In this document: positions 1-64,000 of the stretch, piece by piece
Layout: each line of letters opens with the position of its first letter
Numbering within the stretch: the first letter of the stretch is position 1
Sequence record: ON529855.1
Length of the DNA stretch: 64,000 bases
Direction: 5' to 3' (one strand)
Program-made: the position numbers and the translations under genes
Notes under the pieces: model-generated
Database searches by the model: none
Told to the model about the DNA's origin: nothing
Seen by the model: the letters and a program-made list of their open reading frames with translations, nothing else

Positions 1-391
1 CGAGGAATTGTCCAAAGGCGTTGCAGTCATCGGTGAGCAGTCCGGGCACGTTTTCGAAGAAGAAGACATCAGGATCGATTTCGTCGATCAGCTTGATGCC
101 GGCGAGGGTGAGGAAGCCACGGCCGCCGTCGACACCGGCCTTCTTGCCGGCCTCGGAAAAATCCTGACAGGGGAAGGAGGCCCACAGGATGTTGACGGCC
201 TTGCGGAAGGCTTCGCCGTCGATCGTCAGCAGGTTGCCCAGGTTGGGCGTTTCGCCGTAGCGGTGATGCAGAAATCGGGTCGGGAAGGCGGCGTTGTCGG
301 CAAAGAATACCGGCTTCAGCTTGAGGTCCTTCCACGCCAGAGACACGGCTTCAATGCCGGAGCAGAGGGTGGCGAAGGTGGGTTGGGTCAT
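1..391 (-). CDS. DNA (cytosine-5)-methyltransferase, N-terminal 130 aa, runs off the window start
   Basis: Not in the ORF track. Manual translation from ATG at 391: MTQPTFATLCSGIEAV...ILWASFPCQDFSEAG...FFFENVPGLL, giving C5-MTase motifs I, IV (PC) and VI (ENV). Confidence 0.9.
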   Translation of the reverse strand, partial: MTQPTFATLCSGIEAVSLAWKDLKLKPVFFADNAAFPTRFLHHRYGETPNLGNLLTIDGEAFRKAVNILWASFPCQDFSEAGKKAGVDGGRGFLTLAGIKLIDEIDPDVFFFENVPGLLTDDCNAFGQFL

Positions 392-401
392 GGGTCCGGT
401 A

Positions 402-430
402 TGGTTAACGAATGCCGTAGATGGAGTCAA
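402..430 (-). promoter_or_regulatory. sigma70-type promoter for the C5 MTase
   Basis: TTGACT-N17-TAACCA just upstream of the ATG at 391. Confidence 0.5.
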
Positions 431-452
431 GGATTGACGGGAAAACTGACAA

Positions 453-1229
453 TCACTCCACCTGACCCGGCCAGACACGGTCCGCCAGCCGCAGCAGGGC
501 GCCGATGACCAGCTTCTTGTCCTTACCGTTGACGAAGGGGCTCATCGTCTCAGGCCAGCGCGGCGGCAGGCCCAGGAAGGGCAGGGTGCGCTCGGCCGCC
601 TCGAACTCCGAGGCGGCGAAGGCGGCGACCTGCTGAAGACCGACGGCGTAGGAATGCAGGCCGTACTGCTTCGCGTTGCCGCCGTCGTGGTAGCCCATGC
701 CCAGGCGGATTTTCTCGATCTCGCTGTCGTAGGCCATCCAGCAGAACCGGCCGTCGGGCAGGTCGAGGTGCTGGGTGTCCCAGTCCAGCGGATGGCCGAA
801 GGCGTCGATGCGGCAGCGGTCGACGGCCTGGGAGAAGGGCTCCAGGCGGCCGATCGCCTTGATGGTGGAGACCAGAGGCATGAAGCGGCCCGCCGCCAGT
901 TCCAGGCACGGGGTCTGGTCCAGCAGGGCGCGGTATTCCGCCACGGTTTGCCCGGCGCTCGACAGCGGATGGCGCTTGCCCTCGATCTGCTCGCGCAGCA
1001 GCAGGCCGTCGATCGGATCACGCGCCGCCAGCCATTCCACAAAGGCCGAGACGTGATACTCGTGCACCTGAGGCCCCAGAATGTGGGCGCGCTGGAGTTC
1101 GTTGACCGATTCCATGCCAAAGCCGATGTGCAGGCTGTTGTTCTCGTCCTGGTGCAGGGCGTAGAGGAACAGCCGACTGGCGCCGGTGGCCTTCAGCGGC
1201 GTGCGTTCATAGGCGTTGAGGAGGCTCAC
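453..1229 (-). CDS. hypothetical protein (258 aa)
   Basis: GTG start overlaps the upstream TGA (GTGA coupling); phage-like codon usage; no motif recognised. Confidence 0.7.
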   Translation of the reverse strand: MSLLNAYERTPLKATGASRLFLYALHQDENNSLHIGFGMESVNELQRAHILGPQVHEYHVSAFVEWLAARDPIDGLLLREQIEGKRHPLSSAGQTVAEYRALLDQTPCLELAAGRFMPLVSTIKAIGRLEPFSQAVDRCRIDAFGHPLDWDTQHLDLPDGRFCWMAYDSEIEKIRLGMGYHDGGNAKQYGLHSYAVGLQQVAAFAASEFEAAERTLPFLGLPPRWPETMSPFVNGKDKKLVIGALLRLADRVWPGQVE

Positions 1230-2938
1230 AGGCGCCACTTCGCTCCCTGCATGGTGATGATCTGGCGCTGGCCGTTGTGCAGGGTCACGACGTGGCTGTG
1301 CGACCACGACGAGAGGCCCTTGTTGTAGCCCATGTCCAGCTTGGAGGTGGTGCCTGACACGAAGGCCCCGTCGATGATCTGACACGAATGGGTGTGCCCG
1401 GTGGTCGACTTGGCGCCGGCGCGGGTGAACTGCCGGGGATTGCCGCGCGCGCCATTGGCGCCCAGGTGCCCGTGCATGCCCTTTTCGATGTCCATCACCT
1501 GGAAGGACTCGTCCTCGCGCAGGAAGCGCACGCCTTCGCAGGCGATGTCGTCGAAATAGTCCGTCAGGACATATTCGAACACCGAGAAGTCGCCGTCATG
1601 TTCGCGGATCGCCTGGTAGGCGCGCCGCTGGCAGGCCAGGAAGAACTCGGCGTTGCGCGGATCGTGGCGATAGTCGGCTTCCTTGAGCCAGCGCTTCAGC
1701 GCCAGGTCATGGTTGGACTCCACCACGACCGTCTTGCAGAAATCCCGTCGCGTGGATTCGATGAAGGACGCCACCTCGCGCAGTTCCGTCTCGACGGAGT
1801 CGGCGCCGGCCACGAACAGGGCGAACATGTGGTGGGGATCGCGCAGATTGTGGTGGTTGCGCGCCTGGAAGTCGCAGACGTCGTGATAGAACTGGTACGA
1901 CGGCCGCAGCGCGTCCAGGATCGGCATCGGATCGCTCTCGCCCGAGGTCGCCCAGCGCCGGCCGGACCCGCGCCCCTTGGCGTCAAGCGGGTAGAAGCCG
2001 AAGCAGGACTTCGCCACGATCGGGTCGATCTGGGCGACATGGAGGTCGCCCCAGTTGATCGCCGCCACGCGGTGACGGTGGGTGATCAGGGGCGTGTTGC
2101 CGCGCGCGGACTTGTCCGCGCGCGTCTGCACCCGGATGTCCAGGTCCATGAAGGAGCCGTCCGGCTCGGCGATCAGGTGGCGGCAGAAGAACTCGCCCTG
2201 GTCGTTCATCTCGACCAGCAAGGCCGCGACTTCGTGGTGGAAGGCCGCCTTGATGCCGGCCTTCTTCTTGACGTAGTTGGGCAGGGTGATCGAGCCGGTC
2301 GTCATGTTCTGCTTGGCCGGGGCGTGCTTCATCGTCGGGACCGACTGAAGCTGAACCTTGGCGTGCGGGAAGATGCCCCAACGATGCTTGGTGTAGGTTT
2401 CGAACCCGCTGAGCGGCGTGACCGCCGTCGGCAGGGTGTTCATCTCGCCGCAGTAGTCGATCTTGTCGCCCAGGCGGATGCGCTCGTTCGAGATGTAGGG
2501 CTCGATGCGGAAGTGGTAGTAGGGCTTCTGCTCGTTTCGACCCTTGTCATCGCCGTCTTTGGCGTGGCCCCGATACATCTTCTTGTTGTAGGTGTAGCCC
2601 GAGATCATGATCTGGCACGGGCCGTCCTTGGACAGATGATCGCGATAGGCTTCCAGGTTGGTCAGGAAGTCCTCATGGATCGACGTCTCGGACTGGGCCG
2701 AAGTCAGGATGAAGCGCTGCACGGTGCCGGGCGCGACCACGATCTTCTTCGGCTCGACCGGCGGGATGTAGCTGAACGGGTCGCGGTGCACCTTGTGCAG
2801 GCGCAGTTGCAAGGTCGAGCGCGCCACGCCGTAGTGACGGCTGAACTGACGCTGGCCGCCCATCTCGGTGACGATGCGGTCGAGTTCCTCGGGCGAGACG
2901 GAGTCGAGGTCGAAGGACCCCTTGGCTTCAGCCGGCAA
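1226..2938 (-). CDS. N-terminal HTH plus calcineurin-like metallophosphoesterase-fold protein (570 aa)
   Basis: HTH-like QFSRHYGVARSTLQ; metal motifs WGDLH, HDVCD, ESNHD, MHGH, GHTH. Confidence 0.7.
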   Translation of the reverse strand: MPAEAKGSFDLDSVSPEELDRIVTEMGGQRQFSRHYGVARSTLQLRLHKVHRDPFSYIPPVEPKKIVVAPGTVQRFILTSAQSETSIHEDFLTNLEAYRDHLSKDGPCQIMISGYTYNKKMYRGHAKDGDDKGRNEQKPYYHFRIEPYISNERIRLGDKIDYCGEMNTLPTAVTPLSGFETYTKHRWGIFPHAKVQLQSVPTMKHAPAKQNMTTGSITLPNYVKKKAGIKAAFHHEVAALLVEMNDQGEFFCRHLIAEPDGSFMDLDIRVQTRADKSARGNTPLITHRHRVAAINWGDLHVAQIDPIVAKSCFGFYPLDAKGRGSGRRWATSGESDPMPILDALRPSYQFYHDVCDFQARNHHNLRDPHHMFALFVAGADSVETELREVASFIESTRRDFCKTVVVESNHDLALKRWLKEADYRHDPRNAEFFLACQRRAYQAIREHDGDFSVFEYVLTDYFDDIACEGVRFLREDESFQVMDIEKGMHGHLGANGARGNPRQFTRAGAKSTTGHTHSCQIIDGAFVSGTTSKLDMGYNKGLSSWSHSHVVTLHNGQRQIITMQGAKWRL

Positions 2939-3662
2939 AATACATCTCCGCCTTGGCGTGGGGGGCGGTCAGGGCCTTGCGCCAGTCCCAGACGTACCAG
3001 GCGTAGGAGAAGCGCGGGCTCTTGGACTCCTCGCCCTCCTTCTTCTCGACCCAGACCGGGCGGAAGCGCAGGGTGATCTTGGCGATGAAGGCGGGGTGAT
3101 CGATCAGGTGGGCGCGGCCCTTGGCCGTGTCCCACTCATGGCGCATCAGCATGGCGACATAGCCCTGCTCCGCCTCCATCAACTCCAGCGCCTTCTCGAC
3201 CGCCAGAACGGCTTCCTTGCCGTAGGGCGGGTTGGTGATGATGCAGTCCGGACGGAAGCCCAGGGCCGCCTCGACCTCGGTCATGGAGATCGGACGGGGC
3301 GCTTCGTTTTTCGTGACTCCACCGTCCAGCGTCGCCTTGTCGATCGTGCGCTCCCAGGCCGCCACGGCGATCTCGTGGGCGTCGCCGTCGGCGTAGATGT
3401 TGAAGAAGTCCAGCATCGCCGTCGGGTCGAGGCCCTCGTAGCGATGGATGTCGCTGGTGGCTTCCAGCCGGCACAGCGGGCCGATCAATCGGGAAATGGC
3501 GCCGTTGCCCGCGAAGGGCTCCCAGAAGGCCATCTGCTCCAGGTCGTCCTCGACCACGGAGATGAAGGCTTCGGTCGCGCGGGCCGGGGTCGGGTAGAAG
3601 TCCAGGGCGTTGCGGGGATAGTTCGTACCCCCCAGCATGGAGGGGTCTTGACGCGTGGTCAT
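2928..3662 (-). CDS. DNA N6-adenine methyltransferase (small phage type)
   Basis: DFYPTP near the N-terminus, WEPFAGNG SAM-binding motif, ITNPPY catalytic motif. Confidence 0.85.
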   Translation of the reverse strand: MTTRQDPSMLGGTNYPRNALDFYPTPARATEAFISVVEDDLEQMAFWEPFAGNGAISRLIGPLCRLEATSDIHRYEGLDPTAMLDFFNIYADGDAHEIAVAAWERTIDKATLDGGVTKNEAPRPISMTEVEAALGFRPDCIITNPPYGKEAVLAVEKALELMEAEQGYVAMLMRHEWDTAKGRAHLIDHPAFIAKITLRFRPVWVEKKEGEESKSPRFSYAWYVWDWRKALTAPHAKAEMYFAG

Positions 3663-3739
3663 TCAGCAGGCCGTTTTGATGGAGGGGATGCGCGGTCGGA
3701 GCGCTTGCGGCCTTCTTGGTCTCACGATTAACCACGAAC

Positions 3740-3756
3740 GTCAAGATTTACGTCAA
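3740..3756 (-). promoter_or_regulatory. conserved phage promoter motif TTGAC-N7-TTGAC (copy 1)
   Basis: TTGACGTAAATCTTGAC upstream of the MTase; identical 17-mer at 20168-20184. No clear -10 at 17 nt spacing in this copy. Confidence 0.55.
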
Positions 3757-4216
3757 TGGGAGTCAGGTGCGTTGACACACTTGCATCCGGATCGACCTTG
3801 GATTATCGGTGATGCTTCGAGAAGACGACGAGGATCGTCGAGCGTCTCCTGGCCGCGCACGGGTCAGGATCAACGCCGTCGTCTCAGGGAGACGCGGACC
3901 TAAGGCGATAGGGCTCCGCGTCAATGGGTGAAGTGAGGAACGGACGGCGCATCCGTGTTGGAGCCATAGTCTAGGTGGGCGATTCACTGCCTTACCCGGA
4001 CCGAGTCGCGGTAATCGAATGCTGCCGCGTGACGTGACGCCGACCGACAGTAGAGGATGGCGTGACCTAAGGGGAGAGGCCCATGCAGGGCGGACCGCGT
4101 CGGACGCGGACGCCGACTAGCCGGAGGGGCTGCACACCCGATGGACAGGATCGCCCCGCCCGCGAAGAAGCGAATGGGGGATGACGCCGGCGCAGCCGAG
4201 ACAGACGATGCGCACG

Positions 4217-4248
4217 AAAAAGGCCCCGATCGCAAGATCGGGGCCTTT
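4217..4248. terminator. bidirectional intrinsic terminator
   Basis: AAAAA GGCCCCGATC GCAA GATCGGGGCC TTT: perfect 10-bp GC stem, U5 tail on minus strand, U3 on plus. Confidence 0.85.
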
Positions 4249-4836
4249 GACGTCGTGGCGGGGTCCTCGGTTTTCATCGTCGCGGCCGGCGTGCCTTTCG
4301 CTAAACGATCCCGCATCTCTTCGCACCGGGCGGACCCGGACTACTTTACCGCCGGCCCCCATACGGTGAACCTCGAAGGCAGAGCCTCTAGCGCATCCTA
4401 CCGGCGCCATAGCGGTGTGTGAGGAAGGGGTTCTCACCTCACGATCAGGGAAGTGGACGACCGGGGAAACGTCCCGCCGGCCCGATCGTCCGGGCATTGC
4501 GCCCTTGAAAGCGAAACGGCAGGAGGGGACTGGCCCGTCCTGCCGCTCTATGACCTGGGGAGTGGCGTACCTGTCCCGGCGGTCGGTGCGGTGGCGCATG
4601 GTCCGAAAGACCAGAGGAGCCGCGTGATCCGGGGTAACTCGAAGGTCCCGCGCCTCACCCGCTGCTGTTTATTCGCCCCGACATGCTGATCCGGGACTAC
4701 TAGAACTGGTTGCCCCGTCGTTCCAGCCGGGGACTGCGTGTGGCCGTCGCCAATACCGCCTTGGTCCGTTCCAGGAGCCACCCTGCCTGAGCAGTCGCCA
4801 GCGAAGCCGATACTGAAAGCGCCTCACTGAGAAGAG
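4217..4836 (-). ncRNA. candidate large structured ncRNA (about 620 nt)
   Basis: Bounded by a near-consensus promoter and a terminator; no credible ORF; many GC stems with GNRA/UUCG-type loops. Confidence 0.5.
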
Positions 4837-4841
4837 GGCGC

Positions 4842-4870
4842 ACTATAAGCAGGGTTTCGACTTTTGTCAA
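4842..4870 (-). promoter_or_regulatory. strong sigma70-type promoter
   Basis: TTGACA (4870-4865), 17 nt spacer, TATAGT (4847-4842). Confidence 0.85.
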
Positions 4871-4888
4871 TAACTACGGCAGAAAAAT

Positions 4889-5248
4889 CTAACGCCCGAA
4901 GCGGAAAAAGCGGCGCAGGGGGGATTCCGTCTCGCGCTTGTATTGCTCGGCGTAGTCGGCCTTGCGCTTCTTGGTCTCTCCGACCGTGTCATGGCAATCC
5001 GCCCAGGCGCCGTGAAGATCACGGTCGTAGGCGGCCTTGTCTTCGTCCAGGCGCGGCTGACCCGGCGCGGGGCGCGCGGGCACGACCGGCTCGTCCCGGC
5101 ACTCGGTGATCGAGTCCGGGTAGAGGCTGTCAGGGGACAACAACACCGTCGGGCTGCTTGCGCAGGCCGTCAGCAGCAGGCTGGTCGCCAGCAGGAGCGC
5201 CGCCAGTCGGGCGGGCTTGCGCTTCCGCGCGTCGGTCGAGGGCTTCAT
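4889..5248 (-). CDS. outer-membrane spanin (o-spanin, Rz1-like lipoprotein)
   Basis: Signal peptide with lipobox LLLTAC; Pro-rich mature part; overlaps the 3' end of the i-spanin in another frame. Confidence 0.85.
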   Translation of the reverse strand: MKPSTDARKRKPARLAALLLATSLLLTACASSPTVLLSPDSLYPDSITECRDEPVVPARPAPGQPRLDEDKAAYDRDLHGAWADCHDTVGETKKRKADYAEQYKRETESPLRRFFRFGR

Positions 5249-5663
5249 CTTGGGCTCCGTGATAATCGGGACGTTCGGCGGCGATGCCGTCGAGCGCGGC
5301 GTCGTGCTTGCGGCCCTGGGGGGCCTGTTCAATCCGCTCGGTGATGCGGTCGTTCTGGGAGCGGCGGACGTCGCGTTGCGCGGCGCGACGCGCTTGCGAC
5401 TTCTGGGCGTCCTGATCCGCCTGGGCCTGGCGGGCGGCGCCGGCGATCTGCGCCTCAAGGGCGTCCGCGCGCTTCTCCGAGTGTGCGAAGGCCAGGACCG
5501 CCAGCACCAGACCGAGAATGAACCAGGTCCGGATGTCGGAGGCGATCTTGATGACGAAGGCGGGTCCGACCGTGAACCACAATGCGACCACGGCGGCGCA
5601 GACCGCCGCGATCGTCCACAGGGTGGCGGGGTTCAGCAGAAGGGCCAGAAGGATGGAGAACAT
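5130..5663 (-). CDS. inner-membrane spanin (i-spanin, Rz-like)
   Basis: N-terminal hydrophobic segments then Ala/Gln/Arg coiled coil; position in the lysis cassette. Confidence 0.8.
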   Translation of the reverse strand: MFSILLALLLNPATLWTIAAVCAAVVALWFTVGPAFVIKIASDIRTWFILGLVLAVLAFAHSEKRADALEAQIAGAARQAQADQDAQKSQARRAAQRDVRRSQNDRITERIEQAPQGRKHDAALDGIAAERPDYHGAQDEALDRRAEAQARPTGGAPAGDQPAADGLRKQPDGVVVP

Positions 5664-6124
5664 CAGCGCTTGAACGTCACAGGATGGATGCCCTGACGAT
5701 ACCCCGAGCCGTTATAGGTCAGGTTCTGGCGACGCATCCGGGGATTGAAGGAGATGTGGACCCACCAGGAGCCGTTGGGCTTGCGCTCGTGGATCAACTG
5801 GTCGTAGTCCAGTTCCGAGGCGGCGATCTCGCGACAGATCGCCAGTGGATCACCAAAGCCGGGGCAGGTGAAGTCGACCGCCCAGCCCAGGGCGTGGTCG
5901 GAGTTGGGCACGCCGCCGACGGCGCGGTTGACGGCCGGATTGCGGTAGGCCGAGTTGACCCGGATGGCGTTGTCACCCAGCACCCAGCGCACCTGCTCCA
6001 TCCGCTGAGCGGTCTGGCGCATGTTCTCCAGGTGGGCTGGGGTCGGCATGTTGTCGTTGCGCAGACGAGCGGCGGTGTCTGACCGCACAAACTCTGCAAG
6101 CGTGAAATGGTCAGACAGACGCAT
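5663..6124 (-). CDS. peptidase M15A family endolysin
   Basis: NSAYRN...GGVPNSDHALGWAVDF and WWVHISF zinc motifs. Confidence 0.9.
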   Translation of the reverse strand: MRLSDHFTLAEFVRSDTAARLRNDNMPTPAHLENMRQTAQRMEQVRWVLGDNAIRVNSAYRNPAVNRAVGGVPNSDHALGWAVDFTCPGFGDPLAICREIAASELDYDQLIHERKPNGSWWVHISFNPRMRRQNLTYNGSGYRQGIHPVTFKR

Positions 6125-6645
6125 CAGTCCGTCACCCCCGTGTCCGAGGCCTTGTCGTCATCGACAGAGGGCATGGGGCGTCCGCCCCGGAAATCATTGC
6201 GGCCGCCGAACCCGCCGTAGCCGCCCCCGAAGCCGCCGCCGCTGTAATCGTCGTCCTTCTTGCCGCCGCCGAAGCCGTAGTCGACGTTGCGCGAGGTGGA
6301 CGGATCGACGTCCGGGTCATCGGCGGTGGTGACCAGGGTCAGACCGGCGCCGCCCGGCCCCTTCAGCGACAGGCCCTTGATCGTGCCCAGCATCGAGATG
6401 ATGACCAGGGCGAACAGGCCCAGGAAGATGTAGCCGTAGTTGATCAGGCCGGTGATGATCTGGGTCTGGAGGCCGTTGTATTCGGCCGTGTAGGTGACGG
6501 CGAACCAGACCAGCACGATGATCATGCCGACGAAGAGCGGGAACAGCGACATGCCCGACAGGATGATCGACACACGCTGGAGATGGTCCGGGCGATCGCA
6601 CAGGACGTCCATGGTGTCGCGCATCCAACGGAAGAAGCGGCTCAT
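6124..6645 (-). CDS. putative holin (2 TM helices, Gly/Asp-rich tail)
   Basis: Two long hydrophobic stretches, charged C-terminus, lies between the two endolysins. Confidence 0.6.
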   Translation of the reverse strand: MSRFFRWMRDTMDVLCDRPDHLQRVSIILSGMSLFPLFVGMIIVLVWFAVTYTAEYNGLQTQIITGLINYGYIFLGLFALVIISMLGTIKGLSLKGPGGAGLTLVTTADDPDVDPSTSRNVDYGFGGGKKDDDYSGGGFGGGYGGFGGRNDFRGGRPMPSVDDDKASDTGVTD

Positions 6646-6692
6646 GTTGTGTCGCAACCGAAGCGGCGACGGGGTCGTCGGCCAGCCGGGCA

Positions 6693-7301
6693 TTAGCGGT
6701 AGGACCAGGCGGTCTGGAGCGACTGGGCGGCGGGGTGGCCGCCGTAAACCATCAGTTCGGCCAGGCGGCGGCGATAGAGCCCCAGCGCCCACTTGCCGTT
6801 GGCGTTGGACCAGCGGGCGAAGGCGATCTGGATGTTGACAGGTTCGGCCTTGGCCTTGGACTGCGCCGCCAGGCCCGACATGGAGATGTTGCCGACCTTG
6901 CGCGCGCCCTGGGCGTGCAGTCGCGCCACGGCCGACGAGCGGAAGCCGGCGGTGCCGATGTTGAAGCACATGGAGACCATGGCGTCGAACTCGCCCTGGT
7001 AGGTGCGGGCGTCCGCGATCCGATTGACCTCGGCGACGTAGCGCTTGAGGTCGTCGGTCAGCAGGGCGTCGGCCTCGGCGACCGTGATTCGCTGCTTGCC
7101 GAACATCCGCTGCATGGCTTCGCGGGTCAGTTGGTCGGCGCGGGCGCGGCCGAAGATGTCGTAGTCGATGATCTGGCCCGACGGGGTCGTCAGGGCGTGG
7201 CCCCAGCCGATCGTGGAGACGTGGGCCGAGCAGTAGTAAGGCTCGGCCTCGAACTGCTCGGTGGACTGAATCAGCTTCAGCCCTTCCGAGGAAATTTGCA
7301 T
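6693..7301 (-). CDS. GH24 phage lysozyme (endolysin)
   Basis: MQISSEGLKLIQSTE start; catalytic E15-x8-C24-x5-T30 then IGWGH; FDAMVSMCFNIG; GLYRRRLAE. Confidence 0.9.
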   Translation of the reverse strand: MQISSEGLKLIQSTEQFEAEPYYCSAHVSTIGWGHALTTPSGQIIDYDIFGRARADQLTREAMQRMFGKQRITVAEADALLTDDLKRYVAEVNRIADARTYQGEFDAMVSMCFNIGTAGFRSSAVARLHAQGARKVGNISMSGLAAQSKAKAEPVNIQIAFARWSNANGKWALGLYRRRLAELMVYGGHPAAQSLQTAWSYR

Positions 7302-7337
7302 TGTAGTGGAGACACGGGCTGTCAAAAAGTCTGGCAG

Positions 7338-7366
7338 ATTGTGCCAGACTTATTGACATTCGTCAA
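7338..7366 (-). promoter_or_regulatory. promoter for the lysis cassette
   Basis: TTGACG-N17-CACAAT, preceded by GGATTC, resembling the AAATC-TTGAC motif. Confidence 0.55.
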
Positions 7367-7400
7367 GAATCCGCTAGGGTTCGCGCCCTTTGCGCCTCAC

Positions 7401-8522
7401 TCAGACGTCGGGCGGCATCAAAACGATGCCCGAAGGGACCGGCGAGAGGGGATTGAACCCCGCTTGAGACCATGCCCGATGCGGGATTTTGACGCCTTCC
7501 TCCTCCCGCGCGCGATCCAGCGCCTGGGTGAAGCGCGGCAGGGCCAGGCCGGTGCCGTAGGACCAGATGTGATCCCCGTGCCGTCGCAGGCCGTATGAGC
7601 CGATCTCAATGCCCGCCAACAGCAGGTCGCGGCCCTCGTCGGTCTTCTCCTGGGACAGGGCGGCCTTGGGCGCGCCAAGCCGCAGCGCCAGTTCATAGGC
7701 GTCAGCCAGCATCGCCTTCCAGCCCGTGTCGTCGGCGTAGGTGTTGTCGTAGAGTTCCACCTTCATGAAGGTCGGGAAATGCAGGTCGCCCTCGGCGTCG
7801 CCCAGGCGGAAACAGGGCGTGCAGGCGACCATGCGGCCGTGGCCGATGGCGCCGTCTTTGTCCAGATGAAGGAAGGATTGCTCAGACGATCCGACCAGGT
7901 AGCCCAAGCCGTCCACGCGCGCCGCGAACGCCGGGTTGGGGCAGGTGATGTCGATGGTGTCCTTGGACACCGCCCAAGGCGTCTCGACGTAGCGGTAGCC
8001 TTCCGCCTCGTAGAAGGCCACGGCGGCGCCCAGCAGGGCGTAGTCGATGCGCGGCATCGGGGGCAGGTCCTTGTGGACCGGCGCGACCGGGTAGCGCGCT
8101 TTCATCTGGCTGATCGCGTCGCGAATCGCGCCCACCCAACGCGACTGCTTGGGCGATCCCGTCTCGGCGTGGTCGATCGCCTCCAGCGGCTGGTCGTTCA
8201 GATGCGCCAGAGGCACGCTCAGGCCGTAGCGGGTATGAATTTGCGTGCGGACATGGTCCGCCCACTCCACGTCGCTCGCCCGATAGAAACGCCAGTCGGG
8301 CGGCGGCGGCGGGGTCGGCCGACGGGCTTGTTCGGCCGCGATCAGGACGCGCAGCCGCGCCTCCAGGGACGGCCCGGAAGACGACCCGAACCACGGCGAA
8401 GGCCGCGCCATCATGTCTCCCAGCGACACCGTGGGGTGGTACTCCGAGGTGAAGACCGCCTCCTCGAACCGCTCCAGGTCCAGATCGATCACATAGGTCG
8501 AGCGCCAGTCAGCGTCGTCCAT
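7401..8522 (-). CDS. class II aminoacyl-tRNA synthetase (SerRS-like) catalytic-core protein with unknown N-terminal domain
   Basis: FYEAEGYRYVETP (motif 1-like), ACTPCFR...FMKVEL (motif 2-like), GTGLALPR (motif 3-like); no tRNA-binding arm evident. Confidence 0.65.
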   Translation of the reverse strand: MDDADWRSTYVIDLDLERFEEAVFTSEYHPTVSLGDMMARPSPWFGSSSGPSLEARLRVLIAAEQARRPTPPPPPDWRFYRASDVEWADHVRTQIHTRYGLSVPLAHLNDQPLEAIDHAETGSPKQSRWVGAIRDAISQMKARYPVAPVHKDLPPMPRIDYALLGAAVAFYEAEGYRYVETPWAVSKDTIDITCPNPAFAARVDGLGYLVGSSEQSFLHLDKDGAIGHGRMVACTPCFRLGDAEGDLHFPTFMKVELYDNTYADDTGWKAMLADAYELALRLGAPKAALSQEKTDEGRDLLLAGIEIGSYGLRRHGDHIWSYGTGLALPRFTQALDRAREEEGVKIPHRAWSQAGFNPLSPVPSGIVLMPPDV

Positions 8523-8985
8523 TGAGGAAGGCCCTTTCGGTGATGGCGGACATGGTCTCCAGGTCGGCCAGAGTCAGATTATGCTTATGCAGGTAGGCCT
8601 TGACCGCGCCCATGAGGTCCGCCAGTTCGACCAGGCCCATGATGACCGAGCCCTGCTGGACCGCGTCGGCGAACTCGGCCGCCTCTTCGATGATCTTGGA
8701 GGGCTCGCCGAGCACGCCCTTGGCGATCGGGGTCAGGTGGTAGCCCGGTTTAACTTCCTCAGGCGCCTCGAATGGCCTCATCACCTGGGCGAACTCGTGG
8801 GCGGTCATTCCTCCGTAGTTCAGGCCGTCAAGGGCTGCGCTGGCATAGCGATCATATTGGTCTTTGTTCGGCCCTTCACGCGACGTATCGCCGAACTCGC
8901 GCAGGCTCTCGTAGTCATGGCCGTCCCGGCGCGCGAGATGCGTCACGATGGCTGTGAACTGGCGTTGGTAGAGGTCGTCGAGCAT
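8509..8985 (-). CDS. MazG-like NTP pyrophosphohydrolase-domain protein
   Basis: GYH..IAKGVLGEPSKIIEEAAEFADA...GLVELADLMGAV; EExxE...ExxD pattern. Confidence 0.55.
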   Translation of the reverse strand: MLDDLYQRQFTAIVTHLARRDGHDYESLREFGDTSREGPNKDQYDRYASAALDGLNYGGMTAHEFAQVMRPFEAPEEVKPGYHLTPIAKGVLGEPSKIIEEAAEFADAVQQGSVIMGLVELADLMGAVKAYLHKHNLTLADLETMSAITERAFLNGRR

Positions 8986-9016
8986 CCGCCACGGTTACGC
9001 CAGCGACCCGCAGGTG

Positions 9017-9646
9017 TCAAGCAACCTGACGATGATCGTCGTGAATCCTGTCATCCGCCAGCAGGTCCGCCAAGGGGCGCTCCGGGATATAGGTCAGCGA
9101 CGAGGGCGTCGCCCGCACGATCTCGATTCCCCTGGTCTGGAGCGCGGCGATCAGGGGCGGATAGAGGGGACCAAAGGCCTTGGTGTAGTTGGACTCCTTG
9201 GTCGGCACGGGATGACCGGCGTGCCAGTGCGACGCCGTCCCGCCCTGGAACCCCATGTCGTAGCCCAGGAGGACGATCCGGGCGACGCCCAGGTGCAGGC
9301 ACAGGTTCAGCGCCATATAGCCGCTGTCGTGTCCGGCGACATGGTCGGGATTGGTCGAAAGCGCCGGGCCGCCGGCCTCGAAGCGCATGTCGCGGTAGAG
9401 GCGTTCGACGCGCTGGTCCACGGTCGGGGACGGGGTGATAATGCGCCCGGAGAAATGCGCCGGCACGCGATCGCGATGCCAGTCCCACCAGCGGGCGTCG
9501 GCGAAGAACAGGATGTCGGGCTCGGGGACGATCTGATAGGCGTTGTTGAGCGCGATCGTGCGCCGGTCGCGCAGGCCGCTCAGGTCCATGCCCTTCAACG
9601 AAGGGCCGCCGCCAATGATGTATGCCGTCTCGCCGCGCCAGTGCAT
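9017..9646 (-). CDS. Maf/MptE-like (DUF115-type) nucleotide-sugar or diphosphate transferase
   Basis: YIIGGGPSL, IALNNAY, ILFFAD, DSGYMALNLCLHLGVARIVLLGYDM. Confidence 0.65.
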   Translation of the reverse strand: MHWRGETAYIIGGGPSLKGMDLSGLRDRRTIALNNAYQIVPEPDILFFADARWWDWHRDRVPAHFSGRIITPSPTVDQRVERLYRDMRFEAGGPALSTNPDHVAGHDSGYMALNLCLHLGVARIVLLGYDMGFQGGTASHWHAGHPVPTKESNYTKAFGPLYPPLIAALQTRGIEIVRATPSSLTYIPERPLADLLADDRIHDDHRQVA

Positions 9647-9728
9647 GGGTCCCCTCTGTCAACGATCGCCGTCCCGACCCGTTTAGAGGTCTGGACGGCG
9701 ATGTCAATGGGGACGGCAGTGAACGCCG

Positions 9729-10823
9729 TTACTGGGTGACCTTCCAGCCGAACTCGGCGGCGTCGACGTCGGCACGGGTCCAAGCCCCGCCGCCGGGTTT
9801 GGTGGCGAACGTATCCTGACTGAAACGGTAGTTCGCCGTCAGATCAAGAAGGACGTTCTGGGCAAGGCCTTCCTCCTCCACCCCGGCAAGCCGTGACAGG
9901 GTCTTGAACTGACGCGGGGACATGCCCTGCGACTGGGCCGCCGTCGTCACCACGACACCGTGAATCGTCGTGGGGGTCGTCGTCATATTGCTGTAGGCGT
10001 AGGTGTCCTTGTTCCCGACAGTGTCGATCGCCGTATAGGTGGTTTGTCCGTCGGACGCGATGTCATCCACCGCCTGCCACGCCGTGCCGGTATTCGGCGT
10101 CGACTGGGTGGTGGCGCCGGGGCCATTCGGCCGCTGGGTGTCGATGATGAGATCACCCAGAAAGCCGTTCATCGTCGATCCTCCGGACGACAGCACAAGG
10201 ATGTCATCGCCGCGATGGGTATTGGTGAAGTGGTAGGCAATCGCCTCGATCTGTCGCGACCCCGCTGCAAAGAGGTCGCCGGTGAACGAGATTTCGGTCA
10301 CGCCATTCACGCGAACCTCGGCGGTCGCGCCGGCATCGTCGATGTTGGCGACGCGAATCTCGATCCGCTTCCACTCACCCGCCACCATGGGGTTCGTGCC
10401 GGTCGCCAACAGCGTGCCGTTCAGCAACAGTTCCAGGCGACCGCTGGTGTTATAGGACACCGTGATCCAGGTTGACGTCGACGTCGTCGACGACCAGGGC
10501 GTCTGGGTGTTCTGTGAGACCGGCGGCAGGAAGTTGACCAGGGTCAGCAGAAGGCGTCGTGCGATAGGCGCGGAGATGTAATAGATCGAGGCCGAATAGA
10601 TCACAGCATCCTGCCCCAGCGCCGCCAGGGGTCGCGGCAACTGTTTGGCGCAGAGGGTGGTGACGTTACCGCCGCCGCCATTGGTGAGGGCCGTGCCGCC
10701 CGCTCGGCCCAGGGTCGTGCTGACATTGGCGTAGGTGGTGGACGTATCCACGGTGTCCCACCGTTGATTGAGGTGAGTGATCGTGGTGATCGTGTCGAGG
10801 CCGTCGCAGAATTCAACAGACAT
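9729..10823 (-). CDS. virion protein, lectin/ConA-like tail-fibre-associated
   Basis: Thr-rich beta-strand pattern; follows the tail fibre genes. Confidence 0.6.
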   Translation of the reverse strand: MSVEFCDGLDTITTITHLNQRWDTVDTSTTYANVSTTLGRAGGTALTNGGGGNVTTLCAKQLPRPLAALGQDAVIYSASIYYISAPIARRLLLTLVNFLPPVSQNTQTPWSSTTSTSTWITVSYNTSGRLELLLNGTLLATGTNPMVAGEWKRIEIRVANIDDAGATAEVRVNGVTEISFTGDLFAAGSRQIEAIAYHFTNTHRGDDILVLSSGGSTMNGFLGDLIIDTQRPNGPGATTQSTPNTGTAWQAVDDIASDGQTTYTAIDTVGNKDTYAYSNMTTTPTTIHGVVVTTAAQSQGMSPRQFKTLSRLAGVEEEGLAQNVLLDLTANYRFSQDTFATKPGGGAWTRADVDAAEFGWKVTQ

Positions 10824-10825
10824 GA

Positions 10826-11926
10826 TTAGGCGACCGACCGGATGATTTCGAGAGTTTGCATGGTAGTCCGCACGGGGGCTGAGGGGAGTACGAGGAGGGT
10901 TTCAAGGGTCTGCATGGTGGTCCGCACGGGGGCTGCGCCACGGTGGTTGACCACTTCCACCGTCTGCATGGTGTTTCGCACGGGTTTGCGATCCGAAGGA
11001 TAGGCATGGACGATCACATAGCCTGGGCCGCCGCGCGCGCCGTTGCCGTTGCTGCCGCCGGCGCCGCCTCCGCCTACCGCGCCGGGATAGTCCGTGTCGC
11101 TGGTCCCCGACGGCGAAGCGCCTGTGCCACCGCCGGCCGTGCCGTCCGCAAGCCGAAGCGATTCCCAGCGCGGGAAATAGGCCGATCCGCCGCCGCCTAG
11201 CACGATCTGGGTATTGGTGGTGAAGTTGGCCGCGCCGCCGCCATAGTAGCCCCCACCGCCGCCGCCGCCGCCCCTTGTGAACGTCTCCGACTGCACCGTG
11301 AAGCGATTGCCCGTTTTCCAGGCGCGGCCGCCGCGCAGGTAGCCGCCTTGAGATTCCGGGTTATTAGGGACCGAGGCGAGATCGCCCCGTCCACCCGTCG
11401 TCTGAGACCCACCGAGCGCGTTGTAGACCGTCAAATACTCAGAGCCGGCCACCAGTCCACCGCCGCGACCGGTCGCGCCCAGACCGCTGTATCCGCCGCC
11501 GCCGCCACCACCCGCCACGGCCCGCAACACACCATTGATGTAGACGCGCGACGAACCGCCGCCGCCGCCGCCGGCGTAAACGTTGGTGCCGGCGGCGCCG
11601 TCGCCCCCGTCCGGCCAGCCTCCGGCTCCGCCTTCACGCGGCGTCTGCAAACCGGGTCCGCCTGAACCGCCGACCTGGATGAGGACCACGTCACCCGGAA
11701 CGACTGGAAGGCTGATGGCGGTGAAGCCGCAGCCGCCGCCAGCGTTGAAGGACCCGCCGCCGCCGCCGCCGCCCCATAGCTTCAACCCCAACAGGTCGCA
11801 TCCCGCCGGAACGACGCGGGTGAGGTTGATCCCCGTGTAGGGATAGGCGTTGAGCCCCAGGGTCAGAGGCTCGCCCGCAGAGGCGCCGGACCGACGTGCG
11901 GCGGCGTAAAAACCGGGGATGATCAT
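10826..11926 (-). CDS. Gly-rich tail-fibre-associated protein with three C-terminal PVRxTMQT repeats
   Basis: LKLWGGGGGG...DGWPDGG...GGGGYYGGG module; PVRNTMQTVE, PVRTTMQTLE, PVRTTMQTLE. Confidence 0.75.
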   Translation of the reverse strand: MIIPGFYAAARRSGASAGEPLTLGLNAYPYTGINLTRVVPAGCDLLGLKLWGGGGGGGSFNAGGGCGFTAISLPVVPGDVVLIQVGGSGGPGLQTPREGGAGGWPDGGDGAAGTNVYAGGGGGGSSRVYINGVLRAVAGGGGGGGYSGLGATGRGGGLVAGSEYLTVYNALGGSQTTGGRGDLASVPNNPESQGGYLRGGRAWKTGNRFTVQSETFTRGGGGGGGGYYGGGAANFTTNTQIVLGGGGSAYFPRWESLRLADGTAGGGTGASPSGTSDTDYPGAVGGGGAGGSNGNGARGGPGYVIVHAYPSDRKPVRNTMQTVEVVNHRGAAPVRTTMQTLETLLVLPSAPVRTTMQTLEIIRSVA

Positions 11927-14900
11927 CAGACCGACCCCAGGTCGCCGAACAGGGTCCAGACATCGGTATCGGTCTTCAACAGAGACGCGACAGAATGCTT
12001 CTTGCGCAGGTCGGTCGTCACATCGTCAGGATACTCCAGCGTCACCCCGGAGCCAGCCAGGACGGTCACCGTGCCGTCGCCCGCACGTTGCAGGGACACA
12101 GAGGCTCCGATCGGGAAGGCCACGGCGCTGTTGGGCGGCACCGTCACGACGCTCGGCGAGGCCGAGTCGATCTTGCGGTGACCTTGACGATCCGCCAAGG
12201 TCAGGGTGTAGCTGGTGGTTGCGCTGACCGCGATCGTCAGCAAGTCCTGCCGCTGCGGCGCCTGGGACTCCCACATGCCGTTCTTGAACGTCAGCAGGTG
12301 GCCGTCGGCGGGCGTCATCCCCGTCTTGACGTTCGTCAACTCGGACAGCGCCAGGCCAGGATTGTAACGCGCCCAGTCCCCGGCGCCCGCCGCGCTCAGC
12401 ATGATCGCGGCGTAGCCCGCATGAGTCGGCGAGGTGAACGTGGCGTCCGGAGAGATCGCCGTGTTCGGCGCGACCACGGCGCTGGCGGTCGCATAGCTGC
12501 GGTTGGCGCTGGCCGAGGGCAGGCTGCCTTGAGCCAACTGGGTCCAGGGGGCGTCAGCCGTCGCCGCCGTGGTGGACTCTCGGCCGACGTACAGGGACAA
12601 GGCCAGGGCCGAAGCGGCGCCGCTGGTCATGGCGGCGCCCGTCCAGGACGGCGCGCTGGTGTAGGTGGGATCGCTGGCCCACGACACCGCGACAATACCG
12701 TCGATGCCGCTCGTCAATCCCGCGATCTCATAGACGGCAAGGGCGCCGGCGGCGATCACCGAGGGGGACGAAGCCGTCACGAACGGCGACAACGAAGCCG
12801 TGTCGCCCGACACCTGTCGATAGGCGATGGCGGGGCGGATGCGATCCCCGGTAGCGGGCGCGCCCGGCAGCATGGTCCAGCCCGTGTTGGCCGTCGGGGT
12901 CGTCTGGTCGCTCATCAAGGCGATCAGCCAGTTCCCTGCTTGAGGCGTGGCCGGCAGGGTGACGGACGGCACGAAGGCGGTCGCCGTGGAGTAGACCCCG
13001 ATCAAGGCCTGCTGGACGATCTCCGGCGCGGCGAGCGGGACACCCTGTTGATAGATTTTCCCCGTGCTCTCGTCGACATAGAGAGAGGAGGCCGGCTTGG
13101 CCGCCGTCGGGACCCCGGACCCCGAGCCGATTTGCGCCTGGTCCAGGAACAGACGTGCGTCACGCGACGGTTCGGACGTCCATTCGCCGTCCCGGTAGGT
13201 CAGCACCTCGCCTTGAGCCGGCGCGCCCAGGTTGACGTCCGTCAGTTCGCCCAGGGCCGGCACGCCGCCCGACGAGGCGGGCAGGTTATGGGCGCCCCAG
13301 ACCCCATCCTTATAGGTCAGGACCTGATCGGCGAGCGGCGCCGAGGCGAAGTCGACGTCGGTCAATTCATCCAGAACGACGGGCAGGGCGCGCCATTCAT
13401 CGCCCGTTCCCGGCGTTTCAGTCGTCCCCTCCAGCAGGCAGAGGTAGAGCACGCCATCGTGATAGACGGTGTCTCCCGACAGGTAGGGACGGGTCGAAAA
13501 GACGGTGTTGCAGCGAATATAACTGATCCGCACGTCGTCCGAACCGCCGACGAAGTTGCCGTCTTTCGAGTAGCGCAGCCGGATGGCGTGCGTGCCCGGC
13601 GACAACGTCGTCGTGAAGGTCTTGAACGGGTTCGCCGGTCCGCCGTCAGACAGCACCTGAGTGCCGTCAACGAAGACACGGAAGACGTCGGACGCCGTGC
13701 TCTCGCTTTGCACCCGATAGCGGATCACGAGATCGGGATGCGCGGCATCCGCCTCGACCGTGAAGGTGAACTCCGTCGCCCCATTGTGCGGAATGACCGG
13801 AGACTTCAGGACCTTGGTGTAGGGCGCGTCCTCCTGAGCGACGACCGCCCAGCCTGCCGAGTAGGCGTTGGCGAACAACGCCGGGGGCGTGGCCTCGAAA
13901 TCGTAGGTTACATAGTCGGAGGCGACGCCGAACTCGCCGCGATGCTGCGGCACCGAAGAGCCGCCGAAGGGCAGGAACTCCAGCCCCTGACCATCTTCGC
14001 GCACGCCGACGACCTTGCCGCCGTGCCCCGTATAGGTGTCCGGGGTGTCGATCAGGCGGTTGAACGCAATACGGTCGGTCGATCCGATGTTGAAGGTGGT
14101 GACGGCCGCCCAGCCGTTCGCCGTTCCGCCTGAGTAGGCGGTGGTCCAGGTCGTCCCGTCGTCGGAATACTGCACATCCCACGAAATCGCCCCCGTCCGC
14201 GTGCTCGACGTCGTCATGGCGACGTAGCCGATCTCGACCGGCTCGACGAAGTCATAGCGCAGCCATGATCCCTCGCTGGCGTTGAAGGTCGACTGCCAGG
14301 CGGTCGCGGGGTCGGCGTCGAAAGCCTTGTCGGCGGACCACGTACTGCCTCGGGACGAACTGGCGGACGCCGTTCCGCCCGTCGCCAACTGCGGGCCGCC
14401 CGCGACCTTGGTCATCACCACATCGCGCACGGTGATGTAGTCCGCCACCGCCGTGTGATAGAGGATGCGCCAGCGCGCGTGTGCGCCGAAAGACAGCATG
14501 GGCTTGATGCCGACCGGGGCCGCCTTCCAGGCGCCGCCTTGATAGGTCAGGACGTGTTCCGGCGGGGTGCCCGTGACGGTCAAATCGACGTCGGTAAGAT
14601 CGTCCAGTTGCTGCACCGGAGACACATATTCCAAGGCCGTGCCGGTGGCGTTGACCCGAACGGCCTTGCCCGGCTGAGCGCTCATAGGGCCAGGGCCGTC
14701 GCCCAGTCGAGCGAACAGTTCCGTCGACAGAGACGGCGCGAGTTCAAGAACCGCGCCGGCGGTCCACGGCGGTTGCACCGTCGTCCAGGCGGTCGTCCAG
14801 GTCGTGCCGTTGTCGTCCGAATACTGGACGGCGATCGTCGTCGGGGTCGTTCTCGCCGTATGCGGGGTCAGTGTCACATGACCCACGGCCACTGGCGCGG

Positions 14901-17900
14901 CGAAGGCGTAGCGCAGCCAGGAGCCTTCGTTCGCGCCCGAACCGTTCTGCCAGTAGGTCGCCGGATTGTTGTCGAAGGCGTTGGCCGCGTTGTTGCTCAG
15001 CCACGTCGTGGACGCAGTCGCCGTTCCGCCGACCGCCAACTGCGGACCCCCGATCGCGGCGCACATCACGACTTCGCGGGCCGTGATGAACTGACCGGCG
15101 GTCGTGGCGTAATAGACCAGGCGCCAGTCCTTGTGCGCGCCGTAGGTGGGCTTGGACGATTCGGAGGTCCAGGCCCCCCCGCGATACGTCAACCGGTCGC
15201 CCGCTTGCGGGGCTCCAGCAGAGAAATCGACGTCGTCCAGTTGCGCGAGGTTCTGTGCGCCGCCTTCCCCCTCAGTGAGGAAGCGTTTCCAGGTCGGCTC
15301 CAGGTTTTCACCGTAGAGATGCTCGGCGTCGAAGTAGATCACCGCATAGGCCCACAACGGAGACCCTGCGCCCAGGGACGCCGTCAGGGTGGCGTCGCTG
15401 CTCGGCGTGAACGCGCCCGCCCCCGCGACCGCCATCGCTTGAGCGGCGTCGCTGTCCGTGACCGTCGTCAGCCCGTATTCTCCCGAAAGGGAGCCGGCGG
15501 TCGTCCCGCCCTTCTCGAACAGGGCGCCGATGGCGAAGGTATAGGGGCTCGTCGCGGGGGCCGTATAGGCGGCGGCGGAGAAGGCGCCCGAGGCGGACCC
15601 TGCCATGAAGGCCGTCTGATAGAAGTCCCCCCAGGCGGCGCCCAGGCCGGACACCTCATGCACCGCGAAGGCGTCTTCGGGGCTGGCGGCGGCCGTGATC
15701 GGCAGCGGATGGGCCTCCGATCCGTCGATCTTCCGATAGGCGACCGTAACGTTGATGTCGGTCCCCGGCGCCGAATCAACGACCGTCCAGATCGAATCCA
15801 GCGTCACCGGACCAGCGGTGCCCGCCGCATAGAACAGGACCAGCCAGTTGTCGGTCTGGATTTGTTCGTAGTTCCAGGTCAACGGTCCCGCGTTGGGCGA
15901 GACAAAGCCCCAGGACTGTTCGAACTTGGGGGCCAGGCGCGGCGTGGCGCGCGACACGTAAAGGTCGCCGGGGTCGTGACGCATGTAGAGCGAACCGGAG
16001 GCTTCGCCCCAGTCCGGCGCCCCGGAGCCCGATTCAATCCGACGGCCATCATAGATATAGATGGGGTATTCGCCGCCGGGACCCGTGCCGCCGTCCGGCG
16101 TGCGGGCCTCCCAGTAACCGCTGCCCTCAACCCCGGTGTCGATCCAGGTCAAGACCTGGCCGTTGGAGGGATAGGGCGGCTGGCGCACGTCATCCAGCAT
16201 GCTCAGGCGCATCCGGCGCGAGCGCCACACGCCACCGACGTCGGGAACGTTGACGTAGGTCAGCACCTCGCCGAACACCGGCGAAGGCTCCGTCAGATCG
16301 ACATCGTCGAGGTCGTTCAGGGTCAGCGGGACCGCCGTGGGATTCTCCGCCTGCCAGACGCCGTCCTTGAAGGTCAGCAGTTGTCCCGCCGTCGGCGGCG
16401 TGTCGAACTCGACGTCCGTCAGGTCATTGAGGACCTGCGGCACCGTCGGCGGCGTGACGAACTCCAGTCCGCTGGCGTCGGCCTTGACCTGAACCTGCTT
16501 GCCGCCCTGGCCCACATAGGTGTCGGGGGTGTCGGCATCGTCAAGGAAGCTGGTGGTCAGTCCGGGCCGCGTATAGACTCGGGTCTGCGACGCCGTCCAG
16601 CCGGTCTGATTCGTCGCACCCCAGGCCTCGAACCACGACGCACCGTCGTCGGAATACTGGACCCGGAAGACTTCAGGCGAGTAGTTGGGCGCCCAGCCGG
16701 CGACGGACGAGGCGGTGAGGGTGATTTCCTGAAGCGAGACCGGAGCCGCGAAGTGATAACCGATCCAGGCGTCCGGCAGATAGGCGGTCCAGATGTCGCC
16801 GGTCGTGCCGTCGAAGGCGCCGTTGGTGTTGCCGCCCGTGCCGATCGCCGTCCCGCCGGTCGCCATCTGAGGCCCGCCCGGCACGCCGCGCATCACCACT
16901 TCGGCCACGACGACGGTGGTCGTGCCGGGGTAGGCGGCGGTGTCGTCCACCACCACGCGCCAGTAGGCGTGTCGACCGTAATCGCCCGGCGACGCCAGTG
17001 GCACCCATTTGCCGGCCCGACGGCCCAAGAGGTCTCCGTCTTGCTGTCCGGTGGTGTCGGCGTCCGTCAGGTCGTTCAGCGCCAGTTCGGTGTCGCCCGT
17101 CGCATCCTTGGCCGACCACTCCCCGTCGGTGTAGGTCAACACCTGGCCGTTGACCGGAGCCGGGTTCATGTTGACGTCGGAGAGTTCGCCCAGGGTCGAG
17201 GCCGGCGGCGTGAAGGGGACGTATTCCAGCTTGGTGCCGTCTTCGTTGACGCGCACGATCTTGCCGGCGTGGCTCGTCATGGCCCCCGGCGAATCCGAAA
17301 GCTGGGCGAACGAAAGCTTCGCCCGCGTCGGCACGGTCTCCATCACCTCCGCCGCCGTCCAGCCGAAGGAGCGTTCTTCGCTCCAGGCGGTGATCCAGGT
17401 CACCCCGGCGTCATCCGAGAACTGGACGTCCCAGGAGACCGGCAGTTGGCGCAGGGACGCCGGCGTCAGCGTGATCGCGTTGACTTCGACAGGATCAATG
17501 AAGGTGTATCGCAGCCAGGCCTTGTCGGCGGCGACAGCGGGCGCGCGCCAGTAGGTGGCGGGGTCGGCGTCGAAGGCCTTGTCAGCCGCCCAGTCGGGCA
17601 TGGTCTCGGCGTTGGAGGTCGGAATGCCGCCTTCCGCCAGTTGCGGCAGGCCCGCGCCAGCGCGCATGACCACTTCAGTGATTTCCATCACCTGGTCGGT
17701 CGAGGTCCGGAAGTAGAGCCGCCAGTCGCGGTGCTCGCCGAAGCGGAGGCCCTCGCCCGCGATGGGCTGGGCCGGGGCGTAAATCCAGGAGCCGTCCCAG
17801 TAGGTCAGCAGATCGCCGTTCAGCGGCGTTCCGGCCGAGAAGTCGACGTCGGTCAGATCATCCAGGGATTGCGGGATCGCGGCGGCCACCGAGGGCTGCG

Positions 17901-19590
17901 GCGTCCAGAACCCACCCTTGTAGGTCAGGACATAGTCCTCGGTCGGCGCCGGGGTCTCGTAGAGGACGTCCGTCAACTCTTCGAGGCGAGTCGCACCGCC
18001 GCCGGTCGCCGGCACAGGCTCCGAGCCCCAGACGCCGTCCCGATAGGTCAGCACCTCGCCCGGTGCCGGATCGACGATGGTGACGTCGGTCAGTTGGTCG
18101 AGGGTGGTCGCGCCGCCGCCGCCGCCCGAGGGGGCGGGCACGAAGATCAGTCCCGTGCCCGCCGGGTTGACGGCGACGAACTTGTTCTGGGCGTTCTGGT
18201 AATTGGCGGGAGTGTCGGTCAGACCGATAAAGGCGACGTCCACCGCGTTGAGGACGTATTCGAAGCCATCCTCGTTGCCGTTGACGCGAACGAAGCGTCC
18301 TCCGGCGCCGGCCATGGAGGCGACGCCGACCATTTCGGTGATCGAGGGCCGCACATACTCCAGCGCCGTGCCGTTGGCGTTGACGCGCAGATAGCGCAGG
18401 GCGGACGCCGCCGCCATGGCGCCGGGACCGTCCGAGAGGTCCGCCAACTTCAGGCGACCGAAAACCATGCCGCTCTGGGCCGAGTTGACCCGCAGCACCA
18501 TGCCCGCCGCGTCCGTGTAGACGTTGGGGGTGTCCGAGAGTTCAGTCAGACGCAGGGAGCCGAAGATCAGTCGGTCTTCATCCGGACCGACGCGCGCCAT
18601 TCTGCCGGCCTGGCCCGTGAAGCTGTTCGGCGTATCCAACAGTTCGGTGAAATTGACGGGGCCGCCGGTCCCCGGCGCATACTCCCAGCCCGTGCCGGCG
18701 GCGTTGACGCGCAGATAGGTGAGGGCGTCGCCGAAGTCGGGGGCGCCGGGTCCGTCCGTCAGATCAGCGACCTTCGGCATGCCGAACTGGACGCCGTTGT
18801 TGGTCGCGTTGACCTGGAGGTATTTTCCAGCCTGGCCGGCATAGGAGTTCGGGAAGTCCGAGTTCTCGCGCAGGTAGGGCGTGGCGTAGGTCAGGCCCGT
18901 GCCGTTGGCGTTGACCACGACGTGCCGGTTCGCGGCGCCGGTGTAGCTGTTGGGGGTGTCGTCCAGGTCGACGAACGAGTTGACGTTGGCGGCCGAGGAG
19001 ACGAACTCCAGGCGCGTACCGGCGGCGTTGACCGCCACCAGGCTGCCCGCGTTGCCCGCGAGCGTGCTCGGCGTGTCCGTCAACTGGGCGAACGACATCG
19101 CCAGCGTCCACGGATTCCAGGTATTGGTGGCGGCGCTGTAGCGCAGCAGTTGGCCGTCAGTCGGCAGGCCCGAGACGTCCGACAGATCGCGCAGCAGTCC
19201 CATGCCCGAAATCGGGTCCGGCACCACGAACCGCACATCGGTGCCATCCGACACCACCAGGCCGATCCGGTTGGCGGGCAGTTCCGCCGACAGGCCGGTT
19301 CCGGCGACCTTGACCACTACCGAGGCCGTGCCCTGGTTTTCGATGGCGAACCAGCGCGGCGTCGCCGGAACCGTCACCGTCCGCGCCGCCGTATGTCCGG
19401 CGAACTGAAGCAGGAAATACTTGGTGAACTGATCGGTATTGAGGGTGACGTCGCCCGCCGCCAACGACACCGACAGCGTATCGTTCATCGCCGCTTCGAG
19501 AATGGCGATCGCGGTGTTGATCGTCGCCTCCTTCTGCTCCTGGTTGGCGGCGACCTGGGGCAGGTGGAGAATCGGGGTGTAGTCGGTCAT
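11926..19590 (-). CDS. giant tail fibre protein (2554 aa): DUF2793-like N-terminus, LxxLxDV repeats, four F5/8-type-C-like domains
   Basis: Repeated L.[DE]L.DV spacers; four H..WR-initiated domains with AFD...T.W and VQYSDDG..W. Confidence 0.9.
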   Translation of the reverse strand: MTDYTPILHLPQVAANQEQKEATINTAIAILEAAMNDTLSVSLAAGDVTLNTDQFTKYFLLQFAGHTAARTVTVPATPRWFAIENQGTASVVVKVAGTGLSAELPANRIGLVVSDGTDVRFVVPDPISGMGLLRDLSDVSGLPTDGQLLRYSAATNTWNPWTLAMSFAQLTDTPSTLAGNAGSLVAVNAAGTRLEFVSSAANVNSFVDLDDTPNSYTGAANRHVVVNANGTGLTYATPYLRENSDFPNSYAGQAGKYLQVNATNNGVQFGMPKVADLTDGPGAPDFGDALTYLRVNAAGTGWEYAPGTGGPVNFTELLDTPNSFTGQAGRMARVGPDEDRLIFGSLRLTELSDTPNVYTDAAGMVLRVNSAQSGMVFGRLKLADLSDGPGAMAAASALRYLRVNANGTALEYVRPSITEMVGVASMAGAGGRFVRVNGNEDGFEYVLNAVDVAFIGLTDTPANYQNAQNKFVAVNPAGTGLIFVPAPSGGGGGATTLDQLTDVTIVDPAPGEVLTYRDGVWGSEPVPATGGGATRLEELTDVLYETPAPTEDYVLTYKGGFWTPQPSVAAAIPQSLDDLTDVDFSAGTPLNGDLLTYWDGSWIYAPAQPIAGEGLRFGEHRDWRLYFRTSTDQVMEITEVVMRAGAGLPQLAEGGIPTSNAETMPDWAADKAFDADPATYWRAPAVAADKAWLRYTFIDPVEVNAITLTPASLRQLPVSWDVQFSDDAGVTWITAWSEERSFGWTAAEVMETVPTRAKLSFAQLSDSPGAMTSHAGKIVRVNEDGTKLEYVPFTPPASTLGELSDVNMNPAPVNGQVLTYTDGEWSAKDATGDTELALNDLTDADTTGQQDGDLLGRRAGKWVPLASPGDYGRHAYWRVVVDDTAAYPGTTTVVVAEVVMRGVPGGPQMATGGTAIGTGGNTNGAFDGTTGDIWTAYLPDAWIGYHFAAPVSLQEITLTASSVAGWAPNYSPEVFRVQYSDDGASWFEAWGATNQTGWTASQTRVYTRPGLTTSFLDDADTPDTYVGQGGKQVQVKADASGLEFVTPPTVPQVLNDLTDVEFDTPPTAGQLLTFKDGVWQAENPTAVPLTLNDLDDVDLTEPSPVFGEVLTYVNVPDVGGVWRSRRMRLSMLDDVRQPPYPSNGQVLTWIDTGVEGSGYWEARTPDGGTGPGGEYPIYIYDGRRIESGSGAPDWGEASGSLYMRHDPGDLYVSRATPRLAPKFEQSWGFVSPNAGPLTWNYEQIQTDNWLVLFYAAGTAGPVTLDSIWTVVDSAPGTDINVTVAYRKIDGSEAHPLPITAAASPEDAFAVHEVSGLGAAWGDFYQTAFMAGSASGAFSAAAYTAPATSPYTFAIGALFEKGGTTAGSLSGEYGLTTVTDSDAAQAMAVAGAGAFTPSSDATLTASLGAGSPLWAYAVIYFDAEHLYGENLEPTWKRFLTEGEGGAQNLAQLDDVDFSAGAPQAGDRLTYRGGAWTSESSKPTYGAHKDWRLVYYATTAGQFITAREVVMCAAIGGPQLAVGGTATASTTWLSNNAANAFDNNPATYWQNGSGANEGSWLRYAFAAPVAVGHVTLTPHTARTTPTTIAVQYSDDNGTTWTTAWTTVQPPWTAGAVLELAPSLSTELFARLGDGPGPMSAQPGKAVRVNATGTALEYVSPVQQLDDLTDVDLTVTGTPPEHVLTYQGGAWKAAPVGIKPMLSFGAHARWRILYHTAVADYITVRDVVMTKVAGGPQLATGGTASASSSRGSTWSADKAFDADPATAWQSTFNASEGSWLRYDFVEPVEIGYVAMTTSSTRTGAISWDVQYSDDGTTWTTAYSGGTANGWAAVTTFNIGSTDRIAFNRLIDTPDTYTGHGGKVVGVREDGQGLEFLPFGGSSVPQHRGEFGVASDYVTYDFEATPPALFANAYSAGWAVVAQEDAPYTKVLKSPVIPHNGATEFTFTVEADAAHPDLVIRYRVQSESTASDVFRVFVDGTQVLSDGGPANPFKTFTTTLSPGTHAIRLRYSKDGNFVGGSDDVRISYIRCNTVFSTRPYLSGDTVYHDGVLYLCLLEGTTETPGTGDEWRALPVVLDELTDVDFASAPLADQVLTYKDGVWGAHNLPASSGGVPALGELTDVNLGAPAQGEVLTYRDGEWTSEPSRDARLFLDQAQIGSGSGVPTAAKPASSLYVDESTGKIYQQGVPLAAPEIVQQALIGVYSTATAFVPSVTLPATPQAGNWLIALMSDQTTPTANTGWTMLPGAPATGDRIRPAIAYRQVSGDTASLSPFVTASSPSVIAAGALAVYEIAGLTSGIDGIVAVSWASDPTYTSAPSWTGAAMTSGAASALALSLYVGRESTTAATADAPWTQLAQGSLPSASANRSYATASAVVAPNTAISPDATFTSPTHAGYAAIMLSAAGAGDWARYNPGLALSELTNVKTGMTPADGHLLTFKNGMWESQAPQRQDLLTIAVSATTSYTLTLADRQGHRKIDSASPSVVTVPPNSAVAFPIGASVSLQRAGDGTVTVLAGSGVTLEYPDDVTTDLRKKHSVASLLKTDTDVWTLFGDLGSV

Positions 19591-19624
19591 TGAGGCGTCG
19601 CCGGTGAGCAGGCTGGAAGAGGGG

Positions 19625-19996
19625 TCAGGCGGTCAGCAGGAAGACGTCGACGCCGTCCGAGACCACGAGACGGCGTGCGCCGGCCGGGAGAGCGACCGAC
19701 GCGCCCGTCGGCGAGCATTGCAGGGTCAGCGCCCCCGTTCCCTCGTTGGAGGCGGCGAAAAAGCGGGGCGTCGCCGGAAGGGTGACGACGAGCGGGACGG
19801 CGTGACCGCTGAAGCGCAGATGGAAGGCGCGCGTGAACTCCGCCTTGGTGAGGGTCTTGGCAACCGTCGTCAGGGCGATGACGCGCTGCGCGTTGGCGGC
19901 CTGCTCCAACACCGCCACCGCCGTGTTGATCGTCGTCTCTTTTTGGTTCTGGTTGGGGCTGACCTGGATGATGTCCAGGATCGGGGAGTTCGCCAT
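19625..19996 (-). CDS. stand-alone paralogue of the tail fibre N-terminal (DUF2793-like) domain
   Basis: SPILDIIQVSPNQNQKETTINTAVAVLEQA vs TPILHLPQVAANQEQKEATINTAIAILEAA. Confidence 0.8.
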   Translation of the reverse strand: MANSPILDIIQVSPNQNQKETTINTAVAVLEQAANAQRVIALTTVAKTLTKAEFTRAFHLRFSGHAVPLVVTLPATPRFFAASNEGTGALTLQCSPTGASVALPAGARRLVVSDGVDVFLLTA

Positions 19997-20077
19997 CTAT
20001 CGTCCATGCCGAATCCGGCCGTCGTGACTGGACAGCGCGGGGCGCCGGTCGATCCCGGCGCGATTACAGAAGGGGTC

Positions 20078-23000
20078 TTAAAAGTCCTGCCAGGGCTCGA
20101 TCGAACGAACACCGGGGAAACCACGGCCAACCGCAGTAGACAGTTGATAGATCAGAACGTGGATCGAGTCAAGATTTACGTCAAAGGGCGCCGTAAATCC
20201 TGACACATCGACGGTCAGTTCGGGACGGTCCGTTTCGACCCGGTAGAGGACCTGGGCCTCGGCCGGGACTTCGTCGCTGCGCGACAGATCACCCGTGAAC
20301 CCTGCCTTGAGGATGAAGACCTCATAACGCTCACGCCCTTCATTGAGCGGCACCGATCCCGTCAGGTCTTGCATGTTGCCGCCCATGCGGGTCCGACGTT
20401 TCCACGTCAGGGTCACCGTCGTGTCAAGCACAGTCCGTCGAATGTCCTTGGGCGCATAGGGCATCAGGTCGCGCGGCTCGTAGCGCGTGATGGTGGAGGG
20501 CGACAACTCAGGCTTGACCCCGTCGCCGACGGCCCGGTGCCAGCGGGTCTTGGCCCTTTGGTCGAGCAGTTCAGCGCCCGGTTCGAGCGTGCTGGGGGAG
20601 AGGACGACGAACATCTCGCCCAGGGCATGCGACGCGCAGGCGTATTCGGTGCCCCGGCGTCCGCGCAGGAGGTTCCAGATGGTCCACGAGCCGTCCGCGT
20701 TCTCGACGCAATCGCGGAACTGGATCAGTTCAGCCCCGAGCGCGCACATGTTGGCCCCGGACCACAGTTCGTCATCCGTGATCGATTCCAGTTCGAACCA
20801 GTCGATCGTCGGCCACAGGGTGATCCGCGTCTCCCAGTCAAGGCCGTGCGCGCCGTGACGCGGCGGCGGGACGACGCCGGACACCTGCGCCCACTCCGTA
20901 TCCTGATCCGTCAGGTAGACCAGGTCATAGTTGACCCCGTCCTCGGAACGCCACATGCCCGCGCCGTCGAACGGGGTCTGTCCGCCATGCGCCACACCGA
21001 GGTAGTGCAAGGAGTAGGCGCCGCCCGTGTCGTCCGCGTCGCGCATCAGCGGCGTGTTCAGCACGATGGCCTTGGCGGCGCGCGGCGGGATGAAGGGTAG
21101 AGGATCGATGACGCCGGAGCCGCCGTCGGCCACGGCGTCGCTCTCATAGGCCATGGAGTCCTGGCTGAAGGTCTCCAGGGCGTAGGTCCAGTTGGCGCCG
21201 AACTCGGTCTGATGCAGGCGTTCACGGTAGCGGCGGCCGTCAGGGAAGCGCACGTCGACAATGTCCGCCGGATCGAGATCGATGTAGGCCCAGGGCAGGC
21301 TGGTCTCATGCTGGGTGCGCTCAGCCCATTGCGCCCAGAGCATGCGATTGACCTGATCCTTGGCCTCTTTGGCCGTCATGACGACGCCCATCTCCATCGA
21401 GACCTGCTGATAGGAGAACATCGCCGGGATCGGGTTGGAGATGCGGCGGGTCTGGGCGGTCGAGGTCTCGAAGTCCTGATCCCAGTTCATGTAGGACAGG
21501 TGGACGCGGCGCGGCAGATCGGCGTCCTGGAGACGGTTTTCCTTCCAGAAATCGACGCCCTCGCCGTCGCCGGTCGTCCCCAGAAGCTTGGACGTGATCC
21601 GACGCACGGGTTTTCCCGCCTGGGATTCGTTCGATCCGGCGCCGCGCATGACGCCGACCATGACGCCGTTCCGCTCGACCAGATCGAACAGATAGAGCAT
21701 GCGCAACTGGGCCAGGACGGATCGTAGGTCCGACAGGGAAGCCCAGCCGTAGCCTCGCACGGGCTGCGATTGCAAGGCCGTCAGATCGTACTGCGCCGGG
21801 GTCAGTCCTGCGCGGTTCAACAGGGTCGCCACAAGCCCCGCCAGCGTGGTGGACTCCGGCTTCACGGTGAGGCCCTTGCGAATGACCTGGATGCCCTGAG
21901 AGCCATAGGTCACGATCTGCCCATTGCCCGGATCAGCGTACTGCGAGACGCTGGAAGGGAAGGTGACGGTGTTCCCGGTCGGGCCATAGAGGGGCTGCCC
22001 CCGATAGAGCAGATTGGACGTCGACTCGTTCACGGCGGCCTGGGACATCCAGTCCGGGTCGAGCGCCGCGTAAGGATCGTGAATCTCGACGATGTAGTCG
22101 CCGGTCGCCGCGTTCATCTTGTAGAGGCGCGAGCCGGAGACCCACCAGAACTCGCCGGTGGTCAGCACGGAGGATTGCACGCCGCCCACGCCGGCGTTGA
22201 GCGCCGTCTTGCGCCAGGCCCAGCGGGACTGTTCCGGGAGGTATTTGCCGATATAGTGCCGTTGGGCGTTGCGCCAAACCAGCAGGACGCCCTTATCGGC
22301 CGGGTCATAGTGGCAGCCGAGCGTCTGGAAGTTGCTGATCGCGCCTTCATTCTCGATGGCGACGACCTCGGACTTCGCCCAGCCTCCGGCCTGGGACACG
22401 CGATACAGATGCAGGTTCGTCACCGCGCTTCCCGAGCGGTCTCCGCCTTCGAAGATGTAGAAGGTCGCGCTGGGTTCGCCCGACACGCCGACATAGAAGC
22501 TGTCGCCGTAGACGCCGCGACTTTGAGACCCGAGATCAGCCAGGCCTCCCAAACCAAACGCCGAGGTGCACAGGGCGCGCTGGTAGCCCAGCACGCTGGT
22601 ATACATGCACCACTCACGGCCTTCCCGATCCACGCTGAAAGCGCCAGCCCGGTTGCCGACGGGGAACTCGGAGGTGGAGTTGGAGGAGGTCCCGAAGCGC
22701 CCGATGGTTTCGAACGTCACCGGATCATAGAGGATGAAGGGCTCGGAATTGGAGAAGCCGCCGTCGCCCTGGGTGACCAGAGCGCCAGTGGTGGGCGATA
22801 CCCCCAGCAGGGCGGCGAGGCCCGGCGTGGCGCCGCGCCCCTCTTCCCGGCTGCTGGACGGACGCAAGGCCGCGATGCCGCCGTTCGTCAGGCCGACGGC
22901 GATCAGGTCCATGTCGCCGTTGTAGGCGACTTCGGTCGTCTGATAGCTGGTGATGCGCGAGAAGGTGACCGGCGTGGCGCGGCCGATGATCTCGCCCTCG

Positions 23001-23545
23001 CCGTCGCCCTGGGCGAACACCTCGACGCTGATCTGAGGGATCGAGTTGCCGAAGTCCTCCAGAGGCATGTCCTGGAACAGGATATAGGCCAGGCCGCGAT
23101 AGGCCGGCGTATTGCCCTCGCCCACGATCTTCTCGATGGTCGGGTCCGGCATCTGGTTCTCTCCGCCATCGTAGACCTTGAACTTGAAGGTCTTCTTGAT
23201 GGCGAGTTTTCCGGTTCCCGTGGCGTCGTAGATCAGCTTGTGGTTGGCCCAGATTTTCCGGACGTTGGTGATCGGTCCTCGGCAGATCGCCATCGCGAAC
23301 GTACCCGTGTAGAGGTAGTATTTGTAACGCTTGAGCGCGACGGTCTTCTTCTTCTTGATCTCCTTGATCTTGTCCGTCCAAATCATGTTGCCGGCCACCC
23401 GCACGATCCCGTAAGCATTCGGGATCGCCGCGCCATAGGTGGAGGCGGAGATTTTCAGGTCCTTCAGGCGGGGGCCTTCGGCCGGGAACAGGAAACCGAT
23501 CCCGATCTGGGCCACCGCCATGACGGCGAACGAAAACGGGTCCAT
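20078..23545 (-). CDS. tail-tip/host-specificity protein (GTA-type Phage-tail_3), paralogue 2
   Basis: STYGAAIP..YG..RVAGNMIW, PAYRGLAYILFQDMPLEDFGNSIPQIS, NLLRGRRGTE. Confidence 0.85.
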   Translation of the reverse strand: MDPFSFAVMAVAQIGIGFLFPAEGPRLKDLKISASTYGAAIPNAYGIVRVAGNMIWTDKIKEIKKKKTVALKRYKYYLYTGTFAMAICRGPITNVRKIWANHKLIYDATGTGKLAIKKTFKFKVYDGGENQMPDPTIEKIVGEGNTPAYRGLAYILFQDMPLEDFGNSIPQISVEVFAQGDGEGEIIGRATPVTFSRITSYQTTEVAYNGDMDLIAVGLTNGGIAALRPSSSREEGRGATPGLAALLGVSPTTGALVTQGDGGFSNSEPFILYDPVTFETIGRFGTSSNSTSEFPVGNRAGAFSVDREGREWCMYTSVLGYQRALCTSAFGLGGLADLGSQSRGVYGDSFYVGVSGEPSATFYIFEGGDRSGSAVTNLHLYRVSQAGGWAKSEVVAIENEGAISNFQTLGCHYDPADKGVLLVWRNAQRHYIGKYLPEQSRWAWRKTALNAGVGGVQSSVLTTGEFWWVSGSRLYKMNAATGDYIVEIHDPYAALDPDWMSQAAVNESTSNLLYRGQPLYGPTGNTVTFPSSVSQYADPGNGQIVTYGSQGIQVIRKGLTVKPESTTLAGLVATLLNRAGLTPAQYDLTALQSQPVRGYGWASLSDLRSVLAQLRMLYLFDLVERNGVMVGVMRGAGSNESQAGKPVRRITSKLLGTTGDGEGVDFWKENRLQDADLPRRVHLSYMNWDQDFETSTAQTRRISNPIPAMFSYQQVSMEMGVVMTAKEAKDQVNRMLWAQWAERTQHETSLPWAYIDLDPADIVDVRFPDGRRYRERLHQTEFGANWTYALETFSQDSMAYESDAVADGGSGVIDPLPFIPPRAAKAIVLNTPLMRDADDTGGAYSLHYLGVAHGGQTPFDGAGMWRSEDGVNYDLVYLTDQDTEWAQVSGVVPPPRHGAHGLDWETRITLWPTIDWFELESITDDELWSGANMCALGAELIQFRDCVENADGSWTIWNLLRGRRGTEYACASHALGEMFVVLSPSTLEPGAELLDQRAKTRWHRAVGDGVKPELSPSTITRYEPRDLMPYAPKDIRRTVLDTTVTLTWKRRTRMGGNMQDLTGSVPLNEGRERYEVFILKAGFTGDLSRSDEVPAEAQVLYRVETDRPELTVDVSGFTAPFDVNLDSIHVLIYQLSTAVGRGFPGVRSIEPWQDF
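20144..20184 (-). promoter_or_regulatory. intragenic promoter with TTGAC-N7-TTGAC motif (copy 2), upstream of tail fibre genes
   Basis: TTGACGTAAATC-TTGACT-N17-TATCAA inside the CDS, using AT-rich codons (GTA AAT CTT) atypical of this gene. Confidence 0.6.
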
Positions 23546-26500
23546 CAGAAGGCCTCGTCGGGCGCGACGGAGCGCAGCGCCGGGAAGCCCCGGCCCACGG
23601 CGTCGGAAAGCTGGTAAATCACCAGATGCAGCGTGTCGGTGTTCGGGGCGAAGCCGTCTTCAGCCTGGGCGGCGGCGTCGTAGACGAACTGCGGCGTCGC
23701 GCTCTCGAAGCGCCGGCGGTACGCTTCCGGCCCGCGCCCGCGCGAGCGGTCGCCGTCAAAGGGCGCATCCAGGATGAAGGCTTCATAGCGCTCGATGCGC
23801 TCCGCCAGCGGCACTTCTCCGGTGCCGTCCTGCATGTTGCCGCCGAAGCGGGTGCATCGGCTCCAGGACACGGTGAAGTCGCTCGACGTTTCGGCCTTGA
23901 CCCGCCGCACATCCGCAGGGGCGTAGGGCATGAGGTCTCGCGGCTCATAGGCGAGGCTCAACACGCCCTGGGTCGCCAGAGAGCCGCCGGACGCGACCGC
24001 CTTGAAGAAGCGCGCCTGGCCGCGCGCGCTGGTCTGCTCCACAGCAAAGCCGACCGTATCGGACGAGAGGAAGACGAACCGCTCCCCCGCGCCATGACGG
24101 TCGCAGCCATATTCCGTGCCGCGCCGCGCGCGCAGGAGGTTCCAGATGCTCCAGGTGCCATCTTCATTCTCGACGCAGTCCCGGAACTGGATGATCTCGT
24201 CGCCGACCAGGGCCAGATTGGCACCGGCCCACAGTTCATCATCGGTGACGGATTCGATCGCGAACCAGTCCACCGCCGGGCGGATCGTCAGTCGGCTGGT
24301 CCAGTCCAGAGCAAAGGCCCCGAACGGCGGAGGCGGCAACACATCGCCGATCACCGTCCCCCATTCCAGATCGGAGTCCGGCGACGGGATGATTTCGTAG
24401 TCCAGGTTGTTGACCGAGCGGAGCAGGGCTCCTCCCGTCCAGGCCTGCTCCATGCCGTTGCCGAGCCCGACATAGTAGATGCTGGCCGAACCGCCCTGAT
24501 CGTCCATGTCGCGCATCAGAGGCGTGTTGAACACGAACGGCAGCGCCAGTCCCGGCGGCAGGATGCCGGACGATCCGCCCGACCCCGCGCCGCCGTCCGC
24601 CTCCAGTTCATCCCAGCCGTCATAGGCGCCGGAATCCTGGGCGTAGCATTCGGTGCCCATGATGAAGTCGGCGCCGATCTCGGTGCGGTCGATGCGGTCT
24701 TCATAAAGGCGGCCGTCGTCCATCTTGACGTTGATGGTGTCGCCAGGATCAAGCATCAGATAGGCCCACGGCAGATAGGTCTGGTGACGCACGCGCTCCG
24801 CCCACTGGGCGTAGAGCATCTTGTGGACCTGAGCCTTGGCCTCTTTCGCCGCCATGACGATGTTGATCTCCATCGAGACCTGCTGGCGCGAGAACATGGT
24901 CGGGACAGGCGAGGCGATACGCACGGAATGGGCGGTCGAGGTCTCGAAGTCGCGGTCGACGTTCATGTAGGACACGGTGACGCGCGACGGCAGGTCCGCT
25001 TCCTGCATGCGGGTCTCGCTCCAGAAGTCCGAGGCTTCCGGAGAAGACGATCCAAGGGCCGCCTGAGGGATGATCTCAACCGGAACGCCCATGCCGTTGG
25101 TGTCGTCGGCGCGCATGGTCGCCACCAGCAGACCTTCCCGCTCGACCAGGTCAAACAGGAACAGACGGCGCAGTTCGTCAAGCACGCCCTTGATGTCGGT
25201 GGCCGAGGCCCAGCCATAGCCCCGGATCGGGATGGCGTAGAGCGCCGAAAGATCGGTGCGCATCAGCGGCATGCCGCCTTCTTCGAGAAGGCGGGCCACG
25301 ATGGTGCCGACGCTGACCCCGGTGGCGATATTGGTGGCCTTGACGACGCCGTCGACGCCGTCCAGGGCGATCAACAGTCCGCGCTGGGCGTCGATCGCCT
25401 GAAGCGCCGCCACACCGCCCTCGTAGGGGGCTTTGAGCGGAATGCCGGTCCCTTGGGTGCTGACGATCATGTTGACCGTGCGCCCCGCCGCCTGGCCGCC
25501 CGACATGTAGTCATGCTGAGCGTAGGATTCCGGACTGTCGGCGTAGGCCCATCCGAACTCGTAATAGTCCGCCAGCACCTGCGGGTAGCGCACCAGGTAA
25601 TCCGCCCAGTCGGGCGTGCCGGTGGCTTCTCCGGCGTCTTCACCGTCGATGGGCGTGCCCGTGGCGGTATCCAGCAGATAGACGCGCCCGCCGACGAGCC
25701 AGGCGATCTGGGATTCCAGCGTGCGGCTCTCAGGCGCGATTTCCGGCGGATAGCCGGGGATGGCGCGGGTCCAGGCGACCGCGCCCGTATCCTCGTTCCA
25801 CTTGGTCAGGTAGGCCTGGCCGGCGCGCTTCATGAAAATCAGCACGCCCGGCATGCCGGCGTCCCACAGGATGGGTCCGATCTCGGTCCCGTCGACCTCG
25901 GCGAGGTCTTCAACCCCGTCGACGGTCACCCGCGACAGGCGCAAGGTCGCGCCGTTCGGGCGGACGACATAGAAGATCGCCGACGCGGCGATGTCGGTGG
26001 GGTCGCGACCCACCACGCGAGCGCCCGCGCCGAGCGTGCCGGACCACAGCACGTCCAGGGTCGACGCGTCATGCAGGCAGGCGGAACCCGAGGCGTCCAC
26101 CGCCAGCACCCGCATGGCCCCGTTGCTGGCCGATGCGGGCGCCGCGCGGACATACTGGAGCGACGGGGCGTGCGTGGCGACCCGTTGCAGCGAGAAGGGA
26201 TCGAGCCGCCCCAGGGCGTTCGGCCCCGCCTCAGGTCCGAAAAGGGTGAACAGCGAACCGTCGACGCCGCCGCACAACAGGCGATTGAGCCGCTCTCCCT
26301 CGGGGTAGCCCAGGGTGTCCGCCGGGTAGAGGGCGCGGGCCTTGCCGTCACGAAGGCTGACGGATTTGATGGCGTCGTCATAACGCAGGTAGAAGACGGC
26401 GCGGGGGAAGTCGAAGACGGCTTCTCCGGGCGCGCGGTCGCGATCGAGGTCCGTCAGGCCATCCTGCTCGGTCAGCGGGGTCACCGTCACCGTCGTGGAC

Positions 26501-27102
26501 TGTTCCCCGACCATCACCTCGGCGGTGATCTGGGGAATGCGGTTCCCGAAGTCCTCCAGCGGCATGTCGTCGAACAGGATGTAGGCCAGGCCCCGGAAGG
26601 CCGGCGCATTACCCTCGCCCAGGTTGGTCTCGATGGCGGAATCCGGCAACTGGTCCTCATCGCCGCGATAGAAGCGCATGCGATATTTGGAGACGCCCTG
26701 ACCCGTGATGCGCTGGGTGATCGCTTCCTTGACCGAGTTGGGTTGGGTCGCCTGGGTCGGGCTGATCCCGCCCGTGGCGTCGTAGATCAGCTTGTTGTCC
26801 GCCCAGATGCGACGGATTTCCCGAACGGGACCCTGGCACAGGCCCATGGCGAAGGTGCAGTAGTAGGTATACTGGTTGTAGGCGCCGCCCTTGCCCGACT
26901 TCTTCTTCTTGTTTTCGCGGATCGGCATCGACCAGATCATGTTGCCGGGCACGCGCGTCAGGCCGAACACCCAGGGGATGGCCGCGCCATAGGTCGAGGC
27001 GCTGATCTTGAGGTCTTTCAGGCGCGGGCCTTCCGACGGGAACAGATAGCTGATCCCGACCTGGGCCACCGCCATCATCGCCATGCTGAACGGATCAGCC
27101 AT
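23545..27102 (-). CDS. tail-tip/host-specificity protein (GTA-type Phage-tail_3), paralogue 1
   Basis: Same N- and C-terminal motifs as 20078-23545 with a divergent central region. Confidence 0.85.
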   Translation of the reverse strand: MADPFSMAMMAVAQVGISYLFPSEGPRLKDLKISASTYGAAIPWVFGLTRVPGNMIWSMPIRENKKKKSGKGGAYNQYTYYCTFAMGLCQGPVREIRRIWADNKLIYDATGGISPTQATQPNSVKEAITQRITGQGVSKYRMRFYRGDEDQLPDSAIETNLGEGNAPAFRGLAYILFDDMPLEDFGNRIPQITAEVMVGEQSTTVTVTPLTEQDGLTDLDRDRAPGEAVFDFPRAVFYLRYDDAIKSVSLRDGKARALYPADTLGYPEGERLNRLLCGGVDGSLFTLFGPEAGPNALGRLDPFSLQRVATHAPSLQYVRAAPASASNGAMRVLAVDASGSACLHDASTLDVLWSGTLGAGARVVGRDPTDIAASAIFYVVRPNGATLRLSRVTVDGVEDLAEVDGTEIGPILWDAGMPGVLIFMKRAGQAYLTKWNEDTGAVAWTRAIPGYPPEIAPESRTLESQIAWLVGGRVYLLDTATGTPIDGEDAGEATGTPDWADYLVRYPQVLADYYEFGWAYADSPESYAQHDYMSGGQAAGRTVNMIVSTQGTGIPLKAPYEGGVAALQAIDAQRGLLIALDGVDGVVKATNIATGVSVGTIVARLLEEGGMPLMRTDLSALYAIPIRGYGWASATDIKGVLDELRRLFLFDLVEREGLLVATMRADDTNGMGVPVEIIPQAALGSSSPEASDFWSETRMQEADLPSRVTVSYMNVDRDFETSTAHSVRIASPVPTMFSRQQVSMEINIVMAAKEAKAQVHKMLYAQWAERVRHQTYLPWAYLMLDPGDTINVKMDDGRLYEDRIDRTEIGADFIMGTECYAQDSGAYDGWDELEADGGAGSGGSSGILPPGLALPFVFNTPLMRDMDDQGGSASIYYVGLGNGMEQAWTGGALLRSVNNLDYEIIPSPDSDLEWGTVIGDVLPPPPFGAFALDWTSRLTIRPAVDWFAIESVTDDELWAGANLALVGDEIIQFRDCVENEDGTWSIWNLLRARRGTEYGCDRHGAGERFVFLSSDTVGFAVEQTSARGQARFFKAVASGGSLATQGVLSLAYEPRDLMPYAPADVRRVKAETSSDFTVSWSRCTRFGGNMQDGTGEVPLAERIERYEAFILDAPFDGDRSRGRGPEAYRRRFESATPQFVYDAAAQAEDGFAPNTDTLHLVIYQLSDAVGRGFPALRSVAPDEAF

Positions 27103-27106
27103 TTCG

Positions 27107-27523
27107 TTAGTCCTCCACGCCGGGGAAATCGAGCACGCAGCGCAGGCGGGTCGACCAGTAACCGTCCCACTCCTCTTCGATCACGCTGCGCTTGGAGAGC
27201 GAGGCGTGCAGGAGGTAGGGACGGTCGTATTTTTCAGTGATGATGCCGATGTGGCAGGGCTGGTGCTGATCCCGCAGGATCACCGCCGTTCCGGGGGCGA
27301 TGACCTGGGGATCGCGATAGATCATGAAGCGTTTGACATGATCGACGAAGCGGCCGTCGGGATTGCGGGAATAGCCGTTGATGTCCTCGTAAGGCACGTC
27401 AAAGGCCGCACCCACGACGCAGACGAGCCCGATGCAGTCGACACCGGTCGAGGTGCGCCCGCGATGCCGCCAGGGCACGCCGAGCAAACGGCGGCCTTCG
27501 TTGATGATGTCTTGACGCAGCAT
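27107..27523 (-). CDS. NlpC/P60 family tail-associated peptidase
   Basis: GVPWRHRGRTSTGVDCIGL; HIGII; LLHAS. Confidence 0.9.
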   Translation of the reverse strand: MLRQDIINEGRRLLGVPWRHRGRTSTGVDCIGLVCVVGAAFDVPYEDINGYSRNPDGRFVDHVKRFMIYRDPQVIAPGTAVILRDQHQPCHIGIITEKYDRPYLLHASLSKRSVIEEEWDGYWSTRLRCVLDFPGVED

Positions 27524-27527
27524 GGAG

Positions 27528-29201
27528 TTACATCGCCGGGGCGTTGGGGGTCTGGTAGTATTTGTCCTGCCCAGGCACGTCCGGTTCGCCCCGGAAGTTC
27601 AGGATATTGGCGAACTTGTCCTTGCAGGAGGCGCGGGTCTTGTCGCAGCCCGGATGGATGACGAAACGATCGCCGGCGCGGGGGATGTGATAGGGGCGTT
27701 GGAACAGCGTCACCGAGGCGGCGGCGGACACCTTGATTTCCTGGGCGCGGCCGGCGTTCGGCCCCGTCTCCCAGATCATGAGGCCGCCGTCGTAATAGCC
27801 GACCGCATCGCCCAGCGCCGAGGTCACAACCGTGCGGCCGCCGTCCGAGGTGCCGATGACGGTCATCGACTTCTTGTAGGACTTGACGGCCTTCCAGGTG
27901 ACGGCGCCGTCCTGGATGGTGTCGCCCAGCAGGTTCGACCAGGCCGGTTCTTCGGCGCCGGAGGTGCCGGCAGTGATGCACTGGAAGGCGACGTCGCCAT
28001 ACTGGGAGGAAGAGCCCAGGGTGCCGTCCGGGAAGTTGACAGCGAGCGTGACCGTATCGAAGGCGGCGCCTTCCGAATAACGGCTGCGCTTGTGGGCGAA
28101 CAGGTCGACACGCAGGCGACGGGTGCCCGCCGGGATCAGGATGTCGCGCACGATCTCCTGGAACCAGCGATCTTCCGCCGTCTTCTTCAGGCCCGTGTCA
28201 TAGATCGCCGAGGCGCCGATCTGCACCCCCGCGCCGTCAAGGGCGAAGACGCGGAACCGGGCGCCGGCCTCTTTCGGGTTGATGCAGGCGTACCAGACCG
28301 TGGCGAACAGGCGGCACAGGCCCGTATCGAGTTGCACGGCGTCCCCGCCCTGGGCGATCAGGTCCACGTCCTGATACATGCCGATGTCCGCGACCGTGTG
28401 TCCGTCGCCGTCGTTGTTGGTCACGTCGGAGAGCGTCCAGCCGTCGTCCGTGCCGAAGGCGGCGTAGGAGTCCTTGCCGCCCAGGCCGAAGAACGGCGTC
28501 TGCCGCACCGTCCAGCGCCCGCGAGGGTCGCCGTAGCTGGTCCAGCCTTCGATGTCGCGCACCGTCACCGGCAGGGTTGCGGCGTCGTTGTCGAACGAGG
28601 GGTTTTGCAGCGACAGGTTCAGGTAGCCGGTCGCCACATTGATGATGCCCCGCACGACGTCTCCCCGCCGGTAGTAGCCGCCCGGTCGCCAGTCCGCCGG
28701 GCTGATCGCCACGCGGCAGCGCCGGTCGCCGAGGTCGGCGCGGCACTCCGGCGCATAGCCCTCGCCGATGCGATAGGTATAGACCTGGGTCAGCCCGCGC
28801 AGTTCGGCGATGAAGGTCGAATCTTCGTTCATCGTCACTTCGCCGAGCCAGCCGGTGCGCAGCGTCGTGGAGCCGGAGTCGGGCTCCATCCAGTTGACGA
28901 TGAAGACGCGGACTTCAGCGAAGTCGAACAGGCCGCTCGCCACGTCGGCGCGCGCAATGTGCTTGGAGTTCAAGATGCCGCGCACTTCCATCTGGTCGAC
29001 TTCAAGATCGAGGCCGGTGGTGATGGAGGTGCGGGCGAACGAGGAATAGGGCACGTATTCCGACGAGCCGATCCGCAGGACCTGGTCATGATCGGTGAAC
29101 CGGAACGACCGACCATCCTTGCGGATGATCTCCAGGCAGGTGCACAGCGTGGTGACGCCTTGGCGGATGTGGCTCTTCAGGGCGGGAGTGAGGTCTTTCA
29201 T
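27528..29201 (-). CDS. baseplate hub protein (DUF2163 / BR0599-type) with inserted beta-sandwich domain
   Basis: FRFTDHD, CRADLGDRRC, C-terminal GCDKTRASCKDKFANILNFRGEP. Confidence 0.9.
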   Translation of the reverse strand: MKDLTPALKSHIRQGVTTLCTCLEIIRKDGRSFRFTDHDQVLRIGSSEYVPYSSFARTSITTGLDLEVDQMEVRGILNSKHIARADVASGLFDFAEVRVFIVNWMEPDSGSTTLRTGWLGEVTMNEDSTFIAELRGLTQVYTYRIGEGYAPECRADLGDRRCRVAISPADWRPGGYYRRGDVVRGIINVATGYLNLSLQNPSFDNDAATLPVTVRDIEGWTSYGDPRGRWTVRQTPFFGLGGKDSYAAFGTDDGWTLSDVTNNDGDGHTVADIGMYQDVDLIAQGGDAVQLDTGLCRLFATVWYACINPKEAGARFRVFALDGAGVQIGASAIYDTGLKKTAEDRWFQEIVRDILIPAGTRRLRVDLFAHKRSRYSEGAAFDTVTLAVNFPDGTLGSSSQYGDVAFQCITAGTSGAEEPAWSNLLGDTIQDGAVTWKAVKSYKKSMTVIGTSDGGRTVVTSALGDAVGYYDGGLMIWETGPNAGRAQEIKVSAAASVTLFQRPYHIPRAGDRFVIHPGCDKTRASCKDKFANILNFRGEPDVPGQDKYYQTPNAPAM

Positions 29202-29204
29202 GGA

Positions 29205-29855
29205 TCAGCCCTGGAACAGGTCGTTCCAGTCGCGGACTTCGACCAGAGGGATCGAGGCCCAGGACTGGGTCAGCCAGAACTCGTGCGTGGCGTCGAGGTG
29301 ATCGGTGTCGAAGCGGACGGGAACATGGAACTCGGCCGCACCGATCATGATCGGCGCGGTGTTGAGCGGCGGGACGGCGAAGATGATCTTGCCGGTGTCG
29401 TGGTCGATCGTGTAGTCGACGCCCTGGACCTGCACCGCCGCGCCCATCTTGACGCCGGCCACCGTGTCCCAGGCGATTTTGTAAAGCTTGCGCTGATAGA
29501 CGTAGTTCTGCGCGGTCGCCGGGTTCTGATCGTTGTAGGTCTTGATGATCTGGAACTCGGTCTGAACGCCGTCGCCGAGCGCGATCACTTGCTGCTTCAG
29601 GCGGAAATCGTTGTAGTCCTTGAAGCGGAACCCGAAGGCGCGGCCGCGCCGGGCGTAGAAGAACGCCGTCAGTTCATCCATCTGGACCTGGCTCTTGATC
29701 CCGTGGCTGACGTCATACTCGGCGCGCGTCATCGACCAGTCGATGTTGCGCTGCTCGTAGCCGGAATCGGCCGTGAAGATCGTGGTCTTGAATTTCGGGC
29801 CGCCCGACGAGCCGTAGGAAATCTCCGTCGGGAAAAGCACCTCGTGAAAGGCCAT
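29205..29855 (-). CDS. distal tail protein (DUF2460)
   Basis: FHEVLFP..ISYGSSGGP.FKT, FFYARRGRAFGFRFKD, EFHVPVRFDTD. Confidence 0.9.
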   Translation of the reverse strand: MAFHEVLFPTEISYGSSGGPKFKTTIFTADSGYEQRNIDWSMTRAEYDVSHGIKSQVQMDELTAFFYARRGRAFGFRFKDYNDFRLKQQVIALGDGVQTEFQIIKTYNDQNPATAQNYVYQRKLYKIAWDTVAGVKMGAAVQVQGVDYTIDHDTGKIIFAVPPLNTAPIMIGAAEFHVPVRFDTDHLDATHEFWLTQSWASIPLVEVRDWNDLFQG

Positions 29856-29857
29856 GG

Positions 29858-31645
29858 TTAGTCCAACTCCAGTTCGGACCAATCCCGCACTTCAACGAGG
29901 GGGATGGAGTCCCAGGACCGATAGGTCCAAAAATCATGCTTCATGTTGAGGTGATCGGTGTCGAAGCGGACCCCGATGTGGAACTCAGCGCTGTCCATCG
30001 TCAGCACTTCCGGCGGGGTGAACGCCACGCCGTCGAAGTCCGTGGAATAGACGGAGGACGGGTCGATGACGGCGATGCCGCCAAAGGCGCCGACGTATTT
30101 CCGGTCAGGGTCGTAAACCTGGTATTCGCCGCCGGATTCAGGGGTCCGCCGGGAGACCAGGACGCCGGACTCGGTATTGATGCTCCACATCCGGTCGCCG
30201 AACGGCGTGCCGGTGCCGCGCACCCAGCACAGTTCGCCGTTCAGCACCGTCTGGCCGTTGGTCAGGGCGTGGAAGGGCGTCAGGGACGGCGGCATACGCC
30301 GCGTCCAAGCCCATTTCCCTTCCTCAGGCAGAAACAGGCCGCACCAGTAGTCGTAGCTGTAGGACGAATTGTTGATCCCCTCCTCGCCATTCCAGAAGAT
30401 CAGGAGCCCTTCGGTCTTCTTGTCGTAGAAGACGGCGTCGGGGCGGGCCGTGCTCGCCCCCCATTCGATCGCCGTCCACATCGTGCCGCCGAACCAGATC
30501 GACAGGGCGCATCCGTGACCCGGAGAGGAGTCGGGGAGGAAGTGCACGAAGGCGAAACCGTTCAGCTTGTAAGGGCACGCGCCACGATACCGCTGCGAGA
30601 TCAGGCTGCCGCCGAACCGCCCCAGATCGGCGACCATGGTCAAGGTCTCCGTCGAGTAGATGCGCACATAGCCGAAGCTGTCGCCGTTGAGCAGGAACTG
30701 CTCATTGGAGGACACGCATCCCGGTACGATCGGTTCCTGGATGACGGGGTTCCAAATGGTCGCCGGAGGACCCTTGGCGACGTATTGCATCGTCCGCCCG
30801 TCCACCTTCACCAGGGTGTTCGCCATTGTCAGGTAGACCATGCCGGCCGGGCTGACGCCGACGATGTGGTCGAAGGCCTCGCCGCCAGGCACCTGCATCG
30901 TCAGGTGGGTGGCCTGGGCGTCTTCCTTGGCCGTCGGCAGGTGGAACCGACGCAGAACGAAATAGCCCAGACCCGTGCCCGCCCAGCCTCGGACAAAAGC
31001 ATGCCCGGACTCCGAGGCGTAGAACAGGACCGGTCGGGTCACCGAGCCGCTGGCGTAGCTGTTGCCGAGCAGGGCGCCGGGATCGAACGGAGGCAGGAAG
31101 GTCACGCGCTGATAAGGCGTCGTCGCCGCGTAACGACCGCCCCACATCGGCGTGTTCAGGGTCAGCTTGCCGGTGTTGTAGTCCAGCTTGTAGTGGCGGG
31201 ACGCCGAGATCGACTTCGTCAGGGTCGATCCGTCGATCTGAACGCCCTTTTCGGAGTTCCACTCCACCTTCTCGATCCGGCGCGTCGTCAGGAACTCCTG
31301 ACCCGTCGCCGACGTGTTCCGATATTCCTTGTGAAGCTGGTAGACGTGCGTGGCGTAGTCGCCCTGACCGAGGGTGACGTTCTCCAGCCTATAGTCGTTG
31401 AAGTCCTTGAACCGAAAGCCGTAGGCCCGGCCGCACCGGTTCATGAAGAAGGTCGTCAGGGCTTCGGCCTGGGCCTGGGATTTGACGCCGTGACTGACGT
31501 CGTATTCCGCGCGCGTTTCAGGCCAATGATCGACCCGCGCTTCGAAGCCGGAATCCGCTTCCCAGACCGAGGTCTTGAACTTCGGTCCGCCCGACGATCC
31601 ATAGGAAATGTCCGGCGGGAAGAGGATGTCGTGGAAATCGGACAT
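29858..31645 (-). CDS. second DUF2460 protein with a large (about 400 aa) insertion
   Basis: Same N-terminus and C-terminal EFHIGVRFDTD, split by a propeller-like insert. Confidence 0.85.
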   Translation of the reverse strand: MSDFHDILFPPDISYGSSGGPKFKTSVWEADSGFEARVDHWPETRAEYDVSHGVKSQAQAEALTTFFMNRCGRAYGFRFKDFNDYRLENVTLGQGDYATHVYQLHKEYRNTSATGQEFLTTRRIEKVEWNSEKGVQIDGSTLTKSISASRHYKLDYNTGKLTLNTPMWGGRYAATTPYQRVTFLPPFDPGALLGNSYASGSVTRPVLFYASESGHAFVRGWAGTGLGYFVLRRFHLPTAKEDAQATHLTMQVPGGEAFDHIVGVSPAGMVYLTMANTLVKVDGRTMQYVAKGPPATIWNPVIQEPIVPGCVSSNEQFLLNGDSFGYVRIYSTETLTMVADLGRFGGSLISQRYRGACPYKLNGFAFVHFLPDSSPGHGCALSIWFGGTMWTAIEWGASTARPDAVFYDKKTEGLLIFWNGEEGINNSSYSYDYWCGLFLPEEGKWAWTRRMPPSLTPFHALTNGQTVLNGELCWVRGTGTPFGDRMWSINTESGVLVSRRTPESGGEYQVYDPDRKYVGAFGGIAVIDPSSVYSTDFDGVAFTPPEVLTMDSAEFHIGVRFDTDHLNMKHDFWTYRSWDSIPLVEVRDWSELELD

Positions 31646-31675
31646 GGTCAGGGGGCGGCTCGGGAGAGAACAGCC

Positions 31676-31716
31676 TTGATGCCACGTCGGGACCTGTTCG
31701 TCAAGATTTCCGGCAA
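31676..31716 (-). promoter_or_regulatory. promoter with TTGCC-N7-TTGAC motif (copy 3)
   Basis: TTGCCGGAAATC-TTGACG-N17-CATCAA upstream of the tail-tip genes. Confidence 0.6.
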
Positions 31717-31747
31717 TGGGCGCCGTGAATCACGGCACCCATTACGC

Positions 31748-34700
31748 TTAGCTGAGGTTCCGGGTCGAGGCCCGCTTGAGGTCCCGGTTCTGCTGACGCT
31801 GGATCGAGCCCTGCGACTTGCGGAAGGCGTCCGGGTTGGGCGCGATGACCGTGATGTTCGACGTCACGTTGGCGCCGCCCGAGGGAACATTGCCCATGTC
31901 GACCGGAACCGCCCGACCGTTCGGCAGGGGGATGATGGCTTCGTTCGGGTGAACGATCGCCGGCATGCCGCCGTTGGAGGTGTTGGCGGTGCCCACGTCG
32001 TAGTGCGGCGCCTTGCCCCAGTCCATGCCGGCGTTCGAGACATAGCCGCCGTCGGCGAACTGTTTCATGACGCCGGACGCCATTTCCATGTAGGTCCCCA
32101 CCTTACCCCAGGTGCCGCCGGTCAAAATGTTGGCCCCGAAGTTGATCACATCCGCGATCGGGTTGGAATGAGCGGCGATGGCGGTGGCGTCCACGGTCAC
32201 GCCACGATGCTCGCCGATGACGCCCTTGACGGCCTCGGGGTCCTTCTCAGGAGCCTTTTCCTTCTTGAACAGGTCCGCCAGGGTGCTGATCAGGGCCGCG
32301 CCTTGCATGAAGCCTGCGCCCCGCTCTTCCATGGTCCGCCCCTTGCCGAACATCTCACCGACGAACGACAGCGGACTATCCGCCTTGCCGTTCTTGCCGC
32401 GTCCGAAGACGTTCGACATGGTCGGCTTGGTGAACTTCTCGCCGAAGTTGGTCTTGGCCGAGGAGAGCATGTCGGAGAACCAACCGCCGCCCGCGAAGCC
32501 AGGGAGGCCGTCGACCAGGCCGCCGTTGGCGTAGGCCTTGCCGTTGTTGATCGCTTCCAGGAGGGCGCGGTTTTGCGACGTCGCGGCCGCGTTGATGACG
32601 AACTCGCCGTTGGACAGGCGGGCGTTGATGTCGTCCGAGCGCGGGCCGCCGCGTCCCGAGACGTAACCGCCGTCGGCGTAGAGACCGGTCAGGTCCGGAG
32701 CAAAAGCCTTGCCCTCGAAGGTGAACCCTTCGGTGGCGTCGCCCAGGCTCGGCTTGGCGCTAGGCTTAGCGTCGCCCTTGCCGCCGCCTTTCGCCATTAC
32801 AGCCGCTGCTTTTTCCAGCTTTTTGACGGCTTCCCCAAAGGCTTCGACCTGGGTCTTGAAACCTTCGGCCGCCGTGTTGAAGGTCGTGGGGACCTGCATC
32901 AACATCTGCGCCGCCGTATACAGCGCCGTCGCGGCTTGATCGTAACCGGCGCCGGCGTCGTCTCCGGACAGCATGACAGGGCCAGCGGAAGGAGCCGTCC
33001 CCATGGAGGACGTCGTGGACATCCGCTTCGTGGTTTCGCTCGTGGGGCTGGTCTCGCCGCCGATGAGATTGAAGGCCTTGCGCCAGAGCGGAGTCGTATC
33101 GCGCTCTGCCCCGAGACCGTGCGGCGTGGCGGGGGCGTGCCCCTGAACGGCGCGGGCCGGAGTCATGCGGCCGAGCGACGACATGATCGGGCGCAAGCTG
33201 ACCGGCGCCATCGGGTCCATGACCTCGCCGCCCAGCGCCGGCGACTTCAGGCCGAGCGACGTCATCGTGCGGTCCATCAGGCCCTGCACGTAATCCAGGG
33301 GTCCTGCGGGCGCCGCCGCAACAGCGGGGGCGGGCTTGTTGAGCAGGCCCGTCGAGATGGCGCCCGAACGCACGCCGCCGGCGTGATTCAGGGTGCTCTC
33401 AGCGGTGGTGTTCAACACGCGAGAGATGGCGCCGTCGGGATCGAAATAGGCGGCGATCGTCTTCAGCGCATTCGCTGCGTCGGTCAGGGCCTTGACCTCG
33501 GCGTTGATCGCATCCTGCTGATTCTTCTGAGCGTCGACCAACGCTTGCTGGGCCGCCAGGTCCGACTGCGCGTCTGCCTTGGTCTTGTCGATCATCGCCA
33601 CGGCGGCGTTATACTGAGCCGTCGCCGCCTCCAGCCCGGCTTGCGCCTCCGAGCCAGGCTTCTTGACGCCCATGACGCCGAGCATGCCGCTGAGCGCGTC
33701 ATCCACCGTCGCCTTCACGATCTGACGACGGATGTTCTTGAACATCGCCTGCCAATCGACGTCTTCGCCCATCAGTTCATCGGTGATGCCGTCCGAGAGG
33801 CCTTCCATGAAGGCGCCCTTGATGTTTTCCATGCGTCGGGCGAACGGCTCCAGGCCGTCGACCCAGGCTGCGAATCCGGGCGGGTTCTCGATGGTGTGGC
33901 GGGCTTCAGCCAGGGTCTTCGCCAGCTTCGCCATGACAGGCTCCGCCGCTTCAAGCTGCGCCAGGGTCGCGTTCGGCATGTTCGTCAGATCGCGCAGGAT
34001 GTCGCGATACGAGGCGCGGTATCCGCGCATCGTCTTGTCCGTCGCCGAGTCGATGCCGTCGCTCAGTTCGACGATGATCGAACGCAGGGACTCAGCCTGA
34101 TCCGACATGGCCTGCACGTCGGCCGTGCGGGACAGCGCCGTCAACAGAGCCGGGTTGGCCTCGACCTGGGCGCGCTTCTGATCGAAAGTGCCGCCTTGGA
34201 CCGACTGGTTGATCAGGTCGTTCAGGTAGGTGTCGCGATTGGACACGACGCCGCTGGCCTTGCCGACGCGCATCTGCGCTTCGTTCAAAGTGTCCATCAG
34301 GCGAACCTGGGCTTCCAGGGCCTTGGTGCGGTCGCGCTCCATTTCCCACTGCTGGCGCGCCGTGTTCAGGCTTTCGACCTGAATGTCCTTGCCGGTCAGT
34401 CTCAGGCCGTTGACGTGTTCCGTCCACTTGGCCTCGTCCTGCATCAACTCGATCGGGTAGCCCTGCTCCTTCATCTCATTGATGCGCTCCTGCCACTCGG
34501 CCTCCTTGCCCATGCCTTGCAGGGTCTTGAGCGTCAGGTCGTTGGTTTCGCGCGCCAGGCGGTTCGCCTTGGAGACGGGGTTCATCGCGTCTTGCAGTTC
34601 CTTCGCCTGACGGGCGATGGCGGCCGAGATTTGGTCGCGAATCGGCGAGGTCACGAGCGCGGCGTTCGGACCGTTCTTCTTGCGCAGTTCCTCATCCGCA

Positions 34701-37700
34701 GCGGCGATGTCGTTCAGCTTCTCCAACATGGCGTCGAAGGAGGCGTTCGCCTGCGAGGCCGGGTCCGGCAAGGCGAGAATCGACTGCATCGCCTTCCAGG
34801 TGTTGAGGTGCTTGTTCTGATCCTTTTCGATGTCGTCGGCTGCGGCGGCGGCCACGCCCGTGACCCCCGACGTGTCGAAGCCCTGCCCGCTCTGACCGAC
34901 CTTGCGTTGTCCCCAGTTGTAAAGTTCCTGGAGGGTCGTGGAGCCGTTCTTGAACACCGGGTTCTTGTTGTATTGGTCCTGGTTGCCGACGCGGGCCTGG
35001 GCCACGGTCTGCGTGGGGTCCTGCGCATACTTCGCCAGCATGTTCTTGGCGCCGCTCGTTCCCAGGAAGTGGGCCAGATACTGCTCACCGGCGTTGGCGT
35101 CGCGCTTCAGCACGTCGCGCAGCGCCGCCTGGTTCTCCGCCATGTAGCGCGCCGTGGCTTCCATGTTCAGGTTGGCGTTGCGGCGCGGGTCGGCGGCACC
35201 CATGGTGCGGCTGGTCACTTGCGGACCATCCTTCATGACGCGGTTCCACGTCCCCATGGTGAACTGGCCGAGGCCGACGGCGTCGCCGCCCGTCCCTGCA
35301 ACGTCCTTGTTCCAGGTGCTTTCAGCCGCGATCAGGCGCGCCATGACAGCGGGATCGACGCCGTTTTTGGTCGCCGACGCCGTCATAGCGGCGCGGTATT
35401 GCGCAGGGACGGCCACGCCGCCCATGGCGGCGCGCTGATCCGCGTAGTCGTTGGTCATGGCGACAGTCCGCGCAGCGGTGTGCGCGGCGTAGTCGCGGTT
35501 CCAGGCCGCGCGCGTCTCTTGAGTCAGCGGCGTCGAGGACTGCGGCGCGATCATGTTGGTCGCCAGACCCAGGGCCGGGTTCATCGCGCCGGCGACGCGC
35601 AGGCCGCCGCGCACCAGAGGGTTCTGCATCAGGGCGTTGACGGAGCCCGGACGCGCCGGCGCTTCCGCGCCAGGCGGGCGCGTGCGGGTGCCGAAGTTCG
35701 GCGCCAGGGCGTTCGGCCCAGCGGCCTGATAGTGATCGAAGATCGCCTTGGCGAGGTCTTCCTGCGAACCCGCCGTCAGGCGCTTGCCGCCGATGACTTG
35801 GGTGTAGGTCTGACGCGAGCCGGCGGCGGCCGCCGTCGGCGCGGCGGCCGGCGCAGCGGCCTGGGCCGCGCGCGCAGTCTCCACGTTCTGGGCGGTGCGC
35901 TGTTCAGCGGTCATGCTGGGGTTGGCGCGATCGAACGAGCCGTTCGCCAGGGCGTTGATGCGCTCCATGACCGAGTTCACGGTCGGAACCTTGAAGTTGT
36001 CCTTCAGCTTGTTGGCGGCTTCCAGTTGCAGGTTCGCGGCGCGCAGTTGATCGTCCGCCGCTTTCTGGGCCTGAAGCTGACGCTCGGCTTCGCGCAGACG
36101 CTCGGCGGCGGCTTCGTTGCTGCGCTCGCCTTCGCGACGCTTGTTTGCAGCCGTCAAGGTCGCGGTGATGCCGTCCGTCATCCGCTTCTGGATCGAGTCC
36201 ATGCCGTTGTCGGACCAGTCCTGGGCCATCGCGCCCATTTCCGCCTTGGCCCCGGCGACGTCGCCCGTGGCGGTCTTGTAGGCCGCCACCCCGAGGTGAA
36301 CCAGGACGCCGATGGTGTCGCCCAGGACTTCGCCCAGGTAGGAGAGCAGCACCGTCGTGGATTGGAAGGCCATCCCCATGGCGTCCAGCGATTCTTGTAC
36401 GCTGCCCGTGCCCAGCATCCGGCCGAACAGGTCCTGGAACCAGGTGCCCATCTTATCGCCGATGCCCGACAGCCATCCCTTCATGATGTCGCCGTACTTG
36501 ACGGTGTTGTTGCCCAGCTTGGTCGTCTCGTCCGACAGGATCGCCAGGGCCGCGCCCACGCCGACGGCGGCGACGCCCAGGGCGCCGAAGGTCACGCCAA
36601 GCGCCATCGCGCCCGTCTTGAGCGCGCCCAACGCGGCCGTCGGCGCGGCGCGCGCAGCGGTCATCGCGCCCGCGCCCAGGGTGGACATGAGCGGCGTGCG
36701 TGCGGTCTGGGTCGCCAGTCCGGCGCTGCGCATGGCGAGCACGTCGGCGGTCGCGCCCGTCGGACGGGCGATGTTGGAGAATCGCGCGCGGCGGCCGAAC
36801 CCGGACATCGGCGGGACGGCGGGCGCGGCGTTCATCTGCGCCAGGCGGCCGCCGCCAGGGGCGTGGCCGCGCGCGTTGCGCCAGTTCTGGATGTCGACCA
36901 TGGTGGCGCCGCTCAGGGCCGCATCAGCGGCGAGCGCGGGTCCGTTGGTCTTGACCCGGCCGCGCGCCGCCGGAATCAGATCGCCGGCGATGTCGGAACC
37001 CTCGACGGCCTTCTTGGCGATCGCAAGCCCGGTGATGGCCTTGGTCAATTGCGTGATGGAGCCCATCGCCGTCATGGCGGACTGGCCCCAGGACAGGAAG
37101 GTCTTAGCGACGAACAGGGTCGCGATCGCCTTACCGGCGAACATGACCTTGTCGAAGTTCTCCGCCAGCCAGGCGGCCGCGTCCGCCGCCTTGCGCGTCA
37201 TCGACGCTAGGTTCTGCCCCAGTTGCTTGGCGAGGTCCTGGAACTTCGGCTTCAGCTTGAAGACGCCGTTTTCGGTGGTGCCGAACATCTCGGCCAGGCG
37301 GCTGAACTGGACGCCGAGTTCAGCGATGAAGCCGGACTTGCCGATTTCCTGTTGGAAGACGGTGAAGGCCGTCTTGAGTCGGTTCAACGCAACGTCAGGA
37401 CGGTCCTTGACCAGGCCCATCAGTCCGCCGAACATAGTATTCAGTTCTTCAGCCCAAAGCTTAGTGAACTCGGGAGACATGATCTTACCAAGACTCATCT
37501 CCTTGAAGAACTGGGCCGTGGAGACAGCTTCCCCCTTCATGCGCTCCAACGCGCGACGGCCTGCTTCAGCGTTACCGGGGATTTGCTCGCCGATCTGACG
37601 CGAAAACTCTTCGGACGACACTTTTCCTTTCTGAATCATCTGGGTAAGCCCGTACATGGCGTAACCAGTTTGCTCAGCGGAGGCGCCGACAACTTGCAGA

Positions 37701-39073
37701 GTTTGAGTAACGGAGCGGAAGATCGCCGACGAATCTTGCGCGCTCATGCCCGCCGCGCCCGCCGAGATGGTGAAGCGGCCGAAGGGCTCGGCGACCTGAT
37801 CCAGGGCCAGACCCATGTCGAAGACCGTGCCGATGAACTCCTGCGTCGCGCGCTTGGAGCCTTCAGCCGATTTCGTGGAGAAGAGCATCGCCTTCTCCAG
37901 CTTCTGGAGTTCGATGTTGGCGTCGTAGACGCCCTTGATCAGTCCGCCGATGGTGAAGGCGCCGAAGGCGTGCGTGAACAGGGTCGAGGCCTGATAGGCC
38001 AGGTCGAACCGGTGGTTCAGGCCGCGCAGGCGCTCGCCCAGGGTGTAGGAGGACTTGCCGGCCTTGTCGGCCTGGGCCGAGTAATCGCCCAGCGATCCGC
38101 CGGCCTTGCCGGCGCCCGAGGCGGTGCTGTTCAAGGTCGGGCCGTGGTCGCCGCCTCCACCGCCCGCCGCCGCTGCACCGCGCCGGCGCCCGCCGCCGCC
38201 CAGGTTGAACCGGCCGCCCGGCATGGCGGAGAGGGCCGCCGCCGCGCGGGTGGCGGAGGCGGCGATCATGTCGAGGTCATGCGCGACCGCGCGCGCGTTG
38301 GGGATGGGCTTGGCCGAAGCCAGCACCTTGAACATCTTGTCGAGGCGGTCGATCGAGCCCTTGCCCGGCGCCTTGAAGCCCTCCATGGCGCGACCGAACT
38401 CCAGCAGGGAGCGGGCGGTGGCGGGGTCGAACTTCAGGCGCTGCGAGCGGGCGGCGACCTCAATGAAGTCGACCCAGGACTTCAGCTTGGACTGGCTGAT
38501 GGCGCGGGTCTTGGCCGCGTTGTCCATCGCCTGGGCGAACATGTTGAAGCCCACCATAGCGGCAGCGCCGCCGCCGCGCAGTTGCGCGGCGCGGGCGCCG
38601 ACTTCGATGAACTTGACCCAGGAGGCCAGTTTGGAGGAGGAAATATCGCGGGTCTTGGCGGCGCGATCCATCACGCCGATGAAGGAACCCATGGCGGCGA
38701 CCGCGCCGCCGTCCATTTTCAGACGCGACGTCTGCGCGCCGATCTGGATGAACTTGGCCCAGGAATCGATCTTGCCCTTTTCGATTTCCTTGGTGCGCGC
38801 AACGGCGTTCATCACCTGCGCGAACTCGGCGACGGCCTTGGTGCCGTCCGAGTTGATCTTGATCTTGTTGATCGCCGCAGCGACCTGGGCGAACCGCTCC
38901 ATGTTCGCCATGGAGCCCTTGATCGCCCGATCGGCGCCGGACATGCCTTGCGACATGCCGGCCGCCATCCGGTTCGCAGCCGCTCCCGTTTCGTCGAGCG
39001 CACGCGCCAGGGCGTGCAGGTCAGCTTGCGCCGAACCCGAGTCGATTTTTACGTTAAGCGGTTGAGTATCCAT
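31748..39073 (-). CDS. tape measure protein with lytic transglycosylase (SLT-like) domain (2441 aa)
   Basis: Long Ala-rich helical protein after the chaperones; TMP core (GLTQMIQKGKVSSEEFSRQIGEQIPG); SLT motifs AAESTWN, GLGQF, YLAHFLG. Confidence 0.95.
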   Translation of the reverse strand: MDTQPLNVKIDSGSAQADLHALARALDETGAAANRMAAGMSQGMSGADRAIKGSMANMERFAQVAAAINKIKINSDGTKAVAEFAQVMNAVARTKEIEKGKIDSWAKFIQIGAQTSRLKMDGGAVAAMGSFIGVMDRAAKTRDISSSKLASWVKFIEVGARAAQLRGGGAAAMVGFNMFAQAMDNAAKTRAISQSKLKSWVDFIEVAARSQRLKFDPATARSLLEFGRAMEGFKAPGKGSIDRLDKMFKVLASAKPIPNARAVAHDLDMIAASATRAAAALSAMPGGRFNLGGGGRRRGAAAAGGGGGDHGPTLNSTASGAGKAGGSLGDYSAQADKAGKSSYTLGERLRGLNHRFDLAYQASTLFTHAFGAFTIGGLIKGVYDANIELQKLEKAMLFSTKSAEGSKRATQEFIGTVFDMGLALDQVAEPFGRFTISAGAAGMSAQDSSAIFRSVTQTLQVVGASAEQTGYAMYGLTQMIQKGKVSSEEFSRQIGEQIPGNAEAGRRALERMKGEAVSTAQFFKEMSLGKIMSPEFTKLWAEELNTMFGGLMGLVKDRPDVALNRLKTAFTVFQQEIGKSGFIAELGVQFSRLAEMFGTTENGVFKLKPKFQDLAKQLGQNLASMTRKAADAAAWLAENFDKVMFAGKAIATLFVAKTFLSWGQSAMTAMGSITQLTKAITGLAIAKKAVEGSDIAGDLIPAARGRVKTNGPALAADAALSGATMVDIQNWRNARGHAPGGGRLAQMNAAPAVPPMSGFGRRARFSNIARPTGATADVLAMRSAGLATQTARTPLMSTLGAGAMTAARAAPTAALGALKTGAMALGVTFGALGVAAVGVGAALAILSDETTKLGNNTVKYGDIMKGWLSGIGDKMGTWFQDLFGRMLGTGSVQESLDAMGMAFQSTTVLLSYLGEVLGDTIGVLVHLGVAAYKTATGDVAGAKAEMGAMAQDWSDNGMDSIQKRMTDGITATLTAANKRREGERSNEAAAERLREAERQLQAQKAADDQLRAANLQLEAANKLKDNFKVPTVNSVMERINALANGSFDRANPSMTAEQRTAQNVETARAAQAAAPAAAPTAAAAGSRQTYTQVIGGKRLTAGSQEDLAKAIFDHYQAAGPNALAPNFGTRTRPPGAEAPARPGSVNALMQNPLVRGGLRVAGAMNPALGLATNMIAPQSSTPLTQETRAAWNRDYAAHTAARTVAMTNDYADQRAAMGGVAVPAQYRAAMTASATKNGVDPAVMARLIAAESTWNKDVAGTGGDAVGLGQFTMGTWNRVMKDGPQVTSRTMGAADPRRNANLNMEATARYMAENQAALRDVLKRDANAGEQYLAHFLGTSGAKNMLAKYAQDPTQTVAQARVGNQDQYNKNPVFKNGSTTLQELYNWGQRKVGQSGQGFDTSGVTGVAAAAADDIEKDQNKHLNTWKAMQSILALPDPASQANASFDAMLEKLNDIAAADEELRKKNGPNAALVTSPIRDQISAAIARQAKELQDAMNPVSKANRLARETNDLTLKTLQGMGKEAEWQERINEMKEQGYPIELMQDEAKWTEHVNGLRLTGKDIQVESLNTARQQWEMERDRTKALEAQVRLMDTLNEAQMRVGKASGVVSNRDTYLNDLINQSVQGGTFDQKRAQVEANPALLTALSRTADVQAMSDQAESLRSIIVELSDGIDSATDKTMRGYRASYRDILRDLTNMPNATLAQLEAAEPVMAKLAKTLAEARHTIENPPGFAAWVDGLEPFARRMENIKGAFMEGLSDGITDELMGEDVDWQAMFKNIRRQIVKATVDDALSGMLGVMGVKKPGSEAQAGLEAATAQYNAAVAMIDKTKADAQSDLAAQQALVDAQKNQQDAINAEVKALTDAANALKTIAAYFDPDGAISRVLNTTAESTLNHAGGVRSGAISTGLLNKPAPAVAAAPAGPLDYVQGLMDRTMTSLGLKSPALGGEVMDPMAPVSLRPIMSSLGRMTPARAVQGHAPATPHGLGAERDTTPLWRKAFNLIGGETSPTSETTKRMSTTSSMGTAPSAGPVMLSGDDAGAGYDQAATALYTAAQMLMQVPTTFNTAAEGFKTQVEAFGEAVKKLEKAAAVMAKGGGKGDAKPSAKPSLGDATEGFTFEGKAFAPDLTGLYADGGYVSGRGGPRSDDINARLSNGEFVINAAATSQNRALLEAINNGKAYANGGLVDGLPGFAGGGWFSDMLSSAKTNFGEKFTKPTMSNVFGRGKNGKADSPLSFVGEMFGKGRTMEERGAGFMQGAALISTLADLFKKEKAPEKDPEAVKGVIGEHRGVTVDATAIAAHSNPIADVINFGANILTGGTWGKVGTYMEMASGVMKQFADGGYVSNAGMDWGKAPHYDVGTANTSNGGMPAIVHPNEAIIPLPNGRAVPVDMGNVPSGGANVTSNITVIAPNPDAFRKSQGSIQRQQNRDLKRASTRNLS

Positions 39074-39094
39074 TGGCCCTAAAGGGGATCACCC

Positions 39095-39517
39095 CTAGTG
39101 AGGGTTACCCAAAGCGTTGGTGCGCTGTTTAGAAGGTGGGGGCTTGTTGCCGTGTTTCTGCGCTTCCTTTTCTTGGGACTCCTTGACGAAGCCCATATAC
39201 TTCTCGTCAAGACGCTCGACGTAGAAGAGGAAATCTTGAGACTGCTCGTAGCTGAACCGGCGGAGACGGCAGTAAGCTTCGACTTCAGTGATCGGGATGC
39301 GCTGCGGGCCGGAAAAGCCAATGGGCCGCACGTTCGAGAGCCGCCAGAAGCCGTCCATTGCCCAGCGAAGGTCGTCGTAGACCGGAACCGGGGGAGGACC
39401 CTCGGGCTCAAGGGGTGGGAGCCCCTTGAGCGCGCGAGCCTCGTTTTTGAACGCCAGGGCCTTGAGGTCCTGGGGGGTGGACTTCAGCGTGCTTTCGAGC
39501 GCGCTTAGGAGTTTCCC
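39095..39517 (-). CDS. tail assembly chaperone -1 frameshift extension (gpT-like)
   Basis: Slippery G GGA AAC at 39517-39511; the -1 frame stays open (KLLSALEST...WAMDGFWRLSNVRPIGFSG..RIPITEVEAY) to 39095. Confidence 0.8.
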   Translation of the reverse strand, partial: GKLLSALESTLKSTPQDLKALAFKNEARALKGLPPLEPEGPPPVPVYDDLRWAMDGFWRLSNVRPIGFSGPQRIPITEVEAYCRLRRFSYEQSQDFLFYVERLDEKYMGFVKESQEKEAQKHGNKPPPSKQRTNALGNPH

Positions 39518-39921
39518 ACCCCGCCCTCGCGGGCCTCGTCCTTGAAGTTCTGCGCTTCGAGCGAGAACTGGATGACGAAGTTCGCCATCTTGGGCAGGGC
39601 CTTCAGAATGGCGTAGGCTTCATCGGCGGTGTAGGGGACGATGACGCCGTCGGCGTTCTTCACGTTCTTCCAGTCGGCGATGACGGCGCCGGCCAGGACC
39701 CGCAGGCCGATTTCTTCGTTCTTGTCTTCGGGAATCTTGGAGCCGACGCGCACCAGTTGCGCGTAGGGCTTCATCAGGTCGTCGCGCAGATCGGACACGA
39801 CCTTGGCGCCGAAGGCCCGAATCTTGAAGGCGGTGCCGGAGCCGAGTTCGACCCAGCGGCCGTGCTCTTCGCTCTCCTTGTTGGAGGCGAAGATGTCGAA
39901 GAGGTTCAGAGCGTCGCTCAT
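39505..39921 (-). CDS. tail assembly chaperone (gpG-like)
   Basis: Between major tail and tape measure genes; AAGGA SD before ATG 39921; ends at the slippery site. Confidence 0.85.
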   Translation of the reverse strand: MSDALNLFDIFASNKESEEHGRWVELGSGTAFKIRAFGAKVVSDLRDDLMKPYAQLVRVGSKIPEDKNEEIGLRVLAGAVIADWKNVKNADGVIVPYTADEAYAILKALPKMANFVIQFSLEAQNFKDEAREGGVGNS

Positions 39922-40127
39922 GAGGTTTTCCTTAAAGTCAGGGAGAGGAAAAGAGGGGCGCGTCCCTGGGGTACAGCGGGCAGCCGGGACGCGAAGCTGG
40001 CCGTGATCTTGTTCGAGCACCCTCGGGGAAGGGTGGGCGGTGCTGGCCCCGACTCCTGCACCGCCCTGCTCACGCGTGAGACTTTCGATGCCCGAAGGCG
40101 ATCTCTGGTCTGTCGGGGAAAGAGGGG

Positions 40128-40158
40128 AGAGTCACGTTAGCCTGGCTAACGTGACTCT
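40128..40158. repeat. 13-bp perfect inverted repeat just after the major tail gene stop
   Basis: AGAGTCACGTTAG CCTGG CTAACGTGACTCT. Confidence 0.8.
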
Positions 40159-40162
40159 AAGA

Positions 40163-41998
40163 TTACGCCGTGGTCGCCAGGATCGACGAGTAGCGGTCGA
40201 TCTGGATTTCGCAGCCGGTGACCGCGTCACGCTTGGCGCCGAACTCCATGTTCTCCATGACGTCCTGGTTGCCGCCGGGCGGGTTCACGGTGTCGGTGGT
40301 GAAGTTCGCGGCCGGCACGGTGTATTCGTAGTGGTTGCCCAGAACGTCTTCGATCGAGAACTCGATCGACACGGTGCGGTGCTCGATGAACTTGTCCCAC
40401 AGCGAGCCGTCGGCGAAGTAGGCCACCAGGTTGCCCGTGATTTCCATGCGGCCCGCGCCGATGCCGGCGGGGAACTTGTAGGAAACCGCGTTCTGGTCAC
40501 GCAGGTTGTTGTTGCCGTTCATCGTGATCGACTGGATCGCGGTGGACAGTTCTTCACCGTTGATGATGATGGCGCCGACGTTGACGGTCGCGTTGGCGAC
40601 CGGGGTCGAGGTCGTCTCCAGGACGGTGTAGGGGGCGGCGCCCAGCTTGGTGGTGCCCTGACGCTTGGTCTGGCGGCCGTTGAAGCCGAACGAGCCGGTC
40701 AGGATCGAGTTCGACGCGATGTTGTAGCTGAAGGTGCCGACGCGCAGGCCGTCGGTGATCCAGTATTGGTCGACGTCTTCGAAGCCGGTCTCGATGGTGA
40801 ACGACTGCGGCGTGATCTCGTCGGCGTCCGACGGGTTGCGCAGCATCGAGCCCTTGATCGTGACCTTCAGTTCGGCGGCGTTGTCGAACGTCGCCGGCGA
40901 CGGCGTGACCGTGATCTTGTCGTCGGTCATGGTGTCGATCTTGAAGACGCCGTGCAGGGTGGCGTCGCCGCCCGCGAAGTCGACGACCGCGATGGCGTTG
41001 CCCGAATCCAGGGTCTCCAGCATCTGACCGCCGGTGCGCAGCAGGTTCTTGATGGTCACGACGCCCAGGGCGACCGTGGCCGAGACTTGCAGTTCGCCGC
41101 GCACGCGCTTGGCGTTCAGTTCCGCAGCGAACAGAGCCGCTTGCGTGGCGGCGTCCGTGCCCAGGCCGACGGCTTCAGCCGAGGGCGGGACCGATCCGCC
41201 GAACTGGAAGACCAGGGTCTTGTCGCCGTCCGAGACCGTAACGCGCGAACCCACGGCGGGGACCGCCGAGAAGGTGATCGTGCCGGTTTCGATGCCCAGG
41301 CCGTCGATGAACAGCTTCTGGCCGACGTGCAGTTGACCCGCAGCGATGGCGCCGGCGAAGGCGTTGGTGCCGTTGGAGTCGAAGGCCGATTCGCCGGCCG
41401 TGCCTGCACGAATGTCGGTGTTGTTCAGCACGATGACGTCGTTGGCGTCGATCATGGCGGTGTAGGCGGAGCCGTTCTCGGCCTCACCGGTCGTTTCGGC
41501 GACCGTGATCTCGGTGCGGTTGGCGCCGGCGTTCCAGGTGATCGCGTCGATCTGCCAGTAGGCGTTGTTCGCCGACTTCAGGAAGCCCGAGGTCTTGATG
41601 CGGCGGCCCGTGAAGAAGTAGTTGGTGACGTCCACGCCCTTGACGTGCAGCATCGACGCCGAGGCCCAGGCCAGGGCGGTGCCCTTGACCGAGTCGAAGG
41701 TCATCGGGCGCGTCCAGGCGCCGTAGACGAAGGCTTCCATCAGGTCGTCGTGCGAGCCGGCCGAATATTCGATGTTGATTTCACCGGCCGAGCGCGCGCC
41801 CGTTTCGATGTAGTCAGCCACCATGCGGTCAGCCCGGATTTCTTCCGAGGTCGCGGTCTCTTTGTTGGCGTTGATGGTCGAGCCGGTGTAGCGCACTTCA
41901 CGAGTGCGGCCGGCAGCGGGAGTGGTGCCCCAGGCGTTGTCGTCTTCCTTCAGCATGCGAAGACGGGCGCGGTTGGAGTCAGCGAAGATTTGGACCAT
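40163..41998 (-). CDS. major tail tube protein with internal accessory domain (611 aa)
   Basis: EVRYTGSTI...SEEIRADR, GEINIEYS, SFTIETGF, EITGNLVAYF; located before the chaperones. Confidence 0.9.
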   Translation of the reverse strand: MVQIFADSNRARLRMLKEDDNAWGTTPAAGRTREVRYTGSTINANKETATSEEIRADRMVADYIETGARSAGEINIEYSAGSHDDLMEAFVYGAWTRPMTFDSVKGTALAWASASMLHVKGVDVTNYFFTGRRIKTSGFLKSANNAYWQIDAITWNAGANRTEITVAETTGEAENGSAYTAMIDANDVIVLNNTDIRAGTAGESAFDSNGTNAFAGAIAAGQLHVGQKLFIDGLGIETGTITFSAVPAVGSRVTVSDGDKTLVFQFGGSVPPSAEAVGLGTDAATQAALFAAELNAKRVRGELQVSATVALGVVTIKNLLRTGGQMLETLDSGNAIAVVDFAGGDATLHGVFKIDTMTDDKITVTPSPATFDNAAELKVTIKGSMLRNPSDADEITPQSFTIETGFEDVDQYWITDGLRVGTFSYNIASNSILTGSFGFNGRQTKRQGTTKLGAAPYTVLETTSTPVANATVNVGAIIINGEELSTAIQSITMNGNNNLRDQNAVSYKFPAGIGAGRMEITGNLVAYFADGSLWDKFIEHRTVSIEFSIEDVLGNHYEYTVPAANFTTDTVNPPGGNQDVMENMEFGAKRDAVTGCEIQIDRYSSILATTA

Positions 41999-42069
41999 AG
42001 GTCGAAAGGTTCCACGAGGTTGGAGACAGGCGGGCAGCGACCGCCCCGGTCTACGCCTCGAATGCGTGG

Positions 42070-42110
42070 ACCCTACTCGAAAAGACCTTCAATGTCAAGA
42101 TTTCAGGCAT
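42070..42110 (-). promoter_or_regulatory. promoter with ATGCC-N7-TTGAC motif (copy 4)
   Basis: ATGCCTGAAATC-TTGACA-N17-TAGGGT upstream of the major tail gene. Confidence 0.65.
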
Positions 42111-42137
42111 TGACTGCCGCGTTTCGCGGCAGTAGCC

Positions 42138-42617
42138 TTAGGCGCGGAAGTCGCTTGCCTGCGGATCGCGATGGTAGAAGTGGAACGTGCCGTCGCAGAT
42201 GATCTGGAAGTAGCCGTTCTTGGCCCCCGTGAACGGGGTCTTCACATTCGACACCAGCAGCTTCAAGTGGCCGTCGGGAGCCACCTCTTTCTCGCGCCGG
42301 TTCATCTCACGGCGGATGGCGTCGGCGATGGTGATGCCAGGGCCGGACCCGATCGCCTCGGGCACCATGATGTCGAACTGGTAGATGCCGACGGTCATTT
42401 CGAAGCCGCGCCGGCCGCCGAGTTCGGCCTGGCGGGACCCGCCGGTGCGGAACCAGAAGGAGGCGTAGATCGCCGCCTTCTCGCTGCCCTTCTTCACCGG
42501 AGGCTTGGTGAAGGGCTCGTTCATCAACTCCACGCGCGTGCCGTCGAGGCCGCCTTTGAGGGCGGCCTGAAGAGCGGCTTTATCGAGCACGCGGCGCAGG
42601 CTGTTGAAGACGTCCAT
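42138..42617 (-). CDS. tail terminator/completion protein
   Basis: Synteny; VGIYQFDIMVPEAIGSG motif typical of tail terminators. Confidence 0.65.
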   Translation of the reverse strand: MDVFNSLRRVLDKAALQAALKGGLDGTRVELMNEPFTKPPVKKGSEKAAIYASFWFRTGGSRQAELGGRRGFEMTVGIYQFDIMVPEAIGSGPGITIADAIRREMNRREKEVAPDGHLKLLVSNVKTPFTGAKNGYFQIICDGTFHFYHRDPQASDFRA

Positions 42618-42645
42618 GAGAGTTCCTTGACTGCAAGTTCCGGGC

Positions 42646-43137
42646 CTAGAAGACCCCGGCCTGCACCTCTGCGATCGCCAGCCGCACAATGCCCTTTTTC
42701 GAGCGGGACAGTTCCGGGGTCGGCAGTTGGCCGTACTCCAGCCCGACGGCGCTGTCGGAGGTGTTGGTGAGATAGATGTCGACCGGCGTCTTGGCCTTCA
42801 GCGCCGCCGCCAACGAGCGCCGGGGGCGCTGTTCGTTGACCTTGCGGCGCGGTTCGTCGCCCAGGGCCATGGAGTTGGTCGGTCCAGGATCGATGCCGCC
42901 GCCGCGCGGCGCTTCGTGGGCGGTGTCCGGACGCAGGGTCGACCAGCGCCAGTTCAGGATCGTGTCGCCCTCCCAGACCGGGGTGTTCGCCAGGATGCGC
43001 TCGTTCAGCGCCACCAGGATGGCGTCCGCCTTGCGATCATAGGTGGTCTCGACGTGGTCGAAGAACTTCTCGAACGTGTGGGCGAAGGGATTGTTGATCT
43101 GGACCCCGACCTTGGTCCCGCTCCGGGAAAAGGACAC
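42646..43137 (-). CDS. neck / tail completion protein (HK97 gp10-like)
   Basis: TPVWEG...NWRWS; IYLTN...YGQL pattern; synteny. Confidence 0.6.
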   Translation of the reverse strand: MSFSRSGTKVGVQINNPFAHTFEKFFDHVETTYDRKADAILVALNERILANTPVWEGDTILNWRWSTLRPDTAHEAPRGGGIDPGPTNSMALGDEPRRKVNEQRPRRSLAAALKAKTPVDIYLTNTSDSAVGLEYGQLPTPELSRSKKGIVRLAIAEVQAGVF

Positions 43138-43512
43138 CTAGCTGGCCCGGCACTGAAGTTTCGCCAGAAGCGAGGCCGGATCGGTGAGGACCCGGATGAT
43201 CTGCCACTTCAAGCCATTGTCGTCGGTGAGGATGTCGGTGTCCTTGGGGAAGACGCCCAGTTCGTCCATGGGGAACAGGACCTTGGTGTCGGTCACGACG
43301 ATCAAGGGGTCGGCCTCCTTCTCTTTCGAGGAGAAGGAGGTGAAGACGACCATGTTCAGGGTCTTGTCGGTATAGCCCTGGGTCACCTCTCCGGCGTCCA
43401 GGTCCCGCACCGGCGAGGCGCCGGCGATATGATAGGTCGCCTTACGCGGGACGTCGTCCAACGCAAGGAAGGCTTGCCGCACGGCGCGGCGAAGGGTCGC
43501 CTTCAACGCCAT
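43138..43512 (-). CDS. head closure protein
   Basis: Size, synteny, C-terminal WQIIRVLTDPA..KLQCR pattern. Confidence 0.6.
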   Translation of the reverse strand: MALKATLRRAVRQAFLALDDVPRKATYHIAGASPVRDLDAGEVTQGYTDKTLNMVVFTSFSSKEKEADPLIVVTDTKVLFPMDELGVFPKDTDILTDDNGLKWQIIRVLTDPASLLAKLQCRAS

Positions 43513-43517
43513 GGCGG

Positions 43518-44048
43518 TTAGGTCCGGACAATGCGCTTGAAGCCGGGACGACGGCCGGTCTTGGCGCCGCCCAGGTCCTCCAGCATCGCCAGCAGGAACT
43601 CCGGCATGACGCCTTCACGCTCGCCGCTGTCCTTGAACTTGACCTGGATGACGTCGACCTTGATTTCGCTGAACTCACCCGAGCCGCCGTCGGCGTTGGC
43701 GCGGGTCCAGTCCGAGGTCATCAGATAGGCGGCGAACTCCGCCGTCGCTTCCTTGAGCAGACGAGGGATCACATTGTCCGGGATCATCACCCCGTCCAGG
43801 GTGACGCCGGCGCGCGGCCAGGCCAGACCGGAGTCCGGCTCGACGCGCGTGCCGTGCCATTTGAAACGGATGTCCAGCACCTTGGAGGCGCGGACGAGGA
43901 GGCGCTGCTTGTCCTCCTCTTCCTGATCGAGCCACTCGGCCGAGATGTGGCCGTTCGCCTCGATGTAGTCGTCGGCGAATTCAACCGTGCAGTAGGAGTT
44001 GGCCTGGGGGTCGCCTTGACCCTCCTCGACCACAAAGTTGAATGCCAT
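43518..44048 (-). CDS. head-tail adaptor (DnaT-like domain)
   Basis: VEEGQG...ANSYCTVEFADDY, LAWPRAG, IPRLLKEATAEFA. Confidence 0.75.
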   Translation of the reverse strand: MAFNFVVEEGQGDPQANSYCTVEFADDYIEANGHISAEWLDQEEEDKQRLLVRASKVLDIRFKWHGTRVEPDSGLAWPRAGVTLDGVMIPDNVIPRLLKEATAEFAAYLMTSDWTRANADGGSGEFSEIKVDVIQVKFKDSGEREGVMPEFLLAMLEDLGGAKTGRRPGFKRIVRT

Positions 44049-44069
44049 TCTGGGAAAGTGCTCCGATTA

Positions 44070-44098
44070 GAGTCACGCTTCGTAGGGAAACGTGACTC
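44070..44098. repeat. inverted repeat GAGTCACG-N13-CGTGACTC just after the PhoH stop
   Basis: Same 8-bp arms and spacing as the 40129-40157 element. Confidence 0.7.
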
Positions 44099-44099
44099 C

Positions 44100-44927
44100 T
44101 TAACGCGCCGCAGAGTGCACGAAACCGGGCAAACTGTCAAGGTTTCCGTGGCCCGCCGCCTGGGCTTCCTGAGCCGCCTTGCGCACGCGGTTGCGGTGCG
44201 AGATGGCCTTGACCCACTTCTTCGCCATTTCCGAACGGACCACGTCGTCCTCGGTGAACTCGACGATGTCCATGATCTCCCAGTCGTCGGAGATGTTGAC
44301 GATCTCTTCCAGGCCGGAGTTGTGGATGTCGACCTGCGAGTGGTCGCCGGCGACGACGACCTGGGTGCCGTTGCCCGTGCGGGTCAGCAGCAGGTAGAGG
44401 TCGTCGAACTCGGCGTTCTGGGCTTCGTCCAGGATGACGCAGGCGTTGTCGAAGGTGCGGCCGCGCATGTATTCGAACGGCACGATCTCGAACTTGCCCT
44501 CCGACTTCCACATTTCCAGTTGGGTCTTGGAGACCTCGGCGCGGATGCCCTCGATGACCGGCGTCAGCCAGGGCGCCATCTTGGCCTCGATGTTGCCCGG
44601 CAGGAAGCCGATCTGGTGTCCCTTCTTGGAGGCGGTCACCCGGCTGATGATGATCTTTTCGATGTCGCCCTTGAGCATGCGCTGGGCGGCGATCCGGGCG
44701 GCGAGGTAGGTCTTGCCCGTGCCCGCCGGGCCGATGGCGAAGACCGAATCGCCTTCCTTCAGCACTTCCAGGTAGTCCGCCTGGTTCTCGGTCTTGGGGA
44801 CCAACGGCTTGGCCGTGTGCTTGGTCTGCTTGGCGGAGCGTTCTGCGCGGCGAGCGGCGCGTGCCTGAGCCTTGGTGAGGGGCCGTTCGTGCATCGGTTC
44901 GAACGGGGTGTAGGCGGGTTCAGTCAA
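44100..44927 (-). CDS. phoH: PhoH-family ATPase
   Basis: GPAGTGKT, GFLPG, YMRGRTFDNACVILDEAQN, GDHSQVD. Confidence 0.95.
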   Translation of the reverse strand: MTEPAYTPFEPMHERPLTKAQARAARRAERSAKQTKHTAKPLVPKTENQADYLEVLKEGDSVFAIGPAGTGKTYLAARIAAQRMLKGDIEKIIISRVTASKKGHQIGFLPGNIEAKMAPWLTPVIEGIRAEVSKTQLEMWKSEGKFEIVPFEYMRGRTFDNACVILDEAQNAEFDDLYLLLTRTGNGTQVVVAGDHSQVDIHNSGLEEIVNISDDWEIMDIVEFTEDDVVRSEMAKKWVKAISHRNRVRKAAQEAQAAGHGNLDSLPGFVHSAAR

Positions 44928-44954
44928 GCAACTGTCCTGGGCTATGGCTGGGTC

Positions 44955-45206
44955 TCAGCCGGATGTGGCCTCCAGACGGATCGCGCTGGCGGCCTGACAG
45001 TGGAGAAGGTTGGAGCGGAAATGCTCCACCAGTTCTCCGAGGATCGCCATGCTTTCGGGAGTGAGGTCCTCCAGGAGCATGTCGTTCATCGCGGCGGCGC
45101 CGCGAATCATGTCCATGTGCCGGGCTTCGATGTCCGCGCTGGGCGACTCCACCGCCTGGACGAATGCCGCCACGGGCGGGAACGTAGGAGCGAGTGCGGC
45201 GTTCAT
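44955..45206 (-). CDS. hypothetical protein (83 aa)
   Basis: Own promoter (TTGCGC-N18-TAGGTT) and GAGGG SD. Confidence 0.6.
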   Translation of the reverse strand: MNAALAPTFPPVAAFVQAVESPSADIEARHMDMIRGAAAMNDMLLEDLTPESMAILGELVEHFRSNLLHCQAASAIRLEATSG

Positions 45207-45308
45207 CGGGGTTCCCTCAGAGGAAATGCTTAACTGAGGGGAACCTAACCCGACCTTAGGGTGTTGCGCAAGGACGGTCTGGGAACAATCCCCTACCGCG
45301 TGAGTGGT

Positions 45309-45749
45309 TTAGCCCGCTCCCGTAACCATTGTTACAATGGCTCCGACGACGGCCGCCAGCAGGGCCGAGCCCCCGGCGGTCAACGGACCGATGATGATTT
45401 CCATCCGCGTCAGGCGCTTTTCCAGCGCCAGCTTGTCGGCGGTGAACTCACGCTCCAGGCGGTCCAGTTCGTCCGCCGCCTCTTTTTCGACGCGGGCCGT
45501 TTCCTGGGCGGCGGCCTTGAGATCGCGTTCCAGGTTGGCGATTTTCTGCGGCTGATCCTGAGCCTCAATGCGCGTCAGGCGATCGCGCACGTCCTTCATG
45601 TCTTCGCGGAAGCCGTCGAAACGGGTGTCGACCTTGTCGACAAGCCGATCCATCTTGTCGTTGAGCGTCGTGAAGAGACGGTCCACGGCGTCGCGGAACC
45701 GGTCTTCGGGCGTCATGCCCACGGCCGGAATGGGAATGTTACCGGCCAT
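45309..45749 (-). CDS. coiled-coil protein with C-terminal TM helix
   Basis: GAGGAGG SD; heptad-rich body; hydrophobic C-terminus. Confidence 0.75.
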   Translation of the reverse strand: MAGNIPIPAVGMTPEDRFRDAVDRLFTTLNDKMDRLVDKVDTRFDGFREDMKDVRDRLTRIEAQDQPQKIANLERDLKAAAQETARVEKEAADELDRLEREFTADKLALEKRLTRMEIIIGPLTAGGSALLAAVVGAIVTMVTGAG

Positions 45750-46239
45750 CGACACAGACCTCCTCGATCTGAGCAATGCCGCACACCGCGACCACGTCCC
45801 CGTTCACCATGATGGGCCACTTCCACCCCGCGAATCGCAGCAGAGCGCCGCTGGAGGCATGCGGAACGACGCCGTCGACCTGGATCGTGCGGCGCTCGAT
45901 GACGCATTGGAGGTCTTCGTCCTCAAAGGCGCTGGCGTCGCCGTTGTCCCAGATGGCGTGATCCGGCTGCGCCAGGTAGTCGAGCGCGGTCACGCCCGTC
46001 ATGGCGGTATAGGGTCGGTTGACGTGAACCATCACGAACGATCCGTCCGCTTGCAAGGCCTTGATCCAGGCCGGCAGGGGCATGTGTTCGAAGAAGCCCG
46101 TCATCAGGAGGCAAGGGTCCTCCGAACGGCACTCTTCGGCGGCGTCACGCAAAATGTTGAGCAGGGCTTCCACGTCTTGACGCGGTTTCTGCGGGATACC
46201 CGTCGGTTGGGCCGAAGGGCTGCTGTCGTTGTTCGACAC
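45739..46239 (-). CDS. stand-alone PAS-domain protein
   Basis: FFEHMPLPAWIK...VHVNRPYTAMTG...LAQPDHAIW...FEDEDLQCV pattern. Confidence 0.7.
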   Translation of the reverse strand: MSNNDSSPSAQPTGIPQKPRQDVEALLNILRDAAEECRSEDPCLLMTGFFEHMPLPAWIKALQADGSFVMVHVNRPYTAMTGVTALDYLAQPDHAIWDNGDASAFEDEDLQCVIERRTIQVDGVVPHASSGALLRFAGWKWPIMVNGDVVAVCGIAQIEEVCVDGR

Positions 46240-46280
46240 GGCCTTCGTCCCCGACGGTTAGCGCGTTGATATTGACGCGG

Positions 46281-46321
46281 AGGCTACGCGCAAACCCCTT
46301 GAAAGTCAAGATTTTTGGCAA
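46281..46321 (-). promoter_or_regulatory. promoter with TTGCC-N7-TTGAC motif (copy 5)
   Basis: TTGCCAAAAATC-TTGACT-N17-TAGCCT. Confidence 0.65.
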
Positions 46322-46364
46322 CGATTGCCAGCCAATAAATTCCTTGACGAAGCGCAGCGCCGGA

Positions 46365-46463
46365 ATCACAACGCCCCGCACCGGACGGGGGCCAGTGCGG
46401 GGCGCTGCTTGACGACGGAGGACCGCGTCAGCCGGACAAAGCCCCGTGGCTGACTGCGACGCT
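46365..46463 (-). ncRNA. candidate small RNA (about 100 nt) with its own promoter and terminator-like hairpin
   Basis: TTGACA-N17-TACATC (46498-46470); GTCAGCC/GGCTGAC hairpin; 13-bp hairpin at 46372-46404 with a weak U tail. Confidence 0.4.
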
Positions 46464-46515
46464 GTGCGGGATGTAGAGGACTGCGCGGTGCGTGTCAACC
46501 CTCTCGGTCAGATAA

Positions 46516-46596
46516 TGGCGGGGACGGAGGGAATCGAACCCCCTGGATGACGCCTTCGGAGGGCGTTGCCTACATTCCGGTCGGCACTTCGCCCCC
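46516..46596 (-). tRNA. tRNA-Arg(CCG), atypical D arm
   Basis: GGGGGCG/CGTCCCC acceptor, ACGCC-CTCCGAA-GGCGT anticodon arm, TTCGATT loop, CCA encoded. Confidence 0.85.
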
Positions 46597-46629
46597 GAGG
46601 CGGTGGGCCGGACAGGCCGGCAGAAAGAG

Positions 46630-46711
46630 TGGCGCCCAAGGCAGGATTTGAACCTGCGTTTGCAACTCCGCTACGGATAAGGCCTTCGTAGGACCCCTCG
46701 GTTACTTGGGC
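46630..46711 (-). tRNA. atypical tRNA, probably Arg(ACG): no D arm, double-hairpin variable region
   Basis: Perfect GCCCAAG/CTTGGGC acceptor, canonical T arm, GGGTC-CTACGAA-GGCCT anticodon arm, CCA. Confidence 0.55.
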
Positions 46712-46714
46712 ATT

Positions 46715-46798
46715 TGGCTCCTATGAGAGGACTCGAACCTCTAAGTCTTGCGACGGTCGATTAACAGTCGACTGCGTTTACCATTCCGCCACATAGGA
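46715..46798 (-). tRNA. tRNA-Asn(GTT) with long variable arm
   Basis: GTCGA-CTGTTAA-TCGAC; variable hairpin GTC-GCAA-GAC; CCA. Confidence 0.9.
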
Positions 46799-46823
46799 AC
46801 AAACTGAATACTGATATTTTACC

Positions 46824-46897
46824 TGGTTCTGGCTCTAGGAATCGAACCTAAATCTCGGAGACCAAAACTCCGCGTGATACCGTTACACTAAGCCAGA
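46824..46897 (-). tRNA. tRNA-Gln(TTG)
   Basis: CGGAG-TTTTGGT-CTCCG; TCTGGCT/AGCCAGA acceptor; CCA. Confidence 0.9.
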
Positions 46898-46908
46898 TCA
46901 GGAAAACT

Positions 46909-46986
46909 TGGTAGGAGGTACTGGATTCGAACCAGTGAAATGTCGGTATGTGAAACCGATGCCTTGGGCCGCTTGGCGAACCTCCC
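46909..46986 (-). tRNA. tRNA-Val(CAC)
   Basis: TCGGT-TTCACAT-ACCGA; A73; CCA. Confidence 0.9.
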
Positions 46987-47030
46987 ATGCAAGAGCAGCG
47001 AATCTCCACTGCTCAGGGACAAAGTAAAGT

Positions 47031-47107
47031 TGGTCCTAGCACCAGGATTTGAACCTGGGACCGAGCGGTTATCGACCGCGCGCTCTACCAAACTGAGCTA
47101 TGCTAGG
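47031..47107 (-). tRNA. tRNA-Ile(GAT), C at position 33
   Basis: GCGG-TCGATAA-CCGC; canonical D and T arms; CCA. Confidence 0.9.
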
Positions 47108-47111
47108 GCTG

Positions 47112-47186
47112 TGGTAGCGGATACAGGAATCGCACCTGTGCATGTCGGCGTGTCATACCGATGCCTTTCTACTTGGCTAATCCGCC
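47112..47186 (-). tRNA. tRNA-Val(GAC)
   Basis: TCGGT-ATGACAC-GCCGA; T loop TGCGATT; CCA. Confidence 0.85.
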
Positions 47187-47199
47187 ACACAGAAAAGTG

Positions 47200-47274
47200 T
47201 GGCCCACCCAGGAGCGCTCGCATCTCCGTCTCGGGGATTTCACTCCCGCGCTAATCTGTCTCAGCTATGAGTGG
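47200..47274 (-). tRNA. tRNA-Phe(GAA), divergent
   Basis: CGGGA-GTGAAAT-CCCCG; CCACTCA/TGGGTGG acceptor; T loop TGCGAGC; CCA. Confidence 0.7.
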
Positions 47275-47275
47275 A

Positions 47276-47359
47276 TGGTGGGAAGGGAGAGAATTCGCAC
47301 TCTCACAGCTTGCGCGGGGGATTTACAGTCCCCTGGGCTCACTCGTGCCCAGCCTGCCC
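47276..47359 (-). tRNA. tRNA-Tyr(GTA)
   Basis: GGGGA-CTGTAAA-TCCCC; long variable arm; CCA. Confidence 0.9.
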
Positions 47360-47372
47360 AAAATGTTACGGC

Positions 47373-47390
47373 TCAGTCGCCGCCGGTCAT
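47373..47390 (-). CDS. mini-ORF MTGGD
   Basis: AGGAG SD 6 nt before ATG ACC GGC GGC GAC TGA, between the terminator and tRNA-Tyr. Confidence 0.35.
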   Translation of the reverse strand: MTGGD

Positions 47391-47419
47391 GGTGATCTCC
47401 TGGATCAGATGAAGGTGTT

Positions 47420-47460
47420 GAAACGGAAAAGGCCCGCCTGGCGGAAACCAGGCGGGCCTT
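47420..47460 (-). terminator. attenuator terminator in front of tRNA array A
   Basis: AAGGCCCGCCTGG-TTTCCG-CCAGGCGGGCCTT followed by TTCCGTTTC. Confidence 0.9.
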
Positions 47461-47491
47461 CGAAACTTGGGAGTTCTAAGTGGGTATCAGA

Positions 47492-47587
47492 TTAAATCTG
47501 CGTCCCACCATCGCCCATGCACGAATGGCCCGCCCGGTTAAACCGGACGACCTGAATCTGCTGCACGTTGTTGCGATAGGTGAACAT
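47492..47587 (-). CDS. attenuator leader peptide A (MFTYRNNVQQIQVVRFNRAGHSCMGDGGTQI), probably leaderless
   Basis: ATG lies 7 nt after the -10 box; codons 2-18 match the downstream tRNA identities. Confidence 0.8.
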   Translation of the reverse strand: MFTYRNNVQQIQVVRFNRAGHSCMGDGGTQI

Positions 47588-47594
47588 GAGAAGA

Positions 47595-47623
47595 CGTTTA
47601 CTACAGGCGACGACCAGTGTCAA
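47595..47623 (-). promoter_or_regulatory. promoter of leader A / tRNA array A
   Basis: TTGACA (47623-47618)-N17-TAAACG (47600-47595). Confidence 0.75.
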
Positions 47624-47625
47624 CA

Positions 47626-47841
47626 TTATTGTCGTCTATGGACCCAAGTTTTTTCGAGGGCGCTGTCCCAGGTCCCCCAGTTGCAGGGATCAGGGTAGTC
47701 CCGATAGCGCCAGCCGCCGCAGTAACGGCACATGGCTTCGGTCTGGTCAGCCTCAGCGGGATGCGGCTCGCAGTCCCCCGAGACGTCGCACAAAGGCCAC
47801 CCGTCCGGCCCCAGGGTGGGGTCGTCGTCCGGGTCCGTCAC
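47626..47841 (-). CDS. hypothetical Cys-containing protein (71 aa)
   Basis: GTG overlapping the upstream TGA; CxxC (CRYC). Confidence 0.5.
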   Translation of the reverse strand: MTDPDDDPTLGPDGWPLCDVSGDCEPHPAEADQTEAMCRYCGGWRYRDYPDPCNWGTWDSALEKTWVHRRQ

Positions 47842-48134
47842 AGGGTGTAATCGACGGTCGGGTCGGGAAGCCAGACCTCTTCCAGCAGACGTTCCTGCCA
47901 CTGGGCCTCGTGGTCCCAGGACAGGATCACGCCGGACCGCGTTTCGCTGCCGTCGATCAGCGTCGCGCAGCCGTAGACGTCAAAGGGCGGCGCGCCATCA
48001 TAGGAATGGTGGCGCAAGGTATAGAGATGGGGACCGTTGCCGCCGCACCAGCGCACCAGGACTTTCGCCCCGTCAGGCAGGGCGCGGATTTCGGCCGGGG
48101 TCAGCCTCGGGGTATCGGGGACGGCGTGGGTCAT
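47838..48134 (-). CDS. hypothetical protein (98 aa)
   Basis: Translationally coupled (TGATG) in a small-gene operon. Confidence 0.65.
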   Translation of the reverse strand: MTHAVPDTPRLTPAEIRALPDGAKVLVRWCGGNGPHLYTLRHHSYDGAPPFDVYGCATLIDGSETRSGVILSWDHEAQWQERLLEEVWLPDPTVDYTL

Positions 48135-48397
48135 CAGGCGGGGTTCGGCGGCGTATACGGCATGGGGCGCAGACGGGGCTCGGCGCGCGGATGACTGATT
48201 CCGGTCGGCATGATGTTCAATTGCAGCCCGGCGCCCCGACGCAGCAGCATCATGAGATCATGGGCGCGCACCGCCTCGGCCGGCGCGGCGAATGTCAGTT
48301 CGATCAGCACGCGATTGCTGTCGGTGCTGCACGCGGTCGCGATCTGGTCAGGCTCCAGGTCCAGAGCCTGCGTGGGACTGATGTTGAGCCGGCTCAT
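48134..48397 (-). CDS. hypothetical protein (87 aa)
   Basis: ATGA overlap with the def stop. Confidence 0.6.
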   Translation of the reverse strand: MSRLNISPTQALDLEPDQIATACSTDSNRVLIELTFAAPAEAVRAHDLMMLLRRGAGLQLNIMPTGISHPRAEPRLRPMPYTPPNPA

Positions 48398-48936
48398 GCG
48401 CGTGTCATCCGACGCACGTTGTCCTGGTGCTTCTTCAGCAGCATCGCCCGCTTCAGCGACGAGACCCGGTCGATGTTGCGCACCCCGTCCAGGTGGTCCA
48501 TCTCGTGCTGAAGACAGATGGCCTTGTAACCCTTGCCCGACACGGTCTGCATACGGCCGTGAATGTCCTGGTATTCGACCGTCACTTCCCGATGCCGGCG
48601 CACGCGGAAAAAGACGCCCGGCATGGACAGGCATCCCTCCGGCATCTCGATCATGTCCTCGGACTTGTCGATGAACGTGGGGTTGATCAGGATCAGTTTG
48701 GGGCGATCGACCATGACGTCTTGCACCGGAAGTCCGGTGTCGGGCAGGTCGATCATGGTGAAGATGCGCAAGGGCACGCCGACCTGAACGGCGGCGAGCC
48801 CCGCGCCCTCGGCCATCAACATGGTGTCGACCATGTCGAAGCAAAGCGCCCGCACCTCGTCGGTGATCTCGAAGACCGTATCGGAGGGCTTCGTCATCAG
48901 GGCGTCGGTGCAGGGGATGATCTGGCGTAGCGCCAT
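48394..48936 (-). CDS. def: peptide deformylase
   Basis: GAGLAAVQVG, EGCLSMPG, QHEMDHLDG. Confidence 0.95.
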   Translation of the reverse strand: MALRQIIPCTDALMTKPSDTVFEITDEVRALCFDMVDTMLMAEGAGLAAVQVGVPLRIFTMIDLPDTGLPVQDVMVDRPKLILINPTFIDKSEDMIEMPEGCLSMPGVFFRVRRHREVTVEYQDIHGRMQTVSGKGYKAICLQHEMDHLDGVRNIDRVSSLKRAMLLKKHQDNVRRMTRA

Positions 48937-49157
48937 TATGCGGGGGTCTCCGAAGGACGCCCGGCGCGCCACAACTCCACAGAATTCTGTCCCGCCTGGA
49001 GAACCTCACTGAGGTCCTCCAGGTGGTCCATCTGCTGTTTCAGCGCCATGCGGGCGTCTTCCAGCCCGATGTCCTGAAGCTTGACGACGCGCCCGCCCAC
49101 CATGACCTGGTAGTCCTGATAGGGCGGCCAATCATCGGGGGGCGTGACGGCCGTCAT
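48936..49157 (-). CDS. hypothetical protein (73 aa)
   Basis: Coupled to neighbours by TGATG and TAATG overlaps. Confidence 0.65.
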   Translation of the reverse strand: MTAVTPPDDWPPYQDYQVMVGGRVVKLQDIGLEDARMALKQQMDHLEDLSEVLQAGQNSVELWRAGRPSETPA

Positions 49158-49453
49158 CAGATTTCTCCGAGCGCGCTCAGGTACAGGTCCAGGATGGCGT
49201 CTTCTTCCTGGCGCTTGGCCTTGTCCTGCTTGCGCAGGCGCAGCACCTTGCGCAGAATCTTCACGTCGTATCCCTCGCCCTTGGCTTCGGCGAAGACTTC
49301 CTTCATGTCGACCATGACGGCCTGCTTGTCCTCTTCGAGGCGCTCCAGCCGCTCGATGATCGAGCGCAGGCGGCCCTGGGCGGAGGCGGTCAGGGCGTCG
49401 TCGGCCGACATGGCGTTGGCGGGCTCGACGCCGGTGATGGTGGTCTCGGTCAT
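49157..49453 (-). CDS. gapR: GapR-like nucleoid-associated protein (DUF2312)
   Basis: AQGRLRSIIERLERLEEDK...KEVFAEAKGEGYDVKILRKVLRLRKQDKAKRQEEDAILDLYLSALGEI, closely matching Caulobacterales GapR as I recall it. Confidence 0.95.
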   Translation of the reverse strand: MTETTITGVEPANAMSADDALTASAQGRLRSIIERLERLEEDKQAVMVDMKEVFAEAKGEGYDVKILRKVLRLRKQDKAKRQEEDAILDLYLSALGEI

Positions 49454-49481
49454 AGGTCTCTCGGGGGGGGTTGGTCGCCGG

Positions 49482-49727
49482 TTATCCGGTGACGAGGTAG
49501 CGAAGGATCGCGAGAAGTTCGCGGTCCGCATCAGGCTGTTGGGCCTTCTGGTCGATGAGGCGCAGGGCGGCGTTCTTGCGCGCCCGCTGTTTGGCGGCGT
49601 GAACGCCGAGAGTCTGCGCCAAGTCGCGCATCTCTGTCTCGTCCACATAGGCGCCGAGCGCATCCCCATACCGTCGGTTGGCGGGGTAGGTGGCGTAGTC
49701 CGGGGCCAGCGGCGGGAGGCCGTCCAT
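49482..49727 (-). CDS. hypothetical protein (81 aa)
   Basis: GGAG SD; coupled to the upstream ORF. Confidence 0.6.
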   Translation of the reverse strand: MDGLPPLAPDYATYPANRRYGDALGAYVDETEMRDLAQTLGVHAAKQRARKNAALRLIDQKAQQPDADRELLAILRYLVTG

Positions 49728-49903
49728 CACATGTCTCCACAAGGATCGTGCAGGGTGTCGCCCTGGTCGAGGTCCTCGACGAAGCGGCCGTTCAGGAAGC
49801 GCCCCGTGGTGGTCTGGCCGTTGAGCCGACGCACGACCCGCAACTGATGGTCCAGCCAGTAGTAGGGCACGCCCCACGCCTCGCGATAGACCGGCTCGGT
49901 CAC
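49727..49903 (-). CDS. hypothetical protein (58 aa, not in ORF track)
   Basis: GTG overlapping the DUF4170 TGA; MTEPVYREAWGVPYYWLDH... Confidence 0.5.
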   Translation of the reverse strand: MTEPVYREAWGVPYYWLDHQLRVVRRLNGQTTTGRFLNGRFVEDLDQGDTLHDPCGDM

Positions 49904-50160
49904 GAGTAGGTCGCGCCCGAAGCCCGGACCACCAGGTCGGCGACGGGTTTGCCATGAGCGACGATCATTTCGTCGTAGGTGTTGATGTGGAAGCGCATCA
50001 GGGCGTTGTCGACCGTCTGCCAGGCATAGGCCTTCCAGGCGTCTCGGGCGTCTTCGCGGCGGGAGAAGGACCCCACGAAGATGATTTTGCGCGGATCGCG
50101 GAAGGCTTCCTCGCGGGGGTGGGGATGCTCGCCCCCATAGACGTAATAGGTGTCAGGCAT
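49900..50160 (-). CDS. DUF4170-family protein
   Basis: YVYGGE...F.DP..I..VGSF....A..AW...AWQTVDNALMRFHI. Confidence 0.75.
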   Translation of the reverse strand: MPDTYYVYGGEHPHPREEAFRDPRKIIFVGSFSRREDARDAWKAYAWQTVDNALMRFHINTYDEMIVAHGKPVADLVVRASGATYS

Positions 50161-50162
50161 GC

Positions 50163-51050
50163 TTACAAAGTCACGATCAGGCGGGGATTGAAGTTCGGGT
50201 TCAGTTCATGCCCGACATAGCCGCGAGGATTGCAGATCACGCGGGTCTCGCCGATCTGGTAGTCGCTGCTGTCATGCATGTGACCATGGACCCACAAGGC
50301 GGGCTCCCACTCCAACATCAGCGGCTCCAGCCGCGACGCATAGGCGGGGTTCAGCGGCGATCCCCGATAACGAGGATGGCTCGACTGCTCCGACGGCGCA
50401 TGGTGGGAGATCACCACGGTCGGGCCGTCATGAGGAACCCGCAGCGTTTCCGTCAGGAAGAAGCGGCTTTCCAGATGAAGGCGCCGCGTGTCGTCCGCCG
50501 TCAGGCGCTGCTGCTGCTTCAATTCGATCTGCCGATAGTCGTTCATGTCCGACTGGGCGTGCCGGATCGACAAGGGCCAGGTCCCATAGAGGTCGAAATC
50601 GGTCCACAGGGTGGCGCCGAGGAAACGCACGTCGCCCACATGGACCTGCTCGTTATCCATGACGAAGACGCGGGCGGGCGCCAGTTCGTCAGCCTTGGCC
50701 TTCATCTTCTCGATGTGGCGGTGGTAGCGCCGCTTGCCGTAGAACTCGTGATTGCCCGGAACATAGAGGCAGGGGACGTCAGGGAAATGCCGCGCCAGCC
50801 AGATCACGCCGACGACGCCCGTCGCCAGGTCGCCGGCGGCGATGACCACGTCGATCTCGTCAGCCGTGGGCGCCGTCCAGGTGCGACGGTCCATTCCGCC
50901 GAACTCCAGATGGAGGTCCGACAGGATCAGGGCGCGCAACGGCCGTCGTCCAGGAGTCCGCCGCGCCAGGCCGGCTTCGATGTCAGCCTGCATGTCGGCC
51001 GCAGCCGCCACAGTGAACTCCATCTCAGCCTTGCTCCACTTGGTCTCCAT
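50163..51050 (-). CDS. calcineurin-like metallophosphoesterase
   Basis: SDLHLE, AAGDL, VPGNHEFY, VISHHAP, WVHGHMH, VICNPRGY. Confidence 0.95.
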   Translation of the reverse strand: METKWSKAEMEFTVAAAADMQADIEAGLARRTPGRRPLRALILSDLHLEFGGMDRRTWTAPTADEIDVVIAAGDLATGVVGVIWLARHFPDVPCLYVPGNHEFYGKRRYHRHIEKMKAKADELAPARVFVMDNEQVHVGDVRFLGATLWTDFDLYGTWPLSIRHAQSDMNDYRQIELKQQQRLTADDTRRLHLESRFFLTETLRVPHDGPTVVISHHAPSEQSSHPRYRGSPLNPAYASRLEPLMLEWEPALWVHGHMHDSSDYQIGETRVICNPRGYVGHELNPNFNPRLIVTL

Positions 51051-51070
51051 CGTGGAGCATCCTTGAAATC

Positions 51071-51189
51071 TGGAGCGGGTGGACAGACTCGAACTGCCGC
51101 CTCCGGGTTAGCCACCCGGCGCTCCTGGGTCCACGCGAACCCCCGACGATGATTCGCGTGATCATCGTCGGCCCTAGAGCCTCACCCGC
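51071..51189 (-). ncRNA. 119-nt tRNA-like RNA with two hairpins inserted in the D loop
   Basis: GCGGGTG/CACCCGC acceptor, U73, CCA; GCTC/GAGC D stem enclosing 52 nt; CCGGG-TGGCTAA-CCCGG; GGCAG-TTCGAGT-CTGTC. Confidence 0.8.
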
Positions 51190-51426
51190 ATAAGTTGGCA
51201 GGAGTTTTCAGATATGGCGAACCATACCCAGGGCGACCCTCCTGCCAGGAACCCCCGTCTCGGTTTCTTTCACTGGCCCCGACACGAGCACCTGTCAAAG
51301 CCTATCTAGCCGCCAGGCTTGCGGAACGTCTCGGGCGATTAGGCGCCTCGGGATGAACAGCGTTGCGGACGGCGTAGCATCGGCTTGCCGTGATTACTGA
51401 CAGACGGCGCCGGTGGTGTCAACAAT

Positions 51427-51460
51427 GAAAAACGCCCCGACCTTTCGATCGGGGCGTTCT
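51427..51460 (-). terminator. intrinsic terminator
   Basis: AACGCCCCGATC-GAAA-GGTCGGGGCGTT followed by TTT. Confidence 0.85.
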
Positions 51461-51772
51461 TCAGAGGTTCGCCATCCACTGCTTACGGCAGCGGGTGTGA
51501 TCCTTCCAGGACTTGCCGCCGGGGCGCGACGCCATGAGGTCGTCGTAGGACGAGGGAAGGACCATGCGTCGGCCACGGGCGCGGTAGAGGCGATCGTGGG
51601 CTTCGCCGATGTTGCGCCGCCGCTCCTGCATGGTGCGGGGGCAGCGGTGCATGTAGCGCCAGCGGTGGCGGAAGCGCCGGCAGCGGTAGGGCTCGCCGGG
51701 CTCCAGGTAGAGGACGCGCCAGCCCACGAAGTAGAAGCCGGAGTGGGTGACGCGCTCGAATTGGGGCTTCAT
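51461..51772 (-). CDS. basic hypothetical protein (103 aa), LPxxYDD...SWK...RKQW type
   Basis: AGGAGG SD; very Arg-rich; at the end of tRNA array B. Confidence 0.8.
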   Translation of the reverse strand: MKPQFERVTHSGFYFVGWRVLYLEPGEPYRCRRFRHRWRYMHRCPRTMQERRRNIGEAHDRLYRARGRRMVLPSSYDDLMASRPGGKSWKDHTRCRKQWMANL

Positions 51773-51872
51773 GTCAGCCTCCTGCTAGGTTGAGTACCTA
51801 GCGGGTGCTGTATTCCAGGTAGAACTTGATCATGGGATCATCCTAGCCCAAGCGGGGCTGTTCGTCTAGGAA

Positions 51873-51961
51873 TGGCGGATGGGGCAGGGATCGAACCCGC
51901 GTAACCCTCTCGGGTGTCGACCGCTTAGCAAGCGGCTGCCTTACCTCTCGGCCACCCATCC
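51873..51961 (-). tRNA. tRNA-Ser(GCT)
   Basis: GCCGC-TTGCTAA-GCGGT; long variable arm; G73; CCA. Confidence 0.95.
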
Positions 51962-51968
51962 GGGGTGT

Positions 51969-52053
51969 TGGCGGTGCGCCAGGGAATCGAACCCTCAACC
52001 TTGCGGTCGGCGACGGTTTTCAAGACCGCTTGTCCCCATGGACGCTGCGCACC
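51969..52053 (-). tRNA. tRNA-Ser(TGA)
   Basis: GCGGT-CTTGAAA-ACCGT; D arm GTCC-ATGG-GGAC; long variable arm; CCA. Confidence 0.9.
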
Positions 52054-52058
52054 GAAGG

Positions 52059-52149
52059 TGGCGGACGGCACGCGATTCGAACGCGTGGGACCCAGGGGGT
52101 CCGCCTGCCTTCCAAGCAGGTGCCTTAAGCCGGGCTCAGCCAGCCGTCC
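52059..52149 (-). tRNA. tRNA-Ser(GGA)
   Basis: CCTGC-TTGGAAG-GCAGG; long variable arm; CCA. Confidence 0.95.
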
Positions 52150-52154
52150 GGTGT

Positions 52155-52372
52155 TGGTGGAGGCGAGGGGATTCGAACCCCCGTAGACGCCGAACCCTCG
52201 CATTACCAAGGGCCGATCTCAGGTTTAGAACGCGTGTGCCGCCCTGACCATCTTCCGCAGGCCAGGGGGTCTATCGTAACGACCCCGTCGATCGGTTGCC
52301 TCTGCGTCCCGGATTTACCCGGACCGTTGCTCTGTTCCACGGTGCTCATGCCGAAACCCGAGCGACGCCCCC
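52155..52372 (-). ncRNA. 218-nt tRNA-like RNA with Ala-type acceptor (G3.U70, A73, CCA)
   Basis: 5' GGGGGCG pairs with 3' CGCCTCC-ACCA; T arm GGGGG-TTCGAAT-CCCCT; about 140 extra nt in several hairpins; flanked by short spacers like its tRNA neighbours. Confidence 0.75.
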
Positions 52373-52381
52373 GTGAAGAAA

Positions 52382-52469
52382 TGGAGGATGGTGTGGGATT
52401 CGAACCCACGGAACCTTGCGGTCCACCGGTTTTCGAAACCGGCGCGATCGGCCTCTCCGCCAACCATCC
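52382..52469 (-). tRNA. tRNA-Ser(CGA)
   Basis: CCGGT-TTCGAAA-ACCGG; long variable arm; U73; CCA. Confidence 0.95.
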
Positions 52470-52476
52470 AGAACAG

Positions 52477-52665
52477 TCAGGCCGAGGCCGGACTGTAGTT
52501 GTCGATGTCGTCGACCCGGATCGCCGTGCCCGCCGCAATCTGGCGGTCGGCGCTCAACAGTTCGGCGACCAGGTCGTCGGCCGTGACGGCGGCGCCGGAG
52601 GTGGCGAACTTCACGTTCACCAGGCGGCCGTCAGCGAACATCTCGTCGATCGCGGCGCGATCCAT
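52477..52665 (-). CDS. hypothetical protein (62 aa) embedded in the tRNA array
   Basis: GAAAGG SD; MDRAAIDEMFADGRLVNVKF... Confidence 0.6.
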   Translation of the reverse strand: MDRAAIDEMFADGRLVNVKFATSGAAVTADDLVAELLSADRQIAAGTAIRVDDIDNYSPASA

Positions 52666-52698
52666 GATAGACCTTTCTGCCGGCCTCGCCGGCGGTGA

Positions 52699-52769
52699 TG
52701 GTGGAGACAGTGGGGCTCGAACCCACCAAGGCTTCCTTGCAAAGGATGCCTGCGCCCTGCGCTGTCCCC
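52699..52769 (-). tRNA. tRNA-Ala(TGC), shortened D arm
   Basis: GGGGACA/TGTCTCC with G3.U70; loop TTTGCAA; A73; CCA. Confidence 0.85.
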
Positions 52770-52806
52770 GTAGGGGTTGAGTGTCAGCCATGCCGACAAT
52801 AAGTGT

Positions 52807-52882
52807 TGGTCCTGGCACTCAGATTCGAACTGAGCCATCGTGCTCCACAAACACGCGCCTCCACCGCAGAGGCTTTACCAGG
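52807..52882 (-). tRNA. tRNA-His(GTG), no G-1, A73
   Basis: CGTGT-TTGTGGA-GCACG; only a 2-nt spacer (AC) after the preceding CCA. Confidence 0.9.
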
Positions 52883-52884
52883 GT

Positions 52885-52972
52885 TGGTCGCGACGACAGG
52901 GGTCGAACCTGCCCGGCCTTTCGGCCACTACCACCTCAAGGTAGCGCGTCTACCAGACTCCGCCACGTCGCG
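52885..52972 (-). tRNA. tRNA-Leu(GAG)
   Basis: CTACC-TTGAGGT-GGTAG; long variable arm; CCA. Confidence 0.95.
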
Positions 52973-52981
52973 ATCGAAAGT

Positions 52982-53067
52982 TGGTGCCCGTCCCCGGACT
53001 CGAACCGGGACGCCACGAGGGCCACGCCTTTTGAGGGCGCTGCGTCTACCTTTCCGTCCAGACGGGC
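52982..53067 (-). tRNA. tRNA-Leu(CAA)
   Basis: GCGCC-CTCAAAA-GGCGT; long variable arm; CCA. Confidence 0.95.
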
Positions 53068-53077
53068 AGTTGAAAAA

Positions 53078-53164
53078 TGGTGCGGGCGAGAGGATTCGAA
53101 CCTCCCCGGCACAAAGGCCACGAGTACCTGAGACTCGCGCGGCTACCAACTTCGCCACGCCCGC
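53078..53164 (-). tRNA. tRNA-Leu(CAG)
   Basis: CGAGT-CTCAGGT-ACTCG; long variable arm; CCA. Confidence 0.95.
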
Positions 53165-53169
53165 ATTTT

Positions 53170-53251
53170 TGGAGAACCCTGGTGGAGTCGAACCACTTGC
53201 GCCTGGATTAAAAGCCCAATCCCGGCCACCCGGATTTAACGCTCAAGGTCC
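53170..53251 (-). tRNA. tRNA-Lys(TTT), atypical D region
   Basis: TTGGG-CTTTTAA-TCCAG; GGACCTT/AGGGTTC acceptor; CCA. Confidence 0.75.
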
Positions 53252-53264
53252 CCTAAAGTTATGT

Positions 53265-53355
53265 TGGTGAACGTGGTCGGACTCGCACCGACGATGAAGG
53301 TTGTAACCTAACGGGATTAAGAGCCCCGGCCTCTCGCTACTGAGGTGACACGTCC
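53265..53355 (-). tRNA. tRNA-Lys(CTT) with long variable arm
   Basis: CGGGG-CTCTTAA-TCCCG; variable hairpin AGGT-TACA-ACCT; T loop TGCGAGT; CCA. Confidence 0.85.
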
Positions 53356-53390
53356 AAAACTGTTGTTCTTCTCTCCTGAAGACTTGAAAA

Positions 53391-53461
53391 TGGAGCCGGC
53401 GGACGGTGTCGAACCGTCCCATGTCCACTACGAAAGGTCAGCCCTGCCACCAGGCGCCGGC
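53391..53461 (-). tRNA. tRNA-Thr(CGT), degenerate anticodon stem, mini D arm
   Basis: Perfect GCCGGCG/CGCCGGC acceptor (G1-C72, C2-G71); GACCT-TTCGTAG-TGGAC; next to Thr(GGT); CCA. Confidence 0.6.
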
Positions 53462-53467
53462 GTTGTT

Positions 53468-53538
53468 TGGTGCCAAGGGAGGGAGTCAAACCCTCGCTGA
53501 ACCCATACCAAGGGCTCGACCGATCACCCGGCCTTGGC
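53468..53538 (-). tRNA. tRNA-Thr(GGT), short D arm
   Basis: AGCCC-TTGGTAT-GGGTT; GCCAAGG/CCTTGGC acceptor; CCA. Confidence 0.8.
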
Positions 53539-53546
53539 GTTGATGT

Positions 53547-53621
53547 TGGTCGGAACACCAGGATTCGAACCTGGGACCCCTAGCTTCCCGAGCCAGTGCG
53601 CTACCGCTGCGCTACATTCCG
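53547..53621 (-). tRNA. tRNA-Pro(GGG), C at position 33
   Basis: CTGGC-TCGGGAA-GCTAG; C1-G72; CCA. Confidence 0.9.
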
Positions 53622-53630
53622 AGTTGATGA

Positions 53631-53707
53631 TGGTCGGCGAGGGAGGATTCGAACCTCCGATCCCTCCGACCCGAACGGAGTGACTTACCAGACTTGCCCA
53701 CACGCCG
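53631..53707 (-). tRNA. tRNA-Pro(CGG)
   Basis: CTCCG-TTCGGGT-CGGAG; C1-G72; CCA. Confidence 0.9.
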
Positions 53708-53710
53708 ATG

Positions 53711-53749
53711 GAAACGAAAAAGGCCCCGGAGGCTTTGCGCCTGGGGCCT
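53711..53749 (-). terminator. attenuator terminator in front of tRNA array B
   Basis: AGGCCCC...GGGGCCT stem followed by TTTTCGTTTC, ending 3 nt before tRNA-Pro. Confidence 0.85.
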
Positions 53750-53821
53750 GAAACATCTGCTGTTTTGGGGTTCAGCAGGTGATCGGCCCCTTAGGGCGCC
53801 TCACCTGCTTGGTGCCTGTTG

Positions 53822-53953
53822 TTACAGGAAACCTTCCAGGGAGACGCCACCGGTGGTGGGGGACTTCGTCGACAGTTTCGGCGCATGCGCGAGCGTCGAC
53901 AGCGCCGTGGCGGCGGTCGAAAGCGGGCTCAGCTTGTGCGACAAGGTGGTCAC
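53822..53953 (-). CDS. attenuator leader peptide B (MTTLSHKLSPLSTAATALSTLAHAPKLSTKSPTTGGVSLEGFL)
   Basis: GTG start with weak GGA SD; codons 2-34 use only T/L/S/H/K/P/A, the identities of array B. Confidence 0.8.
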   Translation of the reverse strand: MTTLSHKLSPLSTAATALSTLAHAPKLSTKSPTTGGVSLEGFL

Positions 53954-54005
53954 GATGAAGGTCCAGTCCGAAGAAGGAGCGCAAATGCGCTGTGATGAAG
54001 TCTGA

Positions 54006-54034
54006 TCTCTACAGGAAGCTTGAGCGTATGTCAA
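54006..54034 (-). promoter_or_regulatory. promoter of leader B / tRNA array B
   Basis: TTGACA (54034-54029)-N17-TAGAGA (54011-54006). Confidence 0.7.
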
Positions 54035-54217
54035 GAACTTCAGAAGAAAAAAGTTGAGGAGCGATGTGTGCGTCCCGCTCGAAACGTCTTGTGCCAGGAT
54101 CAACGGCAGACGTCAACAGGAAAATGCACGCGCGCGGCCGAGGGGGAGCGGAAGACCGCGCGCGTGCCGGCAGACCGTCGGGGGACGGGGCCTGGGGTCG
54201 TCGGGGGACGGGGAGGG

Positions 54218-54454
54218 TCAGCCGGCGCGGCGCTTGAGCGTCTCGTGCAGCGGCGGATAGGGGACCGGGGCGTAGATCACCTCGACCAGGCGAGGGCGGC
54301 GGCCGGTGCGGATTTTGGCAGGCAGGGGCACGTTGCGGCGCCGCAGTTCGGCGGCGGCGGCGGCGCTCGCCAGGGAGCCCGACAGGTAGACGCCGATCAG
54401 TTCGGCGACCGTCAGGGTCATCATGCGCTGGGCGCGGGTGGTGTTGTGAGCCAC
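54218..54454 (-). CDS. hypothetical protein (78 aa)
   Basis: GGAGAG SD before GTG. Confidence 0.55.
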   Translation of the reverse strand: MAHNTTRAQRMMTLTVAELIGVYLSGSLASAAAAAELRRRNVPLPAKIRTGRRPRLVEVIYAPVPYPPLHETLKRRAG

Positions 54455-54553
54455 GAGGGTCTCTCCATCTGGATGTGATCCAGGCGAGAGACACGGGCGC
54501 GCGCTAGGCGGCCGCGAAGGGTCTCCGTCCTGGAAGTTACCAGATGCGAGAGA

Positions 54554-54745
54554 TTAGTCGGAGGGCTTGGCCCCGAAGACCGAGGCGATCGCCGTCAAAG
54601 CCTTCTTGACCCGGTTGGGTCGTTGGGTCAGCGCCGAGGCGCAGACCTTCTTGATTTCGTCAAGGGTGAGCGAGGCCGGGTCACGCAGGCCGCGCGCGGC
54701 GATCGAGCCGACGCTGGCGGAGGTGACTTCGGTGGTGGTGCTCAT
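54554..54745 (-). CDS. small hypothetical protein (63 aa)
   Basis: GAGG SD; TSASVGSIAARGL...EIKKVCASALTQ resembles small alphaproteobacterial/phage proteins. Confidence 0.7.
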   Translation of the reverse strand: MSTTTEVTSASVGSIAARGLRDPASLTLDEIKKVCASALTQRPNRVKKALTAIASVFGAKPSD

Positions 54746-54755
54746 GGGAAACCTC

Positions 54756-54830
54756 TGGCGAGTCCAAGGGGAGTTGAACCCCTCTCTCCACCGTGACAGG
54801 GTGGTGTCCTAACCGATAGACGATGGACCC
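54756..54830 (-). tRNA. tRNA-Asp(GTC)
   Basis: CCACC-CTGTCAC-GGTGG; G73; CCA. Confidence 0.95.
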
Positions 54831-54861
54831 GTATCAGAGGGTCGATCCGCAGGAAGATGCT

Positions 54862-54939
54862 TGGAAGGGCGCCGGAGACTCGAACTCCGCTCACTTGGTT
54901 GAAAGCCAAGTATCCTGCAAACCGCTAGACGAGCGCCCC
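54862..54939 (-). tRNA. tRNA-Glu(TTC)
   Basis: CTTGG-CTTTCAA-CCAAG; CCA. Confidence 0.9.
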
Positions 54940-54973
54940 ATAAAGCACAGGGCGTCGAACACGAGAGCCGCGA

Positions 54974-55039
54974 TTAGGCGGCGGTCGTATCTCGGCCCTG
55001 GAAGGCCTCTCGTTCGTAGCTGGTCAGACGGTAGGTCAT
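54974..55039 (-). CDS. putative leaderless 21-aa peptide (MTYRLTSYEREAFQGRDTTAA)
   Basis: ATG 6 nt after TTGACA-N17-TACAAG (55074-55046); precedes tRNA-Glu/Asp. Confidence 0.4.
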   Translation of the reverse strand: MTYRLTSYEREAFQGRDTTAA

Positions 55040-55070
55040 TTGTCGCTTGTATCAGAACTGTCGGTGGGTG

Positions 55071-55250
55071 TCAAGAAGGACGGCGAATCTTTTTGGACCT
55101 TGCATGGGGTCGGTCTTCCTCGGCCTCAGGCTCGGCCGCGTCCCAGGCCATCCACAGGGCCGCGAGAAAAGCAGGCGGACCCATCAAGTCTTCCAACCGC
55201 TTCAAGGCCCGGTCGTTGGCCGCCAGGAAGGCGTCGCCGTATTCAAGCAT
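55071..55250 (-). CDS. hypothetical protein (59 aa, not in ORF track)
   Basis: GAGGT SD; MLEYGDAFLAANDRALKRLEDLM... Confidence 0.55.
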   Translation of the reverse strand: MLEYGDAFLAANDRALKRLEDLMGPPAFLAALWMAWDAAEPEAEEDRPHARSKKIRRPS

Positions 55251-55264
55251 CGTGACCTCGGGAG

Positions 55265-55695
55265 ATTTCAGGGGGCCGGCTTTGGCGCGCGGCGTTTAAC
55301 CGCCGGCGCCTAGACGGAGGCAGCGTGCCAGCCCTGCTCGACTGGCCCAGCCCCCTCAAGGCGATGAGTGCCAGGAAAGGCGGCAATGGTCAAGGGGAAA
55401 TGCGGTGGGTACAGCTTCAACCGGCCTTGCGGCCTGCGGGTCTTTCGGGCGTCCTGCCCACCGCGCCTACTACGACGCCTTTTTCGGCCCCGGCGCGCCG
55501 GAGAGAAAAAATCGACGGGTGACCGCTACCGGCCTCGCCTGCTGGCCCGTCCCAGCGCCTGACCTTCTCTTCGCGACGCCCTTGTGGGCGTTATGGCCTT
55601 CCCGTCCGAAGACAGACGCCGTGAAGGGTCAGCGGGACCGCATGATCGTCAGCCGCACGGCCAGCGCGGCGAGCGGATCAGAGGCCTGTCCCGGA
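55265..55695 (-). ncRNA. candidate structured ncRNA downstream of tRNA-Gly
   Basis: No credible ORF; nested stems with cUUCGg and GNRA loops. Confidence 0.4.
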
Positions 55696-55700
55696 AAGAA

Positions 55701-55774
55701 TGGAGCGACTGGTCGGAATCGAACCGACGTCCCCAGGGTGGAAACCTAGTGCTAAGCCTCTCAGCTACAGCCGC
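55701..55774 (-). tRNA. tRNA-Gly(TCC)
   Basis: CTAGG-TTTCCAC-CCTGG; U73; CCA. Confidence 0.95.
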
Positions 55775-55788
55775 AGTATAAAAGAGGG

Positions 55789-55864
55789 TGGAGCGACTCT
55801 CGGGACTCGAACCCGACCCTGCGCGTTGGCAACGCGTTGTACCCACCCATAATACGTGAGTCGC
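55789..55864 (-). tRNA. tRNA-Gly(GCC)
   Basis: ACGCG-TTGCCAA-CGCGC; U73; CCA. Confidence 0.9.
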
Positions 55865-55877
55865 AGTGGTTAATAAA

Positions 55878-55959
55878 TGGCACGGGTGGAGGGATTCGAA
55901 CCCCCGACGTATGCTGGTTTTGGAGACCAGTGCCTTGAGCCAGACTTGGCGACACCCGT
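55878..55959 (-). tRNA. tRNA-Trp(CCA)
   Basis: CTGGT-CTCCAAA-ACCAG; G73; CCA. Confidence 0.95.
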
Positions 55960-55972
55960 GTAAACTTGAAAG

Positions 55973-56497
55973 CTACTTATAACGCTCTTGAATGAACTTG
56001 ACAACCCGCTGCGGCGTACTTTCGTCGGCGGTGGTGCGAAAATCGATCCGATCCCCCAGCAGGGCCAGCAGCTTCTGATCCACCTCCAGGGCTTCCGCCT
56101 CGTTGTGGTGGCGGCCGTAGGTCTGATAGGCGGACGCCGGGCGATCGAGCCAGACGTTGACGTTCTCGTAGGAATCGAAAAGGTCGAAGACCTCCTGATG
56201 GAACTCCGGCTGGGCGTAGTCGCCCTGGCCGTAGACGCAGCCCAACAGCAGGGGACTGTCGGTCAAAATCCAATCGACGTGACCGAGGAATCGTTTCAGC
56301 CGGGACGCCTGTTTCCAGGTGACGCGGCGCTGATCGGCCAAGGTCGCCCAGTCCTGACTGACGGAGCGCTCGGTGGCGTACTCCTCGACCTGGGCGGCGC
56401 GGTATCCGCCGATCTTCAGGTGAAAGAAGGTCCCGGCCTTGACCGTCGACTTACCGCCGCACGGGCCAGACCAGAAGTTCAGGACACGCGTCGTCAT
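55973..56497 (-). CDS. NadR/AAA_28-type P-loop kinase/ATPase
   Basis: NFWSGPCGGKST Walker A; VEEYATE; ILTDSPLL. Confidence 0.8.
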   Translation of the reverse strand: MTTRVLNFWSGPCGGKSTVKAGTFFHLKIGGYRAAQVEEYATERSVSQDWATLADQRRVTWKQASRLKRFLGHVDWILTDSPLLLGCVYGQGDYAQPEFHQEVFDLFDSYENVNVWLDRPASAYQTYGRHHNEAEALEVDQKLLALLGDRIDFRTTADESTPQRVVKFIQERYK

Positions 56498-56565
56498 GCA
56501 GCAAACGGACTTTCAACCGGCTGTAGGGATTCAGATTGTGGGGGTGGCGCATTGCGCCGGCAGGT

Positions 56566-56865
56566 TTAGCTGCGCCAGCTTCCGTCGGCGTCGTCAACGA
56601 CGTCCGGGGCATCCAGATCGGCTTCGACCGTCCGGCGCTGTCGACCTCGACCTCGTCCGCGCGGCGCCTCTTGGGCGTCTTCGGGCTCAGCCTGCACGAT
56701 CAGGGCCTCGACGGCATCGACGACGATCTCAACCGGAGGGGCGACTTCGACACGGGTCCAGGGCGTGCGCGACCATCCGTGCTGAAGCACGAGGGAGCCG
56801 GCCTTCGCCGAGGGAACGTCGAAGGGCTCGCAAGTTTCCGGATGATAAACGCGCTCGGTAGCCAT
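56566..56865 (-). CDS. hypothetical protein (99 aa)
   Basis: Own promoter TTGACA-N17-TAAGGT (56902-56874); ATG 8 nt after the -10 box, so leaderless or nearly so. Confidence 0.7.
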   Translation of the reverse strand: MATERVYHPETCEPFDVPSAKAGSLVLQHGWSRTPWTRVEVAPPVEIVVDAVEALIVQAEPEDAQEAPRGRGRGRQRRTVEADLDAPDVVDDADGSWRS

Positions 56866-56914
56866 AAGGAGGGACCTTATACGAACTCTGCGCGATTGTC
56901 AATTATTACGGCAG

Positions 56915-57700
56915 TCAGTCGAGCGCCCAGTTGAACCACACCGCCTTTTTCTCGCCCGGCGCCTCAGCGTATTCGGGCTCCAGCGGCGTGACGAAGTCGT
57001 TGAGGAAGACGCCGTTCAAGAAGTCGCCGGTTGCGCGGTGGCCGTGAATGAAGCGCGGCTCCCCGCCGGCACCATAGGCGTCAAACCCCTGGCCGAGTCG
57101 CCAGCCGTTGATACGGCGAACCGTCCGCGCCTCCTGGGTCCACAGGTAAGCGCGATAGGCCCCGCGCCGCAGGCGCGTGTTGAGCGCGAGCCGCAGCATG
57201 ACGCCGTTAAGCGGGGCCTCCTCGATATGCGAGAAGACGAGATGGTCGGCGGAATCGTAGAGACCGATCCGCACGGCGCCTGCGCCCGCGCTCAGCCATA
57301 CCCCCGCCTCGGTCAGCCGAATCGTGTCCGAGGCGACGTGGAAGGTCTCGAACAGGATCGTCTCGGCCGGCAAGTCGGCTTCTTCCGGTGCGCCATCGAA
57401 CGCCAGTCCCGGCACCGCAAATCCCCCAGGAGGAGCGTCCACCGCCACGACCCCATCGACGACAGCCAGGGGCGCCAGGTCGGGGTCCCAGGTCAGGACG
57501 CCGGCTTTGCGCGACAGCGGCGCGCTTTGCGGCCCCGTCGCGGGGGCCACGCCGGAGGCGGCTGACGGCAGATGGATGGATTCAGGACGGCCGTCGACGC
57601 GCAGGTGCAGCCTGCGGTCCGCCGTATTGTGCCCGACCTGCCCCGGCAGCAGGTGAGGTCGGGCGTTCGGCGTGGCCGAGTGTTTGTTCTGGATCGCCAT
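56915..57700 (-). CDS. virion fibre-associated protein (261 aa)
   Basis: N-terminal collar-like motif (LLPGQVGHNTADRRLH); coupled to the upstream genes. Confidence 0.65.
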   Translation of the reverse strand: MAIQNKHSATPNARPHLLPGQVGHNTADRRLHLRVDGRPESIHLPSAASGVAPATGPQSAPLSRKAGVLTWDPDLAPLAVVDGVVAVDAPPGGFAVPGLAFDGAPEEADLPAETILFETFHVASDTIRLTEAGVWLSAGAGAVRIGLYDSADHLVFSHIEEAPLNGVMLRLALNTRLRRGAYRAYLWTQEARTVRRINGWRLGQGFDAYGAGGEPRFIHGHRATGDFLNGVFLNDFVTPLEPEYAEAPGEKKAVWFNWALD

Positions 57701-58311
57701 CAGAGGAACCGCAGGGAAACAACGTGGTGTTGAGGAATGGACGACCAGGGCGACATGGTCTGGACATGCTCCACAATCAGGTTCGACGTCGTGGGCGTCG
57801 TCTCGATCGTATAATGCCCCGGCTCCAGCCAGCGGTCGAAACCTGGCTCCAGGGTCATGGCGCCGTTGATCGCGAAGTCGTGCGTTTCGAGCAGGAGCCC
57901 TTTCACATCGAACAGACGCGCAGTGAGCGTGCCCGTGCCGCCGTTGCTGCGCAGCCGCATCGCGATCAGTCGAGCCGGCTCGGCCAGAGCGATCGTCGTC
58001 GTGCGGACAATGCCGCCGAAGGGCAGGAAGCCGACCGCCACCGGCGCGCAGCCCGGCAGCACCCAGACCTTGCGGTCCATGGGACGCCCGCCGCCGCCTG
58101 CCTGAAGCGGGCCATGCTCGACGCCTTCGGGCGTCATCAGGCGGACGTCGTCGCCCCCCAGGGCGCGTTCCGGCAGAAGCGGCACGCTCATGTCAAAGGA
58201 GTCCTGACCGACGCCCAGGATGCGCGCTTCTCGGTCAATCGTCAGTTCGCCCGGCGCGCGAGGCTCGACCGGGCTCACCTCGAACGGCGTGAGGTAGATG
58301 GTATCAGGCAT
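57700..58311 (-). CDS. virion fibre-associated protein (203 aa)
   Basis: TGATG coupling on both sides; beta-rich C-terminus. Confidence 0.65.
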   Translation of the reverse strand: MPDTIYLTPFEVSPVEPRAPGELTIDREARILGVGQDSFDMSVPLLPERALGGDDVRLMTPEGVEHGPLQAGGGGRPMDRKVWVLPGCAPVAVGFLPFGGIVRTTTIALAEPARLIAMRLRSNGGTGTLTARLFDVKGLLLETHDFAINGAMTLEPGFDRWLEPGHYTIETTPTTSNLIVEHVQTMSPWSSIPQHHVVSLRFL

Positions 58312-61300
58312 CAGGCGGTCGCCCACACATAGGCCAGAGCCGACGCCTCGCGGGAGGTCGGCGTCGGCGCGTCCAACAAGGAGCCCGTATCGGGCGCGGC
58401 GGGATCACCCACCATCGTCATATCAGCGGCGAAGGCCGTCGGGCCGCGTCGGGCCGACAGCGTGGGAGCGGCGCCGGTGACGGCGATCATGGCGGCGTGC
58501 CACCCTGCTTCCAGCACCACGTCCTGGTCCACGGACTTCGGTCCGGTAGGTCCGGAGGCCGACACCTGCACGCTCACGGCGACATCGCCGGGCATTTGAA
58601 GCGCCTGGTCCCAACGACAGACGCCGAACCGGATCGTGCCGGCCGACGCCGCAGTGATCGTGACGCCGAAACGGGTGAACCGGGTCGTGCGCGGCAGGAA
58701 GAACGGACGATAGACCACCTTGCCGACGGGCGGCTGGTTGGCCGAAGCGTCCATGCCGAAGTCGGTCAGATAGCGATCGCCCGCGCGCGCTGGCAACAGC
58801 ACCGGCGCATCGTAGACGGGGTCCGGCGCGCGCCAGGTTCCGTCCGCATAGAGGATGTCCCCAGGCTCGCCGCCCTCGGGAGCCACGCCGCCCAACGCGA
58901 TACGGCCCAGGGGCCGCGCCTGCATGACGCCGTAACCGTCGGTCGCGAAGAGGAGACCATCCGTCTCGTTCAGCGCAATTTCCAGCGGCTCAAGCGCGAT
59001 GGGGACATTGCCGCGCACCAGGGTGCGTTTGTAGCGGATGACCACGCCGCCCGACCCCGAGACGTGCACCCCGTCGCCATCTTCGACATAGCCTTCGACC
59101 GGTTGGAGATAGACCGTCGGCAAGGGCGCCGACGCCGAGGTTCCGCCCGCGCCTTCCGATTCCGGCGGAGAGACGAGGATGACGGAATCACTCAGGTCGC
59201 CGTCGACGACCGCCGCCGTCAGTTCGGCGGCGAAACCGCGCGGCGGCGTCACGTAGATGCGGTCGAAGTAGTTGATGCGGACGGTGGCGCTGCGGCTGAA
59301 CGAGGCCAGCGGCGTGCCGACCAGGATCAGGCCGAGGTCGCGAGACACGCTCGCGGTCACTTCGACCAGGGGGTCTCCGTTCATGCCGACCGCGATCGTG
59401 ACGAGAGGACCGCCCTGAGGCCCCGCACTGACGATGGCGTTGGCCGCGCCCGTCGCTCCGCCCGTGGCGAAGGCGATCGTGATGTCGTTCTCGAACGGCT
59501 CGGTGGTGTAAGGAATGGGCAGTTCGCCCAACCCTGCCAGCGGCACGATCTGAACCGGCGCGCCGAAATCGCCGTCGGCCGTTTCATCGGGACCGCTCAG
59601 GTCGCCCTGGGGCGCCTGGAGCGTGACCACGCCCAGGAACTGACCCGGCTGCGGAGCCCAACCGGCATTGCCCTCGGCGGAGCCTTCAGGCGCCGTCAGC
59701 GGGATGACGCTGTCGATCTCACCGATCCACATGTCGGCGACGCCCATCTCGCCCTCGATCTCGGAGAGAGCGATCACCAGAGGGTCGAACATCTCGAAGC
59801 CGTTGCCGAGAATGTAGTTCATCGGCTGGAGCGTGACCGTCAGGGTCTGGTCCAGTTTGAGATCGACGCCGGCCTCCAGGCCCACGGACGGCGGGAAGGG
59901 ATAGGCGAGGTCCTCGCCGATCCCCGTCACCACCAGGGCGTCGTTCTGAGGCTGACCGCCCAGATCACCCGAGACGTAGATGGTCGGCAAATAGGCGCCG
60001 ATGCCGCCTGCGGCCTTGGCCTGCGGGTCCATCATCAGGATGGATTCGCCCAGGTCACCCGAACCTTGAGCGCCCATGGCGATGGCGCCGACCGGCGGAA
60101 CGACGGTGACAACCGGCAAGGAACCGACCGCGTCTCCGGCTTTCGATCCCTCGCCCGATCCCGACGCCGAGGTCACCAGAACCGTGCCGATCTGCGTGAC
60201 GTTGAACGTCACCGGGATGGACAGTTCACCCTCGAACACCGACAGAGCGGCCAGGCCAGGCCCGCCCGCCATGCCGGGCACGATGGCGAAGTTGGGCACC
60301 CCGCCCAGGCCGACGCCGGACTGATACACCGGATTGGTGGTCCCAGCAGGCGTGCCCGTCGCGGACGTCTCCGTGACCCCCTCCAGGAGGAGGTCGCCCA
60401 GGAAGCCGGAGCCGCCGCCGGCTGATCCCGACGTCGATCCGCTGTTGAGCGCGCCGCCGCCGCCGCCGTAGTAGCCGCCGCCGCCGCCTGCGCCGGTCGC
60501 ACCCACGCCGCTCGCGCCCACGACGCTTTCGCTGCCGTCGATCTGGAACCCGTCGCCGCCGCGAAGATAGGCTCCGTTGCCGTTGCCGCTGGTGTTCGAC
60601 GCGCCTACGCCGCCCGCTGACTGCGTGCCGCCCGTGCCCATGCCTTGCGCCGTTCCGACGCCGTTGCCGCCGGACAGACCGCCACCGAACCCGCCGCGAC
60701 GGGCCGCCGTCGCCGCCCCCGCGCCGCCTCCGCCGACGACCGCCACCAAGACGCCATTACGCCAGACGCGGGTCGAGCCGCCGCCCGCACCGCCGCCGTA
60801 GGTTCCCGGTCCGCCGCCGCCGCCGTCGGGCCAACCGCCCATGCTGCCCGTGAAGTTGCCCGGCGAAGAGCCGCCTTGGCCCACTTCAATGCGAATGAGG
60901 TCGCCCGGCTGGAACATGACGACGCCGGTCAAGTGACCGCCCGCGCCGCCGATCGAGTCCTGGGCGATCGTGTTGGTGTAAAGCTGCGAGCCTGCGCCGC
61001 CGCCGCCCCACAGGTTCAGATTGACGCCGCCGCTGAAGGTGGTGATGAAATCTCGGGGACCATAAACGTCGCCCAGCAGCGAGAGCGCGCCTTCCGGCAA
61101 CGGCGCGATCGACGCGCCGGGCGTAAAGTCGAGAACCGCCCGGCCGTCGCCGCCGGGAAGGATCGCCGCCTTCGTCGCCTGGACGCCGCCCACGCCCACG
61201 CCCGCCGCATAATCCGCGTCGCCCGTCGCCGGGGGATTGGCCCCGACACCGCCCGCGAGGCGGTAGTTGAGCGCCAAGGGGCCGCCGTAGCTGGAACCGC

Positions 61301-64000
61301 CGCCGGCGCCCCCGGCTGAGGTCGCCGCCAGATTGGTGCCAGCGGCTCCGCCGTAATAGCCGCCGCCGCCGCCCGGACCCGCGTTAAGGCCTGCGGCCGT
61401 ATCAGGGGTCGACCCATCCGGATAGCCCTGCCCGCCCGACAGATATGCGCCGGACGAAATCGAGCCCACCGCCCGCCCGCGCAGAAGCCCGCCACGATAA
61501 TCTCGGCCGCCGTTGCCGACGGTGGTCGCCGGACCCGCGCCGGGAAGGCCGATACGACCGCCGGCCGCACCGCCGTCGCCCGGCACAGCAGCCGAATACC
61601 AGCTATTGGCTCCGCCGCCGCCGCCTGCGACGAGTTGCAGCACGCCGTTGATCCAGACCCGCGAGGAGCCGCCGCCCGAGCCCGCCAGGCTGGTGCCGGC
61701 GGCTTCATACTTGCCGCCCCGTCCGCCGTCGGGCCAGCCGCCAAGGCCAGAGACCGTATCCGTGGGCGCCGGGACGCCGCCGCCCGAGGCGACATCCACA
61801 CGGACCACGTCGCCCGGCTTGACCAGGAACTCCGCGAGGCTGAAGGCGCCCGCACCGGCGACCGAGGGCGTGGTCACCGAGGGGCGAACGGCGGCGGAGC
61901 CGCCAGCGCCCCACAGCTTGACCTTGAGGAGACCGGCGGTGGTGACGTTGAACAGGCGTTCAGAACGGTTCGAACCATACGCGGTCTTGCCGGTCGGCAG
62001 ATCGACCGGAACCAGGTAGTTGAGGATCGCGAGACCGTCGCCGCCAGGCGCGGGGTTCTGCGCCAGCGTGGACGTTCCGGCGGAGCCCTGGGCCGTGCCC
62101 AGCACGAAGCCCGGCACGGCGGTTCCGCCCAGGCCGACGACGCTTTCGCCGTTGGCGGGCGTCAGGTGAGAGCCGCCCCCAGCCGAGCCGGCGGCCGTCG
62201 CCGCATTCAAGGAGGAGCCGCCGCCGCCGCCGTAGTAGCCGCCGCCGCCGCCCGGACCCATGCCCAGGCCGATGCCGTTAGAGCCGAGGCTGTATCGGGC
62301 GTTGCCGACGCCGAAGCCGTTGCCGCCCCGGAGGCTGGAGCCTGCGTAGGTGGTGTCGGTCGGATAACCCGTGTTGACGCCGCCGGAGACCTGAGTGCCG
62401 CCGGTTCCGGGCTTCAGATTGGCGTTGCTCGCCGGTCCGCCGTCCGCGCCGCCGCCGGCGCCGCCAGCCACTGCGACACTGGAGCCGCCGCCACCGCCGC
62501 CACCGCCGCCGGCCACCATGACCAGGACGTCGTTCTTGTAAAGCCGCGTGGAGCCGCCGCCGCCGCCGTAACCCGTCAGGGCGGAGATGCGCGCGCCGTC
62601 GCCGCCGTCGGGCCAACCGCCTTGACCGCCGCCCGCCGTCGCGAAGGGACGACCGCCTTGTCCGACTTCAACCCGCAGCGTGTCGCCGGGCACGACTTCA
62701 ATGGCGGCGCGCGTGTAGCCTCCGTCGCCGCCAGGGCGGAAGGTGCCGACCGTCGCGCCGGAGCCGGCGCCGCCCCACAGGTTGACGTTGACCGTCCCCT
62801 TCTGGGAGATGGTGATGGTCCGGGCCGTCGCCGTGTGGCCGAAGACGTTGTTGCCCAGAACCAGGGTCGTCGGCTGGAGCGGGATCGCCGCCGGGGTCTC
62901 ATCAAAGCGGATGAAGACCTGACCATCGCCGCCCTCAGTCACCCAGGGCTGGGTCAGCGTCGCCGATGCGCTGGCCGGACGCGCAACGCCCGAGACGTAT
63001 TCCGGCAGGTCCGCGCTGGGAGGGGTGAACCCGCTGCCGGCCGCATTGGTGCCGTTGAGCGGGGTCAGCGACGAGCCGCCGCCCGCACCGCCCGCACCCG
63101 TGACGGCGCCTGCGACCGTGTCGCAGCCGCCGGCTCCGCCGTAATAGCCGCCGCCGCCGCCGGGGCCGGTGCCCTCGCCGACCGAAGCGTTGGAGCCCCC
63201 GACCGGATAGCCGTGACCGCCCTTCAGGTAGTCGCCGGCGTAGGAGGCGTCCGTCGTGTAAAGCTTGTTGACGCCGCCCGCCGTCTGCGTGCCGCCGCCA
63301 CCGACGGCGAAGTTGGCGTTGGAGGCCGGAGCACCATCCTGACCCGTCTCGCCGCCGCCTGCGCCGCCCTGGGCCGTATTGATGCCCGCGCCGCCCGCAC
63401 CGCCGCCGGCGGCGACCGCCAGCAGACTGCTGTTGAGATAGACGCGGGTCGAGCCGCCGCCGCCGCCCCAACCGATCGCCGCCGAGCCCATGCCGCCGTT
63501 GCCGCCGTCGGGCCAGCCGCCCAGGCCGCCGGTCGTTGCCGTGGGGCCTCGACCGCCCTGCGCCACCTGGAAGCTGAGCGTGTCGCCGGGCACGACGTCG
63601 CGCGTGAACGAGACCATGCCGGCCGCGCCGCCGTTGGCGAGCGTTCCCGTGCCCGCGACGCCGCCGGCGCCGCCGCCCCAGGCGCGGACCGTCACCTTGC
63701 CAGGCTTGGTGGCGACCCAGGTCTGATTGACGGCACCGGCGTAAAGCAGGGTCCGTTCGGGCGCGACCGTTTGTTGGGCGACCAGAGCCAGGACCGCAAG
63801 ACCATTGCCGCCGTGCGTCGTCGACGAGAGGTTGGACGTGCCGTTGCCGCTGGCCGCGACGCCGGCGACGTAGTCGGGGTCCGAAGCGTTCGGAACGCCG
63901 TTGGAGCCGGTGTTGTTCGCGCCGCCGGCCTCGGTTCCACCGGTCTTGCCGTTGTTCCAGCGTCGCGTGTAGCCGTCGTAGCCCGCATGGATGTAACTGG
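58311..64000 (-). CDS. giant Gly-rich repeat virion protein (5' end outside the window, >1890 aa)
   Basis: Frame is open to the window edge; four complete WGG..GGWPDGG..GGGSTR..GGGGYYGG modules plus the tail of a fifth; Pro/Gly spacers; collar motif and beta-sandwich C-terminus. Confidence 0.9.
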   Translation of the reverse strand, partial: SYIHAGYDGYTRRWNNGKTGGTEAGGANNTGSNGVPNASDPDYVAGVAASGNGTSNLSSTTHGGNGLAVLALVAQQTVAPERTLLYAGAVNQTWVATKPGKVTVRAWGGGAGGVAGTGTLANGGAAGMVSFTRDVVPGDTLSFQVAQGGRGPTATTGGLGGWPDGGNGGMGSAAIGWGGGGGSTRVYLNSSLLAVAAGGGAGGAGINTAQGGAGGGETGQDGAPASNANFAVGGGGTQTAGGVNKLYTTDASYAGDYLKGGHGYPVGGSNASVGEGTGPGGGGGYYGGAGGCDTVAGAVTGAGGAGGGSSLTPLNGTNAAGSGFTPPSADLPEYVSGVARPASASATLTQPWVTEGGDGQVFIRFDETPAAIPLQPTTLVLGNNVFGHTATARTITISQKGTVNVNLWGGAGSGATVGTFRPGGDGGYTRAAIEVVPGDTLRVEVGQGGRPFATAGGGQGGWPDGGDGARISALTGYGGGGGSTRLYKNDVLVMVAGGGGGGGGGSSVAVAGGAGGGADGGPASNANLKPGTGGTQVSGGVNTGYPTDTTYAGSSLRGGNGFGVGNARYSLGSNGIGLGMGPGGGGGYYGGGGGSSLNAATAAGSAGGGSHLTPANGESVVGLGGTAVPGFVLGTAQGSAGTSTLAQNPAPGGDGLAILNYLVPVDLPTGKTAYGSNRSERLFNVTTAGLLKVKLWGAGGSAAVRPSVTTPSVAGAGAFSLAEFLVKPGDVVRVDVASGGGVPAPTDTVSGLGGWPDGGRGGKYEAAGTSLAGSGGGSSRVWINGVLQLVAGGGGGANSWYSAAVPGDGGAAGGRIGLPGAGPATTVGNGGRDYRGGLLRGRAVGSISSGAYLSGGQGYPDGSTPDTAAGLNAGPGGGGGYYGGAAGTNLAATSAGGAGGGSSYGGPLALNYRLAGGVGANPPATGDADYAAGVGVGGVQATKAAILPGGDGRAVLDFTPGASIAPLPEGALSLLGDVYGPRDFITTFSGGVNLNLWGGGGAGSQLYTNTIAQDSIGGAGGHLTGVVMFQPGDLIRIEVGQGGSSPGNFTGSMGGWPDGGGGGPGTYGGGAGGGSTRVWRNGVLVAVVGGGGAGAATAARRGGFGGGLSGGNGVGTAQGMGTGGTQSAGGVGASNTSGNGNGAYLRGGDGFQIDGSESVVGASGVGATGAGGGGGYYGGGGGALNSGSTSGSAGGGSGFLGDLLLEGVTETSATGTPAGTTNPVYQSGVGLGGVPNFAIVPGMAGGPGLAALSVFEGELSIPVTFNVTQIGTVLVTSASGSGEGSKAGDAVGSLPVVTVVPPVGAIAMGAQGSGDLGESILMMDPQAKAAGGIGAYLPTIYVSGDLGGQPQNDALVVTGIGEDLAYPFPPSVGLEAGVDLKLDQTLTVTLQPMNYILGNGFEMFDPLVIALSEIEGEMGVADMWIGEIDSVIPLTAPEGSAEGNAGWAPQPGQFLGVVTLQAPQGDLSGPDETADGDFGAPVQIVPLAGLGELPIPYTTEPFENDITIAFATGGATGAANAIVSAGPQGGPLVTIAVGMNGDPLVEVTASVSRDLGLILVGTPLASFSRSATVRINYFDRIYVTPPRGFAAELTAAVVDGDLSDSVILVSPPESEGAGGTSASAPLPTVYLQPVEGYVEDGDGVHVSGSGGVVIRYKRTLVRGNVPIALEPLEIALNETDGLLFATDGYGVMQARPLGRIALGGVAPEGGEPGDILYADGTWRAPDPVYDAPVLLPARAGDRYLTDFGMDASANQPPVGKVVYRPFFLPRTTRFTRFGVTITAASAGTIRFGVCRWDQALQMPGDVAVSVQVSASGPTGPKSVDQDVVLEAGWHAAMIAVTGAAPTLSARRGPTAFAADMTMVGDPAAPDTGSLLDAPTPTSREASALAYVWATA

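Follow-up and report, generated by a model that had tools for sequence, protein, structure and literature searches.

The 64-kb stretch of DNA that we analyzed (the window) comes from Brevundimonas phage Domovoi, a jumbo phage. It contains two large tRNA arrays, A and B, that are on the minus strand together with their leaders. The order of elements is the same in both: a TTGACA promoter-like site, a short ORF, an intrinsic terminator, and then the tRNAs (Table 1). A smaller locus contains genes for tRNA-Glu and tRNA-Asp.

Table 1. Features of the two tRNA arrays and the Glu/Asp locus (positions in the window)
Feature	Position	Strand	Details
Array A promoter-like site	47595..47623	-	-35 TTGACA 47623-47618, 17-nt spacer, -10-like TAAACG 47600-47595
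Leader ORF A	47492..47587	-	31 codons and TAA; peptide MFTYRNNVQQIQVVRFNRAGHSCMGDGGTQI
Leader A putative sensing run	47578-47534	-	codons 4-18, YRNNVQQIQVVRFNR
Attenuator A, regions 1 and 2	47527..47549	-	region 1 47549-47542, region 2 47537-47527
Stop-codon hairpin of leader A	47488..47500	-	CAGAU-UUA-AUCUG
Intrinsic terminator A	47420..47458	-	region 3 47458-47448, region 4 47441-47431, U-tract 47430-47420
tRNA array A	46516..47359	-	Tyr-GTA, Phe-GAA, Val-GAC, Ile-GAT, Val-CAC, Gln-TTG, Asn-GTT, Arg, Arg-CCG
Array B promoter-like site	54006..54034	-	-35 TTGACA 54034-54029, 17-nt spacer, -10-like TAGAGA 54011-54006
Leader ORF B	53822..53953	-	GTG start, 43 codons and TAA; peptide (M)TTLSHKLSPLSTAATALSTLAHAPKLSTKSPTTGGVSLEGFL
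Leader B putative sensing run	53950-53852	-	codons 2-34, all Pro/Thr/Lys/Leu/His/Ala/Ser
Attenuator B predicted switch	53710..53851	-	S1 53851-53836 (codons 35-40), stop-codon hairpin 53828-53815, S2 53807-53795, S3 53790-53773, S4 53762-53739 (holds terminator 5' arm), S5 53733-53722, U-tract 53721-53710
tRNA array B, first part	53707 downward	-	Pro-CGG, Pro-GGG, Thr-GGT (by eye), Thr-CGT, Lys-CTT, Lys-TTT, Leu-CAG, Leu-CAA, Leu-GAG, His-GTG, Ala-TGC
tRNA array B, rest	to 51873	-	60-codon ORF, Ser-CGA, 132-nt tRNA-like stretch, Ser-GGA, Ser-TGA, Ser-GCT
Candidate third attenuator, Glu/Asp	54756..55074	-	TTGACA 55074-55069, ORF MTYRLTSYEREAFQGRDTTAA 55039-54974
Glu/Asp locus, continued		-	long hairpin 55000-54948, tRNA-Glu 54939-54862, tRNA-Asp 54830-54756

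An earlier note on this DNA had placed a sigma70 promoter before each array. Both have TTGACA, a perfect match, as the -35 element, but the -10 elements are weak as judged by the E. coli consensus, and a consensus scan called neither site. In array A, the ATG is 7 nt past the -10-like element, implying that the mRNA is leaderless. Leaderless mRNAs are efficiently translated in Caulobacter (PMC4117421). Most A-type leaders in related phages share the geometry TTGACA-N17-TAnnnn-N7-ATG (Colossus and PW are without the TA), and it is also present in Lacusarx and L02 leader 3. Array B, as read from the sequence, has a 5' UTR of ~50 nt downstream of the -10-like element, and a -35 element, TTGAC, is found upstream of the B leader in all relatives.

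We identified tRNAs with ARAGORN at a relaxed threshold; default ARAGORN and Rfam miss several atypical ones. The Tyr and Phe tRNAs of array A have long T loops and were found only at the relaxed threshold. Lacusarx and the Domovoi-type phages share the Tyr element at 81-87% identity. The anticodon of the first Arg tRNA in array A is ACG by manual reading and CCT according to ARAGORN. A candidate Thr-GGT (53538-53468) was seen by eye in Domovoi, and ARAGORN calls the same position in relatives. The amino-acid sets agree with those given earlier and do not overlap: Tyr, Phe, Val, Ile, Gln, Asn, and Arg for array A, and Pro, Thr, Lys, Leu, His, Ala, and Ser for array B.

The composition of each leader matches its own array. 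We scanned all six frames of the window for the longest stretch made up of each array's amino-acid set, and these stretches were leader ORFs A and B. Leader A has 15 set-A codons without a break (the next longest run in the window is 13), and 16 of 17 codons are in-set; the binomial probability is 2.4e-7. In leader B, 33 of 33 codons are in-set, compared to 22 for the next longest set-B run (P = 1.6e-13). Both counts are exactly as first reported. The match is at the level of amino acids. All 15 ARAGORN-called array B tRNAs have a cognate codon in leader B, 36 of 42 leader B residues are in its own set, and 1, 29, and 2 of its codons are read by the Glu/Asp, B, and A arrays, respectively. However, none of the phage tRNAs is cognate to the GCC (Ala) codons of leader B under standard wobble rules, and when synonymous codons were resampled with the peptide fixed, 14-77% of trials (14-35% in the case of B leaders) reached the coverage by tRNAs that was observed. 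That is, given the peptide, tuning of codons to tRNAs beyond the amino-acid match was not significant, and the idea that the leaders are codon-matched stands only for amino acids.

The layout of promoter, ORF, terminator, and tRNAs is kept in nine related phages, as are the start, frame, length, and stop position of the leaders, and leader A has orthologues in all nine. We compared alternative residues among these leaders to the expected in-set fraction. In leader A, 13 of 16 were in-set (23% expected, P = 1e-6), and in leader B, 25 of 26 (47% expected, P = 1e-7). The three out-of-set cases in leader A include Leu and Trp at one site within region 2. The Leu codon (UUG), in Colossus, fits an altered terminator arm, and the Trp codon, in PW, causes two mismatches in helix 2:3. 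Among B leaders, only the composition is kept and the sequence varies freely. Trp is found in the B leader only in CcrSC/BL9, and tRNA-Trp is likewise found in the B array only in CcrSC/BL9. The match of each leader to its own array is thus real, far beyond chance, and conserved.

It is quite improbable that each short ORF codes for a small peptide with a function of its own and a composition unrelated to the tRNAs, and that the terminators are leaky insulators ahead of the arrays. The leader A peptide is fairly well conserved, and the B leader is annotated as a hypothetical protein in phiCbK (gp335), Rogue, BL10, Bajun, and CcrSC. However, conservation of leader A is largely accounted for by RNA helices (below), and the drift of B leaders at constant composition argues against selection for a peptide. 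Even swaps between chemically very different residues, for example Asn/Phe, Gln/Arg, and Val/Arg, are in-set, and no family in Pfam or PHROG matched the leader peptides.

Leaders in two other lineages also track their tRNAs, as the earlier note had predicted. In Sphingobium phage Lacusarx and Erythrobacter phage L02, the tRNAs are grouped differently and the leaders follow the new groups (20/20, 19/19, and 14/14). In Lacusarx, RFGKRDRREGERGF is upstream of Lys, Gly, Asp, Glu, Arg, and Phe tRNAs, and TQTTLLTQCHYWQLLSSSSL is upstream of Ser, Tyr, Leu, Thr, His, Gln, Cys, and Trp tRNAs. In L02, NVIAMNNPAPAIMVPVAMA is upstream of Pro, Met, Val, Ile, Ala, and Asn tRNAs. A blind scan put the leaders at rank one in both phages. 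In a control, roseophage DSS3P8, the best run in the blind scan was 9 residues and did not make a credible leader. Judging from these sequences, leader content co-varies with operon content across lineages, a shift that also argues against independent peptide functions.

These findings make it very improbable that the leaders are chance ORFs before constitutive terminators, with no regulation. Spurious ORFs are abundant in GC-rich genomes and the -10 elements are weak, but the run lengths, the fixed start, frame, length, and stop in nine phages, the frame-specific in-set substitutions, and the recurrence in two more lineages and not in DSS3P8 all argue otherwise. We give almost no weight to direct binding of uncharged tRNA by the leader RNA without translation, as in a T-box. 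T-box leaders do link tRNA charging to a choice between antiterminator and terminator. However, no T-box or other cis-regulatory Rfam family was found in 45500-57500, even at E <= 1. In addition, one T-box reads one specifier codon, compared to 15-33 codons here, and both the in-frame, set-restricted substitutions and the start codon fixed 7 nt past the -10 point to ribosomes.

Each leader is followed by a strong terminator: GGCCCGCCUGG..CCAGGCGGGCC and a U-tract in A (the inner part was also found by a terminator scan), and GGCCCCAGGC..GCCUCCGGGGCC and a U-tract in B. In attenuator A, region 2 can pair with region 1 (the 1:2 hairpin) or with the terminator 5' arm (the antiterminator). We scored pairing of each helix among relatives, and pairs changed on both sides, against slid controls. 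Over nine phages, pairing was 89% for helix 1:2, 98% for helix 2:3, and 100% for helix 3:4, and in each helix 3 pairs had changed on both sides. Pairing in slid controls was 22-60% overall and 22-56% for helices 1:2 and 2:3. There are thus three mutually exclusive helices with compensatory changes, as in a trp-type attenuator.

We modeled the effect of a ribosome by masking its footprint codon by codon and computing the probability of the terminator, P(terminator), at equilibrium. These folds support a switch in both leaders. In A, P(terminator) fell from 0.98 to ~0 with the ribosome at codons 10-13 and returned to 0.97 at the stop. Relatives had a similar response or a wider window, except that PW did not switch at any ribosome position and CcrSC/BL9 read through by default. 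In Domovoi, only ~5 of the 15 set-A codons are effective in this equilibrium model, and stalls at codons 4-9 are still predicted to terminate, so that a role for the Tyr, Arg, and Asn codons would be supported by composition alone or by a kinetic argument.

Attenuator B is predicted to be wired differently. Pairing of S1:S2 and S3:S4 would give read-through, and pairing of S2:S3 and S4:S5 would give termination. With the ribosome anywhere in codons 1-34, P(terminator) was at most ~0.1, and in codons 35-44 it was 0.86-0.99, so that the predicted switch point coincides exactly with the end of the 33-codon run. Similar switches were found in masking folds of Gurke, Kikimora, Rogue, and phiCbK, and a partial one in Bambus; those in phiCbK and Rogue are built from unrelated segment sequences. 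With the terminator definitions used, folds of Bajun, Colossus, and CcrSC gave no such switch. In a comparison of five sequences only, the read-through (ON) helices were 85% paired and the terminating (OFF) helices 93%, compared to 30-56% for slid controls. The layout proposed earlier as common to both arrays therefore holds for the order of elements but not for the wiring: A is trp-like and its free RNA terminates, whereas B has five segments and its free RNA reads through. Similarly, a hairpin with the stop codon is present in both leaders, but only in B is it incompatible with termination, capping the predicted S1:S2 helix. In A it is predicted in the terminated fold and in the antiterminated fold alike, and a hairpin of other sequence is kept in most relatives' A leaders (by eye).

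The Glu/Asp locus is probably a third attenuator. Its ORF is near-leaderless, and the 3' end of the ORF forms the 5' arm of a long hairpin with the stop codon at the apex. At least one Glu and one Asp codon are kept in the leaders of nine phages (two Glu in 8 of 9), as is the compound hairpin. With a match at only 3 of its 20 codons, the assignment is supported by conservation and not by statistics.

Sequence comparison and predicted folds thus support leaders A and B as leader-peptide attenuators that match the tRNAs downstream of them. We estimate a probability of about 75% that both are ribosome-dependent transcription attenuators that set entry of RNA polymerase into the tRNA operons. We infer translation of the leader ORFs, the transcription start sites, and the direction in vivo and kinetics of regulation. 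Transcription would be constitutive, and the attenuator would set the share of polymerase reaching the tRNAs. The leader ORF would be a translated test track of codons for the amino acids of the downstream tRNAs. Too little charged tRNA, host or phage, would slow decoding and hold the ribosome upstream of the switch; the terminator would not form and the operon would be transcribed. Fast decoding would allow the terminator to form. A would be a trp-type switch with three helices, and its mRNA would be leaderless. There, a ribosome with its A site near codons 10-13 (Gln, Ile, Gln, Val) would cover region 1 and region 2 would pair with the terminator 5' arm; with the ribosome absent or past codon 15, helix 1:2 would form and then the terminator. 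B would be a five-segment cascade acting as a race. In free RNA, S1 would pair with S2, and S3, thereby freed, would sequester S4. A ribosome that passed all 33 sensing codons in time would cover S1, allowing S2 to pair with S3 and S4 with S5. Because termination in B would require crossing the whole run, each of the 33 codons would add delay.

The net effect would be negative feedback on tRNA supply, with one loop for each operon. That is, the phage apparently probes decoding of the leader codons and adjusts its own tRNA output. A stalled ribosome would report total charged tRNA, host plus phage, so the system is at least as likely to give feedback on the phage's own supply as to respond to failure of host tRNAs, which was first suggested.

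It is also possible, but unlikely, that the same parts work with the opposite polarity: efficient translation of the leader would give read-through, either because a ribosome trailing polymerase blocks the terminator or through alternative folds, and the operons would be on only when matching amino acids and charged tRNAs are plentiful. This would make the system a phage-encoded, stringent-like brake instead of a sensor of demand. A match between leader and operon is expected with either polarity. The stop codon is directly followed by the terminator 5' arm in both Lacusarx leader 5 and L02 leader 2, and in the simulation of Lacusarx leader 5 the terminator was blocked only by a ribosome on the last codons; the position of the terminator fits the opposite polarity. 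The model found no convincing antiterminator for Lacusarx leader 5 or L02 leader 1, and the 5' arm of the terminator-like Glu/Asp hairpin is within the ORF. In leaders A and B, however, the terminator is too far downstream of the stop codon (~34 nt in A and ~60 nt in B) to be occluded by a terminating ribosome. Furthermore, the A antiterminator helix 2:3 is under selection and would be released by a ribosome on region 1, and in the B model a ribosome at the end of the ORF gives termination, not read-through.

Ribosome-mediated attenuation is already known; the novelty of the arrangement favored here is that tRNA genes are what is controlled. A full-text literature search found no earlier account of attenuated phage tRNA operons, nor did the phiCbK genome paper contain one. 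Like the trp, his, thr, leu, and pheA attenuators, the phage leaders combine a short ORF enriched in regulatory codons, competing 1:2, 2:3, and 3:4 helices, and a terminator before the genes, and leader A follows the trp-type plan closely. Those attenuators control enzymes and sense one or two amino acids, whereas the phage leaders would control tRNAs and sense seven. They also differ in that the mRNA of leader A is leaderless and leader B has five segments with read-through as the default. Short, leaderless poly-Cys ORFs act as attenuators in mycobacteria (bioRxiv 10.1101/834739). There, the mRNA similarly opens with a short ORF that is enriched in the sensed codons and controls an operon, but a single amino acid is sensed, the targets are metabolic, and the system is bacterial. 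In pheST and other synthetase attenuators and in T-boxes, charged tRNA likewise controls part of the decoding apparatus through a terminator and antiterminator, but these regulate synthetases, and a T-box, with no signature in the phage leaders, binds tRNA without a ribosome. In the pyrBI and pyrE coupling attenuators, a ribosome close behind polymerase can block the terminator. The Glu/Asp ORF, which overlaps its terminator, and Lacusarx leader 5 and L02 leader 2, with terminators that abut the stop codon, are similar; this likeness does not extend to leaders A and B, with stop codons well upstream. The ilvGMEDA and ilvBN leaders mix Leu, Val, and Ile codons over ~15 codons, and shortage of any one relieves termination. 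As in the phage, one leader senses several amino acids. The difference is that these are three related amino acids and the phage sets are seven unrelated ones, set by the content of the operon, and that the product fed back on in the phage would be tRNA itself.

We found that both large tRNA arrays of Brevundimonas phage vB_BpoS-Domovoi (arrays A and B) are preceded by a short ORF (leaders A and B) enriched in codons for the amino acids of its own array, with an intrinsic terminator between the ORF and the first tRNA gene. In sequence, the window is identical to this phage, whose genome (ON529855.1) measures 352 kb. In leader A, the sequence TTGACA-N17-TAAACG is followed after 7 nt by the ATG of MFTYRNNVQQIQVVRFNRAGHSCMGDGGTQI (then a stop codon) and by a strong terminator. 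In leader B, TTGACA-N17-TAGAGA and a UTR of ~50 nt precede the GTG-started ORF (M)TTLSHKLSPLSTAATALSTLAHAPKLSTKSPTTGGVSLEGFL, its stop codon and a strong terminator. The terminator stems are GC-rich (11 bp in A, 6+4 bp in B), and a U-tract follows each. The earlier note had counted 16 of 17 codons (A) and 33 of 33 (B) as in-set, that is, specifying an amino acid carried by a tRNA of the array downstream, and our recount gave exactly these figures. The uninterrupted in-set runs (15 codons in A and 33 in B) are the longest for their own sets in six frames of the 64 kb, where the next-longest are 13 and 22; their binomial probabilities are 2.4e-7 and 1.6e-13, respectively. Reading the evidence as a whole, we consider it about 75% probable that both tRNA operons are controlled by ribosome-mediated attenuation. 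The promoters proposed for the leaders both have a TTGACA -35, but neither was called by a consensus scan, since their -10 hexamers fit the E. coli consensus poorly.

All tRNA genes of the window are on the minus strand. Default ARAGORN found 21, Rfam contributed three weak extras, and ARAGORN at a relaxed threshold added Tyr-GTA, Phe-GAA, two Arg, Thr-CGT and two Lys. A Thr-GGT candidate (53538-53468) was placed by eye only; ARAGORN calls Thr-GGT at the same position in relatives. The ARAGORN and Rfam sets bear out the claim that arrays A and B partition the amino acids without overlap (see table). Only tRNA genes lie downstream of leaders A and B, except for one 60-codon ORF within array B.

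Features of the tRNA region of the phage genome
Feature	Position	Strand	Remarks
Array A	47359-46516	minus	tRNAs for Tyr, Phe, Val, Ile, Gln, Asn, Arg
Mini-ORF	47390-47373	minus	ATG ACC GGC GGC GAC TGA (MTGGD, stop); strong GGAG ribosome-binding site; between the A terminator and tRNA-Tyr
Peptide deformylase gene	about 48700-48400	minus	motifs EGCLS and HEMDH; between arrays A and B
Array B	53707-51873	minus	tRNAs for Pro, Thr, Lys, Leu, His, Ala, Ser
132-nt stretch	52286-52155	minus	between Ser-CGA and Ser-GGA; 32 bits against the Rfam tmRNA model (gathering score 47)
60-codon ORF	52665-52485	minus	begins MDRAAIDEMFADGRLVNVKF; inside array B, between tRNA-Ala and tRNA-Ser-CGA
Glu/Asp leader	55074-54756	minus	TTGACA, near-leaderless ORF MTYRLTSYEREAFQGRDTTAA (then stop), long compound hairpin; upstream of tRNA-Glu and tRNA-Asp
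Trp/Gly/Gly tRNA array	55959-55701	minus	without leader ORF or terminator; directly after a protein-coding gene

Several of these tRNAs are atypical. Default ARAGORN misses those at 47359-47200, 53538-53170 and 46711-46516, among which Rfam detects, weakly, only Lys-CTT and two Arg. The T loop of Tyr-GTA has 8 nt (UGCGAAUU) and that of Phe-GAA has 9 nt; the Tyr element of Sphingobium phage Lacusarx is 81-87% identical to those of Caulobacter and Brevundimonas phages. The phiCbK genome paper reported that Tyr and Thr tRNAs are absent from phiCbK-like phages, which probably reflects a failure of detection. Atypical tRNAs that standard tools overlook include species for Tyr, Thr, Phe, Lys, Arg and Ser. 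In the region of the 132-nt stretch, ARAGORN at a very relaxed threshold called an unusual tRNA whose anticodon has four bases (52295-52210). The 60-codon ORF corresponds to a hypothetical protein annotated at the equivalent place in Bambus, Kabachok, Gurke and Kikimora. Peptide deformylase, another translation-related gene of this module, is annotated in Gurke, Colossus, PW and Bajun. Mini-ORFs comparable to that before tRNA-Tyr (MTGGD or MNNGG, each with a stop) are present in Gurke, Colossus, PW, Rogue and BL10 and absent from phiCbK and Bajun. Lacking a leader ORF and terminator and placed right behind a protein-coding gene, the Trp/Gly/Gly array is apparently outside leader-type control; Gly and Trp, with Met and Cys, fill the non-sensing tails of the leaders.

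Each leader matched its own array and not the others. The numbers of codons readable by the Glu/Asp, B and A arrays were 1, 29 and 2 for leader B and 1, 4 and 17 for leader A. For the B array, each tRNA called by ARAGORN had at least one cognate leader codon in 8 of 9 phages (14 of 15 tRNAs in Bajun), and random codons would reach such coverage with a probability of about 5e-5 to 7e-3, depending on the phage. When the peptide was held fixed and synonymous codons were resampled, the observed coverage was reached in 14-77% of trials (14-35% for B leaders). The leaders had been described as codon-matched; because synonymous resampling so often reproduces the coverage, the match is established at the level of amino acids only, and codon-level tuning is not demonstrable from these data. 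The B leaders are rich in GCC (Ala) codons, and the only Ala tRNA of the phage is tRNA-Ala(UGC). Rogue and BL10 had seemed to be counter-examples, with Ser codons and no Ser tRNAs, and were dropped as such because ARAGORN at a relaxed threshold detects atypical Ser tRNAs there.

The three-part layout is present upstream of homologous arrays in Gurke, Kikimora, Bambus, Kabachok, Bajun, phiCbK, Rogue, BL10, Colossus, PW, CcrSC and BL9. In the phiCbK record, terminators are annotated at matching places before the arrays, and the B leader is the hypothetical protein gp335. In nearly all A-type leaders, the ATG lies exactly 7 nt past a TAnnnn that itself follows TTGACA-N17 (Colossus and PW are without the TA). 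This fixed gap implies that the mRNA would be leaderless. Leaderless mRNAs are translated as well as leadered ones in Caulobacter (PMC4117421). Many leaders open with Met-Phe (ATG TTC), which may matter for leaderless initiation: A of Domovoi, B of phiCbK, Rogue and BL10, and, as numbered in their own phages, leader 7 of Lacusarx and leaders 1 and 3 of Erythrobacter phage vB_EliS-L02 (L02; OL955261.1).

The B leaders have diverged strongly in sequence and retained their composition. We counted the alternative residues within aligned sensing regions and took random non-synonymous single-base changes as the null. In B, 25 of 26 alternatives were in-set (47% expected; P about 1e-7), as were 13 of 16 in A (23% expected; P about 1e-6). 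Radical exchanges (Asn/Phe, Gln/Arg, Val/Arg) occur, and set membership is kept. Our main argument is that, because this signal is present in the proposed frame only, the leader ORFs are likely read by ribosomes, with selection acting on set membership and not on peptide structure. The constant 7-nt distance from the -10 to the start codon is a further, likewise indirect, sign of translation. The A-type sequence family is narrow, since, apart from chance terminators, scans of IMG/VR and JGI metagenomes with the A-type core DNA pattern matched no phages beyond the cultured ones of Caulobacter and Brevundimonas.

The earlier note had held that homologous leaders failing to track tRNA sets would refute its proposal. 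Two wider relatives, Lacusarx and L02, were found through tRNA similarity. Their tRNAs are grouped differently, and the leaders follow the groups. In Lacusarx, a near-leaderless ORF with RFGKRDRREGERGF (14 of 14 in-set) lies upstream of Lys, Lys, Gly, Asp, Glu, Glu, Gly, Arg and Phe tRNAs, and a leaderless ORF, MF-TQTTLLTQCHYWQLLSSSSL and a stop codon (20 of 20; 0.317^20 = 1e-10), lies upstream of Ser, Tyr, Leu, Leu, Thr, His, Gln, Ser, Cys and Trp. In L02, an ORF beginning MF-NVIAMNNPAPAIMVPVAMA (19 of 19) precedes Pro, Pro, Met, Val, Ile, Ala and Asn; MTFGRTKRDRREGDERGFTS (then stop) precedes the Lys/Gly/Asp/Glu/Arg/Phe operon; and MFTQTALHLLTQTTLCWQCQYSSLSPF (then stop) precedes the Ser/Tyr/Leu/Thr/His/Gln/Cys/Trp operon. 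In Domovoi, Val, Ile and Asn share an array with Tyr, Phe, Gln and Arg; in L02 their companions are Pro, Ala and Met. We also ran a blind scan of ORFs that end no more than 220 nt before a tRNA, in which the score was the length of the run drawn from the amino-acid set downstream. The leaders took first place in Domovoi, Lacusarx, L02, CcrSC, Colossus and phiCbK; in the negative control, roseophage DSS3P8, the best run was 9 residues and a matched leader was not found. Within the phiCbK group, only CcrSC and BL9 have tRNA-Trp in the B array and Trp in the B leader, a co-occurrence that is only suggestive of tracking because it is a single evolutionary event. No tRNA is annotated at 66000-82000 of the L02 record, where ARAGORN finds about 35. 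A Leu-rich hydrophobic ORF of 37 residues there, with a Shine-Dalgarno site and before tRNA-Leu(TAA), was rejected as a matched leader because it lacks TTA and TTG codons.

We scored three mutually exclusive helices of attenuator A on an alignment of nine leaders. Helix 1:2 (inside the ORF, codons 13-19) was 89% paired, the antiterminator 2:3 was 98% paired and the terminator 3:4 was 100% paired, and in each helix both partners had changed in 3 pairs; when we slid the partners by 1-3 columns as a control, pairing dropped to 22-60%. The conserved antiterminator shares a strand with the terminator. Regions 2, 3 and 4 co-change in one column (for example, G to A in CcrSC and Bajun). In Colossus, CGG to UUG in a region 2 codon matches CCUGG to CCAGG, which explains the out-of-set Leu in its leader. 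The Trp codon (UGG) of PW makes two mismatches in helix 2:3. An extra helix (codons 7-9 with 22-24) was 90% paired one column off the first register and 86% and 79% in others; we discarded it because alternating sequence pairs in many registers.

We also folded the RNAs at equilibrium (without kinetics) with a 28-nt ribosome footprint masked. For Domovoi A, the predicted probability of the terminator was 0.98 in free RNA, 0.93-0.99 with the A site at codons 1-8, 0.75 at codon 9 and about 0 at codons 10-13; it climbed from codon 14 and was 0.97 at the stop. That is, attenuator A behaves in predicted folds like one of the trp type. Gurke, phiCbK and Rogue resembled Domovoi, and the permissive window of Bajun was codons 4-14. 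In CcrSC and BL9, read-through was the default state up to codon 15; Colossus was intermediate, and PW did not switch. The balance between 1:2 and 2:3 is evidently finely poised in these predictions. The upstream Tyr, Arg and Asn codons of leader A may either add delay or have no role.

Attenuator B is predicted to be antiterminated by default. The probability of its terminator was 0.004 in free RNA, at most about 0.1 (mostly below 0.02) with a ribosome at codons 1-34, and 0.86-0.99 at codons 35-44, a step coinciding exactly with the end of the 33-codon run. Five segments would form a cascade: pairing of S1 (codons 35-40) with S2 leaves S3 free to pair with S4, the 5' arm of the terminator (read-through); a ribosome covering S1 would pass S2 to S3, and S4:S5 would terminate. 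The order of synthesis would favor the same outcome co-transcriptionally. Since only arrival of the ribosome at S1 counts, every codon upstream would add delay, which would explain both the existence of a 33-codon sensor and its free drift in sequence. The step was also seen in Gurke, Kikimora and Rogue and partly in Bambus and phiCbK; with the terminator definitions used, simulations of Bajun, Colossus and CcrSC did not reproduce it. By inspection, the phiCbK segments are unrelated in sequence to those of Domovoi and share the logic (S1 GGCCUCGCACUCG with S2 CGGGUGCAGGCC; S3 GGAGCCGC with S4 GCGGCUCC). Among five Brevundimonas-phage sequences, for which formal covariation is thin, the read-through helices were 85% paired (3 double changes) and the termination helices 93% (1 double change); slid controls were 30-56% paired. 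Predicted helix S3:S4, which likewise shares a strand with the terminator, was 89% paired in the five sequences, weaker evidence than that for helix 2:3 of A.

The stop codons lie ~34 nt (A) and ~60 nt (B) upstream of the terminator 5' arm, so a terminating ribosome cannot mask the terminator and the alternative helices would decide. Slow decoding would then give read-through in both, a direction that we hold with less confidence than attenuation itself. The opposite sign of control could apply to the Glu/Asp leader, leader 5 of Lacusarx and leader 2 of L02, and we retain it because of how terminator and ORF are laid out there. The terminator abuts the stop codon in the Lacusarx and L02 leaders, and no antiterminator is predicted for leader 5 of Lacusarx or leader 1 of L02. 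In the Glu/Asp leader, the 5' arm of the hairpin is the end of the ORF, with the stop codon at the apex; at least one Glu codon (two in 8 of 9), an Asp codon and the hairpin are conserved in nine phages. For A and B, the terminator is beyond the reach of a terminating ribosome, and both models predict read-through on slow decoding. The three leader peptides had no match in Pfam or PHROGs.

Phage tRNA genes are usually viewed as constitutive cargo that corrects codon usage, and to our knowledge their regulation is essentially unknown. At a minimum, attenuation by slow decoding would mean that a stalled ribosome reports total charged tRNA, with negative feedback on supply. The leaders may also respond to host tRNA nucleases. 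It seems doubtful, if conceivable, that each operon is a closed loop that measures decoding of its own tRNAs' codons and replaces those tRNAs on demand, answering anticodon nucleases and tRNA-targeting defences. Such a loop would be induced whenever some of the tRNAs are destroyed or de-charged, be it by the host or by shut-off on the part of the phage; B would be a fail-safe under global translation arrest, because it is predicted to read through when translation stops altogether.

If the leaders are translated and do report the content of their own operons, then the success of decoding would actively control how much tRNA is supplied. What would be new is that tRNAs are the controlled genes, that a leader is a seven-amino-acid inventory of its own operon, and that B, with read-through as its default, is a long kinetic timer of 33 codons and seven amino acids. 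Leaders A and B make opposite predictions for loss of the start codon. Where these phages have a hypothetical protein annotated upstream of a tRNA array, it is probably a leader peptide, and the leaders might be used as compact reporters of charged-tRNA pools. phiCbK and Caulobacter crescentus are a standard phage-host pair; Kabachok and Bambus come from Brevundimonas pondensis LVF1, and Domovoi from strain EIF1. Attenuated tRNA operons are not described in the full-text literature searched, which lies mostly outside subscription journals, and an earlier mention is possible. The phiCbK genome paper does not mention attenuation ('attenuat' and 'leader' are absent from its text).

Compared with known systems, the region has no Rfam T-box match (45500-57500, E <= 1) that would indicate a specifier loop, T-box sequence or stem I. 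Coupling of the pyrBI type, with the ORF running into or abutting the terminator, is found in the Glu/Asp leader, Lacusarx leader 5 and L02 leader 2 and not in A or B. The mechanism of A and B would place them among the ribosome-mediated attenuators, with A trp-like, and a leader sensing several amino acids recalls ilvGMEDA. Classical attenuators regulate genes for amino-acid biosynthesis or synthetases, whereas the targets here are tRNA genes; this is a difference of scope with no mechanistic mismatch and, if the reading is correct, classical attenuation would reach beyond enzymes and synthetases and take in tRNAs as well.

Follow-up and report, generated by a model that had tools for sequence, protein, structure and literature searches.

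Amino-acid operons are served by leader-peptide attenuators such as trpL, hisL, thrL, leuL, pheL, and ilvL; ilvL, the leader of ilvGMEDA, has 32 codons and is multivalent for Ile, Leu, and Val. In E. coli, pheM is the leader of the pheST operon, which encodes phenylalanyl-tRNA synthetase. T-boxes work without an ORF, by direct binding of uncharged tRNA, and the alpha-proteobacterial attenuator rnTrpL/peTrpL of Sinorhizobium reportedly yields a terminated RNA and a peptide that have further roles. The tRNA genes of phages are usually viewed as passive compensation for codon usage or as replacements of host tRNAs lost in infection, and to our knowledge, the control of their expression is essentially unknown. 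Finally, leaderless short ORFs rich in cysteine codons have been described in mycobacteria by Canestrari et al., who call several loci responding to one signal a "ribulon" (bioRxiv 10.1101/834739).

Here, we describe Leader A, an element on the minus strand of Domovoi, a giant phage of Brevundimonas, of which a 64-kb stretch (the window) was analyzed. It consists of a promoter, a leader ORF, a strong terminator, and nine tRNA genes, in this order. We think it likely that Leader A is a ribosome-mediated attenuator of the trp/ilv type acting on a leaderless mRNA and giving feedback on tRNA supply, as judged from sequence and structure modeling. The core of this proposal, a leaderless ORF of cognate codons that carries its own antiterminator and in which stalling would lead to read-through, had been put forward in an earlier, sequence-only reading and is supported by our predictions. 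No published description of an element of this type was found in the literature searched.

Like the trpL/ilvL-type attenuators, Leader A has a short ORF between a promoter and an intrinsic terminator, regulatory codons clustered in this ORF, and predicted mutually exclusive 1:2, 2:3, and 3:4 pairings with segment 1 inside the ORF, and it resembles ilvL in being a multivalent leader of similar length (31 to 32 codons). It differs from them in being phage encoded, in its predicted leaderless mRNA, in having tRNA genes instead of biosynthetic enzymes as targets, and in sampling seven amino acids and nine isoacceptors. Its antiterminator strand, moreover, lies in the coding sequence, and the antiterminator hairpin has the stop codon at its tip. 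With pheM, it would share leader-peptide attenuation of a translation-apparatus component for the amino acid sensed, but pheM responds to a single amino acid, has a synthetase as its product, and belongs to a leadered mRNA of a cellular gene. The likeness to T-boxes would lie in antitermination governed by the status of specific tRNAs and in the control of translation-related genes, and that to rnTrpL in the production of a terminated RNA (~165 nt), whereas the trans-acting roles reported for the rnTrpL/peTrpL products belong to the Sinorhizobium system. The mycobacterial polycysteine ORFs are likewise leaderless and sensory, and pausing at their cognate codons reshapes the downstream RNA; however, they reportedly unmask a ribosome-binding site and so act on translation, involve no intrinsic terminator, sense one amino acid, and control metabolic genes (bioRxiv 10.1101/834739).

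Promoter and leader ORF

The promoter (47595..47623, minus strand), assigned from the sequence and from the same geometry in relatives, comprises a -35 box TTGACA (47623-47618), a 17-nt spacer, and a -10-like hexamer TAAACG (47600-47595). The ATG (47587-47585) follows the hexamer after 7 nt (tcttctc) and opens the leader ORF MFTYRNNVQQIQVVRFNRAGHSCMGDGGTQI (47492..47587, minus strand), which has 31 sense codons and ends with a TAA at 47494-47492. The 7-nt gap after the -10 box and the ORF length are those that the sequence-only reading had given, and they were borne out on the minus strand. The ORF thus lies between the promoter and the tRNA genes, which begin at 47359, and a consensus scan of the stretch from the terminator to the first tRNA revealed nothing resembling a promoter. 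TTGACA-N17-TA occurs at 8 sites in the window versus 0.15 expected, a ~50-fold excess; all of them are on the minus strand, and at four of the eight, an ATG lies 6 to 8 nt past the hexamer.

Since the promoter ends 7 nt before the ATG, the Leader A transcript is predicted to be leaderless. Leaderless translation is plausible in these hosts because C. crescentus has 375 leaderless mRNAs whose translation efficiency equals that of leadered ones (PMC4117421). In GenBank, the leader ORF is listed as a 44-amino-acid hypothetical protein, the ATG of which overlaps the -35 box. We rejected this 44-codon version as the conserved start since the extension is not conserved in Kikimora, where a stop codon immediately precedes TTGACA. 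An A-rich "UP element" upstream of the -35 box was also dropped because the stretch encodes the conserved C terminus, LEK[T/S]WVH, of the upstream gene in Domovoi and Kikimora.

The element was present in all 17 related Caulobacter and Brevundimonas phages examined, which represent 11 distinct sequences, and in every member of the Dolichocephalovirinae examined, among them phiCbK, Rogue, Colossus, PW, RB23, SC, and Bajun. It always stands directly before the same array, while the context upstream varies. The succession of -35 box, 17- to 18-nt spacer, hexamer, 7 nt, and ATG is constant in the 11 distinct sequences, with differing spacers. The 7-nt distance from hexamer to ATG is itself invariant, and the 7-mer is pyrimidine rich, with a Shine-Dalgarno sequence in none of the 11. 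Outside this group, a pattern scan of IMG/VR returned six already-known isolate genomes and no others, and the first metagenome pattern for the element gave no matches. A looser, structure-based pattern yielded one metagenome match and four MAG matches, which were rejected as ordinary gene ends with G+C-rich terminators and no leader-like ORF. The sole tRNA near any of them was found in L033, on the opposite strand, just past the terminator.

Codon content of the leader and the downstream tRNA array

The regulated array (46519..47359, minus strand) holds nine tRNA genes, identified by ARAGORN, Rfam, ARAGORN at a relaxed threshold, and visual reading. Val-GAC, Ile-GAT, Val-CAC, Gln-TTG, and Asn-GTT are standard ARAGORN calls within this interval. 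The other four are non-canonical or low scoring: Tyr-GTA (47359-47276) and Phe-GAA (47274-~47190), both non-canonical, were called at the relaxed ARAGORN threshold only, and a degenerate Arg-ACG-like gene (46711-46633) and Arg-CCG (46596-46519) pass the Rfam gathering score. The Arg-ACG-like gene, on the minus strand as are the others, had been named as putative from the sequence. The order of the array after the leader is identical in every relative. Up to the next promoter (46498), the array contains tRNAs and no CDS, hence none of the biosynthesis or synthetase genes that are the classical targets of attenuation.

The sensor block (codons 2 to 18; 47534..47584, minus strand) was defined by its match to these tRNAs. 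Our recount gave what had been claimed: 16 of the 17 codons are read by tRNAs of the downstream array, the sole miss being ACC. Each of the nine array tRNAs is sampled at least once (9/9). The binomial probability of a 16/17 match, computed with the phage's own codon usage (p = 0.314), is 1e-7, and of the 92,380 stop-free windows of 17 codons in the six frames of the 64 kb, none scores better than codons 2 to 18, which stand alone at the top. Translated into amino acids, the array covers the set {F,I,N,Q,R,V,Y}, to which 15/15 residues from Tyr4 to Arg18 belong versus 2/13 in the rest of the ORF (Fisher P = 3.6e-6).

We used an amino-acid-level test for the relatives because automated anticodon calls are unreliable for the degenerate Arg, Tyr, and Phe genes. 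Among them, 13 of 15 derived amino-acid states remain in {F,I,N,Q,R,V,Y} (P = 5e-7 to 7e-6), and substitutions in the block, such as N/F, V/R, and N/I/Y/F, are chemically non-conservative. The strict codon-level match in relatives, as obtained with automated anticodon calls, is only 10 to 15 of 17 to 18. Rare A/T-ending codons are modestly enriched, with ATT being invariant and TTT, TAT, and CAA frequent; this enrichment reaches significance in RB23, PW, and phiCbK, whereas in Domovoi it does not, and we therefore take it as a mere hint.

The window contains a second leader, Leader C, in front of the next array. It contains an unbroken run of 33 codons, all of them for members of {A,H,K,L,P,S,T}, which are the seven amino acids of the tRNAs of its own array. 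This run is the best of 71,777 windows and samples 15/15 tRNAs, the leader is conserved in four other phages, and its stop codon also lies in a hairpin loop. Leader C is an independent second case of the rule that ties the codons of a leader to its array. A further candidate, Leader B (ORF 55039-54974, before Glu/Asp tRNAs), was rejected as a third example: only 3 of its 20 codons are Glu or Asp, which is no enrichment, and no terminator follows it.

Alternative RNA structures

The array is preceded by an intrinsic terminator with an 11-bp G+C stem and a T-tract. Its 5' arm GGCCCGCCTGG (47458-47448) is followed by the loop TTTCCG, the 3' arm CCAGGCGGGCC (47441-47431), and the tract TTTTCCGTTT. 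With the preceding CGAA, the 5' arm makes up segment 3 (47448..47462, minus strand), which is common to antiterminator and terminator, and the 3' arm together with the T-tract makes up segment 4 (47421..47441, minus strand). The stem is 99% paired with 4 compensatory pairs, has a predicted energy of about -27 kcal/mol, and is annotated as a terminator in the records of phiCbK, Swift, Karma, and Colossus.

The antiterminator strand, segment 2, is CCGGGCGGGCC-A-TTCG (47522..47537, minus strand), which spans codons 17 to 22 and was recognized by complementarity. The pairing first proposed from the sequence, between the 15-nt CGGGCGGGCC-A-TTCG (47536-47522) inside the ORF and CGAA-GGCCCGCCTG (47462-47449), which includes the terminator 5' arm, is present and gains one C-G pair, between 47537 and 47448. 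Across 13 sequences, pairing in the 15-pair 2:3 helix amounts to 92.3%, and 3 pairs have changed on both sides; the observed values were reached by 4 to 24 of 500 shuffles on four of five measures and by 103/500 for further pair types. Covariation is modest. An A-C mismatch or bulge is present in CcrPW, and only about six independent lineages are represented. Compensatory changes are kept in CcrSC, Bajun, and Colossus, and the leader segment of CcrSC, TCGGACGGGCC, has exactly the sequence of the terminator's 3' arm. With a duplex energy of -24 to -31 kcal/mol, the antiterminator is the minimum free energy (MFE) structure in 11/11 sequences folded without segment 4, and of the 11 full-length sequences, 10 have the terminator form as their MFE structure. 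The two conformations are predicted, with moderate support, to be mutually exclusive. Before segment 4 is made, 2:3 pairing is favored by 7 to 16 kcal/mol over an unpaired segment 3, so that the ribosome-free default could be read-through and not termination.

An element absent from the sequence-only reading is a 9-bp hairpin between segment 1, GTCGTCCGG (codons 13 to 15; 47543..47551, minus strand; RNAalifold columns 41-49 with 53-61), and the start of segment 2. This 1:2 hairpin, of anti-antiterminator or pause type in the RNAalifold consensus, joins codons 13 to 15 to codons 17 to 20 and would sequester the beginning of the antiterminator strand. In its central four pairs, pairing reaches 98% and 2 compensatory pairs occur, the covariation comes from PW/Colossus and RB23/SC, and its predicted energy is -11 to -14 kcal/mol. 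Taken jointly, the terminator and the 1:2 hairpin are 99% paired with 6 compensatory pairs, and the observed values were reached by 0/500 shuffles except for further pair types (125/500). Fold z-scores were -4.9 and -3.7. In the terminator conformation, CGATGG (codons 25 to 27; 47508..47513, minus strand; RNAalifold columns 63-69 with 78-83 and the Domovoi MFE) pairs with CC-A-TTCG of segment 2, so that a small hairpin, CC-N-TTCG/CGAYGG, comes after the 9-bp hairpin. With these two hairpins, the layout corresponds to the classical 1:2 / 2:3 / 3:4 arrangement.

The stop hairpin, GTGGG..CAGAT-TTA-ATCTG..CCCAC (47480..47508, minus strand), forms the tip of the antiterminator structure, with the TAA at the apex. 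The nested GTGGG/CCCAC and CAGAT/ATCTG stems noticed earlier are recovered by RNAfold, and the TAA is located at the apical loop, with two of its bases in the loop and the third in the stem. For all 11 distinct relatives, folding predicts a hairpin that places the stop codon at or in its loop, even where the stem sequences differ. A cmscan of 47420-47623 against Rfam identified no family, giving only sub-threshold chance matches (E <= 1 and E <= 10), and no match to the covariance model of the T-box riboswitch.

Proposed attenuation model and competing explanations

From the sequence anatomy, the conservation, the codon-set constraint, and the alternative pairings, all computed in silico, we infer where transcription starts, that the ORF is translated, where ribosomes stall, in which direction the switch works, and what the translation-free state would be. 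Transcription would start at or adjoining the A of the ATG, giving a leaderless mRNA on which a 70S ribosome would translate the 31-codon ORF, whose first 18 codons are drawn from those read by the array tRNAs. The RNA would be organized in four segments, namely, codons 13 to 15 (segment 1), codons 17 to 22 (segment 2), the 5' arm of the terminator (segment 3), and the 3' arm with the U-tract (segment 4), the 2:3 hairpin bearing the stop codon at its tip. With an ample supply of cognate aminoacyl-tRNAs, the ribosome would reach the stop codon, unwinding segment 2 along with the stop hairpin; in its wake, the local hairpins (1:2 and 2b:2c) would re-form, segment 3 would pair with segment 4, and the transcript would end ~165 nt from its start. 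When a tRNA is scarce, the ribosome would stall in the block, most effectively at roughly codons 9 to 14 (Gln, Ile, and Val; in relatives also Arg or Asn). There, it would cover segment 1 but not segment 2, the 2:3 helix would form, the terminator would be blocked, and RNA polymerase would read into the tRNA array. Because read-through would yield the tRNAs whose shortage caused the stall, the circuit would amount to negative feedback on phage tRNA supply. The Phe, Tyr, Arg, and Asn codons 2 to 7 are too far upstream for a ribosome stalled there to reach segment 1.

One part of the earlier reading needs refinement, namely, that completed translation masks the antiterminator. The stop codon lies 27 nt past segment 2, so that a ribosome at the stop would be unable to mask this segment physically. 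Termination after full translation would more likely come about through melting of the stop hairpin and re-forming of the local hairpins.

The ORF could instead be an ordinary small phage protein gene, its composition reflecting the function of the peptide and the array being transcribed through leaky termination or from an unrecognized promoter. Indeed, GenBank annotates a hypothetical protein, eight residues are invariant across the family (M1, Y4, R5, V8, I11, G20, S22, and D26), and the C-terminal half retains S-x-(M/V)-x-D with synonymous variation. The substitutions in the block, however, remain inside the tRNA set in spite of their non-conservative chemistry, and the conserved C-terminal codons are RNA partners, GCG/ACG-GGC-C with the terminator arm and GAY-GG with TTCG. 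Nor does the ORF belong to a known protein family: PHROGs gave 0 matches, Pfam gave only DUF1830 (E = 0.15, below its cut-off), and the 44-amino-acid annotated form falls into only two clusters in 5.8 billion sequences, both from the same phage group. Given that Leader C follows the same rule with a different amino-acid set and that a strong terminator between the sole recognizable promoter and nine tRNAs would otherwise be hard to explain, we regard an ordinary protein gene as very improbable.

It is also unlikely that the switch is real but independent of translation, being set by a protein of the phage or the host, by an uncharged tRNA, or by some other ligand, with the ORF incidental or secondary. 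The alternative structures are conserved whether or not the ORF is translated, and as the antiterminator is favored before segment 4 is made, a factor stabilizing 1:2 could set the outcome equally well. Such a switch would nevertheless leave unexplained the constant distance between hexamer and ATG, the ORF length, which is 31 to 32 codons in all relatives with indels in-frame only, the stop codon in the hairpin loop, and the constraint on the codon set; in addition, neither a T-box nor another Rfam family was matched. We see a similarly small chance that the device depends on the ribosome but senses general translation capacity or timing, for example, in an early-to-late switch, or that its polarity is reversed, read-through needing translation. 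This would fit the ambiguous ribosome-free default, the modest enrichment of rare A/T-ending codons, and the fact that leaderless initiation can itself be regulated, but a generic sensor needs neither codons of the downstream set nor the sampling of every tRNA, and it does not call for a second leader whose set is disjoint from the first and fits the array that it precedes.

If Leader A works as a ribosome-mediated attenuator, the logic of attenuation would be applied to tRNA genes, with feedback from decoding speed to tRNA supply. The system is apparently modular, amino-acid sets being divided across arrays. It is possible, if somewhat doubtful, that the arrays of phiCbK-like phages are separate self-sensing regulons, in which each leader samples every isoacceptor encoded, so that the phage would gauge, one codon at a time, which host tRNAs are limiting or destroyed and replenish precisely this subset. 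If so, they would represent a homeostat of the translation apparatus and possibly a counter-defence sensor without described counterpart in cells or viruses, and the depletion sensed could be caused by host anticodon nucleases or by infection-induced tRNA loss. The infection of Caulobacter crescentus by phiCbK would offer a tractable model for translation limits in infection and for the sensing of tRNA depletion by phages. In these genomes, two conserved families of "hypothetical proteins" (those of Domovoi 04760 and phiCbK gp083) would become regulatory leaders, and several unannotated non-canonical tRNAs would be identified.

Between the terminator and the first tRNA, we also observed a 5-codon mini-ORF with a strong Shine-Dalgarno sequence, AGGAG-N6-ATG ACC GGC GGC GAC TGA (47373..47401, minus strand). 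It is absent from phiCbK and Bajun. The peptide reads MTGGD in both Domovoi and Kikimora, between which there is one synonymous change; in PW, Colossus, Rogue, BL10, and BL57, it is MNNGG, and RB23 has MTGN.

Leader A and its match to the downstream tRNA genes

The window was 100% identical to ON529855.1 (vB_BpoS-Domovoi, 352.7 kb, Dolichocephalovirinae). Leader A lies on the minus strand, flanked by an unannotated conserved CDS (47901-47626) and by the run of tRNA genes that begins with the nine genes of array A (46519-47359). The sequence-only reading had proposed a promoter-ATG-ORF-terminator layout for this site, and we found all of these elements in place. The -35 box TTGACA (47623-47618) is followed after a 17-nt spacer by the hexamer TAAACG (47600-47595), and the ATG (47587) is preceded by seven pyrimidine-rich bases, a Shine-Dalgarno sequence being absent. 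The ORF contains 31 sense codons (MFTYRNNVQQIQVVRFNRAGHSCMGDGGTQI) and ends with TAA at 47494-47492, and the terminator GGCCCGCCTGG-TTTCCG-CCAGGCGGGCC-TTTTCCGTTT spans 47458-47421. In GenBank, the site carries the hypothetical protein DOMOVOI_04760 of 44 aa, whose start ATG overlaps the -35 box. This annotated start is not conserved, TAG directly preceding TTGACA in Kikimora.

The upstream CDS is a 91-codon ORF (47626-47901, minus strand) with CxxC-type motifs (MCRYCGGWRYRDYP), conserved in Kikimora and Gurke, where it is annotated, and in Bambus. Its TAA stop and the ATG of the 44-codon leader form listed in GenBank overlap (TAATG), so that in the Domovoi group upstream transcripts could yield an extended leader by translational coupling. 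Between the terminator and the first tRNA, a mini-ORF (47373-47401, minus strand) consists of a strong Shine-Dalgarno sequence, AGGAG, and the five codons ATG ACC GGC GGC GAC before TGA. It encodes MTGGD in Domovoi and Kikimora (one synonymous change between them), MNNGG in PW, Colossus, Rogue, BL10, and BL57, and MTGN in RB23, and is absent in phiCbK and Bajun.

We then compared the codons of the leader with the tRNAs of array A. Sixteen of the 17 codons from position 2 to 18 are read by these tRNAs, ACC being the sole miss, which reproduces the earlier count against the called tRNA set. The naive chance put forward with that count (about 5e-7 at p = 21/61) became P = 1e-7 (binomial, at least 16/17) when recomputed on phage codon usage, array A tRNAs reading 31.4% of the codons in 14 annotated Domovoi CDSs. 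When all six frames of the 64 kb were scanned, the block alone ranked first among 92,380 stop-free windows of 17 codons, with the next-best loci reaching at most 15. Each of the nine tRNAs has at least one codon in it (P = 7e-5 when codons are drawn at random from CDSs, and P = 0.13 when the draw is limited to codons read by array A). From Tyr4 to Arg18, 15/15 residues belong to the array A set {F,I,N,Q,R,V,Y}, versus 2/13 elsewhere in the ORF (Fisher P = 3.6e-6).

Val-GAC, Ile-GAT, Val-CAC, Gln-TTG, and Asn-GTT of array A are standard ARAGORN calls. Arg-CCG and a degenerate gene with the anticodon loop CT-ACG-AA exceed the Rfam gathering score, while the non-canonical Tyr-GTA and Phe-GAA genes were detected only at a relaxed threshold; the stems of the latter two covary between Domovoi and CcrPW. 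Eight tRNA or tRNA-like genes are absent from the GenBank record and missed by default ARAGORN, all on the minus strand: in array A, Tyr-GTA (47359-47276), Phe-GAA (47274-~47190), Arg-ACG-like (46711-46633), and Arg-CCG (46596-46519), and in array C, the next large array, Thr-GGT, Thr-CGT, Lys-CTT, and Lys-TTT (about 53538-53468, 53461-53391, 53355-53265, and 53244-53170). Both Tyr-GTA and Phe-GAA carry the T-loop TGCGA, and the D-arm of the Arg-ACG-like gene is degenerate. The phiCbK genome paper states that Tyr or Thr tRNAs are absent from all phages (PMC3556154).

RNA structures and conservation of Leader A

Covariation was analyzed on a 13-sequence alignment, with segment 1 denoting codons 13 to 15, segment 2 codons 17 to 22, segment 3 the terminator 5' arm, and segment 4 its 3' arm with the T-tract. 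The terminator stem was 99% paired with four compensatory pairs, and the in-ORF 1:2 hairpin showed compensatory G-C to A-U changes in PW/Colossus and RB23/SC; for both structures jointly, the observed values were matched in 0/500 shuffles, except for further pair types (125/500). RNAalifold extended the 1:2 hairpin to 9 bp, pairing GTCGTCCGG (codons 13 to 15) with CCGGGCGGGC (codons 17 to 20), and added a small hairpin of CC-N-TTCG with CGAYGG. The proposed in-ORF antiterminator, CCGGGCGGGCC-A-TTCG with CGAA-GGCCCGCCTGG, held up across the alignment, at 92.3% pairing and with three pairs in which both bases had changed. Its observed covariation values were equaled by 4 to 24 of 500 shuffles in four of five measures and by 103/500 for further pair types, and shifting the partner by one column lowered pairing to 52 to 60%. 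The leader TCGGACGGGCC of CcrSC exactly repeats the sequence of the phage's own terminator 3' arm. Colossus has a U-A pair in place of the Domovoi G-U pair; in Bajun, a leader A stands opposite a T of the 5' arm, the 3' arm retaining a G-U pair, and CcrPW requires a bulge or an A-C mismatch.

Predicted energies were -11 to -14 kcal/mol for the 1:2 hairpin, -24 to -31 for the 2:3 duplex, and -22 to -27 for the terminator. When segment 4 was omitted, the MFE structure contained the antiterminator in 11/11 sequences, always together with a hairpin tipped by the stop codon, in line with the earlier proposal of a TAA at the apex; with segment 4, 10/11 sequences adopted the terminator form. Compared with dinucleotide shuffles, the Domovoi fold had a z-score of -4.9 at full length and of -3.7 when truncated. 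Leader A matched no Rfam family and is not a T-box.

BLASTN with Leader A alone retrieved 45 phage records. All belong to Dolichocephalovirinae of Caulobacter or Brevundimonas, a single phage subfamily with about six independent lineages. In the 17 genomes that we inspected (11 distinct sequences), every copy has a -35 box (TTGACA, TTGACC, or TTGACG), a 17-nt spacer (18 in CcrSC), a hexamer usually starting with TA, exactly 7 nt between hexamer and ATG, an ORF of 31 or 32 codons, a terminator, and the array Tyr-Phe-Val-Ile-Val-Gln-Asn-Arg downstream. The promoter spacer sequences are unrelated across lineages, and the upstream neighbor varies, being a CDS in Domovoi and, in phiCbK, a different tRNA array that ends there. 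Pattern scans of IMG/VR, metagenomes, and genomes and a protein database search gave no further diversity.

Indels are in-frame only: one additional N-terminal codon in the phiCbK, RB23, and SC group, and one codon less in Rogue and BL10. Residues of the 15-codon block Y-R-x-x-V-x-x-I-x-x-x-x-x-x-x vary freely across lineages by chemically non-conservative exchanges (N/Q, N/F, Q/R, V/F, V/R, R/Q, F/N/V, and N/Y/I/F). Nevertheless, 13/15 derived states fall within {F,I,N,Q,R,V,Y}, compared to 24 to 29% for random non-synonymous changes (P = 5e-7 to 7e-6); the other two, W and L, occur at codon 18 of PW and Colossus, a base-paired column. Because non-conservative exchanges are kept within the set, selection appears to act on the tRNA reading each codon; judged from this variation, the block is constrained by the decoding tRNA rather than by the peptide. 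Conserved codons of the C-terminal half are RNA pairing partners, GCG/ACG-GGC-C and TCG lying within segment 2 and GAY-GG pairing with TTCG.

Leaders of other tRNA genes and a shared promoter motif

A comparable element, Leader C, sits upstream of array C, which encodes Pro (two), Thr (two), Lys (two), Leu (three), His, Ala, and Ser (four). On the minus strand, it comprises a TTGACA promoter (54034), a 43-codon ORF (VTTLSHKLSPLSTAATALSTLAHAPKLSTKSPTTGGVSLEGFL, 53953-53822), and a terminator (about 53745-53715). Its 33 consecutive codons 2 to 34 draw on {A,H,K,L,P,S,T} alone, which are precisely the amino acids that array C serves; no other of the 71,777 windows scored as high for this set, and 15/15 tRNAs are sampled. 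The two leaders are reciprocal in codon specificity: of the sense codons after the start, 18 of 30 in Leader A match its own set and 5 that of array C, while in Leader C 34 of 42 match its own and 2 that of array A. Equally restricted homologs exist in Kikimora, Bajun, phiCbK (gp083), and Rogue (gp083), and the family has a predicted hairpin with the stop codon in the loop and an antiterminator covarying with the terminator arm. The codon pattern of Leader A could in principle be a coincidence or reflect a function of the peptide. As an independent second case obeying the same rule for its own array, Leader C makes either explanation very unlikely.

Leader B (54974-55074, minus strand; TTGACA-N17-TACAAG-6 nt-ATG, ORF MTYRLTSYEREAFQGRDTTAA) directly precedes tRNA-Glu and tRNA-Asp and shares the start M-T-Y-R with Leader A. 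It showed no cognate enrichment, with Glu or Asp in only 3/20 codons, and no terminator follows it.

TTGACA-N17-TA occurs eight times in the window (4870, 9020, 42098, 46498, 47623, 54034, 55074, and 56902), always on the minus strand, versus 0.15 expected. At four of these eight promoter-like sites an ATG lies 6 to 8 nt past the hexamer, a spacing that suggests frequent use of leaderless mRNAs by Domovoi. In Caulobacter, leaderless mRNAs are common (375 mRNAs) and translated efficiently (PMC4117421).

Two further elements were seen on the minus strand among the array C genes. A tmRNA-model match (Rfam) at 52155-52286, inside the Ser tRNA cluster, reached 32 bits against a gathering score of 47. 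ARAGORN called no tmRNA at this position, which may hold a tRNA-like or degenerate element. A short CDS (MDRAAIDEMFADGRLVNVKF..., 52478-52664) lies between tRNA-Ala and the Ser tRNAs.

Proposed mechanism and relation to known attenuators

The layout of Leader A corresponds to that of a classical four-segment attenuator, from which we infer its mechanism. If a ribosome stalled while its A site was at about codons 9 to 14 (Gln, Gln, Ile, Gln, Val, and Val in Domovoi, with Arg or Asn at some of these positions in relatives), segment 1 would be covered but segment 2 would stay accessible and capture the emerging segment 3, and polymerase would continue into the tRNAs. A ribosome reaching the stop codon, 27 nt beyond segment 2, would instead unwind segment 2 and the stop hairpin joining segments 2 and 3. 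Once it had passed, the local 1:2 and 2b:2c hairpins (the latter formed by CC-N-TTCG and CGATGG, codons 25 to 27) would re-form, so that segment 3 would pair with segment 4. Such a loop would be self-limiting, since read-through would produce the tRNAs whose shortage caused the stall. The ribosome-free state is ambiguous, because 2:3 pairing is thermodynamically favored before segment 4 exists.

Rfam gave no RNA elements besides tRNAs in the phiCbK genome paper (PMC3556154), and the paper on the Brevundimonas phages (PMC10070969) makes no reference to Leader A. Our full-text literature search found nothing relevant on attenuators or leader peptides at tRNA genes, whether of phages or of cells. 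By its predicted structures, Leader A belongs to the leader-peptide attenuator class and would work in the same way as the trp, his, thr, leu, pheA, and ilv leaders. Its closest likeness is to ilvL, a multivalent leader of 32 codons, and it shares with the pheM-pheST attenuator, which regulates a translation component, the nature of its target. The mycobacterial polycysteine sensory ORFs are leaderless, as predicted for Leader A, but are reported to act on translation (10.1101/834739). What sets Leader A apart within this class is that it would act on tRNA genes, start leaderless, and sense more amino acids, that its antiterminator strand lies within the coding sequence and its stop codon at the tip of the hairpin, and that a phage encodes it.

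Follow-up and report, generated by a model that had tools for sequence, protein, structure and literature searches.

Phage tRNA arrays are usually interpreted as helpers of codon usage or as spare parts against host tRNA nucleases, and several phage or bacterial RNAs that are not ordinary decoding tRNAs share part of the tRNA architecture or lie beside tRNA genes. Canonical bacterial and phage tRNAs (Rfam RF00005) have a D loop of about 7-11 nt. The YrlA-type Y RNAs are tRNA mimics bound by Ro60 (PMC4201824); they combine a tRNA-like domain (T arm, D arm) with a stem formed by the 5' and 3' ends, some of them are cut by RNase P and given CCA, and they occur in phages including CcrColossus (PMC12135203). 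In tmRNA, the tRNA-like domain holds an acceptor, a T arm and CCA with extra structure inserted in the body. The tRNA region of phage T4 encodes RNA C and RNA D, two small stable RNAs of unknown function (PMC3014915), and the packaging RNA (pRNA) of the phi29 family is a phage RNA of about 120 nt in which two loops are complementary, "hand in hand", with a complementarity that covaries between related phages. An engineered aptamer inserted in the D loop of an E. coli tRNA was not stably expressed (PMC5397188), and a natural, conserved expansion of the D loop is therefore unexpected.

We analysed a 64,000-nt stretch (hereafter the window) of the genome of Brevundimonas jumbo phage vB_BpoS-Domovoi (ON529855.1, 352 kb, Dolichocephalovirinae), in which position 50000 corresponds to position 298000 of the record. 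An initial annotation based on the sequence alone had proposed a 119-nt tRNA at 51071-51189, with two hairpins grafted into its D loop, a Gly-type acceptor and a non-Gly anticodon loop. The observation is confirmed: it is a real, unannotated gene for a 119-nt tRNA-shaped RNA, shared by a group of large Caulobacter and Brevundimonas phages. The interpretation is only partly supported, since calling this RNA a tRNA goes beyond the evidence and a tRNA-like RNA is the safer name; it is probably not an ordinary decoding tRNA. Literature searches found no description of this RNA.

Anatomy of the element in phage Domovoi

The element is read on the minus strand, from 51189 to 51071, and every anatomical statement of the initial annotation holds. 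The parts of the element and of its surroundings are as follows.

51071..51189 (-): the tRNA-shaped RNA gene, 119 nt; 7-bp acceptor GCGGGUG/CACCCGC at 51189-51183 / 51081-75, A8 G9 at 51182-81, U73 at 51074, CCA at 51073-71
51121..51180 (-): D arm; 5' strand GCUCU 51180-76, AGGG 51175-72 (probable G18/G19 equivalents), insert 51171-51126, 3' strand GGAGC 51125-21; the stem GCUC/GAGC, to which a fifth U-G pair is possible, encloses a 52-nt loop
51143..51171 (-): hairpin H1 of the D-loop insert, CCGACGAUGAU-CACGCGA-AUCAUCGUCGG, 11 bp with a 7-nt loop
51127..51142 (-): hairpin H2 of the D-loop insert, GGGUUC-GCGU-GGACCC, 6 bp; its tip UUCGCGUG (51139-32) is complementary to the H1 tip CACGCGAA (51160-53)
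51103..51119 (-): anticodon-type arm; 5-bp stem CCGGG/CCCGG and loop UGGCUAA (51114-08), with G at position 33 and U36-A37-A38; the variable loop has 4 nt
51082..51098 (-): T arm GGCAG-UUCGAGU-CUGUC with a canonical T loop
51190..51259 (-): conserved structured 5' leader; GACGGGGGUU 51259-50, stem P1 51247-39 / 51204-196, hairpin P2 51227-12, UCUGAAAAC 51212-04, and CUUAU with U at -1 before G1
51260..51298 (-): probable promoter region, inferred from sequence comparison; TTGACA 51298-93, and TCGTGTC 51287-81, which aligns with TTCGTCT in relatives at 24-27 nt before GACGGGG
50163..51050 (-): metallophosphoesterase gene, first ORF of the conserved operon, starting 20 nt after the CCA, with the start codon in the loop of an 8-bp hairpin (51059-51032)

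The unconstrained minimum-energy fold is exactly this cloverleaf (-62.3 kcal/mol, z = -3.1), and the insert alone folds into the two hairpins (z = -4.9). Nothing is annotated at this place in any of the phage records. ARAGORN at default settings does not report the element, nor does Rfam at the gathering threshold or at E <= 10, and ARAGORN at 90% thresholds reports only a truncated 76-nt "tRNA-Ser(gct)" at 51071-51146, as the initial annotation had predicted in stating that scanners would miss or truncate it. With the insert deleted in silico, ARAGORN at default settings accepts the frame in all four phage types, so the insert is the only reason scanners miss it. This acceptance, together with the insertion at one precise site (after AGGG) in all members, could suggest that the insert is an intervening sequence removed after transcription to give an ordinary 73-nt tRNA. 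We consider this very unlikely: the 46-53-nt insert is too small for a self-splicing intron and is made of two plain hairpins, no group I or other ribozyme core and no bulge-helix-bulge is visible at its boundaries, no Rfam ribozyme or intron hit was found, no ligase or endonuclease lies nearby, and removal would not repair the drifting anticodon described below. Moreover, the selection on tip complementarity suggests that the module works in the mature RNA.

The same window holds other genes missed by standard annotation. An unannotated tmRNA-like gene lies inside the tRNA array, 1 kb upstream of the element, at 52155-52372 (-), with an alternative 5' end at 52286; its acceptor GGGGGCG/CGCCUCC carries G3.U70, with A73 and CCA, it matches Rfam tmRNA at 32 bits, below the gathering score of 47, with E about 2e-11, and it is 95-100% identical in all seven Brevundimonas phages although the flanks are about 82% identical. 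Seven further tRNA genes (46516-46593, 46630-46711, 47200-47274, 47276-47359, 53170-53244, 53265-53355 and 53391-53461, all on the minus strand; Arg-CCG, Arg-CCU, Phe, Tyr, Lys-UUU, Lys-CUU and Thr-CGU) are missing from the record and from ARAGORN at default settings but appear at 90% thresholds, all with encoded CCA, and an odd 78-nt tRNA-like sequence lies at 53468-53545.

Distribution, selection and covariation

BLAST retrieved the element in all seven B. pondensis jumbo phages, in CcrColossus and in CcrPW, always unannotated and always just upstream of a metallophosphoesterase gene. Exact-anchor scans of IMG/VR, JGI metagenomes and GTDB genomes, using the anticodon arm or the D arm with a variable gap, found only CcrColossus and CcrPW, all other hits being chance matches in coding DNA. 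More members came only by walking from phosphoesterase homologues to their contigs and searching these with a covariance model (CM) of the frame, which gave seven more clear members, on the metagenomic contigs designated here L139, L140, L141, L142, L143, L144 and L145, and one degenerate member, L146. Overall, 12 versions were found in 9 isolates and 8 metagenomic contigs, almost always at the head of a conserved operon. The element is absent from the phiCbK tRNA region and from four related operons, on contigs L147, L148, L150 and L151, so it is dispensable there.

Five closely related phages differ at 79 of 994 aligned columns around the element but at none of its 119 positions, and at only one of the 84 leader positions upstream. 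Across the 11 alignable members, 98.8% of 241 frame pair cells are paired and 15 of 22 frame pairs changed on both sides, including all five anticodon-stem pairs and five of the seven acceptor pairs. None of 500 shuffles reaches any of the five measures, and sliding the partners by one to three columns drops pairing to 39-57%. The alignment used for these counts was fitted to the structure of the model, and the eight or nine lineages all come from one phage clade, but the slid controls and an independent RNAalifold run on four sequences agree with it. The invariant or nearly invariant unpaired parts are A8-A9, AGGG after the D stem (11 of 11 versions), G26, the 4-nt variable loop, the T loop UUCGAGU (UUCRAGU as a family motif) and U73, while CCA is encoded in 10 of 11. 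Ten members have A8, U14 and G21, whereas L141 has U8, A14 and A21. This coordinated swap at the positions of the classical 8-14-21 tertiary contact, although a single evolutionary event from which the 3D contact is only inferred, argues that the RNA folds into a tRNA-like L. Two members have relaxed tRNA ends: L142 has no encoded CCA and an A1.A72 mismatch, and L146 has a degenerate acceptor and a 6-nt loop but keeps the T arm and the two complementary hairpins.

The insert always follows AGGG, next to the elbow, and in all 11 members folds on its own into two hairpins, H1 of 9-12 bp and H2 of 6-8 bp. Its sequence evolves fast: the element of Domovoi and that of the related Brevundimonas phage Kikimora share 21 of 46 insert positions (46%) against 66 of 73 in the frame, yet all 12 positionally comparable pairs are kept and six of them changed on both sides, including four of the six lower pairs of H1. 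Colossus and PW differ by two further compensatory pairs in H1, and a near-copy of the Domovoi element at L140:173-291 has five coordinated changes that keep H1 paired, together with a G3.U70 wobble in the acceptor, which is the classical alanine identity pair. A feature not seen in the initial annotation is that the tips of H1 and H2 are complementary to each other in every lineage, each time with a different sequence (H1 tip / H2 tip).

Domovoi, L140: CACGCGAA / UUCGCGUG
Kikimora: UCGGCCGA in both
Colossus type: AGCGCU(UC) in both
L142: UGCGCA in both
L145: ACGCG / CGCGU
L144: GGACGU / ACGUCC
L139: CGCGCG in both
L141: UCGCACG / CGUGCGA
L146: UGUGCG / CGCACA, in open loops

Within a molecule the match is 5-8 nt (mean 6.9), against a mean of 3.6 when H1 tips are paired with the H2 tips of other lineages, and none of 20,000 permutations of eight lineage representatives reaches the observed sum. 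In three lineages the motif is not a palindrome, so what is conserved is complementarity and not identity. A nested alternative helix using these segments costs only 0-5.6 kcal/mol over the minimum-energy fold, and a loop-loop kiss, a conformational switch and pairing between molecules therefore all remain possible.

These data contradict the view that the element is a dying tRNA pseudogene hit by a chance palindromic insertion, a view in favour of which stand its being skipped by annotators and scanners and its non-canonical anticodon loop. A random, non-covarying insertion in a pseudogene had been named beforehand as the outcome that would invalidate the proposal, and the relatives show the opposite, keeping the two hairpins through compensatory changes. 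A mobile palindromic element is also rejected, since the hairpin is present in a single copy in the window and in each genome.

Anticodon arm, operon context and possible role

While the anticodon-type stem covaries completely, the loop of the 11 members is always 7 nt and ends in an invariant U36-A37-A38, whereas its first four positions drift.

Domovoi, L140: UGGCUAA
Kikimora: UCGCUAA
Colossus, L142: UCGUUAA
PW, L143: UAGUUAA
L145: CCGUUAA
L144: UUGUUAA
L139: CUGAUAA
L141: CCAAUAA

Read canonically, these loops give GCU, GUU, GAU and AAU, which stand for three amino acids, and position 33 is G, C, A or U, being U in only 2 of 11. The alternative reading of the initial annotation, GGC after the first U of the loop acting as U33, is ruled out as a family feature because L145 and L141 begin the loop with C. 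The Gly-type acceptor is correct for this phage, and the best canonical CM matches are the phage tRNA-Gly(UCC) genes (46-47 bits), but it is not a family feature: pairs 1-72, 2-71 and 3-70 all vary and only U73 is invariant. As to an origin from one particular tRNA, CM scores favour tRNA-Gly(UCC), but the acceptor and T arm of the Colossus version equal those of tRNA-Trp.

A working, aminoacylated decoding tRNA is possible but less likely. In this view the D-loop expansion is tolerated or adds a feature, and the odd anticodon loop belongs to a habit of non-canonical loops in this phage group, possibly to evade host anticodon nucleases. The tRNA quality of the frame, the encoded CCA in 10 of 11 versions, the invariant U73, the canonical T loop and AGGG, and the perfectly canonical anticodon loops of L144 and L139 fit this view, as does the invariant U36-A37-A38, as in tRNAs that read ANN codons and as if the loop were still read or modified. 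The lack of U33 is weak evidence against decoding, since the high-scoring tRNA-Ile(GAU) and tRNA-Pro(GGG) of this phage (47031-47107 and 53547-53621, minus strand) have C33 instead of the near-universal U33 (loops UCGAUAA and UCGGGAA); C33 was also observed in relatives (L137, L007, L144, L145, L148, L150), where the C33 Ile gene sits beside a second Ile(GAU) gene with a normal U33. Our main reason to doubt a decoding role is that orthologues carry four different anticodons with no matching change of identity elements. By the established identity rules SerRS needs the long variable arm, AsnRS G73, IleRS A73 and bacterial GlyRS C35-C36; here U73 never changes, no Ser-type long arm appears, and no single synthetase fits the family. 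In addition, G33 and A33 occur, L142 and L146 have lost CCA or acceptor pairing, the instability of the engineered D-loop aptamer cited above speaks against it, and canonical tRNAs with the same anticodons sit nearby in the same genomes, for example tRNA-Ser(GCU) at 51873-51961. A search within +/-600 nt for a cis partner of the anticodon loop that covaries with it found none.

The structured leader is conserved across the clade, with the motif GACGGGGUU, a covarying stem P1 (GGCAGGAG/CUCCUGCC against GGUGG/CCACC), an inner hairpin P2 with a different sequence in each lineage, the motif UCUGAAAAC, and CUUAU. It follows a conserved TTCGTCT-N24-27 block that we take to be the promoter, by inference only, since a sigma-70 scan found nothing on this strand. 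The leader also occurs at L147:2083-2150, where the tRNA-like RNA is missing, and therefore belongs to the operon rather than to the RNA; it may be a separate regulatory 5'-UTR element. Downstream come the phosphoesterase, a DUF4170 protein, small ORFs and a peptide deformylase in nearly all relatives. The Domovoi-type phosphoesterase has a 37-residue N-terminal extension (50940-51059, minus strand) that Kikimora, Colossus and others lack, and which is probably translated, as substitutions among close phages fall mostly on third codon positions.

A functional link with the phosphoesterase is not supported. It has no solved sequence relative, its predicted structure (pLDDT 87) is closest to PptH and then to generic phosphodiesterases, with nothing from RNA repair, and only 3 of 51 distant homologue loci have tRNAs nearby. 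In an unrelated 180-kb viral contig (IMG/VR 3300009008_000005), a 31%-identical phosphoesterase gene is wedged inside an 18-gene tRNA array, with tRNA-Lys ending 27 nt before it and tRNA-Met starting 5 nt after, but no tRNA-like element of this family is present. We thus see co-transcription, itself inferred, but no evidence of a joint function, and no partner protein is identified.

The element could alternatively be mainly a cis-acting part of the operon transcript, a tRNA-shaped processing, stability or translation-control element for the phosphoesterase mRNA. It always sits between the conserved leader and the first ORF, it ends only 9-30 nt before the start codon in seven lineages, with the start codon inside a hairpin in Domovoi, and no terminator lies between them. 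This reading appears unlikely, as the spacing is 123-125 nt in the Colossus-type genomes and 572 nt, with two ORFs between, in L146, as operons in L147, L150 and L151 lack the element, and as the elaborate, covarying hairpin tips and the invariant U73-CCA are not needed for a mere RNase P site.

We favour a functional gene for a roughly 120-nt RNA derived from a tRNA, belonging to a clade of large Caulobacter and Brevundimonas siphophages (the CcrColossus / vB_BpoS group and uncultured relatives). In this model the RNA would be transcribed from the conserved promoter and leader as the first element of the phosphoesterase-DUF4170-deformylase operon, cut out by RNase P at G1, for which U at -1, the 7-bp acceptor, the canonical T arm and the U73-CCA end are all in place, and trimmed at its 3' end to the encoded CCA. 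The L-shaped body, supported by the invariant AGGG and T loop and by the co-varying 8/14/21 positions, would bear a rigid two-hairpin module protruding next to the elbow, whose tips would pair with each other or with a second molecule. Since orthologues keep neither an anticodon nor a coherent set of identity elements, we think, with a confidence of about 0.5, that it most likely works as a tRNA mimic, a stable RNA that would engage some tRNA-binding factor through its acceptor, T arm and elbow and offer the module as an extra surface, rather than as a routine decoder. The comparative data establish the reality of the gene, its structure, the purifying selection and the covariation, whereas transcription, processing into a stable RNA ending in CCA and the mimic role are inferred, the function by exclusion; the only public sequencing runs holding the sequence gave scattered low-depth contigs, probably DNA or relatives, and were uninformative on expression. 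A more speculative and rather unlikely extension is that the module is a self-recognition device, through whose covarying complementary tips the RNA either dimerises or oligomerises "hand in hand", as phi29 pRNA does, or switches between two elbow conformations, which would make it a new class of phage tRNA-mimic scaffold or regulator using the host's tRNA maturation machinery for its biogenesis.

This tRNA descendant kept the parts needed for tRNA maturation and folding, lost a fixed anticodon and gained a conserved, internally complementary structural module at the elbow, which points to a non-decoding job for a tRNA-shaped RNA in large phages and shows that standard annotation misses such genes. 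With 12 natural sequence variants, it is a compact and well-defined target for structural work and the search for partners, directly testable in the laboratory pair CcrColossus / Caulobacter crescentus.

Comparison with described RNAs

The element resembles the YrlA-type Y RNAs in being, in our preferred reading, a tRNA mimic, but its topology is opposite. In Y RNAs the acceptor is closed, the terminal stem is the Ro-binding stem with the GNCGAA(N)G motif and the gene sits beside rsr, whereas here the ends form the acceptor with CCA, no such motif lies in the terminal stem, the neighbours are the phosphoesterase, DUF4170 and deformylase genes, and no Ro60 gene is annotated in the 64-kb window; a Y RNA reading is therefore rejected. 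Compared with tmRNA, it has no G3:U70, except in the single variant L140, no tag reading frame and no RF00023 match, and its anticodon arm is intact. With the phi29-family pRNA it shares only its approximate size and the principle of covarying complementary loops; there is no sequence or CM similarity, no Rfam family matches at E <= 10, pRNA is not tRNA-shaped and these siphophages are not known to package with an RNA. It recalls the T4 RNAs C and D, which are phage-encoded stable small RNAs of roughly this size, encoded with the tRNA genes and with no known role. The closest match remains the canonical tRNA, especially the phage's own tRNA-Gly(UCC), with which it shares the 7-bp acceptor, the D stem, the 5-bp anticodon stem with a 7-nt loop, the 4-nt variable loop, the UUCGAGU T loop, U73, the encoded CCA and a location in or next to the tRNA array. 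It differs by its 52-nt D loop with two hairpins, by A8/U14 in place of U8/A14, by a position 33 that is mostly not U and by an anticodon that is not conserved among orthologues. It is thus not a member of the Rfam tRNA family by score or by D-loop size, but it clearly descends from a tRNA.
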